Assembly: GCA_043228905.1 (NCBI GenBank)
Contig: JBHGNT010000004.1
Location: 16,864,001 to 16,928,000 of the forward strand
Reading direction: 5' to 3'
From: Azolla caroliniana
Taxonomy: Eukaryota; Plantae; Polypodiophyta
Length of the DNA: 64,000 bases
In this document: piece after piece, positions 1 through 64,000 of the stretch
Layout of the letters: the number at the start of each line of letters is the position of its first letter
How positions within the stretch are numbered: the stretch's first letter is position 1
Notes under the pieces: model-generated
The model's input: the letters and a program-made list of their open reading frames with translations, nothing else
The model's database searches: none
Told to the model about the DNA's origin: nothing
Translations under genes and position numbers: made by a program

Positions 1-164
1 CGCCATTGAAGGAGTCTATCGAAAGATAGAGTAACATCAAAATATGTGATTCTAACGAGATTGACGAGCCTATGGATTTTATTTATTTATCAACAATCAA
101 AGATGTAGACTCAAAGAGTAAACCATTTTTTTGTCCCTTGAGAGAATCCTTGTGTTGAGGAAGG

Positions 165-312
165 ATACATACATACATACATACATACATACATTATTAC
201 ATACATACATGTGCTGCCTTAGTTTAAAATTGAACACCAAGGAAATTGGATAAGCGATTTAAAAGCCTCGATGTGCATACGTACATATACTGTATACATA
301 CATACATACATG
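165..312. repeat. (CATA)n microsatellite tracts upstream of the PPR gene
   Basis: Runs of atacatacat at about 165-210 and 275-312. Confidence 0.85.
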
Positions 313-357
313 CATGCAATTTGATTGACGGACGAAAGGAATCCGGCCGCAAAACAT

Positions 358-397
358 CGCCGTCAAACCTAACGCCGTCAAACCTAACGCCGTCAAA
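358..397 (+). repeat. About 2.7 copies of a 15-bp unit cgccgtcaaacctaa in the putative PPR promoter
   Basis: cgccgtcaaacctaa-cgccgtcaaacctaa-cgccgtcaaa read directly, about 125 bp upstream of the ATG and followed by a CT-rich leader. Confidence 0.8.
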
Positions 398-521
398 TTT
401 GTACTGTCCTTCTGCACACACATGGCACCCTTAGCCCTCTCTGCTCTGCTCTGCTCTCCAGTTTCTCTCTGCCTATAATACACATGTTGAATCGAAGGAA
501 GTTGTCAGCGAAAGGAAGAGA

Positions 522-2969
522 ATGATCCCTAGAACAAGAAGAAGAGGAATCCTCCAGCCTCTGAACAGAGTTTTCCATCGTCCAGCTTTTCTTTCAAATC
601 CTCATGAGCACGAGGCTTCGTTCCTTCAGAATGCGGACCAAGAAAGAACTGTTCTGAATCATCGTTATAAACATCTTCCCTCAGAGTTTGAACAACGCCA
701 AGTTTTACCCGATTTGCTTAGACAGCAAACTGATCCCGAAGAAGCATATCGCGTTTTCGATCATTTCCGAAAAAATAGTGGTTCTAATAAGCATAATGAC
801 GGATCTTATAGTGCAATGTTGAGGTACCTTTGTGAAATGAAGCAATTCAGTTTGTTAGAGAAGCTCTTGGAAGAAATGAAAGATGGAAAGCATTCTATCC
901 GAGCTTCTGATTTCACGTTCTTGCTAAGAGCTATGAGTGAAGAAGGATTAATACATGAAACATTATGTCTTTTTTATCAAATGAATGACTTTGGTTGTCA
1001 ACCAGTCTCTTTCACATACACATGTGTGTTGAGCACTCTTGTTAAAGCTGGGTATGTGGATGAAGCTATGAAAGTATATAACGAAATGCGAGATTCTGGC
1101 GTTTATATAGATAGCATCACAATTGGTATGTATACTAATTTTCTATGCAAAAAAGATAAGGTGAATGAAGCCTTGAAAGTAGTCGAAAATGTAGCAAGAG
1201 ATTCAGGAAGTGTTGATACTCTGACACTTAATGGACTTGTTGGATTTCTATGCAAAACCAGGAGACCTTATGATGCTTCTAGATATGTAGATAAGATGAA
1301 AAGTTTTAAGATATCAGCAGATGTTGTCACATACAACAAACTAATGAGTGGATATTGCAAAATAGCAAAAGTGGACGAAGCAGTGAGACTTCTTGAGAAG
1401 ATGTCAGAGGAGTCCATCGAACCTAATATTGTTACTTTCAATACTTTGCTCGATGGCTTGTCTAAGCAAGTAAAACCTGATGAGTCTTTGATACTCTTTG
1501 AGAATATGTCGGAACGAGATGTGACAACATATAATATCATATTGAATTGTCTTTGCAAAAGTGGGAAGGTAGAAGAAGCGCAAAAACTTGTGTTTCAGAT
1601 GATTGGGGAAGGTTTTATGCCTACAGTTCACACGTATTCAGCTATCATTCATGGTCTTTTCAAGCTGGGAAATGTGAAAGGAGCTTGTGATCTAACACTT
1701 GCTTTGAAAGAAAAGGATGTTGTTCCTGATACAATACTGTATAATGAAGTGATTGATGGACTATGCAAGATAGGAAGGACGGAAGATGCGTATGTTATGC
1801 TGCAAGATATGACAGAAAATGGCCGTTTTCCAGACAAATACACCTTCAGCTCATTTGTTAATGGATTTTGTAAATTAGGTAGAGTCTTTGATGCAATAGA
1901 CTTTATCAATAATGATATGTCAAAGAGTGGTTGTGTTGCAGATATAATAATATGGACTCCTATCCTCGAGGGTCTTTGCAGAGAAGAGAAAGTTGATCAT
2001 GCTCTTAAGCTTCTGGATATGATCAGCGACCAAGGACTGAAGCCATGTAGAAGCACATATAATGCCATTGTTAAAGGTCTCAGTATGGTCCAACGGGTGG
2101 ATGATATTCGAAAGTTTTTACATGAGATGAATAGCAAATGTATTCCCCCAGATCATGCTACTTATGCAGCATTGATAGATGGAAAATTACACCATCTTAA
2201 TGGAACAGTTGACCTTTTCAAGCCCCTGATTGGAAGCAGTGTGGTTCTTAATTCAAATAGATACACATCACTAATTGATGGCTTCTTTAAAAGTAGAGAA
2301 ATTGAGTTTGCAAAGGTAGTTTTCAATGAGATGTTGAGAGTTAGGTGTACACCTGGGATATCCACATATAATGTCATTATAGACGGACTTTGCAAAAGCC
2401 AAAAATTAGTAGAAGCAAAGGAATTCTTTCACAACATGAAAGCAAATGGATGTGTGCCAGACACTATTACTTATTCAGTACTCATGCATGGACTATGCAA
2501 TACTGGTGATTTTGATGAAGCACATGCATTGTACAAAGAAATGCAAGAGGGTGGATGTCAACCAGATCTTGTCATGTTTGGGATCCTATTAGATGGATTT
2601 GCTTATGGTGGTAGAATGAAGATAGTCTTTGGCCTTCTGGACGACATGAAAGTGCAAGCATGCACTCCGAATGATATGGTGCTAAAGGTTCTCTTTCGGA
2701 ATCTTGGCCCAAAGGACACAAAAAGAGTAAACAAGCGTATTAAAGAATTGTTTGGAATAGTATATTCACCTGAAAGTAATGAAATATTTGTCAAATCAGA
2801 GACGGAGGAAGAGAAAGATTATTTGAGTAGAAAGGTTATTTCAAAGGGAGAAAATGCTGAGCTAGTTCCTAATAAACAACCTGGAAGAGGTCGTTCAAAA
2901 ACCCAGACCATGTCAAAAGCTATACGAAAGATCTCAGAAGTACTGAAAGAAATAAACAGAAAAGAGTAA
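522..2969 (+). CDS. P-class pentatricopeptide repeat (PPR) protein, 815 aa, intronless, probably organelle-targeted
   Basis: Tandem ~35-aa motifs (e.g. VTYNKLMSGYCKIAKVDEAVRLLEKMSEESIEPNI, TYNVIIDGLCKSQKLVEAKEFFHNMKANGCVPDT), roughly 16-17 repeats. No E/DYW tail. Arg-rich N-terminus. Confidence 0.95.
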   Translation: MIPRTRRRGILQPLNRVFHRPAFLSNPHEHEASFLQNADQERTVLNHRYKHLPSEFEQRQVLPDLLRQQTDPEEAYRVFDHFRKNSGSNKHNDGSYSAMLRYLCEMKQFSLLEKLLEEMKDGKHSIRASDFTFLLRAMSEEGLIHETLCLFYQMNDFGCQPVSFTYTCVLSTLVKAGYVDEAMKVYNEMRDSGVYIDSITIGMYTNFLCKKDKVNEALKVVENVARDSGSVDTLTLNGLVGFLCKTRRPYDASRYVDKMKSFKISADVVTYNKLMSGYCKIAKVDEAVRLLEKMSEESIEPNIVTFNTLLDGLSKQVKPDESLILFENMSERDVTTYNIILNCLCKSGKVEEAQKLVFQMIGEGFMPTVHTYSAIIHGLFKLGNVKGACDLTLALKEKDVVPDTILYNEVIDGLCKIGRTEDAYVMLQDMTENGRFPDKYTFSSFVNGFCKLGRVFDAIDFINNDMSKSGCVADIIIWTPILEGLCREEKVDHALKLLDMISDQGLKPCRSTYNAIVKGLSMVQRVDDIRKFLHEMNSKCIPPDHATYAALIDGKLHHLNGTVDLFKPLIGSSVVLNSNRYTSLIDGFFKSREIEFAKVVFNEMLRVRCTPGISTYNVIIDGLCKSQKLVEAKEFFHNMKANGCVPDTITYSVLMHGLCNTGDFDEAHALYKEMQEGGCQPDLVMFGILLDGFAYGGRMKIVFGLLDDMKVQACTPNDMVLKVLFRNLGPKDTKRVNKRIKELFGIVYSPESNEIFVKSETEEEKDYLSRKVISKGENAELVPNKQPGRGRSKTQTMSKAIRKISEVLKEINRKE

Positions 2970-5900
2970 CTTTTGTGATGAATGTGGTTTTGTTCATTCT
3001 CTTTTTGCATTTTAGATCCTTTCCTCATGTGTGTGCTTATTGGTTTGACTAATGTCATGCTTAATTTAAAAACATGCTGCCTTGTGAATCAATGCTTGAT
3101 ACTTCAGAGGTGGTTTCAAGTATTATTTGTTTAGGCGTTCTTCATGTTTTATCCGACGATCATTTGAAATTTGAGGGTTTATATTCATTATTCACTGTTA
3201 ACATAGAGATGGTTGTTGAAGTCCTATTCAATTAAATTAATTTTAACATTTCAGCATGCTTCCATTTTTGCAAGCTTTCTGTGTTGCAGGGGGAGCAGAA
3301 AATGACATTTCCTTTTCATATAGGCATGTAGGCACTTTTTTTCTTTGAGGATCTCTATATATTTACACGAGTCAAGTAGTTGGTATGTTTGTAGAACATC
3401 AGGCAGTAACAACAATGAAAACAGGCATGCACACATAGAGTGCCTCTTTTCTTATATTATTGAGACAAATCCTGAAAGAGATGGAGATATATGTGCTAGC
3501 AGTCATTTGCAGGGAAATGAGACTTCATTGTATTTTACATGATGCTGTATCTTGACTTGCTTATTAAAATGCAAGACATTCCTCTGGAGCTATTCATAGA
3601 TTCACAAAGCTTGTTGCTCTTGAAAAAGGGAAAACTTGGGATACATACATACATAAAGATGTTGAGCTTGGAAATATAATATGCGCGAATTTGAATGCCT
3701 AGTATGGTTTTGACGGAAGTGCAAGAAGCCTTTTAATGGTCATTCACACTGCAATTATGTATCTCTGGAATACACGAAAAGGTGGGAATTGGTAAATGCT
3801 CATGCTCAAGATAGGTGGTTTGAGGAGACTCTGATTGCCTGGACAGATTAGAGATGAGGGATACTGTTTGGGTTTGAAAGACATGATGAGATTAGCTAGA
3901 ATGGATTCTTTTGAGATAACAAATACTACGTAAAATGAATTATGGAGTTGTGAAACACATTATGTAGAATGCGAATGTATACAAGAATTTTGTGAGCTTG
4001 AAATATATTCTACATTGGAGCTTGTTGCGGCTATAGTTGGGTTGGATCTAGCCAAAAATGGAGCTGAGTTTGTTTAAGGAAATGATATCAGACCACATTG
4101 CTTATGGTATGTCTAGCTATGCTTGTCTAATGGATGATTGGCAAAACTTCTTCACTGCAATGTGCCATTGTAATTTGCACTTGCATTATCCAAACACACT
4201 TTTGTATTTGAAAATTGAATGTATGTGTACTTGCAACTTATCAATGAGAATTAACATCAATCAATTGTTTGGTTTTTGAACTATTCAAAATGAATCTATT
4301 GTAATTAGGTAAGATGTTGGAACAAGAAAATGATTTAAATCATTTGCATTAACTGCCCATTTAATGTAGAGAGAGAAAGAAAACAAAACAAAACTGTTTG
4401 TAATTGAACTCAATTAACCATGAGCTAATTGTTGCAAATTGATTTAAAACAAAGGGAAGAAAAAGAAATCAATCATGGCTGGTGCAAAATTAGTTATGGT
4501 AATCAACACTTCAAATGATTGAATTATCAATAAAAAGAGAAGAGAAACCACTTAAAAGGGCAAATGAATTTATCAACAATATAATTATTTAACAAATATG
4601 AGAGATGAGACCAAGAAAACATCACAAATTTGAGACATGCATTTGGATGTCGGCAAAAGATTTGATAACATGTCATGATTCCTTCACTTAAAGCACATAA
4701 TAAATAGTCTTTCATACGATATCATTAATATATATATATATATATATAAATACAAGCTCGAGGGTACCTTGTGTCATAAAAAAAACATACTAACATCAGT
4801 GTAGATCCTACGATATAATTGATGACCCTTTGTGAAATGCTGCTTGGCCTTATAATGAAATTTGTGTTCTTGACCATCAATATTCTATAATCCTATACCA
4901 CTCTACCAAGATCACCACCACGATGGGTAAGCTTCATGGAAAGTTTTTACTACAAACTAGTAATCCCCCCCCCCCCCCCCCCTTCTTATGAAGTAGTCAC
5001 ATACATGATGATATGATTATTTAGTTCCATATATCAATTTAAACCTTCTCATGGATGATAAATATCTATTCTACCTACATGACTGCTAGATCAATCATAA
5101 ACAACATATATGGCCAACATGAAATTCCTTGCATGGATGGCTTGCCCATTACATGCACGTGCTTTGGTCATACCACCAATACAACTAATGTAAAGTGCGG
5201 TACCCAATTAGATAACAAGAAGGAATATGTTATAATTGCGTCATTTCTAGCAATGCAAAGAATGTGTAATCTATGTATTTGATAATGGTACTTAGCCTCA
5301 TTATGTTGAACAAATAGATTCCCTTTACACACCAACAATTTCATTTGATGGCATGTCTTTTCTTGTTCATGCAAGAGATTAAATAATAAATAATAAATAA
5401 TTCATGAGGAACATTCATTAGGCTTGAGATCATGAGTCCATTGGCTCATTATGTTATATGTATTTTGCACATACCATTGTATGTGCCATAATATTGCATA
5501 TTTTTAGAAATATATATGTGACACAGAGTTGGGGAGATGTTTGAACACAAAAGATTCCTGGCAAGAAGCCATTGCGAGCCGTGTTTTGTGTGGCACACAA
5601 TCATCACCGACAGACAGGTAAGAATGGAACACAAAAATTTAAACATGGGATTGATTTGTTTACATTCATTATACGATAGGCAATGAATGGAATGTACTCC
5701 GCCTTTCTCCCCCTTTTTTGTTTTGGAAACATTCGATAATGTATATGCACAGAGAGACAAATGACAGAAACGATGTAGCCGACTCTTCTACACATATGTA
5801 TTTCTTCATTTCTCTCAGATATTTCCAGAATATGTGTATATAGTATGGCGATTAACTTAGACAAGACCCAAAAGGCCATCTATGGCACTGTCTGTTGCTT

Positions 5901-7269
5901 TGCTCCATGTTTTGAGTTTTATTTTCATTTAGAGGTGAATGAGATGTTGTCTTTTATTTATTTATCTTCAGGAATTTGTGGCTGGTCATATGTGACCGTC
6001 AGATAATTTTTTTTGGTGAACATTGAATTGAGTATTGATGAGGATTGGCGAGTGCCTGAACTTCAGAGATTGATAAATTCATTGATCTAGATCGATCCAT
6101 CTATACACACATGTTTCTGATCATCAAGGGAAAAATAAATGTGATTTATCACTCAATCATTGATATTTCCTGCATCCATATACCAGACATAAATTAACCT
6201 TTCAGCATTTTTTGAAGTTATTGTGGTGTTTTCAACACAAAGGCATCCAGGAACCCTATTAGCAATTATTTGGTAGTTCATTTGAGCATTCATGAATAAA
6301 AGGGAGGGTATTCTTCAGTAGATGTTGAATCTTGTGATCGATGGACACGAATTCAAAACCCACCTGGCAATATTTGAACACGTACCCCCCCGGAATTTAT
6401 TTTTGATCCAGAATTATAACATTGGAATACTTCTGTCACTGTTTCTTCTGCAAACAATGAGATGCTACCATGTTAACCCAATACCCGTTTTGCCAAGTTT
6501 TCCTCCAAACTGGTGAGACCCTGCCATGTCAAAGAATTCTTTTGCCAAGAATTCCGTCCAATCAGTGAGATAGTCTTGTGTTAGCACAACTCCCCTCTGC
6601 AGAGGCTCCTATCCACTGCTTGCAAAACTGAAAAGAGAGAAACAATTATGATCAGTTCTTGCAAAGCGAAGGGCAGGGGGAGCACAGCACTTCATGGGGC
6701 ATTCATGGTGAACCCAATAGGAATGAATTGAAAAAAACGAACAATAAAAAGAGAGATGCGAGGGGGATTATATTTTTGGGGTTCTCTTCTTCTTCCCAGG
6801 AAATGAGTGGGTTGGTCTTAATAGGATATAGGTTTTTTTTTTCGAACTTACATCTGACATAGATGAATGATGTTAAGGGATGAAGGGCCCTCCTTGGCTA
6901 ATCAAGGAGTGGAAGTGCTCATTTTGCATCATCATAGGGTGGATTTCTTTTGTATTACCATGCTGGAAACTTGTGAAGAGATTCAATATAGGGATTAAGG
7001 AACTTCCTTTGCTAATAGAGGAGTGAAAGTGCCAATTATCCTGTGATTCCCTTAGAGTACTTGCTTGGGCAGGAATTTCTTTCCTAGCATCATGTTGTCT
7101 TTATAGCAAAAAAACTTTAAGTAAATTCTTCGTTGTTAATATGAAGCTCATAACAAAAAAGTATCTGATTGCAAGTATGCATTTGGGCATGATTCCATTA
7201 TTTGTGTTTGTTTTATCTTGCTTACGATCATACTAAAAATTTGATTAAGAGGGCGTTACTATTCGCGTT

Positions 7270-10215
7270 CCAATTAGTCTTGAGCTCTTTGTTCACTAAT
7301 CCTCAATTTGTTAGAGGTCCAAGTTACGGTTTATGATAGAGGTGAATCGTCAAAAAGTCAACTTTGATGAACTGTTGAAATTAAGCCACTTCAACAAATC
7401 ATTGAAATCGAGCCTCCTTTTGATGAGTCGTCAAAGTTAAGTTCCATTTGGATGAATTTTAGAAACTCAGTCACATCAATGATTCGTCGAAGAAGTCTTA
7501 TTTTGATGAATTGTCCATAAGAGTGGAAACTACATGGGTGGAACAGACCAGGTGGACAAGAAAACGAGCCTATCCAAAGATTCATGCTATAATTGTGGAT
7601 GAGAAGAGAAAAAGGATGGATGGCCAAGAGGACCTTCTGAAAAACATAAGATGAGGGATGAAACAAGAAGAAGAGAAGAGGTGAATGAGTCAATGAAAAA
7701 GGGAATTGCTGAAAGAAAGAAAGAAAGATATATTAACGACTTTTAAGAGGCCAAAATGGCCTATAAGACCAAATAAGAGATTACATCTTGAGTGTTGTCT
7801 CGTCTTTGAGAACAAATCAAAATAAAATAAATACTACACAGTAAATATAAAAGTAAATAAGATGAAAAGAGAAGAAATGAGGGAATCTGGTTTTTGGCAC
7901 ATGTGAGATTCTCAAGTTAGGTATAGCTTTTGTCTTCGAAAGATCTCTAGCATAGGTTGATCCAGAATGGAAATGTCTCTGAAGCGAGGGAAGCACCTAC
8001 GATGGCGGGAGATAATGGCTTTTATTTGTTGATGACAAGGGTGTCAAGGTCTTGATCCATGGGGGCGGGGCCTACGTGCACGGCAAATTGCTATTGCCCG
8101 ATCAATTGTAACCCCTTTGTTATGTCTTGGTCTGGAGCCCATTTGTGTATCCCGTGATGGACTTGTAGCATTAGTAGGAGTGATGGGGCTAAAGAAAGTT
8201 GCGATTGTTCTTTGTGGATGAGCTTGTGTGGCTGAATTCTTCAACAACTTTTCCCGATGTCTCTTGAGCTCTAGCAAGAAAAGTCCTAGGCATCGTTGGT
8301 CCTCATATTCCATTACCTTGCGTAGTGGGCCAAAGCCTTGTTTAAAGAGGCAATGGTATCTCCCTCTGATTTCATAAAAGACACTACAATGACAAACATA
8401 GTGTTCCTCATATTCCACTCCTTCATGACACAATTGGCAAATTCTCTCTTCTAGAGGTAGTCGTGTATATCTGCCTACCTTAATTTGTAGCTGATGTGAT
8501 GAAGTTCTTAGCTGCCCTATCACATTACGCAACACATAGGATAGATGTATGTCCATATAAGGTGGCCTGATGACGAATCCATCCTCCAATGTCTGTAAGA
8601 AGTGCATCTTATAGTGGGCCATCTTTGTAACAAGTGGTATTTTGGGGCTGATCCATGTTATCTTGTTTTCCAAGTTAATAATATTAGTCCGGATCATTGT
8701 ATTCTTTTCCACTTTGGTCATATTTAGGTGGGGACAGTCCAAGCTATATATTGGAACGGCGGTAGTGCATTTATACTCATGCCATGTGACTCGAACCATT
8801 GCTGCATTTCAGCATACCAACAATGAGTGTCTCCATTTTCAGCCAGTTGTTTTGATGACATAAGTGCCAACCTTGGGTACCTTCGTTTAGGTAGCTCCAC
8901 AATGAGTGTCTCCATTTTCAGCCAGTTGTTTTGATGACATAAGTGCCAACCTTGGGTACCTTCGTTTAGGTAGCTCCCAAAGACGTTGGATAAATGTCAC
9001 TAATCGGAACAATGCCTCGGTTATTATAGGTGCTGCTCCCATCTCTGCCCGGATTATATTACGGGGCACCAATGCTTTGCTCCTTATCATGCAAGCAATC
9101 ATTGACACTAAATGTCTCTCTAAATCTTTCCAATGATTTGCCATGTTAAGACTCAGTCCCCATGTTTGTACTCCATAGAGAAGAGTTGGAATAGAGGAAG
9201 TTGGGCCAATGTAGAAGTCGTGGTCAGCCATATAAAAAACCGGGCACACAAGAATGGTATTAGAGGAAAGGATGCTTGATGATTGTGTTGAGTTTATGTT
9301 AAGGAAGGTCCTGAGGATAGTGAAGAAAGAATTTCTTGAGTTCATTATTGATTTCATGAAGACAAAGAGGCAATTGATGGATGAGGATGGTGAGAAACTG
9401 ATGAGCGATTCCACAAATGTGATTTTCATGGAAGGGCGAAGATTGAAGATGCATTTGTAAATAACCATTTCAGTCGTTGAGCTATGACAGAAACCCTGTT
9501 GAAGATTGGGGTTAAAGAACTAGTGGTAGCTTTGATCATGGTGTGGAAATTAACTTGATGTCTAAGAGTTCTACACAAAGGGTAGATGGCCAATCAACTC
9601 TGACCATGGTGGAAGATCTGGATGGCAACAAAGTCTATAAAAGATTTATACGGTGCTCGCCCAAACATGGAAGTGACAATCAGGGTTGTGGAGATAAATC
9701 AACACTTCTTTGTCCAAGACTCAACATCTCGTCTGGTGATCCTAGGGGTTCTTGGGGAGTATCTCATTCCTTGTTTGTACTCAGCTCATAATAATTAGGT
9801 ATCTAATTGCAATGTTTTATTTGGTCTTGGTTCAGTTATTTATGTTTGTATTATCTTGTTCACCTTCATAGTAGCATTTGTGCTTGGTGTTGTCTTTCAT
9901 ACCACTGTCCACATTCCAGTTAATCTTGAACTCTCTGTCACTACTTTGATTTGTTGACGTCCATGTTGTGTTTTATGAGTTAAGTCATGACAAAGGGGAT
10001 TCATTAAAAAGCCTACCTTGAAGATTTGTTGAAACCACGCCATTTTGATGAATCATTGAAATTACACCTTTTAACGAGTCGTCAAAGTTCAGTCCTATTT
10101 GGACAAATCATGAAATCAAGTCCAACTTTCAGGAATTGTTTAATTGTTGAAGTTAAATTCCATTTTGGACAAATTGTTGAAATTAAGTCTTATATCGATG
10201 AATCCTCGAAATGCA
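7270..10215. mobile_element. Old unclassified element bounded by two degenerate direct repeats (~7270-7515 and ~9915-10215), each with a ~27-bp tandem array; interrupted by a LINE
   Basis: ccaattagtcttgagctc...tttgttagaggtcca matches ccagttaatcttgaactc...tttgttgacgtcca. Both are followed by repeated gaYgaatcRtYgaaat-like units. Confidence 0.4.
7711..9192 (-). mobile_element. 5'-truncated RTE-like non-LTR retrotransposon (family 1) with (TTTC)n tail
   Basis: Minus-strand ORF pieces PTLLYGVQTW, LRTSSHQLQIKVGRY and a CQLC..E.EEHYVCHC zinc motif. The 3' end has a hairpin and a (gaaa)n run at 7711. Internal 79-bp duplication at 8821-8978. Confidence 0.85.
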
Positions 10216-10640
10216 AACAATGAACCCTCCAGAACATTTGATAATGGGATTTAGAAGCAACGTTTGACTCAACCATACACTTTCTCCTGGTTCAAAATCC
10301 GTGTGTTTCTGCCTCACTTTTACTCACACCCATGCATTCCTGTGACACCAGCCTTAGGTTTCTAGAAAATAGTGGTAATTCACACTACAAAGGTCAACTT
10401 CACATATATATTTATTTCTCAGGGTCATTGTGGATAAGTCACAAGTTACATTGCTAAACCATATCTTCCATTACAATTGCTTACATTTTCTCCTAGTTAT
10501 GTTTAGGTTTAGAAACTATGTTATAATATGCAGAAAACATCCTTAATGTAGAATTTTAAAATTTGTCTCTCAATGATACATCCTTATTTAAGGTTTGCCT
10601 TGATATTGAAGCAGGAGTTAAACTAGTTAATGAATCGATT

Positions 10641-12631
10641 ATGTTGCCAAGTAGAAGGAGAAGAAATGGTGGCAGGATGCAGAGACGATTTCGGGTTTCT
10701 TTTGATCGCCTTTCCAGTCTTTTGTAAGTAATTTGGAGAAATGAAAGGAAAATGTTCTTGAATTATTGAAATCTTGTTCCTAATTGGTTTATGCATATAT
10801 TTCCAGATATATGTCATGGGAAACTGAATTTTTCAACAACTTCCTTTTCAATTGGGGTGTACGGTACTCAAGGTTGGAACTTGGAACCTTAAGATGTGTA
10901 ATGTAGTTTATCTATACATATCTAGGCATATGTATATCTCTCTCTGTGTGTATGTTTATATAAGGTGAATAACTGGCATATTATCAGTTTATCAGCCCAT
11001 AAACATAGCCATTTCAAGACATCAGTGAAAAACAGACCTGCCTTTCTGAAATAATTATAAGCAAACTAAAATGTGATATGTATACTGTCAAAATTGAATA
11101 TTTAGGTTGTCCTGATAAATGATAATGATCATGCTATAGATCCTATAACAACAATCCAAAATGTTAAAATCCTCATTGACAAAGCCCTCGGGTGTCTAGA
11201 AGTAAAACGTTTGAGGAGGTTTTTATTTGTTGTTTTGGCTGGAGTTCTTGGTGGTTCATCACAGATAACATAAGATCACATCAGAACATGTTATTTGAAA
11301 GTTAGGGGGCAATGCAGCATTAATGTTGTGAACAGAAATTTCAGGTGCCTTTAGTATCTTGTCTTAAAATGGTATATAAAACCTTTAGAAATAACCGATT
11401 TGAGGTTTCAATGATTATTTTGGATGAATGTTGTGATAAGTTGATTTCATATTTTAGGTCATGCTCTTCCCAGAAAGAGAGAGTAGAGTCTTTTCTTGCA
11501 ACTTGTTTTTTTCTTGGATTTCATATATGTGAACTAAATATATTAACGCTCTATTTTACAGTTCCCTTTGATTGGGGGGAACACCTTGTACAAGCCTTAA
11601 ACCATTTAGCATAAGCGAACATCTTGTGATAAATTGTACCTTACTTAGCCTCTGTATATATACAACAGGATTCATGTGATGCGTGTAATGTGTTTTCATA
11701 CAGGTATCTGAAACCTTGGTTTGGTATTGGGATTGGATTTGGTTTGATATCCATGACCTTATCAGTGTTTGTAGTAAGTGTTTTCTTGAATATTTCTGTC
11801 CTTCCTTTCATTTGAAGACCTACTATTTTCATATGTATGGGATGTGAGACATATACCTTGGTTGACTCTTATTTATTTTTGTCACTGTTCAGATGCTTTC
11901 ACAGGTGCCTAATTTATCTTCTAAATTAGGTGGTGGTCAAGCTACAGATGGGTATATTAAAGACAAGCAAACTGTGACATTGGTGGTGAGGAATTTTATC
12001 ATACGCTTTTTAAGATTCTTGATTCTATGAATATTTCTTATTACATGTTTGAAAGAGTGACCTTGGTCAAAATACCTATTCCATGCTTTTCTTTGAGAAA
12101 TTGGTTTGCCTTTTTGTTTCATGTATATACCATGATCAAACTCACAGTGTGGGCTTCAATTGTTTCTTCTGTGCTTATTAAAGGTTCCAGGAGTCAATGT
12201 GCCTTGGAGTGACCTTCCTTATATGATATTGGCAACTGCATTTGCCGTGGGATTTCATGAACTTGGCCATGCACTTGCTGCTGCAAGGTTTAGCTCTTAC
12301 ATTTACTCTAGATAGCGAGTATACCTCATTTAGTAGATAGTGAAATCTTTAAAACTTCTGATTTAAAATGGTTTTTATATTCAGTTTGTTTGGTTTTTTG
12401 GGGGCCTCTTATGGATTCTTTTTCAGGTTTGTGATGCATTAATTTAAACAGTGAGGCTGTATGCATTGAGCACGTGGCAATATTTCTAGCATGCTTAGTT
12501 CCTGGAGCTTTTGTGGCATTAAACGAAGACGGTGTAGAGCAACTAAGCCCTATTCAAGCTCTCCGAATCTACTCGGCAGGAATCTGGCAAAATATTCTTG
12601 TAAAAGAATTTTTTATTTCATATTATATACA

Positions 12632-12664
<33 letters not shown>

Positions 12665-15600
12665 GAAAAAAACATCAACTTGTATAAGGCCATTTCTATT
12701 GTAAAACTTGGTGTTCGGCATCCTTGCAGTTATGTTCCATCTGTCATCTGTTTATGTTGCTGCTTCCTTTGCTGCTTTTCCCATTTTATCTTCATTGTGA
12801 AAGCCCAATGGTAACGGAGCACAACAGTTGTATATAGATGAGAATTCTATACCCATTATTGGAAGTTCAATCTTTTTAGAATTTGGATATACATATTCAA
12901 AGATCATCTCTAACATATTCTTACAAATTTACAGTTTTTTTATGAAGGTATTTAGCATTCATTCAAACTCACCTTTGAAGGGATATCTCAAACCTGGAGA
13001 CTCGATTCTTGAGGCAAGAGGAGTTAAAGTGCACAGTATAGTTGATTGGGTTGAGCTTTTGCATTTCCATGATCTAAAGGATTCATCCTCAACAGATGAC
13101 ACATCTCAATTAAACAAACTTATTAAGGGTTTGCCACCTGGACCACCTAATTACATTTCAACAGAAGGTTATTGTGTTCCTCGAAAACGTCTTACAATGC
13201 AGGGAAACATGATACATGATCCGATTTGCTTAAATGATACTCTTTTGTTTTATCAAATTTCTACGGAGTCGATCGGCTTGAATTTATCGCAACGAATATT
13301 CTGCTTAAAAGCAACTGATTTATTTGAACAACAGGCGTGCAGCATTGAGAAATCTACATGTTTGGATGTAAGTCACCATTGATTAACTATGTAGCATTGT
13401 TTTGAATTAGAAAGAAATAAAGGAAGCTATATTAACATCTTTTAAGAGACCAAACTGACTAATAAGACCAAACAAAAGGTAACATCTGGCAATGTTTTCT
13501 CGATTTTGAGGTCAACAGACCAAAATAAACACAACTACATATTTCTAAGAATTTAAGATTCTAAACATTGATGGATTGAAACGATTGTCTCTGAACAATC
13601 TCCAACATCTGCTCAAGATGAGAGATCTCTAAAGCGAGGGAAGCACCTTTGATGAGAAAAGAAAGAAAGAAAGATATATTAACGTCTTTTAAGAGGCCAA
13701 AATGGCTATAAGACCAAACAAGAGATTACATGTCAAATGTTATCTCGTCTTTGAGAACAACAAATCAAAATAAAATAAATGTTACTAAGTAAACATAAAA
13801 GTAAATAAGATCAAAAGAGACCGAAGAATCTTGTTAGCAGTACATGTAAGATTCTCAACTTTGTCTTTGAAAGATTTCTAACATAGGTCAATCCAGAATT
13901 GAGAGGTCTCCAAAGTGAGGGAAGCACCTGTGATGGCAGGAGATAATGGCCTTTATTTGTTGATGACAATGGTGGTGAGATCATGGTCAATGGGGCTGGG
14001 GCCTACATGCACGACAAATTGCTATTGCCTGATCTATTGCAACCCCTTTGTTATGTCCTGGTTGGGAACCCATTTCTGTAGTCCTTGATTGACTTGTTGC
14101 ATTAGGAGTGATGGGGCTAAAGAAAGTTGTGATTGTTCTTTGTGGATGAGCTTGTGTGGACATACTATTTTCCTTCAACACATTTTCCCCATGTCTCTTG
14201 AGTTCTAGCAAGAAAAGTCCTAGGTACCGTTGGTCCTCATATTCCATTACCTTGCATAGTGGGCCAAAGCCTTGTTGAAAGAGCCAGTGGTATCTCCCTC
14301 TTATTTCATAAAAGACACTACAATGAAAAACATAGTGTTCTTCCGATTCCACTCAATGACACAATTGGCAAATTCTTTCTCCTAGAGGTATTCGTGCATA
14401 TTTACCTAACTCAATCTCTAATTCATGTGATGAAGTTCACAACTGCCCTATCACACTGCACGGTGCATAGGATGGATGTATGTGCATATGGGATGGCCTG
14501 ATGTATGTCCATCCTCCGATGTGTGTAAAAAGATGTGTTGTAGTGGGCCATCTTTGTACCAAGTGATATTTTGGCTGATCCATGTTATCTTGTTTTCTAA
14601 GTTAATAATATCAGTTCGGATCACTCTATTCTTTTCCACTTTGGTCATGTCTATATGGGGACAGTCCAAGCTATATTAGAATGGGGCTAGTGCATTTATG
14701 CTTATGCCATGTGACTCAAACCATTGCCACATTTGAGCATAACTGGTTGTCTTGAGGACATAAGTGCTAACTTTGAGTACCTTCCTTTAGGGAGCTCCCA
14801 AAGGCATTGGATACATGTCACTGATTGGAATAATGCCTCGGTGATTATAGGGGCTTATCCCATCTCTGCCAGAATTATATCATGGGGCATTGATTGCTTT
14901 GCTCCCTATCATGCAGGTAATCATTGCACTAAAGGTCTCTCTAAATCTTTCCATTAACTTGCCTTGTTCAGACTTTGTACCCACGTTTCACAATCCATAG
15001 AGTAGAGTTGGTGTCACAAGTGTATCAAATAGCCACAATTTAGTTTGTAACTCTTGGAACTGCAAATCGGCATATTGTCTTTTGAGAGCAACAAGGGTTG
15101 CATATCCACGTGAAAGTCAAGCACAAGCAGCCTTCGGTAAGGAGAATCAAGGCCCTGTAAATATTACTCCCACATATGTGTAGGGGTGTGTGTATGCCAC
15201 CTTTTCCTCTCCCAAGCAGAATTCTGGTTCTCATCTTGTTACCCATGCTTGAGTGGTGTTAAACACCAACACTTTAGTTATATCCATGTTTATTGGCAAA
15301 CCTTTGTCCGTATAAAATAGTTTTAAGGCATTTTGATGTCTTTGTAGCAAGAAAAGTGCCAAGTACTGTTAGTCTTTGTATTCCATTACCTCTCGTGGTG
15401 TTTCAAAGGCCTGTTTGAAGAGGCAATTGTACCTCCTTTTTTTCATAAAAAACACCTTAGTGGTGGATATAGTGGTCTTCTGAATCCATCCCTGATGGCA
15501 CAATGGTCATATCTGTTCTCCCATAGGTTTACTTGCATATTTGCCTATCTCAACTTTTAGTCAATGTGAAGTGGTTTTGAGCTGCCCTATCACACATTGG

Positions 15601-18600
15601 AGTGCATGAGATAGATGTGTATCCATATAAGAACTGGCAAGAAATCCATCCCGCAACACATGTAGAAAGAGTGCTTTCTAGTGGGCCATCTTCCTATGAA
15701 GAGATATTGTGCTGATCCATGTTTTTTGATATTCCAATTTAATGTTATCAGCTGGGATCACTCTATGCTTCACCCACACTCCCAAGTTCCATTTCGAGTT
15801 CCAAGCCCTCCAAATGGCTGATAATGCTTTCCATTTGTCCCACGTCTTCCATTGATATTTTGCCAACTCCAAGCTTGTCTGTGTTTATCCATAATCCACC
15901 TCCCATCTCAAGCATGCTGCCCATGCTTCGAAGTTCCCAACCTGTATTCCATCTTTGTGATGTTCCCAAGCCCCAATAAACTCCAAGTTGCCCTTGGGGC
16001 CCCACCCCCTCCCTGCCCCTCCATGACTTCTCTGGTGCCCTTGTCCCAATAAAGCCATTCTTTTTCGTGTTAGTCATGTTCAGTTGTGTCCAGTCCAAGC
16101 AAGCTATATTGGAGTGGGGCGAGTGTGTTTATATTAATGGCAACAATTATTGTCTCCATTTTTATCCAAATATTATGACCCAAGTGCCAATCTTGAGTAC
16201 CTTTGCTTAGGAGTCCCCAAATCTATTGGATACTGGTCACAGATCGGAATAATGCCTCAGTCACTATTGGGGCTGCTCCCATCTCATGCAGATTATATCG
16301 TGGGGCAGCAATATTTGCTCCTTATCATGCAGGCAATCATTGAGGCTAAAGGTCTCTTTACTGTCCAGTTTTGAGCCTAATGAAAGCTTAGTCTCCAGAT
16401 TTCTTTTGTGTAGAAAGAGAAAGATACATTAACGTCTTTTTTAAAGGCTAAAATGCCCTATATGACCAAACAACAGATTACATCTTAAAATATTGTTTTG
16501 TATTTGAGAACAAACCAAAATAAATGCAAACTAAAGAATCCCATTGTCCATACAGGTAAGATTCTCGCATAAAACGAAACATAGGTCTTCAAAAGATATC
16601 TTGCATAGGTCGATCTAGAATGGAGAGATCTCCGAAGCGAGGGAAGCACTTGTGATGGTGGAAGATAATGGCCTAAAGAAAGTTGTGATTGCTCTATGTC
16701 AATGAGCCTGTGTCATTCTATTGTCGTCCTTCAATAACATTTCCCTTTGTCTCTTGAGTCTAGCAAGAACAACCTGATATTCCATTACCTTGTATAGTGG
16801 GCCAAAGTCTGGTTAAAGAGGTAATGATACCCCCCTCTTATTTCATAACAAATAGTACAGTGACATTCTGTTCTTTAGATTCCACTCCTGATGACACAAT
16901 TGGCAAAATCGTTCTTCCAAGGTGTGCATGCATCAACCTCTAACTGATGTGAAGAGGTTCACAGATGTCATAGCACACTACGCAGCCCATGGAATAGATC
17001 TATGCCCATATAAGAGGGCCCCACAATAAATCCTTCCAAGCTATATTTGAATGGGGGTATTGCAATTCTGCTTATGCCATGTGCCTTGACCCCTTGTTGT
17101 GTTTCAGCATACCAACAATGATTAGTTCTGTGTTTAGCTAGTTGTTTTGATGGCATAAGTGCCAACCTTGAGTACTTTCATTTAGGGAGCTCCCATAGCC
17201 ATTGGATACCGGTCACTGATCAGAAAAATGCCTTGGTGATTATTCAGGCTGTGCCCATCTCTGCCAAAATTATATCATGGGATACTGATACTTTGCTCCT
17301 TATCACGTGGGCAATAATTAAGACTAAAGGTCTCGCCAAATCTACGTCCTTCTGCACAAGATGCACTCTATCATGTAGCTTCGTTTTGTATAACACAGCC
17401 ACTCCTCCCAAACCTCTAGTGCTTACCGGTGTCCGAGGTTGGGGACGACATATTGACTCCCATTCTATATTAAAGACCAAACAAGAGATTATATTCTAAG
17501 TGTTGTCTTGTCTTTGAGAACAACACATCAAAATAAATAAATGTTATCAATTAAAAAAAGTAAACAAGATAAAAAGAGACTAAAGCATCTTGTTACCGGT
17601 ACATATAAGTTTCTCAAATAAAATGTATTATAATTTTCCTCTTCATTTTCGGATATCCAATATGACCTATGTGACAAAAATTATAATATTTTCAGGTAAT
17701 ACATTTCAAAGTGAATTGTGAATCTTGATGTTCAAGAACTTTGCTAATAAACATTGCAATTAAGAGTGCACACTCTTTAACTATGGGAGAAATTCGTATG
17801 AGTACTGGGTTTGGTCAATGATGTGTTGGAAGCATAGTCGAATGTGATCAAAGGCAAAGCATTGGTTCAAAGTGTGATACCCAGACTACCAAACTTGTTT
17901 AGGGCAAAGTGTGCATGGTCAGTCAACTATTCTCATCACTTGTGCCCCAATACCCCGTCTCACATCATAGTGAGTGTGACCTAAGTCGTACGGAAGTAAT
18001 GGCTTCAAATGACAGGCAATGGAAAGGGTGCTTACATATATTGATGTGTGCAATCTCCCTGTGCGGTGAAGAACTTAGTTTTGTAGTTAGGTGCAACATA
18101 TGTAGTATAATGTGTGAAGCGTGAGCCTCCGGATTTTTCCCATGTCATGATACATTGGTGTTGCAAAAAGGCCTCATTCACAAAGGAATTGATTGATTCA
18201 TCATGAAGCAAATGTGTTGCTTCTCATCTTCCAAACCATTTTTCAATGTCTTGCAGCCAACCTGAACACAAAATTTTGCTTTTGTGTCTCTTGGATCTTT
18301 TTGCTTGTTTCCCATGTGATTCTAGGGAATCCAATGTGAGGAACTTTTTTGAACCTTAAGCATATATTCGACAACCCTGTCTATAGTCATGATCTTCCAA
18401 ACCATTCTTCAATGTCTTGCAGCCAACCCGAACACAAAATTTTGCTTTTGTGTCTCTTGGATCTTTTTGCTTGTTTCCCATGTGATTCTAGGGAATCCGA
18501 TGTGAGGAACTTTTTTGAACCTTAAGCATATATTCGACAACCCTGTCTATAGTCATGATCTCAATGGGAAGTGATATTGTTTTAAAAAAGTAGGAGGGTG

Positions 18601-20021
18601 TAAGCGTTTGTTTCTTCACTTGGAGAAACTTCATAAGGAAATGCTTTTGGACATTTTCAAACTCTTTACAAGTGAACTTAGGGATGTTACTGCCTCATAC
18701 TTCCACCCCATAAAGAAGCACTGGTTTCACCTGAGTGTCAAAAGTAGTTAGCTCTCAACACTTAATTTGGTCAATGATCCCAGAGATAGATAGATGTTTT
18801 TTTTAATGTCCATGGAAACTGATTAAGATCTATGAGAGAGATTTTATTATCTTCTTCAAAGGTCAAATATGACCTATGTATGAGTGTAATATTTTCACAT
18901 AATACATGAGAGAAAGAAAGAAAATATTAATGTCTTTTAAGATACCAAACAAGAGATTACATCTGAAGTGTTGTCTCATCTTTGAGAACAACAAATCAAA
19001 ATAAAATAAATATTACTTAGTAAATATAAAAGTAAATAAGATAAAAGAGAGGAAAGAATCTGGTTCTCGGAACATGTGAGATTCTCAAGTTAGATACATT
19101 ATAAATTTTGTCTTCAAAAGATCTCTAGCATAGTTAGAGAGAGAGAGACAATTTATATTCATTTTATTTTACAGCAGAACCGGTCATGTGTATCACCAAT
19201 ACTGAGTCAGGGAGAAGCATTAATTGACATAAAATTCAAGCGTTTGGCTTCAGAATGTGAGGCGACAAATGCTTCTTGTCATCAAAGCCTCATATATATT
19301 GGAGAACCCAAGGCTCTCTTTTATTCTCTGAAACTGACTGAATATAGGCCACGACAACTATATTCCGATTTCATTCTTTTATCTTTGTTTCAAAGCTTTC
19401 CAGATGTTGTCATGCGGCTACTTACATACACTTTTTCAATATCAGCAGCTATGGTGCTCTTGAATAGTGCTCCGGTATAGTCTTATTTATCTTTCATCTT
19501 CACTTACAGTAATGTGGTATGTCATGGTTGGTCCATCTACATGAAGAGTCAATTGTTTGTTGTGTTTGGGGTTTAGTGTTTCATTGTTGTATCCCAGGCT
19601 TTCTTATTGTTTAAGGGTTTCATCGATGAAAATGCCATTTTCGTTCATTTTTGCTTGCAAACTAATGTAGCTCATGCCAGTTCTTTCATCTAGTTGGGAA
19701 ATTGATTGTTTTGTGTTTAGGATTTTAGGGATTAAGATATCATCAATGGTGATAATATAGTCACATCTACTTTGTTTTGGATGTCTTCATGAATGCAAAT
19801 TTTTTGTTCTCATCTTTGCTTACAATAACATTGCTTGTGACCAGGTATTTTACCTAGATGGGGAGTCCATGGTTCGAGCATGGATCCAAATATCGTTCAC
19901 ATTCTGCAATATCTATATTCACCCGAACAAACAAAAGAAGATAATTCATATCTCTTTGATCATTGGTAGTATTGTGTGCGCTCTTTTCCTCGCATCTGGT
20001 GTTATCAACATGGTTTTATGA
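10641..20021 (+). CDS. S2P: Membrane-bound transcription factor site-2 protease (M50A metalloprotease), 10 exons
   Basis: Exons 10641-10723, 10807-10872, 11704-11773, 11893-11985, 12184-12287, 12452-12599, 12730-12810, 12948-13367, 19175-19474, 19845-20021, all GT-AG with compatible phases. Motifs HELGH (HExxH), PGAFV, LRIYSAGIWQN, PDZ-like SPLKGYLKPGD and LNSAPVFYLDG. Confidence 0.92.
13409..19135 (-). mobile_element. Stack of at least 8 truncated RTE-like LINE fragments (two families) filling S2P intron 8, all antisense
   Basis: Family-1 3' ends at about 13409, 13657, 16412, 17465 and 18910, with a further body piece at 15345-16400. Family-2 3' ends at about 17630 and 18785. Endonuclease-like piece GLGGVAVLYK at about 17340-17465. 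All match the copies at 7711-9192 or 21256-22215. Confidence 0.85.
18226..18561. repeat. 166-bp near-perfect tandem duplication inside a LINE fragment
   Basis: atcttccaaaccatt...ctatagtcatgatc starts at both 18226 and 18392. Confidence 0.9.
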
Positions 20022-21223
20022 TAATTGATCGTTGTGATCCTGGAAAAACCCCAATCATTATTACGTTTCTAATGCTAAATAATCCAGTAACCCCTCCCAT
20101 GAGGGTGATTGAGATTTTGGATGGAAACAATTCACCATGTCTTAATAGTTTCCTCTTTAGTTGAAAACTTTCCTTGAAAGTAAATCTTGTGGTGCATCAT
20201 CTGTGTTCAATGGCAAGGCACAATCCAGAGTGTTTATTGGTTCCTGAGTAAAGCCTGTAATGTAACATTGAGTGACATTGATCAGGTTTTCTTGTTTGTC
20301 CTTAGTTACCATGTGGTTCACCAATTAACCTAAGGCCCAGTTTTGTAAAGTATAAGCAAATTTATTACTCTTACTATTAACAATTTTATTATTCTTATCA
20401 CCAAAGCAATTGATTCAACAATCTTTTCATTGATGTTTCAATTCATAATTGGTAATGCTCTAATTCAAATTTATCTCAAAATCATTGCATTGTCTCTTTT
20501 GTGAGCCTTCCAATTATTTTTTGATGTGCAACTGATAAACAAAATGTTCAAATATAGATCATTGCTATATGACATTTTGCAAGATCTTTGGTAATGGAGT
20601 TTAGCAAAAGAGACCTCACATATTTCTAATGTGTTGAAATTGTCTTGCACTTGAATGATCCTTTGGAAATCTGGGAATCTAGCACGCTAGTGGAGGAGAT
20701 TTAGACCCTTATATACAGATTAAGAGTATACTTTGAGATTATATTCCTTTAATCGTAGTAAATTGTTGGCTTGCCTTATAGTGCTACCTATGCTTACCTC
20801 CTAGTTTTTGTTATTTTGAAATTAATCGTAGTTTGACTTTTACTATATGATGCACTTTGATGGACGGATAACCTTAAGTCTCATGGCTACTTGTCTTGCT
20901 TTTCTTGCAACCAAATTTGAATAGAGTCATGCCAAATCAGCATGGTGTTTTGCGAAATTTGAAAATCTGAAACAAGAAGTGTTCCTAAACTAACCAAAGA
21001 CAACTGAAAGCTAACTTTGGGCCAAGGGAACAATGTTGGGGGACACAACATATCGTACATATGTGCGTATCTATAATATATGGAGACGTAATGAATAAAT
21101 AATATGAAATGAATAGAGGAGAAACCACATCGGAGAAGGGTAAGCCTGAAGATTACACCAAAATCCATGGGGGGGGGCATTTTCTGCAATTCTAATTTCT
21201 TCCTTCCTTCTCTTCTTTTCCAT

Positions 21224-21255
<32 letters not shown>

Positions 21256-21258
<3 letters not shown>

Positions 21259-22215
21259 AATGATCTTTTTGACACTTTGGTGACCCCGGTTCTTCTCTAT
21301 GGGGTGGAAGTATGGGGCGGTAGCATCCCTAAATCTACGTGGAAAGAGTTTGAAAATATCCAAAAACATTTACTGACAAAGTTTCTACAAGTAAAGAAAC
21401 AAATACCCTACACCCTCCTCCCTGAGACGGGATCGCTTCCCATTGAAATCATGGCCATGGAAAGGGTTGTTGAATACATGCTTAAGGTTCAAAAAAGTCT
21501 CTCATATCGACTTCCTAGAATTGCATGGGAAGCAAGCAAAAAGATCCAAAAGACGCATAAAAGCAAAATTTTGTGTTCTGGTTGGATGCAAGATTTAGAA
21601 AAATGGTTTCGTAGATGGGATGCAAGACACTTGCTTCATGATGCGTCACTAGATTCCTCTGTAAATGAGGCCTTTTTGCAACACTAATGTATCATGACAT
21701 GGGACAAATGTGGTGGCTCACACTTCACACATTATACTACAAATGTTGCACCTAACTACAAACCATATTCTTTGTGGAACGGGGAAGCCATACACATCGA
21801 TACATGTTAGAGCCCATCTTGATATCTGCCATTCAAACCATTGCTTCCATGCAACTTAGCTCGCGCGCATTGAGATGTGAGACGGGGCGTTGGGGCACAA
21901 GTGATGAGAGTGGCCGACTATGCACACTTTGCCCTAAACAAGTTCAAGAGTCTAAGTATCACACTTTGATACAATGCTTTGCCTTTGATCATATTCGACC
22001 ATGCTTTCCACATCTCTTCGATTGAGCCCAATCCTTGCACGAATTTCTCTCACAACCACGATGTGCACTCTCGATTGCAGCATTCATTGGTAAAGTTCTT
22101 GAACATCGAGAGTCGCTACTCACCTTCACACGTATCACATGAAATGTAATATTTTTGGTCTCATAGGTCATATTTGACATCCGAAGATGATAATATAATA
22201 TATCTATCTATCTAT
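21256..22215 (+). mobile_element. 5'-truncated RTE-like LINE (family 2) with (TATC)n tail, inserted in a (CT)n microsatellite
   Basis: ORF pieces VTPVLLYGVEVWG, LSSRALRCETGRW and CTLC..ESKYHTLIQC. (CT)n lies on both flanks. Confidence 0.85.
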
Positions 22216-22239
22216 ATCTCTCTCTCTCTCTCAAATAAT

Positions 22240-25200
22240 GGCTTTCATTATAAAAGAAAAAACACCACCATGACTAACTTACTACAAAGTATAGAACCCT
22301 TCTATCTATGGATCTAAAGACTACTACGACTCCAAACTCAATGCCACCCTATACACCAATTCAAATGGCGAATATGATGATATGTGACCTTGCAGAGTTC
22401 TCTCTCTTCATGAGTTGGATTTCGTGACTTCCCTAGCACTATCAATTTCTATAAAAGAAGTCCTTTTAACTTCAAAACATATTTTCTCACCCCAACTAGC
22501 AAATCAAAAGTGAAAGCATTTCGCATATTCCAATTGAAGCATAGCCCCCAATACCTCAAGAACTCAAAAATAATTTGGAAATGTGGCATTGCTTCATTGT
22601 TCTCCATATGTGCAAAAACCCAACTGAAGGAAGATAGGCTTACTCCAGTTAGAGATATCCACATTGAACTGATACACCTCCAAAACATCCTTGCCATCGG
22701 GCATGAAAGCAATTGATGCCTACTATGTTCCAATTCCACCGAACAAAAGAAACACGATCCTTTAGTAATGTTTCTTTTTTTTTTAATGCATCCCCGAATG
22801 GTAAAGCTCCAACCATAACTCTCCAAATAAATACCTTACCTTGTAGGATCAATCGAGAACACCAACATGCCTTGATCACATGAAACCACCAAGTAATGGA
22901 CTTACAAAAACCCCATATCTTTATAACCATTTCTTCCAACCACTTATGCTCGTCAATCAACTTGTGATAAGCAACATTTGTTAAGATCATAGTCAATCTC
23001 TTATTTCCAACAAACCTCCAATCAAGCTCTTGAGATCGCCCATCGAAATCAAGATTTGGCTCATATGAAGATAATATTTCTTGCAACTTATCCCAAATAA
23101 AGGTATAACCTTTTGGAATACGAAATGTCGATCTTGTTGTTCGACAGGTCATTAATATTCTTTGTGCCACCAACATAACATCCTTGACTGTTACCGAACC
23201 CAATCTAGCCATCCGATTAAATTGAAGGTTAAGAAATTGTTTACCTTCCCACCTCAACAACCTTGATGTCACCAAAACCTTGCACATTTGACATCCAACA
23301 TACTTTACCAAGATGTCAAATGATTAACTATTAGAGACCTTGCACATTTAACATCCATTCCAGAATTAATTACATTCCACCAATTAGCTTCAACCTTCAT
23401 GTTTCCAAGCTTAATTCCATTCTTCTATATAATGTACACTACCATTTCTGCCCAAAGTTGTACACCTTCAAACATAAATTGGATGAAAGTAAATCGACGA
23501 GTCACTATATGCTCATATAGCTTCAATATTGATGCCCCACCAAGACACTTCAGAGTAAAAACATGATTTCATGCCAACCACGACAAGGCACTTCTCCCTT
23601 TTCTTTTCTATAACAACATTCACATGTGATAACATTTCAAGACCTTTCTTCTTCCATGGGAGCAAAAGAAGATAATAAGACACCATATAGACCATAATCG
23701 ATTGGAGCACCTTAAGTTGTACATGAAAAGGCCAAAATTGAGACCTCTAATACATAAACTTATCCTCCAACCTTTTGGATACCCACTCAATAAGTTTCAC
23801 ATGAGAAACTTCCACCCCAATTGGATATCCAAGGTGACGAAAAATCATACCACGATTTACTATCCTTCCTGACCACCCCAACCCTAACACATCTTGTTCT
23901 GTACATGAAATGAGGATCAATTTATGTATATTAATTCTCAACCCTAAAGCATTTGAAAAAAATTCCCACACATCTCTTGTCTTACTAATATTTTCCCAAT
24001 TAGGTGCCAAAAACATAATATGGTCATCCATGAGAGGTTGAACAATGCATGGCTTCCCTGATGGCAACCTTAGTCCAAGCAGTTCTTCCTTTGTAGCCAT
24101 ATTGTGTAACTTAACAAGAATAGGATGTGTCACAATAGTAAATAGTAAAGGATTGACTAGACATCCTTGTCCATTGGCCATCTATTGCTAAGAACCCATA
24201 TTGAGCATTATGAATAATAGAAAGTAAAACCTTATGCAATCTATTGGCCATCACTTTTGCAAAAATCTTGTACATTTCCCCCATCAATGAAATAGGCCTC
24301 CATTGAGCAAAGGAAGATGGAGAAGGTACCTTTGGCAAAAGCTTTATCAAACCAATCTTCAAAGAATGAGACATTTCCCCTAATGTGCACACCTTCTGAA
24401 ATAAAACCATAAAAGGCCCCTTTAACTTAATCACATATTTCTTAAAGAGTTCATTTGTTAATCCATCTCGCCCAAGACTCTTATCATTAGCAAGATGTGG
24501 CATGCCATGTTCCACCTCATCCTCTAAAATATTTGTATCTAATGATTGTGCCACATCATGCGATACATGATTTTTCACTCCATTAAAAAATACATCTCTA
24601 TCCTTTTTAACATTATCATCGATACACACTTGTACATCCAACCATTGTGTATAATATTCTACGCATTTCTTCACAATTTATTGAGGATCGGAAGACACGA
24701 TACCATTTTCCTTTAACCTTACCACATTATGGCGTGCATGTGATTCATGAAGGTCATGAAAAAACTTATGTGATTGACAATTAGCATCCTCCACTTTTTG
24801 TCTTAGACGATGTAGTCTAGCATGTTGATAATTTTTTGCCATAAGGTCATCCATCGTAGAAATTAATACCTCTTGATATCCCATCAACTCTACATCTGTT
24901 GGCCAATAAGTTAACAATGAGTTGCATTTATTAAGCAAATTAACTAGCAGACTTAATTTTTTTCAAGCTTCTAAAAGCATGGTGAATTCCATAATACCTA
25001 GTTAACCTCTGAACATTTGTAACAATTACTTCCCATGCTTCATACCTATCAAATTGTACACGATAGGCAAATGCATCAATCAATTGACATATCTAGGCAT
25101 GGAAGACCTCATGATCCAAAAATGAAGAATTAAAAATCAACGACGGTTTTCCTAAAAACTCATGAAAAGCTCTTATTGAGTGGTTAATGAATTCAAAAAT

Positions 25201-27950
25201 TAATGGGAAATAATATGATATAATTAACCCATTAGATGCTAGAATATCCAAAATCTCTAGTAATAACCCTTCGGTATCCATTACATACATGCAATCCAAC
25301 CTACTCCAAGTATTCTTATATTGAGCCGATTGAAAGGTATAACTAAGCTCATCTCCCTTGATCCATTTCCATACATACCTTAACATGACTTCAATTTCAA
25401 AATCTCCCCATTCTTGAGCCGCTGGTCCATCCATAATAGAGTGGATAGATGTTGATTGATCTGTCTCAGAACAAACATTAAAATCCCCATCAATAAACCC
25501 GATCTACCATTATTAAGCATTGAGTTTAGTGATCTCCATAACAACATTCGTTCTTGTGAAACATTCGATGCATACACACCAACTAACCAAACAACTTGCC
25601 CTTCATAACATATCTCAACCACGATAAATCTTCCAAATTCATTTGAAACAATTACTTTTGGGGGAAATTTATCTCTTATAAACCTGACAATCCCAGAATA
25701 ATCCCCATGAACATTGCCAGTAGCAATGGACCCGGTTTCGGCTCAAACCGAACCCAAACCATTAAACCGTGACTTAATGGTTTATTGGTTCAAAGATAAA
25801 TAAACCGTTTGGTTTGGTTTGGTTTCAAATGTTATGATCCGATTTGGTTTCGGTTCGGTTCGGTTTTGAATTTCGTAGTTTAGCGGTTTAGCGGCTTATC
25901 GGTTTCGGTTAATGTGGTTCAATTTAAAGGTTTATAGGTTAAAAAATATTCTTAAATTTTCACCTCTAGGCTCTAATTTTGAACTTTTAATTTTAAACTT
26001 CTAGGTTGTAACTTATTAAATTTTATATGCATTATAAGTAGAGTCTCATTTTGATGTATGATTATCAAATTTATGACAAGTATGATAACCAAATTTATGA
26101 TATGTATGATATGATGACCAAATTTATAATAAGTGTGATAACTAAATTTATGATAAGTATGATAAGCAAATTTATGATAATTTTCTCACACAAATTCATA
26201 ATATATATGATAATCAATATCTCTAAACAATGGTTTGGTTTGGTTCTACATTTTTCGCAAACGGTTTGGTTTAAACAGTTCAGCTCTAAACGGTTCGGTT
26301 TAAATGGCTTCATAAATTTTAAGCAGTTTGGTTTGGTTTTTATTATAAATTAATGGTTTGGCTTGGTTTTAAGGCCAAAAAATCGAACCTAACCAAAACC
26401 AAACCGGGCCCATTGCTAATCACTAGCATAACATAATATATAACCCTTAGAATAACTAATTAATCCATCAATACGATGGCCTTTATGCTCTACTACACAT
26501 AAAACATCCCATTGCTGACTTAACAGAATCCTCCAAACCTCATGCATACTAAATCTAGAACACAATCCCCTCATATTCTATGGGGTGATCTTCATACTTT
26601 ATTTTTTCCTTTAATTAGAGAAATCTCGTTCTCATTCACTGATAATGTTTTTGTCATATCTTGAAATAAATCACCTAAGATTGCATACGAATTACTATGG
26701 GAATGCAAAACTCCAAACCCCGATTGCTCCTACAATGAAAAAGGCATTGATTTCCGTTTCATTCAAGGACTATATAAATCACCTTTATTATCAAAAGACA
26801 ATTTCTTTAGATAGTCCTCACGACGACCCCATGGTCTATTCCGCATGGAATTTGTTTGCTAAATCAGTGTTACCTTCTCCATAGATACATTATGTCCAAC
26901 ATTCTTATTAAACTTCTTCATTTTTCCAAAAACTATTGACCATTTCCCTTCATCCTCTAGAGTCTTTCCATCCTTGTCATTCACAAATTGTGACCTTCCC
27001 TTTTATTTGCTCTAAAATTGTTAAAGTTTGCATCTGATCATAATTTGTTGGCTCTTCATGTACCACTTCCACTACATTATTTCTTTTTTGAGGACACTCA
27101 ACCATGAAATGCCCTAACACACCACAATGGAAACAATGTCTTGCAAATGTACCCCATTTAAGCTAAAAATACATAGGAGGCATACCAGAGCATGCAATTT
27201 GCAAAGAACTTGACCTCTTTGTAGCTGTATTCCAAAGAATACACATCCGATATCGTTTTTGAGCATTAGCACTAGGAGGCACCAAGATCTCTCCCAACTT
27301 TTCCATTGTTGATCGTAATATTGGCCAAACCACCAAATATGTGCACTTTACCTCAAGTCATACAGGACACTCTTGCTTCAATATATCTTGGTATTCTACA
27401 AGTGGCCTCCACGGAACAATATGAACCAAACTTTTCTCATAAAAAACTGGCAATTTATTGAGTAATTTCTCTTTATACTCTTGTGATACCAAAACAACCT
27501 CATAAAACCCACAAGGACCGACATAAACATCTTGAACACAATCAGCTTGTAAAATCCCACGTAACCATTGTTTGACCCTCCAAAAGAAAGGTATATTCCC
27601 CATGAAAAATAATATGACCCCTCTATAAAATTTTTTTAGCAAATGAACCCAAAAACTCCTTATTGTCTATTTCTACCTTAGCCACTTCATCGTCAACAAC
27701 TTTTACATTCTCCATTATACAATCTTCCATTAGTATATTTGTCATGCATCTTAAATGTTCCCAATGACCATCATCTTTCTCAATATCATCTTGTCGCATT
27801 GCATCAATATACGACATATCATTAGTATCATCTCTAATACATCGTTGTCTTTTACCAATCCCCTCTTGGACTCGATACTGACTTAACCATGCAATGCATC
27901 CTTTGAGGAATTCGAAGACTCATCCATATTCATGAAAACACTAACATCCA
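22240..27950 (-). mobile_element. Near full-length but decayed L1-clade LINE (ORF1, EN, RT, zf-RVT)
   Basis: ORF1 pieces at 27358-27817 plus a CFHCGVLGH..EC knuckle near 27110. EN (VGVYAS, SRLD) at 25093-26600. RT (WRPISL, FAKVMANRL, HLGYP) at 23747-24674. C-terminal CFFCSVELEHSRHQLLSC. Many stops and frameshifts. Confidence 0.85.
25721..26418. mobile_element. 698-bp hAT-like MITE inserted in the L1 endonuclease region
   Basis: TIRs TAGCAATGG(A/G)CCCGGTTT, 17/18 match. Dense AAACCG/CGGTTT subterminal motifs. Degenerate 8-bp TSD attgccag/atcactag. Central ~22-bp tandem array at 26050-26210. Confidence 0.8.
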
Positions 27951-28149
27951 TATCACAAAATATATATGAGAGAGCTCACTTACAAGTAAATTGGTTGGAG
28001 AAGGAAACAAAGCAAGCGATCATGAGATGCATACAAACCGAATGGCAATTTTGCCTGTAACATTCTACAGAAACCAGCGTGCAGATACTCTTTAAAAAGA
28101 TTGCATTCTCTTCCTTTCTTTCTCTTTCTCTCTCGCTTACCCTATTGTA

Positions 28150-28360
28150 AGTTCTTACACTACAAGTTACAATGTCTTGGGTTCGAAACCCAATTGTCTC
28201 TAAGGGCCAATTTTGGTCTTAGAAGACGGTTAATATATCTTTCTTTCTTTCTTTCTTTCTTTCTCTCGTTTCTCTTGTTTGGGGTGTTATATGTATGTAT
28301 GTATGTATAGGCCATTTTGGCCTATTAAAAGAACGTTAACAAACATATCTTTTACTTTCT
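28150..28360 (+). mobile_element. Two short LINE 3'-end remnants just upstream of the NDUFA6 ATG
   Basis: gggccaattttggtctt..ttaatatatc(tttc)n and taggccattttggcctattaaaagaacgttaa match the family-1 tail. Confidence 0.65.
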
Positions 28361-28406
28361 TTCTGTCTGTCTGTTGTGTGTGTCTCTGTGTGTGTGAGTA
28401 GTCGCC

Positions 28407-29081
28407 ATGGCGTCGAGACATCTGTGCAGGAGAGGGTACGCGACGACGTTCGACAGCTCTGCAAGTCTTGAAGAGGCGAAGGAGAGAGCCATGTCCTTCT
28501 TCAAAGACTGTTGCCGAGCTCTCCCACACCTCATGGATATCTACATCCTCCATGAAACCATCTCTCTCTCTGACCTTCGATCCATCGTCTCTGCGCAGTT
28601 CCGGAAGCATCAGAATATACAGAACCCTAAGGTAGGAAGAATAAACACGCTGTGCGTGAACTCAAAGAGGATATCTTGTTTTTTTTTATTCTTTAGGTTG
28701 ATCTCCTTCAATTGCGATGAAATTTTGTTAATTTTCTTTTGCGATGAACGTTTACTTTTTTTCTTTTGTGGTATCCTGAAAGTTCCCCGTTGATTCTAAG
28801 ATATATGCCACTTCCAATAAAATGTGTTTTTTTTTTTCTCTCTGGTCATTATGATCTCTGGTGGGTAAATATGATGATGATGGTGTATTTGGCGTTTCAT
28901 GGTGACCAAAAGAAGTGTTGCAATTCAGTTGGTAAGGTTGCATGGCAGAGACCAGAAGATCATGCGTTCAACCCCTATAGTCTGGGCAGCAGTATCTAGT
29001 AAATTAGTGCATATACTGAAATTTAACGTTGGAGTTCATCCATTATTGAAGACGGGGCTTATCCACTAGATTCTAAACTGG

Positions 29082-29139
<58 letters not shown>

Positions 29140-30696
29140 TTGTGTTTACAAGTACAGGCGAATTCATATGGTTCATGCTGAAACAAAAATAAAAGCTCTA
29201 GATTTACTAAAGAGTGGAATGATTCTGGAGATGGTTTATGAGCAGGAAGTTTTCCTCATATCCCAGTACTTGCTTATTCTATGATAACTCGTCGGGATCT
29301 GTTTTCATCAGCATTCCCTTGCTTACTCTATGATAACTCGTCGAGATGTTGTTCATGAAGGTTTGGGCCTATGACAGAAGTCGATGCCTGGTTGCCATCA
29401 CATTCATCTGGTAATGTAAGGATTGATTTCCCATGCTTTTGAAGCTCAAGCAAACTTTAGCTAGAGTGATGTGGTCAGCTTTCTCAATCACTTTTTGAAT
29501 GGTGATTGATTTCCAATGCTTTTGAAGCTCAAGCAAACTTTAGCTAGAGTGCTGTGGTCAGCTTTCTCCATATAGGGTGATATGCTTCTCTTTGATGTGC
29601 TTGTAAGTAGGGGACCTTCACACACTATGTTGATTTCTCTTTCGACCTCTCCATCACATAATTTGCAAAATCCTTTGGCCCTAGGTATGCAAAGTGTTTG
29701 TCCTTCTCTGGCTAGTGGGACTAAATTCTGAATTAGCCTATTGCTTTGTGAGTACTATGGGGTGTATAGAAATTCGTGCGGCGCGGTCTCTGTATAAATC
29801 CATCCTGTCAGAAGTTCATGAAATTATCTTTGTAGTTGCTCATCTTTGTGAGAAGAGGCTTCCTTGTGATGCAAGTCTTTTGGGTCTATAAATGTAGAGA
29901 GATAGGGTTCCCTGTGATATGCAACATGTAGACATTATTACATTCGTATCAAGCATATATATTTTTCTTTGTGAACCACAAAGTTATCTGCCCAACAATC
30001 TGTTCCTACAGTCCAACTGAGAAAAGGCATATGCCAACTGTTTCCATGATTGCAAGCTATTCAGACAACTTTGTTCTTCATTGAGGATACAACACTGAAT
30101 AAAGAAATATGTTACAGTGGTGTTTCTATGATGAGATATATGTGTTATTCAATTGCAATGGTGGAACTCATCAGTTAAATTATGCAAGTTATTGTCAAGC
30201 TAATTCATAGAGTGAGAGGTATGGTCCTGGAAAGAGCAAGAGAATGGGTAAAGAAGGGTTCAAATTATTTTTATGCTACTGTCACTTAGCAAATGCTGGG
30301 AGTTGTCATGTATGAATCGATCAACAGATCCTCATTGCATCTAGAGGATTAATAGCCTATTACTTCTATTTATCTCAGCCCTTCAAAATTTATCCATTGA
30401 GCTCTTTTATATCTAGGTTTTTTGAGTGATATAACTTTCCCTCGAGATAAGTTTAGTTTTGATCATTTTATTCATGGTGATCCAATGGGATTGTGTTTCT
30501 GTAGGTTATAGATATGCTGGTCTTCAAAGGGAAAGAAGAACTGGAAAATATGACTACACAAGCAAAGCAACGACATCATGTGCTTTCTCAGTACATAGTG
30601 GGAGCTGAAGGTATGGTAAACCCCTTGAAGTTGGGAATCGCCGATCATGGTGAGTCGGAATTCTTGAAGAAGTTCTATATAAGCAACAGTGCATAG
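28407..30696 (+). CDS. NDUFA6: NADH dehydrogenase (complex I) LYR-family subunit B14/NDUFA6, 2 exons, 138 aa
   Basis: Exons 28407-28631 and 30505-30696 (GT-AG, phase 0) give ...FFKDCCRALPHLMDIY...QFRKHQNIQNPK|VIDMLVFKGKEEL...AKQRHHVLSQY...SEFLKKFY. Confidence 0.92.
29084..29137. repeat. (GA)n microsatellite in the NDUFA6 intron
   Basis: About 27 GA units read directly. Confidence 0.95.
29421..29567. repeat. Direct duplication (~65 bp, period 83) in the NDUFA6 intron
   Basis: gattgatttcc..gcttttgaagctcaagcaaactttagctagagtg..gtggtcagctttctc at 29421 and 29504. Confidence 0.85.
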
Positions 30697-31659
30697 ATGT
30701 AAACATTGTTTACATAGAACACATTGTTGTTTTGAACTTGAAGCATTGTCAAAGAGCTCAAATATTACATCGAATTTCTCTGGTTGCATGTCCTTAGCTA
30801 GGATCTTTCTTGCTTGATTATACTTTTCTCAATAAAAAGGATGACAAGATGCTGATAACTTGCTAAATCTCCTTGTCAAGGAGGCCAAGATTGATGTGTG
30901 GTTTGTAAGCTTTTGTTTGCCAAGGTGCTGCTTGTTACATCTCCTTCTCAAGGTAGACAAGATTTCTAAGATTTTGTTTGGACTATGAGTCGATTCACAG
31001 GACATTCTTTCAAGTGAAAAGATTTATCAAGTGCACATATGAATAGTTTGTTTAATGCATATCTTAAGAACATTACGAATTGAGCATATGTATATTAGCC
31101 AGCAACAGACCATGAAGGAATAACATGAAACTTTCAGAGGCACATGAAATGGCCATGCCTGAAAAAAGCTTGTCCTTTGCTTACTTCCACATGATAATGG
31201 ATTTGGATTTATCTACCAAGAAAATCCTGTTGTTATTTTGGCGCATGTGCTTTTTGTTGTATATTTTCTGTTTAGAGTGACCACTATTTTAACTCAGTCA
31301 TTCAATGTGCATTAGTTGAGTCAACTATATTTCACAGGCTGAGAGGCTATTAATTCATTATTACGATAAAGGTGATTCACAGACAAAATCTCAAGTAAAT
31401 AATGGGAAGAATAAATAATCAAACCTTGAGTTCCAAGTGTACTGAAGATCATGACCAAAGCTTGGCATGAATTAAAGAAGTATTAAGGTATGAGGTGGAC
31501 CTGCATTATGCCATTACTTATTTTTATTGCATCAATATATGCCTACATGCATTTGGCCATGTCATAAGTGCTATATTTACTTCCTAAAAGGGAGTATCAA
31601 TTATATGCATCTACAAGGGCATGCGTGAAGTGGAAGTTTCATGAAATATGCGAAGAATA

Positions 31660-32420
31660 ATGGTTTGGAACGATCATTTACAATGAAGCTGGGGTTTGTT
31701 CTTTACATCTCAAGAAGTTATGTTGCTGAACTATATTAAAAGATTTATGGACATGAGAAATATGAAATATGGTCTATGCCACGGGAGAATTGGCTCTTGC
31801 AAGTGAGCTTGCACAAGTGGACTTAAAAGCTTATTTGATTTAACATTCGGTATCTCCAAACTTGAGAGAAAAACAGTGACATTGAAGACTGTTTGTGGTC
31901 CTATTTTGATTAAATTTTGGGGGCCGTTCATATCATTGTGCTCTACATATCTACCTGTTTTGATGATCCATTTTCTTCACTTTTGGTGGTAACGAGTTTT
32001 CTCCACTTAATTCCAAGTTTAATTCAAACTTGATGATTGCATCCCCTTTGCGAGTGATATTTTATGTGCTCTTGCTATTGTTATTGGTACCCAAGAGTGT
32101 CCTCTTGAGGTTTATTTGTTGAATTGGTCTGCCCATAGATGTTCTAGGGAGATTGTATTTGTAATCCCATTATTGTTAATAATGGAAGATTTTTAGATTG
32201 GTATCAAGAGCCCATGGTTTTTCCTTATTTGTGTTTTCCACGGAAAAACTACAGGTTTATTAATTTTATGTACATTTAACTATTTTCTTGTTAGTATGGG
32301 TTTCACTGGAGTAAGTTGATTGCAGTAAATTCCCATTTAATTCAGTCATCCAAGGAAAAGAAAAGCAATACTATTTGGATATCCTTATTTATAAATTGGG
32401 ATTTTCTCTTTCCTAACAAT
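31660..32420 (+). mobile_element. Highly decayed Copia-like remnant
   Basis: RT-like tctcaagaagttatgttgctgaac piece, tggtatcaagagcc (PBS-like) at 32199 and an LTR-like ttttccacg motif. Boundaries are uncertain. Confidence 0.3.
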
Positions 32421-33050
32421 AAGCATGGACTATAAATGTAATAAACATTAAATTGTAGCAAAAAATGCAATAGATTTAAATATTTGGGAGGACATTATAC
32501 ATACAAGATAACTCTCATTTCATCGTAGTCTATTTGTAAATTTGTTGACATTTTGTGTTAAGATAACAACCAGATCCACTTGGAAAAAGATCCTATATTT
32601 GCAGAACTAGAGCATGGATAAGGATGACATGGTAGTGAGTATCATGTTGTTAAAAAGAAACATTGGGTCGAAAGATGAAGCTGCCACAAAATGAGTTTTC
32701 ATGGTACATAAATATGAAAGCGCATCTCAAATAATTCATCTAGTTCCTCAAGACTCCTTGAAGTAAGAAAGAAATATATTACAGGTCATATTTACTCAAA
32801 TGAATTGGTTTGGGTCCCTTTCCACCAAGAAGTAAAACTGTAAAAATTATTTTGGAGATTCATAGACTACTGTGATTAATGCCAACAAAGTAGACACACT
32901 CATAGTAAGGTAGTAGTCATATACACATCATGCCATTCAACGGGTTAAGTAGAAGCATATACATATATATCATTTAAGTAATTTATCTTGATCCATAAGA
33001 CTCCCTGATGTGAGAAATATTTAGTTCATATTCTTCATCCAGCGACTTGG

Positions 33051-33075
33051 TTTAGGGTTTAGGGTTTAGGGTTTA
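33051..33075 (+). repeat. Short interstitial telomere-type repeat (TTTAGGG)3
   Basis: tttagggtttagggtttagggttta read directly. Confidence 0.85.
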
Positions 33076-33701
33076 CATCCCTTTCCACAAAGGTTCAAAA
33101 ATGTGGAAATCAATTTGGAAATTACCCTTACCAAGATGCTTACCAACATTTTTGAAAATTGGCATCTCTCTTTCTCGCACCTATTTACCAGTAATTGAAA
33201 TCATTATTACAGGCTATATAATAAATGCAATACTAAACAAGCATAAACATACCTTATGACTAGAAGTAACGATTGTCACACTTTGGGTTATGGATTTCCA
33301 CACATCAATATACACAGACTTATGAGCATTTGTGAATCTCTTCGTAAGCAAAATCAATTATTTTGAGTGGCAAAGATGAACACTTGACTAAGCATGCCAA
33401 GAGCAACTTGGTAAACAGGCCGAGTGCATTCGAATTGAAATCTCTTGGGAACAAAATGCTTTCATTTAATAAAGATCATAGCCACGTAATCTCTTGTTAT
33501 TCACCTTGAGAATAGATATCAAAATAAATAAAAATTTCCTTCAATGAGACAAAAATTTCTTATTTGGTGCACTATGAATATGACCCAAGAGTCCATTATA
33601 GAAACCTTTAAAAAGACCCTTCAAAGGCTCTTGAAAGGATTGCCCTTCAAAGGCTCTTCAAAGTGAATTATTTTTTCATTTTTTCTATTTTGTTTCTCTT
33701 T

Positions 33702-36700
33702 TCATGATTCTCTTTCAAGTCTTGCAATCTCTTCATTCCTTTGGGCCTCTTTGTCTCTGATCTCTTGAGCCCTCCTTTCTTCTTCGGCTTTTGCCTCTTC
33801 TTGTTGTTCCTTCTCATCCTGAGCATCAAATTCCCCTTGTGCAGCCATTGCCTTGAAGATTGGATCCCGAAGTTGCCCAATCAATCCCCCTCCCACATTG
33901 TATTCACTCTCATCACCCACTATATAGATCCGTTGTTCTGCTCCCGGAATGGCGACATCAATAGCAAGAAGCTTAAAATCGTACTGCAATATAAAATATG
34001 TTTTCAAATAAAAAACACGTTTAACATTGAGCAAAACCAGTAGGATTTTAAAAACTTGGATTTAATATATAAGAATTTTTAAGAGCATGTTGTAACTAAT
34101 CAAGATTCCCTCTGATATTGAGTTGAAAAAACAAAACAAACTCTATTTTAATCTATTTGTTCTCTAGCATATCCTTTTAACACCCTTCGGTTCTTTTTCT
34201 CTCTTTCATAATAGTGTGATGCAACTCTAAATCGAGTTGATGCTCTTAAACCCCCTAATTCTCTGAAAATTGTACAAATCTAGAACGTTCATAGAGAAAA
34301 TCAGCTAAGCTGGAATCCTGTTAACATGATACTAATTATTAAAAATGTAATAGAATACGAATATCCATCTATCTAACCATCTAGGCATATGTAGACACAT
34401 ACACACACAGATAACTAGAAGCAACATAATGAATAGACTGTAATTACCTTTCCCTTCTTCTTTTTCACTTCCACGCTGACAAGCCCCTTTTTCTCAGCAC
34501 CATGGATGGGGAAGAGAAGGAAACACCTTCGGCTACCAAGCACTGGTTTGAAATTTTTTAGCTTTAGACCTCCACCAGACATCACATATGCTCTCAAGTC
34601 TGTACCTGTCAATGGGGGACCCAAGACTTCCAATGCTGGGGCTGAAGTGTTGAGAGTGCGCATCACAATCCTATACACTTTGTCAGGGTTGATTGTATAT
34701 CTTGCTCGCAATGCCATTGCCTAAAAAAGTTCAAAGAATCTTTTGACAGATCGAACAAATATCCCATGTAAAGTTACATATACCTATCTATCTCTCCATA
34801 CATGAATATGCTTCTGTTACAAATGCATTTCACATGTAACACATATTTACATATGCTATGTGCGGCAATAAATAAATATCTTATTATATGTGTGCATATT
34901 AAAACAAATAAAACATTGATTTTTCTTTTTCTTTTGCGTGCTCTTATCAGTCAACTGATAGTCACAAAGGAGGAGTCAGGTTATTATCCACAGTGACATT
35001 CACAAGAAACAATGTGTTTTTCGTAGATCTCCTTTGTTTAGGAGTTCCATTAGTTTCAAAGAATGTGAAAAAGTTACGTAAAATAATTATATATATATAT
35101 ATATATCTTTCGATAAAGCACTAACTGATTTCTGGTACTAGCTTCATCAATGAGCTAATTTCATAGATTTATTAGTTTGTAAATCTAATTGATATCTAAA
35201 CTTGATAATGCATATCAGATACTAGTATTCATTTCAGATTTTCTGGAAAACGAATTTTGAGATTTTTTGGAAATCAGACAGAAGAAATAGAGATTAGGAG
35301 TGAATAACCCTGTGTGACACAAAGACATGGAAGAACGAATTTGGAGTTTTTAACATTCGTTTCATTATATAGTTATATTCAACAGAAATTGCTTTTGTAT
35401 ATCAACTTCCAGAGACATTACGTATGAAACAGTCTTGCATTTAAATGAAACAGATTCATTTCATATCGAATGCTTCTTTTTTGTTACATTCCATGGGATA
35501 CATTTCTTTCAGGAAGCGAAACAGGACCAAAATGTCCAAGGGAATTCAAGAAAACAGAATAATGGATCTGAAAAGAATAAAGAAAATGAATTGAACTTGC
35601 TTGTGGGTTTGTGTTTCCTGGGACTCATGTTGTGCTTGTTGAAACCGTCTTCCTGCAAATTTTTTATCCTAGTTGGCTTAATGAAGAAATATCTACAGGA
35701 GTGTGGCAGCTGTAGGAGTCAATCAGTGTATCATGTTAAATCTTTTAAACTCTTACTTTCTTCTCAAGAATACTTAATCATTCTTATTTGGACACTTTCT
35801 TCTATGTGGCACATGAATAATATTGTCACTCCCAGACAATTGTAGCTCACCAGTGTTGGCTCAAGGCTGCATAAAGCCTTGCATATTATGAAATTTCAGA
35901 CATGGTTTTTCTCATTGAAAATTAAGTAATCTCACGTTTTGTCTATGGTAAAGGTGAACATGCAGGCCCCTATGTACCTCCATCATACCATTCTTTGCAT
36001 AAGCTCTAGTCGGATGACAGGTGAAATGCATCACCAGGGGATCAAGCACCTATGAAATTAGCTCATTGCTGGAGCTAGTACCATGTTAGGGATGACACTG
36101 GATGCAAACAAATCATTAGCCTGCATCAACAGTGAGGATGGGTGCAGCTTTTGAAAAGGGGGAGATAGTATGAGAAGATGAACTTTGTCCGAAACTTTGA
36201 GTTTCTTCCATCACAGGCATGAATTGCATTATGGCAGCTCTGCAGGGGAGCTAAATGCCAAAAGCTCCCCAACATCAAAAGAGCTTACAAGAACAATTAA
36301 TAAAGATTGATGATGGAGAGTAGAGTCCGCAGAGAAAAGTAATATTGGAGAAGGAATGTCAAGTAAAGGAAGTAATATAGTAAAACTGTAGCTGAAAAGT
36401 GGAAAAGAAGAAAGAAAGAAATATGTTTTTGCTTAATTTTTTCTTTTCTAATAAATAAACATATTGTGTAACGTAGCAAGCATTCATGCTTCCTTTTGCT
36501 ATAGATTGTCTTTGAGGTGAAATTGTTGAAACATAACTGATGAATGCAAGTGCAGATCTTTGAGCATTTTGAACAGAAAGAAAAAAGTGAAAGATGAGTT
36601 GAAAGAAGAAAAAGGATTAGGATTGGATAAAAAGGCTTAATAATGGCTTTTATTGAAGTTGCCGATCTTATTACTCGTCACCTTTGCATGGCTGGAATTT

Positions 36701-38411
36701 CTTTTACTAGGTCTTTAGTATTATTTAGCTTTTTGAAACAATCAATTCTTCCTAATATATTTTGATAGTCTGAGAAAGTGGTTTTGGATTTTTATGGTTC
36801 AGAGAGGAGTGTCTATATTGTTTGCACATATTCAGCCTCTTGAAACCATCAATTCTTCCTAATATATTTTGATAGTCTGAGAAAGTGGTTTTAGATTTTT
36901 ATGTTTCAGAGAGGAGTGTCTATCTTGCTTGTTTGAGAATGGTTTTAGGGGCTGCAACTCCATGTTCATCCACAATTATCTGTATTTTCTTTAAAGCTCT
37001 ATCAAAACATTAAATTCCTAGTTAACCATGCAAAATGTCTAAGAATTGCCTACAGAAGTATTGAATTCTTCCTGTATATGTCTTTAATGATTACCACCAA
37101 TATCTATGACTCTATTCAAGTAAATACTTCCTACATCCTACAAGCTCAAAAATAAGAGATCTTATTAACTTGAATGTCACCTATTAACACTCTATGCCAT
37201 ATATACTTACAAAAGAATATATCCTTGTGTTTTCGGATCTTATAATGACAGAATATTCTTATATATGTTTGTATTAACCTTATATATTCTTAGGAATACA
37301 TAGGTATTTGTAAAAAAATTGTATTTTCTCAAGTTTTTGCAGCTTATAGAAATAGAATATAGTCACGAAGGTCTCAAAATTTGATGAAGATATATAAATT
37401 CATGCTCTCAGTATTTGACCATCTACATTTATATCTATCCCTGTGTGTTTGTGTGTTTGTGTGTATCATGTATGAATGAATGAATGTATGTATATGTATT
37501 TATGTTTGCATGTATTACTCATCAAACAATCATTATCCTCATTTGTTCCATCATACAATAACATAACAATTCAAAAACGGTTATCACAGAGCACTAACCG
37601 TGAAAGATACAGTTGCAGCTGCCATAGCTAGAAATCCAAACTTGGCCATACCTTCAGAAAATGAGACGAACAAGTTAGCAACCCCATACATGAGTTGCCA
37701 TAAGAGGAAACAAGACAAAACCCCCGCAGCTCCAACGAGAATCATCACATTCCTTTTCCAAAAAGCTTCTACCTGTAATCCAGCAACCTCTCTGTATCTT
37801 GAAGCACTTGTTTTCAATCCTTCTATTGGTTTCTTAACAACATCTGGTGATATCTTCATCTTTGACGCTATAGAATCCATTGAAATTCCTCTAGATAGCA
37901 ACTTGGTAACCCAAATTTTGTTCATATGTGCATGATTCACAGGAGAAAATATGACCTTGTTTGTGTCGTGATTGCAAAATGTTCTTCTTATTGAGGTCTT
38001 GAACGGGGATAAAACAATAGAACATGCATTCATTTCAGATCGTGTATTTGAAAAAACAGTCTTCCAACAAGAAGGCCATTCTTGTGATAAGGAGGTGGTC
38101 CTTGTCAAAGTAACATATGCGTTCTTTTCTCCTTGAAGAAACATTGAATTATTTACAGAACTGGCATTTTTATATCTAGAGCTCACCTCCATGCTTGTCC
38201 TACTAATGTGCATTTCCACCCGTGAAACCGCATTTTTTGAGTCGGAACCTAGATTCCACTTCAATTCTGAGACGATTTCACCACATTGTGTGAAGCTTAT
38301 CCTAGGTTTCCATGGCTGAGAATGTTCAGGTATTACCTGATAAGAAGAAGACTGGCCCAGTCTATAGAGATTCTTTCGAGCTTTATTGCGTACCAGAGAC
38401 GAGAAGGCCAT
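33702..38411 (-). CDS. Tim21-like mitochondrial inner-membrane protein (plant At2g40800/At3g56430-type), 3 exons, about 455 aa
   Basis: Exons 38411-37599, 34720-34448 and 33983-33702 (GT-AG, phase 0). Motifs YREVAGLQVEAFWKRN, SEGMAKFGFLA, INPDKVYR, GTDLRAYVMSGG, GLVSVEVKKKKGK|YDFKLLAID and LRDP. Presequence-like N-terminus MAFSSLVRNKARK. Confidence 0.85.
36733..36924. repeat. Direct duplication (period 107) in Tim21-like intron 1
   Basis: ttgaaac.atcaattcttcctaatatattttgatagtctgagaaagtgg...gagtgtctat at 36733 and 36840. Confidence 0.85.
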
Positions 38412-38978
38412 TTGGATCTTGTTTGCTGAGATGGGTTTTAATTGATTGAAGCTTCCATGGCTTTCTTCGCGAGAATTTCTCTTTTTTTCTTTCTGGGTGA
38501 GTCGGGATGCTCTCTTCAAAAGGGAAGAAGGAGATTAGTTCAAAAGTGAAATAGGGTAAATCTATAAATAATGGGAATTTACATAGTAAAAGCACATACA
38601 TCCATAATGGATTGTTCTAACACACCCAAAGGTTCATATCATATATAATTAGGGAGGTCTTTCAAATTTTCCTTTACACCACCACCAATCTTGGTCTAGG
38701 TTTAGCGTAATGAAACCCTTCTTCCGAGATGTTGATGCAATCGAAATTGGCACTTTCCGAAGATATAGCTTTGCCTATGTGCTTTGTACTTCTAACCTTT
38801 CGTTGTTTCTCAAAAGTTGTCAACAATTAAAATCAACTAAGATTAGTGATTAGGAACTTTAAACTATCGTAGATGCCTTGAACTTGTCATGTGCTTTGAG
38901 AGCGTATAGATTGTGTCTTGGGTTGCATAATCTATTTTGAGTTGATTACCACAAGAGCTCTAGACAGGGGATCTACTA

Positions 38979-39112
38979 CATTGAGGGAACCTTTCCCTAG
39001 TATGAGAGGACCAAGAAGGAAGCATCTTTGGTGTACCAGTTATAGTGCCCACGATACACACTAAGTAGCAAGGTGCGGTGTGGATAATTGTTGAAAGAAT
39101 TTAAATAAGAAG
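38979..39112 (+). pseudogene. rrn23: Decayed plastid-type 23S rRNA fragment (probable NUPT) covering the sarcin-ricin loop
   Basis: ctttccctagtatgagaggacc..ggtgtaccagttatagtgcccacg..tggataattgttgaaag matches plastid rrn23 as recalled (ctttccctagtacgagaggacc..ggtgtaccagttatcgtgcccacgg..ggataactgctgaaag), mostly by C>T and G>A changes. Confidence 0.75.
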
Positions 39113-39324
39113 TGTTATAGGCATAACCTTAGGGATAAATTCTAAAGCTAATTTTAATGGTTTTAAGGGTTACAATGTAAGTGGGAAACCAGTTATCCAA
39201 GGACTTGGACAAACCTATAAGGACCTAGGGCACACAAAAACACGTGGTGGTTTGGGTGCCGAAGGAGTTGGGTTGTATAAATGGACAATAAAGAATCAGA
39301 CGTGATTTTGTGCAGTGGAAGAGA

Positions 39325-39378
<54 letters not shown>

Positions 39379-40655
39379 TCATAGTAGACACACTAGTGGT
39401 CGTAAGATGTGTTCACACCATAGGGAAGTTTAGTGTGACTCTCAACACGCCCCTTCAAACAGAACTAATCATTGGATAGTCGGCTTAGGTCTTTGGGTCA
39501 GCTTTGGTTGTCGGCTCCGACTCATTCGATTGGCAACTCCCTCAAGCTTGGTTGGTCAACGGTCGAGAGTCCTAGGTTTGTCATGAACTATTGTAGCTTG
39601 TTAGGTCCTAGGGCCTTTGTGAAGATATCAACCGCTTATAGGTTGGTATTGATGTGTTGTAGGTCGACATCTCCAGGCATGACATGTTCTCAGATGAAGT
39701 GATAATGCAAATCAATGTGCTTAGTTAGATGTGGAAGACTAGGTTCCAAGATAAGTGGATGTTGCTCATATTCTCTCAATAAAGGAGAATAGGATCCTTG
39801 ATAGGAACACCCATATCCTTCAGTATTCTTTTCAACCAAACAACTTTGCATGTTGCCACAGCTGCGCCCCTGTATTCGGCTTCTGTGCTTGACAATGCTA
39901 CTATTGGTTGCTTTTTGTTGCTCCATGATATGGCTCTGCTCCTGAGGGAGAAGACAAAACCAGAGGTCGATCTGTTGTCAGTCTTGTAGCCGACCCAATT
40001 GGCATCGGTGTATCCTTCAAGTCGAATTGGTGTGGCCAAATTGTAGAGGATGTCGTAATCCATTGTCCCACTTACATACCTTAGTACTAGTTTTAGCGCA
40101 GTCCAAATGAATGTCATGAGGTGTCTACATAAACTGGCTAAGGAGGCCGACCAGGTAGTTGAGGTCGGGCCGAGTGATGGTGAAATAGATCAGCCTTCCA
40201 ACTAGTTGTCAATAGTGAGGCGTCTCACACTCTTCTGTGCCGGAGTCAACATCTAGGTTTAGGTTTCAATCGAGAGGGGTAGCGACGGGCTTACACTCTG
40301 TCATCCCAAACTTGAAGAGTAGATTGAGAATATAGTGTCGTTGGGAGAGCATGATGCCGTTAGGAGTTCGAATTACATCTATACCTAGAAAGTAATGGAG
40401 CTCCTTCATGTCCTTCATTTCGAATCGACCTATATCTACAATGTGTTCTCCTCCAATGACCAACTCAGCCACATATATTATGATAAATAAATGTCCTTTG
40501 GAGTCGCTCTGGATGAACACATAATTGTTGGACTTGGACATTTTGAAGCAGATTTGGTGAAGATATTGGGTTATCTTCGAATGTCATGCTCTCAGTGCCT
40601 ACTTGAGGCTATAGATAGGCTTTTTGAGTTGGCAGATCGCTTGCGGGTGTGTTCT
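39113..40655 (-). mobile_element. Copia element 1: 3' LTR (39113-39447) plus decayed RT/RNase H, cut off by Copia 2
   Basis: LTR TGTTA...CAACA with PPT-like gaaggggcg on the minus strand. Motifs FEMKDMKELHYFLGI, GYTDANW and VALSSTEAEY. Confidence 0.85.
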
Positions 40656-43398
40656 TGTTGAGCGGGCAAGCTCAACCAAATCTGGATCGATTGAGTAAGC
40701 CATAGCCGGATCGATATCCATATAGGTACGCGGATCGGTGTCCAGATATATCGGTATCCGAAACCTAGAGCCGACTAGAAAACCGGATCGTACTCCAGAA
40801 TAGTGAGAACCTGTAGGCCGTTGGAGCCTATGGTCCGAGCCTAGTACGTAGGCATATTTCTTGGAGTTAGTGTCAATCGCTCGTATGAGCATTGAAGTAC
40901 ATGTCAGTACTTCTATCAGTCCTTTTAAGGGCTTGTATAAAAAATGTTCTGTAGGACATTTGTATGTACAGAGTGTTATTATTTTGAATTTAGTTTATGC
41001 TATTCTGCTCTCTCTGTCTCTCCCACTCCCTGTCTGTGTTTTGTGAAGCTTCCATTAAACCTGTACTCTTTCTATTGCTATCCGAGTGAATCGGTTTGTC
41101 AAAGCTTCCGCATATTAACTTTGACATGGTATCAGAGCACGAGGGTTGAGAATCTCTACTGCCGACAATTTCTCGAACCTAATCACTGGTAAAGAACAGA
41201 CCGAAAAGAAAAGAAATGGACCGAGGGATGGCAAGCTTGCTTCCGACAGAGAAAATCCACTGAAACAACTATGCATCGTGGTCTTATAAGATGCACCAGT
41301 ATCTACTTGGACACAAATATTAGAGCTATGTCGAGGGAGAGAATGAAGTAGCGCTGAAGCCGGCACACAAGGACTTCCCGGCATAGGAATAAGGAGCAAG
41401 CAGAGTGGTGTACTGTCTCGCGTCTTGTGTGCACAACCAGATGCTTGGCTACATCAAGGATGCAAAAACGCCAAAAGAAGCTTGGGAGAATTTGAAGAAG
41501 ATTTTTGCTGCAAGCACAACGGCCCAGAAGTTGCAACTTCGACAAGAGCTCAACAATATCTAACAGAGGGAAATGTCGGTCACCGACTACACCACCAAGA
41601 TAAAGGAGATCTGCGACGCGCTCGATTCTATCAACGTGATACTAGACGAAGATGAGATGGTCCAGAATTGCCTCAGTGGTTTAGCACAATGGTACGGGCC
41701 AATCCGGACGGCGATTTGCACCCGAGAGAAACCATCATTCTTCTTTGACCTGCAATCGATGTTGTTGGTCGAAGAAAATCACGCGAGTGGGTCGAGGACC
41801 ACTCAATCGGACAACCGGATGTTGTACACCGAGGCAGATCGGCCCTGTGGGCGTGGAGGACTAGGTGGGTCGGCACGTAATAGCGGCAGCCAACAAGAGC
41901 AAAACTGGAGGCACAGAGATAGTGCCGACAACAGTTCCGGACGCTCCACTAGCAGGGGGAGTCAAATTGGCACCAGAAATCTGTAAGCAAAGACCGACAC
42001 GAAATGCTTGTATTTTGGCAAGAAGGGCCATCGGGAAAGCGAGTGCTGGAAGAAGCGTGCCGATTCGGATAAATCCAAATTCGGCAAAGCTCGCACTACA
42101 CAGAAGGATTAGAAGGATCAGGAACCGGAAAGACTGGAAAAGGGCCAACCTTCATGATGAAGCACAAAGCGAACTCAATGTAGAAGACCACTTCCGAATT
42201 GGAGGAAGTGTGGTACGTTGACTCCGGGGCTTCTAACCACATGACAAGCCACGAAGAGTGGTTCTCATATCTGGAAAAACTGGAGCAACCGGGAGTTGTC
42301 GAAAATGGAGACGACACTCTTCACCCGATTGTGCATATCGAAGAAGTTCCCTTGAGTCATGTCAGACAAACAGGGAACCTTATGAACGTGCTTCACGTCC
42401 CGACAATCACAAAGAACCTGGTATTGGTCGCGCATATCGTCGACCAAGGGATGCATGTGTGGTTTATGCACCTGGGGTGTTTCATCGAGGAAGAGGGTCA
42501 GATCATCGCGCAAGGGCGCAAGGACGGGAAGATGTTTATCCTCGACACCAACGACGTCGGCATCACTTTGTTCGCAAAAGGACAGAAGGTCGAATCGGAT
42601 ATCAACCTGTGACACAAGTGGATTGACCACGTCAACTATCAAAGGTTTCAAGACTTGCAATCGAAATAGGTTGTTTTCGGATTGCCAAAATTCAATGGCC
42701 GGAAGGCCCAAAATTTTGAAGCCTGCTAGCTCGGGAAGTAACACCGGCTTCTGTTCCCCACCGAAAGAAATCAGAGCCGTAACAAGCTTTACTTGATACA
42801 TTCAGATGTATGGGGACCGACACACCACGTTAGTCTTGGCGGGAGCCAATATTTCGTCTCTGTCATCGACGACTACAACCCACACACACGGATCTATCTC
42901 ATCGAGAAGAAAAGTGAAGTCTTCGACAGTTTTCGGAACCTACAAAATCTTGTCGAACAAGAAACAGAGAGAAAGATCAAGTGCTTGCGTTCGGATGGCA
43001 GAAAAGAATACTTTTCTAGCCAATTCAACAGTTATCTGCAGCAGAAAGGAATTTGGAGGGAATTCAGGTGTAGATACACACCGGAACAAAACAATGTGGC
43101 CGAAAGAAAGAATTGGTCAATCGTTGAGGCGGCACAGGCAATGCTGGAAGAGAAGAGCATGCCCAAGTTCTACTGGGCTGAAGCTGTCCGGATGGCTGTC
43201 TACATTCAAAACTGGACCGGGGAGAAGGTGTAAGCACATGAACTATATTTCGCGCGAACGCCAAACTTAAGACATCTCAGAGTATCCGGTAGAATTGCAT
43301 ATGTGCATGTGCAGGATGAGAAGTAGAGAAAGTTGGACCTAAAGTCGGAGAAGTGTATCCTTGTCGGCTACTCACATGAGCAAAAGGGTTATAAGTGC
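40656..43398 (+). mobile_element. Copia element 2: 5' LTR (40656-41126), tRNA-iMet PBS, decayed gag-protease-integrase
   Basis: TGTTG...GACA followed by TGGTATCAGAGC at 41127. Motifs WYVDSGASNHMT, IHSDVWGP, CLRSDG and KCILVGY. Confidence 0.9.
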
Positions 43399-44400
43399 TG
43401 CTTTGGCAAAGTGGATTGTGGTGGCCTACAACAAAGAAGGATGCTCACGAATTCTGCAAACAATGCAACTTATGTCAGCGAATGGGCCAACCCACTGAAC
43501 AAGCCAGTATGCCTCACCAACCGGTCCTTCCATTAGAACCTTTCCAAAACTGGGGATTGGATTTCGTTGGTCCATTTAAACCAGCAACAGCCCGAACTGG
43601 CAATAAGTAGGTAATCATGGATCCGAAAAAACATTTGAAATTGGAAAACCGGTCCTCGTGTTTCAAACTCTGCTCGGTTGGATGCCGGGGAAACTTCGTT
43701 TTGGGTGGACCAGAACCTTCTGGATTATCAATGAATTCAATAGAACATTTCTGCTCGGCACTTTAGCAGGGGAAGTCGTACAAGCATGGGTTAATGGATT
43801 TCGATTAAAGCCATATCTCGGCCCGACGCCTCCCAATCCCTTCGCCAATCACCAACACGGTGGGAACCATCCTGTGGTAATTAGAACAGAAGATTTCGGG
43901 GCTGCCTCGCCCCAATCACGGTAATTACCATACCTACTACCCTGGATTGTATACTATCATTATGAAAAAAAAAGACCCACTCACTATTTAAAGAACATGC
44001 ATGCCACACGAGAAAAGAGAAAGTACAAACGGTTCCTAGGACGCGTGGTCCTTAAACTCCCAGTATGGCAGGGAAGATTCTGAATCTAGGGCACAAGGCC
44101 ACGTCTCAAGAACCAAGGCACATACAGAAAGGGAGCACCACAGGCGAAGCCCTCACTCTTGTAGAAATGCTCAAAGTATTCAAGCGTTCTCACCTTCTGC
44201 TCAGACACCCTCTCGCTCCCAAATCCCCTGCACAAAAGCTCGCTCTAGCTCTCCTTCTCCTTACTTCCATCACAACTCTTCCGCTCTCCTTCCCAGAACA
44301 ATGATTAGGAAGAATCGAGACACCATGAAGAAGATAACTCGTTGTCATTGATGATCAAGAATAATAAGGAGATGTGTTGTAGAAGAAGTGACCCTTGAGA
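43399..44400 (+). mobile_element. Gypsy integrase fragments plus 3' region, sister of the element at 53194-61856
   Basis: WQSGLWWPTTKKDAHEFCKQC, WGLDFVGPF and NGFRLKPY. The non-coding stretch 43985-44085 aligns with 57245-57300 plus 57931-57970. Confidence 0.8.
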
Positions 44401-47400
44401 CCAAGAGAAGAGCCAAAACCTCCCAATCTACCAAAAACTTCTACCTGAACCAGAAAAAAAATATGGTGGAAGGGAGGGAGGAAAACGAAAGAACAGAGAA
44501 ATGAAATACCTGACTCAGAGAAGCATTAGCAACAACCCAAACCCTAAAACCCTAAACCGACTGTTAGGGTTTCAATTTGCACAGTCGTGTTCTCTGTTTC
44601 CCCGCCCTTGCTCACCACAGAAATAAAATTTCAAAATTCTCTTCCCACACCACATAGTATATATATATAGGTTAGAGTCGGGCTCTTGCCTCCGGCTCCT
44701 CAGGCTCCTCGGGCTCCTGCTTTAGTTGAGTCAGGCTCCTGCCTTCAGTTGAGTCAGGCTCCAATAAAGTGAAATTTTGAGCGCGCTCTTTTTTTATCCA
44801 CATTGAATGGTGTAGATCGCACACACCCTCATTTGGGCGACCTGCACCATCCATGCCCGCAATTCCCTCACTTGTCCTCATTAATATTTGGTAGTAGTTA
44901 GACACATCGCATACATACCGACGTGTCTATTATGACACAAATCATATAAAGAGGGTTGGTGAGGGAATCGCAGCCACAGACGGTGTAGGTCGCTCAGAGG
45001 AAGGCGTGTGCGATCTGCACTATCAGATTTCGATAAGAAAGAAGGCGCGAAAAAAAAAGTTGTGCAAAGGTCACCCAATTGAGTTATATTTTTAAAACGG
45101 TTGGGTGACCGGTTTAAGTAGGTCACCCAACTGCAGGTAAATTTATATTAAGTTGGTCGCCCAACCAACTTAATCATCGACGCATGTCACCCAACTGTAT
45201 ATTTTTAAAACGGTTGGGTGACCGGTTTAAGCAGGTCGCCCAACCGCATGTAAGTTTATATTGAGTTGGTCACCCAACCAACTCAATATAAGATGCAGGT
45301 CTCCCAACCGACAACTATAAAAGCCTGAAACCTATCATTATCTCTCATTTTTTCAAACGAGATTGACATGTTTTTTTTGCCGGGAAAGAAAACTATCGTC
45401 AGGCGGCTTGCAATTGACATACGCGGCAATCAATCTCCTCCATCACTATTCCCAGGTATGTACTAAACCCTATTACATCACTTTTTCTGATTTTTTTTAC
45501 CTGTGGTAGGAATAGTTGAGGGATTTTTTTTCTTGTTGAGGGATTAGGGTTTTACTACATAAAAGGAAGGAATAGACTATATAAAGGGCATCTAATTATT
45601 GCAACATGATAAGTTGGATATAACATATGGGGAGATTTGGAAGTGAGGGATTAGGGTTTAGGGTTTAGGGTTTAGGGTCATAAGGTACATGGGCCATACC
45701 ATCACTGAATCATGGAGATTATTGCTCACCATGTCTGATCCACACAAGAAAACCTAGATACACTTGTTGAACTTCGTCATAGTCTCATTCCCCCACACCA
45801 ACTAACCTAATCATTCTACCACAAGCATTAAGATAATGATGATGGAGCTTTGGGAAACCTAGAGCTTGTATTTCTGTTTCAATATGGATGACACATGGAT
45901 CCAGCCATATTTGCAATCATAATTTGTGTCATGGATCGATTTTGGCCTCTAGCAAATGTTAACAGATTTTCTTCATCACTTTAAGGTTAGGATGAATGGC
46001 ATTCTATTTCTTAAGGAACATAACCAAGTTTTGGTTTTCAATGAATTTAAGTTGTAATGAGATCTTTTGACAAGGCAACAATGATATGATTGTTTAATGT
46101 ATATGAGATCGTGACAACTCAAAAATACCTAAAATGCAAATTTTAGTGCTTGATATGTGTAAATGAATGCCATGGCTCCTGTCGTTGAAAGACTGCTTCT
46201 TGAGGCAATATCATGGTGGCTAGATTGTGTATTGGTAGCCTCCCAAATGGCACTGAACGTTTGACATCGATTCTTGATTGTCTATTCATGGATGAGACAT
46301 GGAAACCCTAAACCTTTTTTTATTGAGGTGAAGAGATGTATCATTTCCAACATAATTCAGTAGTTGAATGCACTCTTCTATTTAAAGATAAGTTGATGAT
46401 AAATGTGCAAGTGAATCATTAGATAATCATCGTGCAAATGTTGTCATTTGCGAATTGTGTGTTGATAAATAACTTATTTTAATGGTTTGGTCACCATTTC
46501 ATACGTTTAGAGTCGGTAATGTTTACATATGAAAGTTTCCGTTTAGAAATGTTTTGGTTATTTTGGTTCTCTTCTGGGTTGTATACATACTAAAAAGGGA
46601 ACAAAGGGAAAGGAGTACAAGCATTGACCATTTCCAAACAATGGGTTGTATATGAATCAGTGATGTAAACATATGCAAGTGGCGATGCTATATTAGATAT
46701 ACTTAGATAAATCTGCATATGGCCACATTTATGTCTTCAAGTTTTAACATCTTTTTTTGTAATTTACTGTTCTTTTTTCAGAATGCAATGCTAGTAGCTG
46801 CTAACGTTGTGAAAGCTGCAACATGTGAAGTAGAATGCCAATACATATCGAGTGAAAAGGCCAAGAGCATGGTAATAACAAGTATTTCGTTACTTCCTAC
46901 TATGTCTATTATTTAAGGTTGTACATGGTCAAACTGATGTCTATATTTGTATGTTATGAAGAAATGACATTGAATTGTACGTTCTAGTCCATTCAGATTT
47001 TATTTGATCACATAGAATATGGTTCGAAACTATACTTAATTGAGCACATAAAATACTTCATTCATGTGGGTATTTCTCTTTGGGTTGTGGATAAATAAAC
47101 ATATGGAAATAATTTGATCCCACTCACTCGCTGTCAATATCTGTTTGCCCCATTACTCATCAAAATATCCTAGACAGTCCTTATAATATGTGGGTATATG
47201 AGATATCATTGTTTAAGACATCGTATCCAACAAAATTATATTTATCTCTAATTCAGTGACCGAAATTATTTGCTTGCTTAATCTTAATATTGTGTGTTTG
47301 AGTATTAAATTCGGAAAATGTTTGATTACTTGAATTGTGGTAGATGGCTTCCAAGTCCAAGTACAAAGATTGGTGGTGGAATTTCAATAACGGTGACATA

Positions 47401-47642
47401 TATCCAACTCAAGTGAGGTATGTCACAAACCAATCTCCCCTAATACTAGTTTAGGGTTTCATGCATGTATGTTGACTCGTGATTTGTTAAAGGGTCTTCG
47501 TTAGAAGACATTAGAGAAGTTCATCAGCCGACATGTCTAAGGGTGGGGAGAGAATGGATCAGACACTAGTGGTTCATCCGCCTTAGATCGAGCCAATACA
47601 TGCCATGGCAACATTCGACCAAGATGCTCCTCCAAATGGTAT

Positions 47643-48420
47643 GTGGATTTGGTGTCGTTGCAATATGTCAATCTTTATGCCAATGTTTATGTTAATCTTA
47701 AATATGTAACACATACAAAAGGAATAGATGCTCCTCGCCCATACTCGTTGTATAAGGTTGGAAGATATGCAAATGGGAACAAGGCCCGTGCGTGTATCTA
47801 TACTACATATTGCCGCCTCTCGCCAAGGTGGTATCACAAAAAAAGTGACATGGCATCACATTTACGCAAGGAACATGGAATAGACATAGTCCTACCATGA
47901 GGTATGCGTATATAGGAGGAGGATACTCCAGAGGCATGCTTTAATAACTATGAGCGTCAGAGATCACTCAAAAGATTCATGGACCCCGAAATTAAGTACA
48001 ATAGAAATCGGCAAACATATATACAGAAGTTGAAGGTTAGGGTTGTTTCGAGGTACAATTCTATTCCCGTTGAACTACGTCTTGACACAAAGGCAGAGTT
48101 CGTGGCGCAATTTATGGACAACGAGATGGTTATATACAATTCTAAAAAGGATGAGCGTTCGGAGATGTTGACGAAGAAGATAGCATCCGGTTTGGATTCT
48201 TATGCAAGTATGAGCGAGGATTTCATTTGAGATATGTGTTGGAGGGTTTATTGGCAGAATTCAGATAATAACATGTGTCTTATTGTGGTGAAACAGTGTA
48301 AAAAGGCGGGGATATCCACCCAACCGCAGGGTGTGTCCACGGATGTGAGTGAGGCTCTAAACCCATCTGAGGGTGGTGAATCCACTCCACCGAGACAGAG
48401 ACGACAAAAGATGTTAGTCT
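47643..48420 (+). pseudogene. Disrupted ORF with a C2H2-like zinc finger, probably the upstream part of the Ulp1-domain gene
   Basis: CIYTTYC...YHKKSDMASHLRKEHGI. Collinear ORF pieces are separated by stops. Confidence 0.5.
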
Positions 48421-48658
48421 GACGGAAGGAGGTCGAGTCAAACATTGATCTTTATGTCACCCTAACATCATATTCAGATGACGCTACATCGGATGTGGCC
48501 ACAATTCAAATTCAGCATGGCAAGGGCATAAGGTTGTGGATCCAAACACCGAATAAACACTTTTTCAGGTAGTTTTTATGTGAAATATAAATTAGTATCC
48601 TACTAACTAACATTGAGTGTGATATACCTACTCAAACTACATATTTCTATGCATCAAG

Positions 48659-48833
48659 GTACCATCTGACTTGTCAACGTCTAGATACTGCCCTTGACGT
48701 TGTCGCGTTGTTACGCGCGTGCGTGGAGAAAGGCGGGACCACGGGGGTCTTGGACTAGGGAGTGATGGAGCGTGGGAAGTCGTGCTTCACCGTTTCCGGG
48801 GCATCCCAGAAGCACACCGGAAGCAACCGAAGG

Positions 48834-48875
<42 letters not shown>

Positions 48876-50189
48876 TTAACACCGACTCACACACACACAC
48901 ACTCACACACGCACACGCACAGGCCAACCCGACTCACACCCTTAAGTACAGGAAACGCAGGAAAGGGGGAGCACCCGACACCAACAGAGATGCGAATATA
49001 CACAGACAGACGCAAAGGTATATATATAAATAAATAAAAAAGAATACATTCCCGGCTTCGAGCCGTTCCAAGGTAGGTTACAGTAGTCGTCAGGTGCCAA
49101 GCCGCCGTCGGGGAGCTCTTAGCTCGTCGCGCCGAGCGGGGTCTTGCACAGGAGGTCGAGCCAAAGCAAACCCTAAGCAAAACACGAAGGGGGAGAAGAA
49201 GGAGAAGAAGAAGAACCTAACTCTAAACCTAACGGTATACCCTCTAATGCAAAATGGGCAACCCTTTCACAAAGGGCATTCCCCTCCCTTTATAGAACAA
49301 GGAGAGGGATGCGTTACAATGTGGGATAAATCCCGACTTGACTACTCTTCGGCGCCATAAAGGCGCCCTCGATATTCACACTAAATGTACATGGGTGCGT
49401 ACACACGCCGCACCCCGCCGATGTAGCCAATGTTTCCCGGTTTCCGCCTCTGGCCGAAATTCTTCACGACAACGTTACCGAGTCAGATCTTGAGACCATG
49501 TGCAAGTTTCGTGAAATGGCATCGACATGGACTATGACCTGATTGACGTTGTTTATGGAGTACTTGTTGCTACCCAAGGTGACATAATGCTTCACTATCG
49601 TCGACCCACTATGGGTGGAGCTACACCAGTAGACGGTGAAGGGGCAAGCCATCCTTAGGAAGGTGGCTGGACGTGATTTTATGTTCATTCCGATCGTGCT
49701 TGACGGTCATTGGGTGTTGTGGACGAAGATGCGACAGAAAGTTTCTAAGCTTACTAGCAAAGTAGTCTTTTGCGATCCATTAAACAATGCGACGATGGAC
49801 AACATGCGGAGAATGGCAGAGTTGGCGATTCGGACCATTTCATCTAAACCGTCAAACCACACCATTGTGTCCGAGGGTCGACATCACGTATTGCACATCC
49901 CAACTCAGCCAAATTGTTGGGATTGTGGCTTTTATGTGATGAAGACTATCCAGATGTTGGTGGAGGAGTTCTAACGAGGATGGATATCTCCGACTTTTGT
50001 AAGTGTAATGGCAATGCCTTATTCATGTGGATTGTATATAGATGTGTTCTTATACATATTTGGTGTCAGGGCACAGAGATATGGTTCACCAAACGCGAAG
50101 TGGATTCACTTCAGATTCATGTGGACGAGTGGGCACAAAGGGTACTAGGATTTGCACCTGCGACCGGTGGCCCCATATTTGTTAAGTGA
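48659..50189 (+). pseudogene. Ulp1-like (peptidase C48) SUMO-protease pseudogene split by a solo-LTR-like insert
   Basis: FIPIVLDGHWVL...CDPL...QPNCWDCGFYV gives the His-Asp-Cys triad and oxyanion Gln. Removing 48701-49475 restores the frame LD|VTESDL. In-frame stops remain. Confidence 0.8.
48701..49471 (-). mobile_element. Solo-LTR-like element A (771 bp), 4-bp TSD ACGT
   Basis: acgt|TGTCG...TTCTTCACGACA|acgt. Minus-strand TATAAA followed by a purine run near 49290. Internal GA/CA microsatellites. Confidence 0.8.
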
Positions 50190-53100
50190 CAAGCTCAACA
50201 TTGACTGTGTAACACAATGCGTAAACCAGTGCGTAGAGTGGGTGCATAAAACAATACGCATAACGTGGTTGTATCGGTGCGTAAACCGAAAGGCCGTTAG
50301 TATGGTATTCCTCGTAAGGAATAATTTTGGGAGTTAGTGTAGGAGGCTCATTTATGAGCAGTGAAGTACGGTCAATACATGTATTAGCCTGATAGTCAGG
50401 GCTTGTATAAAAGGTGCTCACTGAGCACGAAGTATGTACAGAGTGTCATTATTTTGAAATTCAACTGAGTTGTCTGCTCTCTGTCTCTATTTGTCTCTCC
50501 ATCTCCATCTCTGGTTTTCTGTGTTTTACCAAACTGTCGTTCTCCAAACTGTGTACTCTTTGTTTCACATACGCTTCCACACATGTATTCTTCTACATGG
50601 TATCAGAGCACGAGGGTAAAGTCCTCTGCAACTGACAGAGACATAGTTGAGTTGTTATTCTTGGTTTTTGGAAAAGATAAGACAACAACATGGATAGAGG
50701 AATGGGAAGCTCGCTACCGACTGAGAAGCTCGACAGGAGCAACTACGCAACTTGGTCGTACAAGATGCACCAGAACCTGCTTGGTCATGGGTACTGGAGT
50801 TATGTCGAAGGAGCTAATGATACAACACCCAAATCGACACACAGGGATTTTTCGGCTTGGGAACAAGTAGCAAGCAAAGTTCTCTACTGCATTGCGTCCT
50901 GTGTGAGCAACCAGCTATTGAGCCATATTCGGGATGCCAAGACGCCAAAGGACACATGGGCGAATCTCAAGAAGATTTTTGCCGCTAGCACCACAACCAA
51001 GAAGCTTCAACTCAGGCAGGAGTTGAGCAATGTTCGACAACGAGATATGTCGGTGGCTGATTACACCTCCAAGATCAAAGAAATCTGCGACTCTCTCACC
51101 TCCTTCAATATGAATGTCGAGGAAGATGAGATGGTGCAGGTTTGTCTTGGTGGGTTAGCGTCAAAGTTTTGAGCGTTCCAAATGGCGGTCTGTACAAGGG
51201 AGAATACGCCTATGTTCTTCGAGCTTCAGTCAATGTTGCTCGTGGAGGAAAATCACGCGGGTGCGTAGACAAGTATGCACGCCGACGGCAAGATGATGTA
51301 CACAGAGGGAGATAGGCCCCGTGGTCGTGGTGGATGAGGTGGATCAGCGCATAATGGAGGTGGCCGAAAAGAGCTGAATGGACGGCATAATCGAAATGTC
51401 GAGAACATTTCTAAAACTCCTGGAAGTAGGGGGAGTCATGGCGGCGCCGGAAGCTAGCAAGAGAAGGCCGCGATAGAATGTTGGTAATATGGCAAGAAAG
51501 GCCACAAGGAGAGCGAGTACTGGAAAAAGAAAGCCGACTCAAACAAAGCCGGATGGAGCGGAAGAGACGTAGGAAGGCGTCAAAATTCGCACTACGTTAA
51601 GGGCTCTGAACGAGCCGGAAATGGATCGGGTCCTGCCATCGTAATGAAGCACAAGGCCAATTCAATGGCCGTGAACACCTCGAAATCGAATAAGGTGTGT
51701 TATGTTGATTCCGGAGCGTCAAATCATATGACGAGTCACGAGGAATGGTTCTCATACTTTCAGAAGCCGGAAAAGCAAGGGGCAGTCGAACTGGGAGATG
51801 ACACCCCGCATACCATCAAATATGTCGGTGAAGTTCCCCTCAGCCATGTCGGGCAGAAAGGGAAACACTTGAACGTGCTACACGTCCCGACAATAACGAA
51901 GAACCTAGTGTCGGTCGGACAGATCGTCGACCAAGGGATGCAGGTTCGATTCACGCATCTAGGGTGCTTCATAAAAGAGGAAGGCAAAGTAATCGTGTAA
52001 GGGCGCCGTGAAGGGATGATGTTTATCCTCGAAACCAACAGTGTGAACACCACTATGTTTGCAAAAGGGCAAAAGGTCGAGTCGGACATCGACCTCTGGC
52101 ATAAGCGGTTCGGCCATATTAACTTCCTGCGACTTCGTTAAGTGCAAACGAAGAACATTGTGTTTGGCTTGCCGAAATTTTGAGGCCAGAATGGCCAAGT
52201 TTACGAAGCTTGCCAGATGGGAAAACAACACCGACTTCCATGATTCCCCAATGAGCGTAATCGTAGTCAAAATCCGTTGGATTTGATCCATTCAGATGTG
52301 TGGGGTCTGGCACAGAACGTGAGTCTCAGTGGAAGCCGTTACTTTGTAACCTTCATTGACGACTTCACTCGGCACACATGGGTATGCACGATCGCGAAGA
52401 AGAGTGAAGTCTTCACATGTTTCCTGAAGGTGAAGAGCCTTGCGAAAAGGGAAACAGGGCGTAAGATCAAATGCCTACGGTCTGATGGCGGGAAGGAGTA
52501 TTTCTTCGACCAATTCACAAGTTATCTACAAAAGGAGGGAATTCAACGAGAATTCTCGTGTAGATACACGCTGTAGCAAAACGACATGGCCGAGCGGAAG
52601 AATCGCACAATCAAAGACGTGGCCAGGGCAATGCTTGAAGAGAAGCATATGCCGAAATTCTATTGGACTGAAGCCGTGAGGACGGCTATCTACCTGTAGA
52701 ATCGAACTTCTGCTAATGGAGGAGTGTCGCCACATGAATTGCATTTCGGGAAGAAGCCGAACTTCGCACACTTGAGGATTTTCGGTAGCATTGCATATGT
52801 GCATGTGCCGAAGGAAAAGAGAAGGACATTGGATGCCAAAGCCGAAAAGTGCATCTTAGTCGGCTATCCAAATGAGTTGAAGGGGTATAAGTGTTATAAC
52901 CCCCGAACAAAGGAAGTGCGCGTAAGTTGAGATGCCGTGTTCGACGAGTCCGCTTCGTGGTACTTGCCTTCCCCTCCAGTACCTCATGACTCCATTCCGA
53001 ATTCTGAAAAAGAAGTCAGCGAGGCTGAGATGCCTCCCCATGATGAGGAAATGGAACTCTAAGAGAGAGTCCGATCTCATTTCGGCCAAGTGGGCCGAAT

Positions 53101-53193
53101 GAAGGGTTGAGCCGAATTGACCGACCTATTGAAGAGACGGCGAGTAGTGAAGACTCAGTTGTGATGCCCCCGCGTAAAGAACCGAGGAGACGG

Positions 53194-53650
53194 TGTTGTC
53201 CAGAGGACAGAAATGTAAAATTAGGAAATTAGCAAACGCTGAGTCCGAGTATCACGGGCCACCGACGGCTCGGCTGTGTATTAGGGGAAAAGTTATTTAA
53301 ACGAGGACCAGTACCTCAGAGTGGGGAGATAAGAAAAATATAGGCGGAAGCACTAGCTTAATCCTTCGTAATTAGATAAACTTGTAAGGTCACCGGCCAT
53401 AGGCCGTGTTCTGTAATCTTTGCTGTCATAGTAATATATCTGATTTGTGCCCATTTTGCTGTATGAGTCTGTGCTTTGATCCATACCTATGAGTTCAACG
53501 TCGCCCACGTCTATCAAGACCTCGCTAGTGTTTTCTGTTTGAGCCTTGTATCTCTCTCGACGCCTCTGTTACGAGCCTTCACGTACCACACCCTTGAAGA
53601 CCGATAGCCACAGATCTATCGAAGGTGTTCACCCAAAGGAACGGGTAACA
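53194..53650 (+). repeat. 5' LTR of the Gypsy element
   Basis: About 97.5% identical to 61400-61856, with TG..CA ends. Confidence 0.95.
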
Positions 53651-53793
53651 CAATTTGGCACGCCCGGTTACATCTGTGAGTGTACAGCGAACTTCGTTGA
53701 AGGTAACCAACAGCCGCTGTTACGGCGCCCTCTCGCACCACGAGGTCTCGGCCACCCGCCCGACGCCCTGAGCCAGTCGAAGGAACTTCCGAC

Positions 53794-55530
53794 TTGGCGG
53801 TTACTGACCAATCCTTTCCCAATCAATCGGAGGCTTGTCCAGTGCAATCCTCGCCACCGGACACTCGATCGCGAGTTGATTCACCACCAAAACCCCCGTC
53901 GAGCCCTCCAGAGGTCAATCAACTGGAACTAAACCCTTTTCCGGTGCTACCAGAAGACCCACAGTACGACATCATGTCGTACCCATACCCACGATACAAC
54001 GACGGACCAGACGCGGAGTCACACGTCCGTGCCTTCATATCCACGTGGCAGGCTAACCACTCCACGCACCGCCTCACGCCGGCCGAAATCGATGCCTCGA
54101 AGATTGCCGAGTTCACACTCTCCCTCGATGGACCGGCCGCACGATGGTACTCTCGCCTCGAAATAGGAGAGGCCACCACTTTCCAAATCGTGCGCACAAA
54201 GTTCCTTGAACTTTTTCATCGCGAGGTGCCTAAATGGGAACTGCTCCGGCAATTCTTCTCTATATGCCAGGAACCGCACGAAACGGTCGTGCAGTTCACG
54301 ATCCGGTTCCAGGATCTCTATAGACAAGTGGCCGATGATGTCTCGGCACAACATATACCAAACACTTTCCTATCCAGTTTACGAGAGCCTCTACGAACGA
54401 CTCTCGCACTTACAAATTTCGCCAACCATACGATCGAACAAGTCATAGCGCGCGTTCTCGCCCTCGATCGGAACCGACACGGCACGGCCTTCTCGATGAC
54501 ATCCTTGCAAAACGCTCTTCCCCAAGAGGACAATCGTTTTCGCCAAGCCCTCCAATGCACTGCGTGTTCAAGATCAGGGCACCTGGCCCTCGAATGTCCC
54601 CACCGACCACAGTGTCCGATCTGTCAGTCTCGAGCTCACACGGTCGAGCAGTGCGAATATAATATGTTGAACCGCACAACGGCGGCACCGGCCCGCCAGA
54701 TAGAGCCACGAAATACATACTCTCGGCAGGACGAGCGATATGTCTACCGAGACTAGGATAATGACCAACCGCGATCCCCGGATCGACGGCGCCGAGACGA
54801 CGACTATTGACGTGATAACCGCCGTGATCATTACCGCGATGACCGGCACGACGATTATGCCCGATCTAATGACGATCACGATGACCGGTATGACCGACGG
54901 AACTCACGCATTGATCGGCGAAACGGCAACCGCAACACACGCAACAATAGAAGACCTAATGACAACCGCCGACGGGACGCTCCTCAAAATGACCAGCGCA
55001 ACTCCAACGCACCTCGGAACAACCCACCACCAAACGAGACCGAGAATCAACAACAACAGCTTTCACACACAGATCGAGCGGACACCACCAGCTCGGCCAA
55101 CGTGACATGTTTTAAATGTAATCAACCAGGCCACTACGCCACGCAATGTCCGACAACCAACCGTGGCAAGGCACCCGCGGTGAACAATATCATGGCCGAT
55201 GTTCAAACGGTCACTACCCGGAGTAAAGTGCAGACTACTCAGTGGCAAATCCAGGATGAAGTACGTCAGGCAGCAAAAGAATGGATCGACACGGCCAATA
55301 AAAATAAGGTTGTACGCATGCAAACTGACATGAGAGACGGGCCCAGTGAAGTACCACAAACCTCGGCACCATCCACGTCGTCGGAGGACGACCAGCTATG
55401 GGATGTTCTTACCAACTCCCGCATCTCGCTGCCCCTACATAAACTGCTACCCCTCATGCCGAGATTTCGGGACACCCTGGCGGCACTCCAAGCCAATACT
55501 AAGCCTGTGACGCCACCGGTACACCTCTCA
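53794..55530 (+). pseudogene. Gypsy gag with three zinc-knuckle motifs, one internal stop at 54754
   Basis: Capsid-like LDGPAARWY and QEPHETVVQF..RF. Knuckles CTACSRSGHLALEC, CPICQSRAHTVEQC and CFKCNQPGHYATQC. Confidence 0.8.
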
Positions 55531-55531
55531 C

Positions 55532-57115
55532 GTGGATCACTTGGCCCTTCTTTATTTGGTCAATAAACAAGCCCTCACCGGACGGTTGGCTCGATGGATG
55601 CTCCTACTACAAGAGTTTGATTTCCAGATTCAGCATCGACCCGGGGTACAACATGCCGTCGCCGACTACTTGAGCCGTCTTGAGTCAGGGGAACCGGCGA
55701 AAACAACGTACGACGAGCTACCGGACGCCAACCTATTTAACCTGACCACGATACCAGACGATAACGAAGATGAATGGATCACGGAGATGACCCATTTTCT
55801 CACTACCGGTGTACCTCCTGAGCACATGACCCTTGACACGAGAAAACGCCTAGCAATGTGTAGCCGGAATTTTTGCCTCGTCTCGGACATTCTCTACCAC
55901 AAAGGCTCGGACGACATATGGCGCCGAGCGATTTGGCAATTCGAGAAGAATGTCGTTCTTCAGGAAGCCCACCTGGGAGTAGCTGGGGGGCACTACGTCG
56001 GGGATTCCACGGCAAGGAAAGTTTGGCAAAGTGGATTGTGGTGGCCGACAATGAAGAAAGACGCTCACGAGTTTCGCCGGCAGTGCGATTTGTGCCAACA
56101 ACTGGGGCAACCAATGGAACAGTCACGGATGCCACACCAACCGATTCTTCTGTTGGACCCATTTCAAAAATGGGGTTTGGATTTTGCAGGCCCTTTCAAA
56201 CCACCCGCGGCCCGAACAGGGAATAGGTATATTATCGTTGCCACAGATTACTACACCAAATGGGTCGAGGCTAAGGCACTCCGAGATAACACGGCGGCAT
56301 CCACAGCTAAATTTGTGTACGAGCACCTCTGGTGCCGTTACGGATGTCCAATCGAGCTCGTTAGTGACCAAGGTGGGCACTTCATCAATCATATAATACG
56401 TGAGCTTACACACTACTACGCGGTGGTGCACAAGAAAAGCACACCATACTACCTGCAGGCGAACGGCTTGGCGGAATCGACCAATAAAATCCTCCAAACC
56501 ATACTGAAGAAGATCGTCAATGAAAACAGGACCGACTGGGATGACAAACTCCAGAGCGCGTTGTGGGCGTATCGTACGACTTTCAAAACAAGCATCCAAT
56601 CGACCCCCTTTCGAATGGCGTTCGGGTTAGAAGCCGTAATGCCCGTCGAGTTCCAAGTCCCGAGCCTCCGAGTTCAAGTCAAAGCACGGCTCCCCGAGGC
56701 CCAATCCAAGCAATACCGGCTGGAACAACTCCTCGAACTCGGCGAAGATAGGATAGAGAGTATGGCCCAGCTCGAGCAACGCCAACGGCAACGCAAGGCT
56801 TTCGTGGATCGACATCGACACGGGCTGGAGAAGGAGCTCACCATCGGCAAACCAGTTCTTCTTTTTCAAACACGACTCGGGTCAATGCCGGGAAAATTAA
56901 GATTTCAGTGGACCGGTCCATTTTGGATTATCGACGAGTTCAACGGGACGTTCCAGCTCGACACATTTGCCGGCGACACTGTCAAAAGCTGGGCCAATGG
57001 TTTCCGACTTCGACCATATCGAGGGACTACACCAACCAACCCGTTTACCAAGCCACACGGCACAAACAAGTTTTGGGAGGCCACCACGGAGGAGGCCACG
57101 TGTCCACCTGAATAA
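55532..57115 (+). CDS. Gypsy RNase H C-terminus plus integrase (open frame, no chromodomain)
   Basis: DHLAL..RLARWMLLLQEFDF, HHCC zinc domain, WGLDFAGPF, SDQG, QANGLAE and WTGPF. Confidence 0.88.
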   Translation: MDHLALLYLVNKQALTGRLARWMLLLQEFDFQIQHRPGVQHAVADYLSRLESGEPAKTTYDELPDANLFNLTTIPDDNEDEWITEMTHFLTTGVPPEHMTLDTRKRLAMCSRNFCLVSDILYHKGSDDIWRRAIWQFEKNVVLQEAHLGVAGGHYVGDSTARKVWQSGLWWPTMKKDAHEFRRQCDLCQQLGQPMEQSRMPHQPILLLDPFQKWGLDFAGPFKPPAARTGNRYIIVATDYYTKWVEAKALRDNTAASTAKFVYEHLWCRYGCPIELVSDQGGHFINHIIRELTHYYAVVHKKSTPYYLQANGLAESTNKILQTILKKIVNENRTDWDDKLQSALWAYRTTFKTSIQSTPFRMAFGLEAVMPVEFQVPSLRVQVKARLPEAQSKQYRLEQLLELGEDRIESMAQLEQRQRQRKAFVDRHRHGLEKELTIGKPVLLFQTRLGSMPGKLRFQWTGPFWIIDEFNGTFQLDTFAGDTVKSWANGFRLRPYRGTTPTNPFTKPHGTNKFWEATTEEATCPPE

Positions 57116-57300
57116 GGACTCACCCACCTTCTTGAAATTAATAAAACTAGTAGTAGGTAGGATTAACCATAGTTTAGCTACACCTACACCACCCACCTAG
57201 GCACCCACAATTTTAGGAGCACCCCTCGCCACCACTCATTTAGTACCTATTTAAGCACATGCAAAGCACTAGAAGCACCCCACTCACCTTCAGGACACGT

Positions 57301-57926
57301 TGTCGAGGTATTCCTCGCGGATGCGTGGAATGAGGCAGGACCTCGGGGGTCCTGTACCGAAGAGCAAGAAAGAAAGGAGAAGAGACCCACTACGTGCGAG
57401 CGTAGATCCACAGGGACACGGCCCTTCGACACAAAGACGCGAGTGGGACAGCGACACAGAGAGACACGAATGTATGTATGTATTATCAAAGACAAAACAA
57501 CAAGAAGCCCAAAGTCGGTTACAACCGAACAGGCCGGCGAACAGATGCCGATGCCTGTTCGTAAACGCGCAGAAAGAAAGGAGTAGGTTGGAGGTGCTGC
57601 CGGAAGCACTCGGGCATTCCTCAGAGCAGCGCGAGCCTCCCGAAACCTGCACAGAAAGAAGCTATGGAGTTTGGAAGAGAGAGAAGCCTTCGGCCCACAA
57701 TCCGACAGCACTTCGTCCTCTCCTCCTTCGCCCTCCTCGTCTCCCTCCTTTTATAGGCAAGAAGGGAGCCGTTTCCTATTAACTCCCTACCTACCGAATC
57801 TACCTACCTAGGATCTTCCATGTCCCTAATTCTCTCTTATGTACAACATAAGGCGTACGTGCATGAAGAGCCGGTTCCTATGCTCCGGCGCACCGATTCC
57901 GCTTGTGGACGGTTTTCTTCACGACA
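57301..57926 (-). mobile_element. Solo-LTR-like element B (626 bp), 4-bp TSD ACGT
   Basis: acgt|TGTCG...TTCTTCACGACA|acgt. The empty site is seen in the sister Gypsy copy at 44038-44050. Confidence 0.82.
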
Positions 57927-58256
57927 ACGTGGTGCTAGTCACTTATTATGGCACCCACGACTCAGAATCTTCAGGATTCGCTTTAGGCACAAAACCCTAG
58001 GAATAAGTTACTAAAACCGTTTCCAAAATGTAGCACAGACACAGAAGTTCATTATCAATCCCCATCTCCATCACTCTCAAGCTCAGAAACCCCGTCTCGC
58101 CCTCATCACGCTAAACGCTCTTGCTCTCAAGCCCTCTTTCGCTCTCATAACCCCTCTGCTGGACTTCCCCTTCCTGCTGTTCCTCCTGTGTCTCGCCCTC
58201 GCCTCCTCACTCTTCGTCACGTTTCCACACAGTCGAACCCCGTCTCCATCTCCACC

Positions 58257-61200
58257 ATGCCTCTTACCGCTTCAACAGAAACCCACGCCTGGCTCTAGGA
58301 ACGAGGAATGGGCGGTTACCTGAAGATCATCGATGCCCCCACGCACCCAGATGCCCAAGGTGTGGCTAAACGTATAACTCCCGAAGCCATCACCAACAAC
58401 GTGCTTCGGGTTGTTTTGGACCTACAACGGGGAGGGGACCATGAGGTCGACATACCCTTGGCATCAAAGATGAAGGTGTACTTCGGTGAGTACTCAGCCT
58501 TAGGGAAGGCATATCGCACGTATGGCAGTCCCAACAAAGCTTTCGGGGAGATTGCTCGTATATTAATGGAGTATGCGTTCGTGCATACGAACCCAACGAG
58601 CATGCCGCAAAACAAGGCAGCCATCATCATCAGTGCGTATGAAGTAAATAGAATCGATTGGGGAATCATCACAGGCGAGGGACTCCGTGCCGCCTTAGCT
58701 TCATTTCAGTCCGGTAAGAAGATGTTGTCTTTTCTTACCCACTTTTTGATGGTTCTATACCCACCCTCTTCTCTTCCTTCCCCTCGCACACTCACGTCCC
58801 CACCACCACCACGAAGGCAGAGAGAGAAATTCGTTGCCATCAGCCATGAAGCATGGGAGGAGCCCACATCGCCTTCACCTCCTGCCGCCGACCAAAAGCC
58901 CGCATCTGCACCACCACCCACCCAACCCCAACAAAAAAGGGCAGTTTCCGAGACCTGCCAAGAATGGGAGGAGGAGGTAGCCGCGGAAGACAACACGGCC
59001 GATGACGTCACCATTCGACAGCCAACGTCACGCCCCTCGGTGACGTCCCCAGGACCTAGCCCACGCCCCAACACACAGCAGGTTGCACCACCACGACCCC
59101 AGAAAAGGAAGCAGGCGGAGGAAACGACACTACCGGCCCTGGAACCCCAAACACAGCCAAGCAAGAGAAGACGACTCAACCGCGAGTCCTTGGAAGAACA
59201 GAAAGAGCCACAACAAGAGCAAGCCTTAGTTGTCAGACAGAGCAACCTGGCCATCATCACTGATCTTGGAGGATGAAGTCCTCGGGTATAAGGACCTCCT
59301 CGCGGAGGCTTATGAATTTAGTGCGCTCCTACGCCTCGGTACGACATTCGAATTGGTCGACTTCCTCGTCAGAGCCCAAGTCGCGGCAGCCGCTCGAATG
59401 GCGGAGGAGCACGCCGAAACAAAAATGATTCAACGCGCGCTAATAGGTGAAATTGAGCCCAGGAGGACAGGGCTTTACAAAAAATCGGGAGGAAGAAGCA
59501 GGCAAAACATGCCGCTCTGCTCATGGAGGTCCCCGAGTTGAACACGGCCCTTATCGAGGCATATCGGGAACTGGATCGCACTACGCGGGCAGCCAAAGAC
59601 ATGGCCCAAAAGATAAAAATAGCCCAAAAACAGGCTAAGATGGCTACAGAATTATGGCACGCTGCGAACCAGAAGCTGGCAGCCTGGGAGCAAAACCGGC
59701 CGGAACAACAACTCTTGAGCCTTCCGGTCACGACCACCGAGGCCCTCCCAGCGCCTCCACACATAACAATGATGGATGAAAGCACCATCACCGACTCAAT
59801 CCTGACGGTGCAGGCCAGTACACAAACGGACTCGTTACAAATGGTCGATGCCTGCACAACAACCGAGGCGCCCACGCCCATGGAGAAGACCGAGATACCA
59901 CCACCTCGTGCACCCAAGGAGGTGGCGACCCAGACAGAACCCCCGCTCCGGGATTACCGTGCGGACCTGAAAGAAGAACAACGACGAACCGAGAGACACG
60001 AACAACGACATCAAGAGGCGATGGCTCGCCTAAAAGAAGAAGCTTCCAAGCAGATGGCCGAGATGAGAGCCCAGGCCGACCAAAGGATACACGAGCAGAA
60101 CGAAGCACTGGGCCAGGTACAAGCGCAAGCCGCGGGCAAAGAAGCCGAACTCAAAAGCAAGCTGGAGGAATACGCAGCCACAGTGGTGAAGAAAGAGAAG
60201 GAGGTTCTAGACCTACAGGCCGCGCTCGACAATGCGAAAGACTGGAACCATCGGCAGGAGGAAAGAAATCGCCAACGGGAGGAGAGGATGAACGTGGAGA
60301 ATGCCGAGCTGCAGAGTCAGCGTACGACCCTTAAAGAGATGGCTGACGAGTTTTTCATCAAATGCAAGCTACTTTCAGAGCAAAAAGACGCATTATTCGA
60401 TTCCTACTTCGCCCTACAAGAAGAGAGAATCGTCGAACGGGAACAAATCCGGGCCACGTGTCAAAAAGAACGGGAGCAGGCCACCGAAGAACTCACCAAG
60501 CATTACGAGCAGGGTCTCCAGCTCGTAACCGCGGATGCAAAGAACACTCAAGCCATCTATGAGCTAAGAACACAGAAGATTCAGGCCGAGGTCGACGGCT
60601 TAAAACAGGAATTAGCAGCCATCCGAGCACAGCCCGGCATGGGTGAGACACGCATCAGAATACTAATCGAGAAACAGCGCCAACACCTTACCAAAAAGGT
60701 CGAGGAAACATTAAGTCGCGCAGGAGACGAATGGGCAGCCCAAGCTGCCGAATTGCATATTTTACGCGTCGACGCCGAGAACCAACGGAAGGAGGGCCGC
60801 GGCTTCTACAAAATGGACGAAGCCAGCATACAAAACCTGCGTGCAGATTAAACCGAGGATTACCAGTCCTTGGCAAAATCTCACACCACGGCAATCGAGA
60901 AAATAATGGAGGACTTCAATGACGGTCAGATGTTGTTTCGCCTGGAAGCAGAAGCCTTCGAACGAGAACGACTCGCAGCCATCCCCACCAGCCCTCCAAC
61001 GGCCACAGAGCAGAAGGAAGAACCTTCCAGCAAGGAGATCACGGACACGGCACAGGAGGAACTTGCCCCAGCCAACAGACATCCCATGGACGCCCACACG
61101 GTACCAGATTCAGTCGAAGTAAAGGTCAGCGCCCTCGAACCCACACCCCCACCAGAAGAATCGGCCGCACCTGAGGCAGACGTCCAAGAAGATATGACAC

Positions 61201-61301
61201 CCCCGAACCAAACTCAACCCCCCGCACCGACAGTCCAACCAGACCACCCTGCCACCACCCCGAACCCCGAAAGCATGCTCAACATCTTAAAGGAGGAATG
61301 A
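58257..61301 (+). pseudogene. Extra 3' ORF of the Gypsy element (~1000 codons, broken by 2 frameshifts and 2 stops): globular N-domain, Pro-rich linker with NLS-like motifs, long coiled coil
   Basis: CCACCATG at 58257 is in frame with 58308-59276. The reading continues in 59230-59541, 59523-60851 and 60852-61301. Confidence 0.75.
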
Positions 61302-61399
61302 AACGAGGATCGCGCCTAAAAGGCAATTTTTGTCATATTGTTAGTATTTTGTAAGTTGTGGGTCCGACAGACAAGGTCCTGTCCCACGGGCGTGTCAGG

Positions 61400-61856
61400 T
61401 GTTGTCCAGAGGACAGAAATGTAAAATTAGGAAATTAGCAAACGCCGAGTCCGAGTATCACGGGCCACCGACGGCTTGGCTATGTATTAGGGGAAAAGTT
61501 ATTTAAACGAGGACCAGTACCTCAGAGTGGGGAGAGAAGAAAAATATAGGCGGAAGCACTAGCTTAATCCTTCGTAATTAGATAAACTTGTAAGGTCACC
61601 GGCCATAGGCCGTGTTCTATAATCTTTGCTGTCATAGTAATATATCTGATTTGTGCCCATTTTGCTGCATGAGTCTGTGCTTTGATCCATACCTATGAGT
61701 TCAACGCCGCCCACATCTATCAAGACCTCGCTAGTGTTTTCTGTTTGAGCCCTGTATCTCTCTCGACGCCTCTGTTACGAGCCTTCACGTACCACGCTCT
61801 TGAAGACCGATAGCCACAGATCTATCGAAGGTGTTCACCCAAAGGAACGGGTAACA
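61400..61856 (+). repeat. 3' LTR of the Gypsy element
   Basis: Matches 53194-53650. Confidence 0.95.
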
Positions 61857-62431
61857 AACAGTTTACGCGCAAGGAGAAAGGGAAGAAAAAGATGTCGGAA
61901 TACAATTTCAACAATGCCAAGTCAGATTGGAGCGAGTCTGTCTACGGGCAAACTGAAAAGGAACCTCCATGGAAGAGGTTAACATTAGCCGAAAAGGTTG
62001 TGAAATCAGGTAATCTCGAATTACGCCGATCTACCCGCTTGAAGAACCCCGTAAAGAGATACGGTTATAATGAGTACATGGTGCATCATTATGCGTACAT
62101 GACGCGAGTGGCGGAAGTGCGTCAGCCAAAGACCTATGCAGAAGCGGTGAAAGATGCGAATTGGCGTGCTGCGATGGATAAAGAGATGCGCGCTTTGACT
62201 GATAATAAGACTTGGGACCTAGTTGATGCACCGAAGGGTGTAAAGCCAATCGGATGTAGGTGGCTGTATAAAGTGAAGTACAATGTCAATGGCTCAGTCA
62301 ATTGATACAAGGCTTGTTTAGTTGCGAAAGGCTACGCGCAGAAGCACGACATGGACTACAACGAGACCTTCATGCCTGTCGCGAAGATGACTACCGTGCG
62401 TGTTCTGCTAGTCGTAGTTGCGGCAAAGGGG

Positions 62432-63100
62432 TGTTAGCCAACCGGCAAGGAGTGAAGGACAGTCCAGAATATAGAAGGGCAGAAATAATCGGAGGTTGTT
62501 ATTAGGATATTAAGTAATTAAGTAGATTTTAGAGAAGTGAATGAACAGACCGGAATCGGTATGCCGATCCGGATCGGATCGGTTCATATTAGTGTGCCAG
62601 TTGGCACCGTTTTGTAGGCAAAGCCGGTGATCTATAAAAAGGCCTGGTTACATAATAAATGACAACGGATAATTAATAAAGCTCTATTTTCCTTATCTCT
62701 GTGCATTGATTACCGTTCTGTGCTAATTACTTTCTATCTTGCGCGTGTATTAAGATTAAGGATCTGTTGCTTAAGTAACTGATTAAGGTCTGATTAATCG
62801 TCGGTCTAACTTTGTTTCACCGTAACACCCTTTGGTGAAGTGTCTTCTGTAGACACCCTGTGTTAGGCTATTGTCCAGCCCTATGAAGTAACACAATTTT
62901 TGGCAACCACGATTCCTGCATAAGCAACGAACATCGGCGGGAATGGATGACTAGAACGGCGAGCGGACCGGTTACGGATTGAGCAAGGAGACTCGCTGAG
63001 CAGCTACGGAAGCGAGAGGCCTTCCAGCAAGCGGCAGAAGAAATTCGTTCGGATCAATCATTTTCCAAAGTGATCCGGCGAGTGGCTGAGGGGAGTAACA
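62432..63100 (+). mobile_element. Internally deleted LTR element (LTR 62432-62893, PBS-like site, ~200 bp internal) with perfect 5-bp TSD AGGGG
   Basis: agggg|TGTTA...GTAACA|agggg interrupts Copia RT at AAKG|WHLHQMD. Internal gtaaca-caatttt-TGGCAACCACG. Confidence 0.8.
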
Positions 63101-64000
63101 AGGGGTGGCACTTACATCAAATGGATGTAAAGAACGTGTTCCTACAAGGTGATCTTGAGGAACAGGTGTACATGGTACAACCCCCCAGATTTCTATCCGA
63201 ACGAAACACTTCGACAATTTGCCGACTGAAGAAGTCACTCTACAGACTTAAGCAAGCCCCGCGAGCCTGGAACGCAAAGATTACGCAACAATTGCGTAGG
63301 ATGGGGTTTACAATGTCAAAATCAGACTCTTCATTATTTGTTCGGAAAGGTCAATATGGACCGGTAAGCCTTCTACTGTATGTTGATGATTTAGTCATCG
63401 CCGGTGCCGACCTAGACGAAATCCGTCGTGTAAAGTCTCAGCTTGCGGCATCATTCGAAATGAAGGATCTTGCAGACCTTCATTACTTCCTCGGGATCGA
63501 AGTGATCCGCGCCCCCGAAGGCATATTGATCAGCCAACGTCATTACACGCTGAATATGCTCTTCATGTTCGAGATGGCCAACTGTAATCCCATCTCGACC
63601 CCTCTAGATAGAAACCCAAAGCTTCGTCGAGATTCGAGAAAGGCATGCGACCCGACACTGTTTCGATAGATTGTCAGAAGCCTGATATATTTGACGATCA
63701 CCAGGCCGGACCTCAGCTACCCGGTCGGACTGATCAGTCAGTTTATGTCGCAGCCTATGACCGAACACTTTCAGTGCATGCAAAGGATATTGTGATATGT
63801 CAGCGGCACGAAAGACATGGCGTTGTTGTATCAAGCAGGCGTAGCCGAACAGTTGGTTGGCTACACGTATGCTGATTGGGCCGGAAATGCCAGTGATCGT
63901 AGATCCACATCCGGATATGCCTTCTCAGTAAGAAGTAGCCGACAGTAGCACTATCGAGCACGAAGGCCGAATATCGAGGGGCGACTGTCGCTACATGCGA

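What the first reader, a model, noticed from the sequence alone, without database searches (positions are those of the whole stretch)
48697..57930. Two different LTR-like elements both inserted at ACGT with a 4-bp duplication: candidate sequence-specific plant retroelement lineage
Seen: elements A (48701-49471) and B (57301-57926) differ in length and internal sequence but share termini TGTCG...TTCTTCACGACA, orientation and a minus-strand TATA box. Both are flanked by ACGT on each side. The 4-bp TSD has two internal checks: removing A plus one ACGT restores the Ulp1 frame, and the sister Gypsy shows B's empty site (aggacgcgtggt at 44038 vs aggacacgtggt). The reconstructed targets are TGACGT and CACGTG, which are bZIP/bHLH G-box-type cores. 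Known: plant LTR elements normally make 5-bp TSDs with little sequence specificity (the other two measurable LTR inserts here have 5-bp TSDs), whereas palindromic 4-bp targets occur in Drosophila errantiviruses such as ZAM (CGCG) and in Ginger transposons. Inference: an integrase family that targets ACGT and could hit G-box promoters. This rests on only two insertions.
Basis: partly seen in the sequence, partly recalled or inferred. Interest (0 to 1): 0.8.

Follow-up and report, generated by a model that had tools for sequence, protein, structure and literature searches.

The report
CpG-targeting Phygy-type retrotransposon remnants
The two inserts are lone end-repeats of a plant jumping-gene group with thousands of copies in this genome that nearly always sit on a CG pair (ACGT in only about a quarter of cases), a habit already described for the moss Phygy lineage, to which they likely belong.

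Summary
Observation confirmed, interpretation narrowed. A (48701-49471) and B (57301-57926) are minus-strand solo LTRs with true 4-bp ACGT duplications: uninterrupted paralogues of both host repeats carry a single 4-mer (14 of 14 each). They belong to one Ty3/gypsy clade with at least 5,366 LTRs. The target is NCGN, not ACGT: of 3,122 LTR starts that do not follow the polypurine tract, 2,677 follow CGN, 837 follow ACGT and 333 follow CACGT. Of 58 paired ends, 36 are exact 4-bp duplications, all CG-centred; none is 5 bp. B's family encodes Gag-protease plus RT-RNase H-integrase (about 7 kb, tRNA-Trp primer site, no chromodomain or archaeal RNase H); A's family keeps only a Gag part. This matches REXdb's Phygy lineage (4 bp, NCGN, tRNA-Trp; PMC6317226), already reported in liverworts and ferns. 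A tree with the reference sequences was not possible. G-box promoter targeting is not supported. Still open: whether the integrase senses CpG methylation. The scan noted NCGN duplications before, in a fungal genome (e1-10582392, unchecked). New member of a known kind.

The parts
48697..48700 (.). Target-site duplication of A, left copy (ACGT)
   Evidence: single copy in 14 of 14 paralogous empty sites
48701..49471 (-). Solo LTR A (771 bp) of the Gag-only, likely non-autonomous family; no primer site or purine tract beside it
49289..49294 (-). TATAAA box of LTR A, 178 nt from its 5' end
49472..49475 (.). Target-site duplication of A, right copy (ACGT)
48591..48700 (+). Host repeat, coding frame upstream of A; the same frame is continuous across the site in uninterrupted paralogues
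49633..49971 (+). Host repeat, Ulp1-type protease (Peptidase_C48) segment downstream of A; multi-copy repeat
57297..57300 (.). Target-site duplication of B, left copy (ACGT)
57301..57926 (-). Solo LTR B (626 bp) of the Pol-coding, about 7-kb family
57750..57755 (-). TATAAA box of LTR B, 172 nt from its 5' end
57927..57930 (.). Target-site duplication of B, right copy (ACGT)
53194..61856 (+). Unrelated host Gypsy element in whose 3' non-coding part B sits (LTRs 97.6% alike; its integrase is 26% identical to the CpG clade's)

Best explanation
A and B are solo LTRs, likely left by recombination between the two LTRs of full elements, from two families of one high-copy Ty3/gypsy clade that sits on 4-bp CG-centred targets and likely belongs to the Phygy lineage. 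Shown: 4-bp duplications with a central CG, T avoided at the first and A at the last position, ACGT the commonest form; a tRNA-Trp primer site and a purine tract; B's family codes Gag-protease and, in the -1 frame, RT-RNase H-integrase; A's family keeps only the start of Gag. Inferred: A's family is moved in trans by the Pol-coding families, with which it shares LTR tips, primer site and purine tract; Pol is made by a -1 ribosomal frameshift at GGAUUUU; the integrase cuts with a 4-bp stagger, needs a sharp bend at a central pyrimidine-purine step as foamy-virus integrase does, and narrows that step to CG by base contacts, most plausibly from the clade-conserved loop between the first two strands of its C-terminal domain. 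Targets are then any CG in a favourable context, which in this genome often means other transposons.
For: Genome-wide exact counts: 5,366 LTR starts, 2,244 after the purine tract, so 3,122 others; of these 2,677 follow CGN, 2,541 VCGB, 837 ACGT, 333 CACGT, 2,953 any YRN; reversed-pattern controls 0-1. Background NCGN is 2.8% in the window and 6.3% in insertion flanks. Paired ends: 36 of 58 exact 4-bp, all CG-centred; 14 with one mismatch, 13 of them transitions (9 at the central CG); 0 of 58 exact at 5 or 6 bp. Both families do it: NCGN at 11 of 12 A-type and 36 of 45 B-type outer ends. Two further Trp-primed families with Pol about 63% identical have ACGG and GCGC duplications, while unrelated LTR elements nested in the same stretches gave 5 bp (2 exact, 1 with a mismatch, 2 unclear, of 5). 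Primer site complementary to tRNA-Trp(CCA) genes of this genome (4 of 4 loci checked, of 62 matches). Pfam RT, RNase H and integrase, no chromodomain or second RNase H at E<=0.1 in 3 of 3 Pol proteins; DUF4100 in ORF1. Named relatives are Riccia proteins at 48-66%; they group with this clade at SH-aLRT 99 in a quick RT-RNase H tree of 44 rows. Phygy: 4 bp NCGN 100%, tRNA-Trp 81%, no extra domain. Central YR and avoidance of T first/A last are general for 4-bp integrases (PMC4422553 section 6). The integrase model (pLDDT 89) matches PFV and Ty3 intasome chains.
Against: No Physcomitrium Phygy sequence could be placed in the tree, so membership rests on features and on closeness to liverwort proteins. 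Unnested Pol-coding copies are 7.0-7.3 kb, under the moss range of 7.7-10.0 kb. 8 of 58 pairs differ at more than one TSD base, two of them with LTRs 99.7-100% alike (recombinants or assembly chimeras; not resolved). 169 of the 3,122 starts follow neither CG nor another YR step. The RNA after the slippery site folds no better than shuffles (z 0.0). The base-reading residues are inferred from alignment only; an acidic residue sits where retroviral integrases keep a small one. Host group not established by my calls.
Confidence: 0.85

Rival explanations
1. An ACGT-specific integrase that hits G-box/bZIP promoter elements.
For: ACGT is the commonest target, 31% of NCGN ends against 5.6% of NCGN sites in the window, 5.6-fold; C is enriched just outside the duplication (42%).
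Against: 73% of outer ends are not ACGT; CACGTG 3 of 36 exact targets; both window targets lie in multi-copy transposons; 13 of 57 outer flanks match the clade itself after removing 5 self or flank matches. Promoter overlap was not measured genome-wide.
Confidence: 0.04
2. A separate non-chromovirus lineage (for example TatI, also 4 bp and tRNA-Trp, or an unnamed sister of Phygy) that shares or converged on NCGN targeting.
For: TatI has 4-bp TSDs (100%) and tRNA-Trp (75%) in the same table; the elements are shorter than moss Phygy; next relatives after Riccia are fungal and Chara proteins at 37-42%.
Against: TatI carries an archaeal RNase H in 100% of members; none was detected here. NCGN is reported for Phygy alone.
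Confidence: 0.1
3. ACGT (or NCGN) is part of the element ends, as in a Ginger-like DNA transposon with short inverted repeats.
For: ACGTTGTCG...CGACAACGT forms a 9-bp inverted repeat at both window copies; Ginger1 has CCGG/CCGT 4-bp TSDs and TG termini (PMC2836005 passages).
Against: The 4-mer varies among copies, is absent on the inner side of LTRs where primer site and purine tract lie, and is present once at empty sites; the elements code RT and RNase H.
Confidence: 0.01

Closest known systems
Phygy lineage of non-chromovirus Ty3/gypsy elements (REXdb; Neumann et al. 2019, PMC6317226: passages, section 9, Additional files 4 and 5 read; files 1 and 3 too large to read)
   Same: 4-bp NCGN duplication, tRNA-Trp primer site, RT-RNase H-integrase order, no chromodomain or archaeal RNase H, coding region filling almost the whole interior.
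   Different: 7.0-7.3 kb against 7.7-10.0 kb in moss; here the motif is resolved to VCGB with ACGT first; a two-frame layout with the break between protease and RT (listed as ND for Phygy); a Gag-only partner family. Phygy is already named in a liverwort (PMC12885004, passages) and in ferns (PMC13477047, one passage).
Ginger1 DNA transposons (PMC2836005, passages)
   Same: Gypsy-type integrase with GPY/F motif, TG termini, 4-bp CG-centred duplications (CCGG 75%, CCGT/ACGG 24%).
   Different: Cut-and-paste elements with 40-270-bp inverted repeats and no RT; ACGT is not their main target.
ZAM of Drosophila (PMC2527525, abstract; PMC3276498, passages)
   Same: LTR element with a 4-bp duplication and a CG-rich target; specificity shown to lie partly in the integrase.
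   Different: Target CGCGCg; errantivirus.
Prototype foamy virus and Ty3 integrases (PDB 4E7K, 7Q5B; PMC4422553 abstract and sections 6 and 14; PMC4005685 passages)
   Same: Fold (E 1e-22 and 1e-19); for PFV a 4-bp stagger, a central YR step, T avoided first and A last.
   Different: PFV only favours YR (about 63% above random across four viruses); this clade is 86% CG. A glutamate aligns with PFV Ala188 and the C-terminal loop that holds PFV Arg329 is longer.
TR-GAG non-autonomous elements (name recalled; search listing only)
   Same: Two LTRs, primer site, purine tract and Gag without Pol, as in family A.
   Different: Family A keeps only about 200 residues alignable to its partner's Gag at 33-43% identity; no protease match.

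Membership tests
Phygy (REXdb) | Clade in RT/RNase H/integrase trees with Physcomitrium Phygy elements | not testable with these tools
   Reference FASTA too large to read; no Physcomitrium-named protein among the listed hits. Indirect: groups with Riccia proteins, apart from the window's other Gypsy.
Phygy (REXdb) | 4-bp target-site duplication | tested here: met
   36 of 58 pairs exact at 4 bp, 14 with one mismatch, 0 exact at 5 or 6 bp; empty sites.
Phygy (REXdb) | NCGN target motif | tested here: met
   2,677 of 3,122 outer 5' ends; 36 of 36 exact duplications.
Phygy (REXdb) | tRNA-Trp primer-binding site | tested here: met
   TGGTGAACCCGACGTGAA after 5' LTRs; matches tRNA-Trp(CCA) genes, 4 of 4 loci checked.
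Phygy (REXdb) | No chromodomain, no archaeal RNase H, no extra ORF | tested here: met
   Pfam at E<=0.1 on 3 Pol proteins; ORF2 ends about 75 nt before the 3' LTR.
Phygy (REXdb) | Length 7.7-10.0 kb (descriptive, moss only) | tested here: not met
   Unnested Pol-coding copies 7.0-7.3 kb. The paper calls size of little weight for classification.
TatI (REXdb) | Archaeal RNase H domain in Pol | tested here: not met
   No second RNase H by Pfam.
Chromovirus (Galadriel, Tekay and others with some 4-bp TSDs) | C-terminal chromodomain | tested here: not met
   No Pfam hit; Pol ends shortly after the GPY-type domain.
Ginger1 | 40-270-bp inverted repeats, transposase without RT | tested here: not met
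   Direct LTRs of 587-867 bp (35 measured) and RT/RNase H present.
Non-autonomous Gag-only element (family A) | No RT, RNase H or integrase between the LTRs | tested here: met
   tblastn of Pol: no hit in 9 of 9 A-type loci and none in 10 of 11 further stretches; the one hit is a nested element of another family on the opposite strand.

The most novel reading that the evidence does not exclude
The integrase reads methylated CpG directly, so the clade steers itself into silenced, repeat-rich DNA by a DNA mark instead of a chromodomain, and this CpG-reading integrase is an ancient trait shared by Phygy, its fungal relatives and perhaps Ginger1.
Probability: 0.15. Interest if true: 0.75.

Novelty: new member of a known kind. 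Interest (0 to 1): 0.3.

Why it matters
Strong sequence choice is rare among plant LTR elements; Neumann et al. name Phygy as the one exception, from 186 moss elements, and give only 'NCGN'. My ten literature searches found no study of how it works. This genome holds about 3,100 readable target half-sites and young copies (LTR pairs up to 100% alike), enough to ask whether a plant integrase prefers methylated or unmethylated CpG. The specificity itself is in print, so the finding is a well-sampled new case, not a new system.

Tried and rejected
ACGT as part of the termini: rejected. G-box rule: rejected. In-window sister site: too diverged to prove much. Placing the host by the window's PPR protein failed: best hits 22-29% identical; cluster look-ups of the closest Pol relatives gave no organism names. 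A careful RT-RNase H tree did not finish, so the quick tree is cited; the integrase tree in that call timed out and was redone by FastTree with 24 of 45 rows. Metagenome relatives at 66-83% integrase identity share the tRNA-Trp site (L191-L195), but none of the 82 loci examined gave both outer flanks of such an element, so their duplications and those of fungal-type relatives could not be read. No hairpin signal above shuffles after the slippery site. No RNA holder listed for this genome's element. Two poly(A) runs of a related organism (X21, X22; about 12-13% of each read) gave 326 and 202 reads along the element on both strands, too few to separate element transcripts from read-through or DNA. 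Atlas search of the Gag part gave only generic Gag-type clusters. Supplements of PMC7466625 were listed, not opened; they and Additional files 1 and 3 of PMC6317226 may bear on the Phygy assignment.
Full report
1. Observation. Searches of the window's genome (G000, 523 Mb) with the right flanks gave close uninterrupted paralogues of both host repeats. For B all 14 examined carry one 4-mer at the site (11 ACGT, 2 ACAT, 1 ATGT); for A all 14 do (12 ACGT, 2 ATGT). The duplication is therefore 4 bp and the ACGT is host DNA. A interrupts the coding frame of a multi-copy repeat with a Ulp1-type protease; B lies in the 3' non-coding part of an unrelated Gypsy element.

2. What A and B are. Both hit many full-length copies, 83-90% alike for A and 93-94% for B among the best 40 scored. 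Most copies have, on one side, a primer site TGGTGAACCCGACGTGAA or a purine tract, so A and B are LTRs on the minus strand; in the window they have neither and matching duplications, so they are solo LTRs. The primer site is complementary to the 3' end of tRNA-Trp(CCA) genes of the same genome. Thirty-five measured 5' LTRs span 587-867 bp in several subfamilies with the same tips. Pol-coding copies are 7.0-7.3 kb with two frames: about 710-726 codons (Gag-like, DUF4100, protease) and about 1,167 codons (RT, RNase H, integrase). The frames overlap at GGATTTTTAG, kept in 25 of 28 loci (some loci overlap each other), which suggests a -1 frameshift; the RNA behind it folds no better than shuffles. 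A-type elements are about 4.6-5.3 kb when unnested and match only the first 220 or so residues of ORF1 at 33-43%; Pol was absent from 9 of 9 loci and from 10 of 11 further stretches, the exception being a nested element.

3. The target. An exact 16-letter LTR start occurs 5,366 times; 2,244 follow the purine tract. Of the other 3,122, 2,677 (85.7%) follow CGN, 276 more follow another pyrimidine-purine step, 837 (26.8%) follow ACGT and 333 (10.7%) CACGT; 2,541 of the 2,677 are VCGB. These counts miss copies with a mutated start and include some LTRs whose purine tract has decayed. Background NCGN is 2.8% of window positions and 6.3% of flank positions. For paired ends I used 34 pairs from 97 of the first 100 matches on contig C1 and 24 from the best-hit searches (A and B included): 36 of 58 are exact 4-bp duplications, all CG-centred (14 ACGT, 4 each CCGT, ACGC, ACGG, CCGG, 6 others); 14 differ at one base, 13 by a transition; 8 differ more; none is an exact 5- or 6-bp duplication. 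Two more distant Trp-primed families gave ACGG and GCGC, and unrelated elements in the same stretches gave 5 bp where readable. Drawing ACGT twice has a chance near 7%. G-box hexamers are 3 of 36 exact targets. Thirteen of 57 outer flanks match the clade itself, and flanks are CpG-richer than the window (observed/expected 1.05 against 0.67).

4. Mechanism. Shown: 4-bp, CG-centred, near-palindromic target choice across families. From the literature: integrases with a 4-bp stagger favour a flexible central YR step and avoid T first and A last (PMC4422553, section 6); PFV Ala188 and Arg329 touch target bases, Arg329 from the loop between the first two strands of the C-terminal domain (PMC4005685, passages). 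The predicted integrase (pLDDT 89, pTM 0.78) matches PFV and Ty3 intasome chains. A glutamate aligns with PFV Ala188; the D-R-G-E-L stretch and a Q-H...R-K-F loop in the C-terminal domain are 90-100% conserved in 42 near relatives and, apart from D, G and K, variable in 20 distant ones. Inferred: the V...B rule is general intasome geometry and the narrowing of YR to CG comes from base contacts by that loop. Whether methylation matters is open: the target CG is decayed in 3 of 14 and 2 of 14 paralogues, which suggests these repeats are methylated, but says nothing about the state at insertion.

5. Known relatives. Neumann et al. [quoted passage not shown] Every feature I could test is met except length. 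The named nearest proteins are from Riccia and group with this clade at SH-aLRT 99 in a quick tree, with fungal and Chara proteins outside; the window's other Gypsy falls well apart in the integrase tree. The reference sequences could not be read, so membership is likely, not shown. TatI is excluded by the missing archaeal RNase H. Phygy is already named for a liverwort and for ferns, so the host group does not change the verdict; earlier notes call this genome a likely fern (e1-10617911, e1-10599039; not tested here). Ginger1 and ZAM are analogues.

6. Verdict. A real feature, correctly seen, that generalises to CpG-centred targeting by a Phygy-type clade. The ACGT/G-box reading is a small-sample effect. 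New member of a known kind; interest 0.3. The boldest reading left open, an integrase that reads methylated CpG and shares that trait with fungal relatives (an unchecked note, e1-10582392, reports NCGN duplications in a fungal genome), has about 15% probability.

Noticed in passing
window 53651-53680 and 61340-61399: The host Gypsy of B has a tRNA-Arg-type primer site after its 5' LTR and, where a purine tract would be, a sense copy of the same tRNA end 2 nt before the 3' LTR (tRNA identity taken from earlier notes); this is the lineage described in e1-10598439 and related notes.
   Followed up: partly
L118:3059-3070 and 27 other loci: ORF1 and ORF2 of the CpG clade meet at a conserved GGATTTTTAG, placing a likely -1 frameshift between protease and RT instead of between Gag and protease.
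   Followed up: partly
window 9236-9747 (+): Decayed fragment 31-54% like the protease region of the CpG clade's ORF1, inside the repeated 7.7-19 kb region.
   Followed up: no
window 435-2969 (+): 844-codon PPR frame whose best database hits are only 22-29% identical.
   Followed up: partly
G000:C1:7222673 and C1:7869657 (L130, L134): Copies with LTRs 99.7-100% alike but different NCGN 4-mers on the two sides; recombination between copies or assembly chimeras.
   Followed up: no
G000:C8:17.80-17.82 Mb, C16:4.99-5.11 Mb, C5:10.11 Mb: Clusters of tRNA-Trp-like 3' sequences at about 0.9-1.3 kb spacing, possibly tandem tRNA gene arrays.
   Followed up: no
L019 (G000:C10:15809446-15810980): Two A-type LTRs head to tail with a short purine-tract piece between them.
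   Followed up: no
window 17640-22205: Long inverted repeat arms, 77-87% complementary, around a 2.5-kb core.
   Followed up: no
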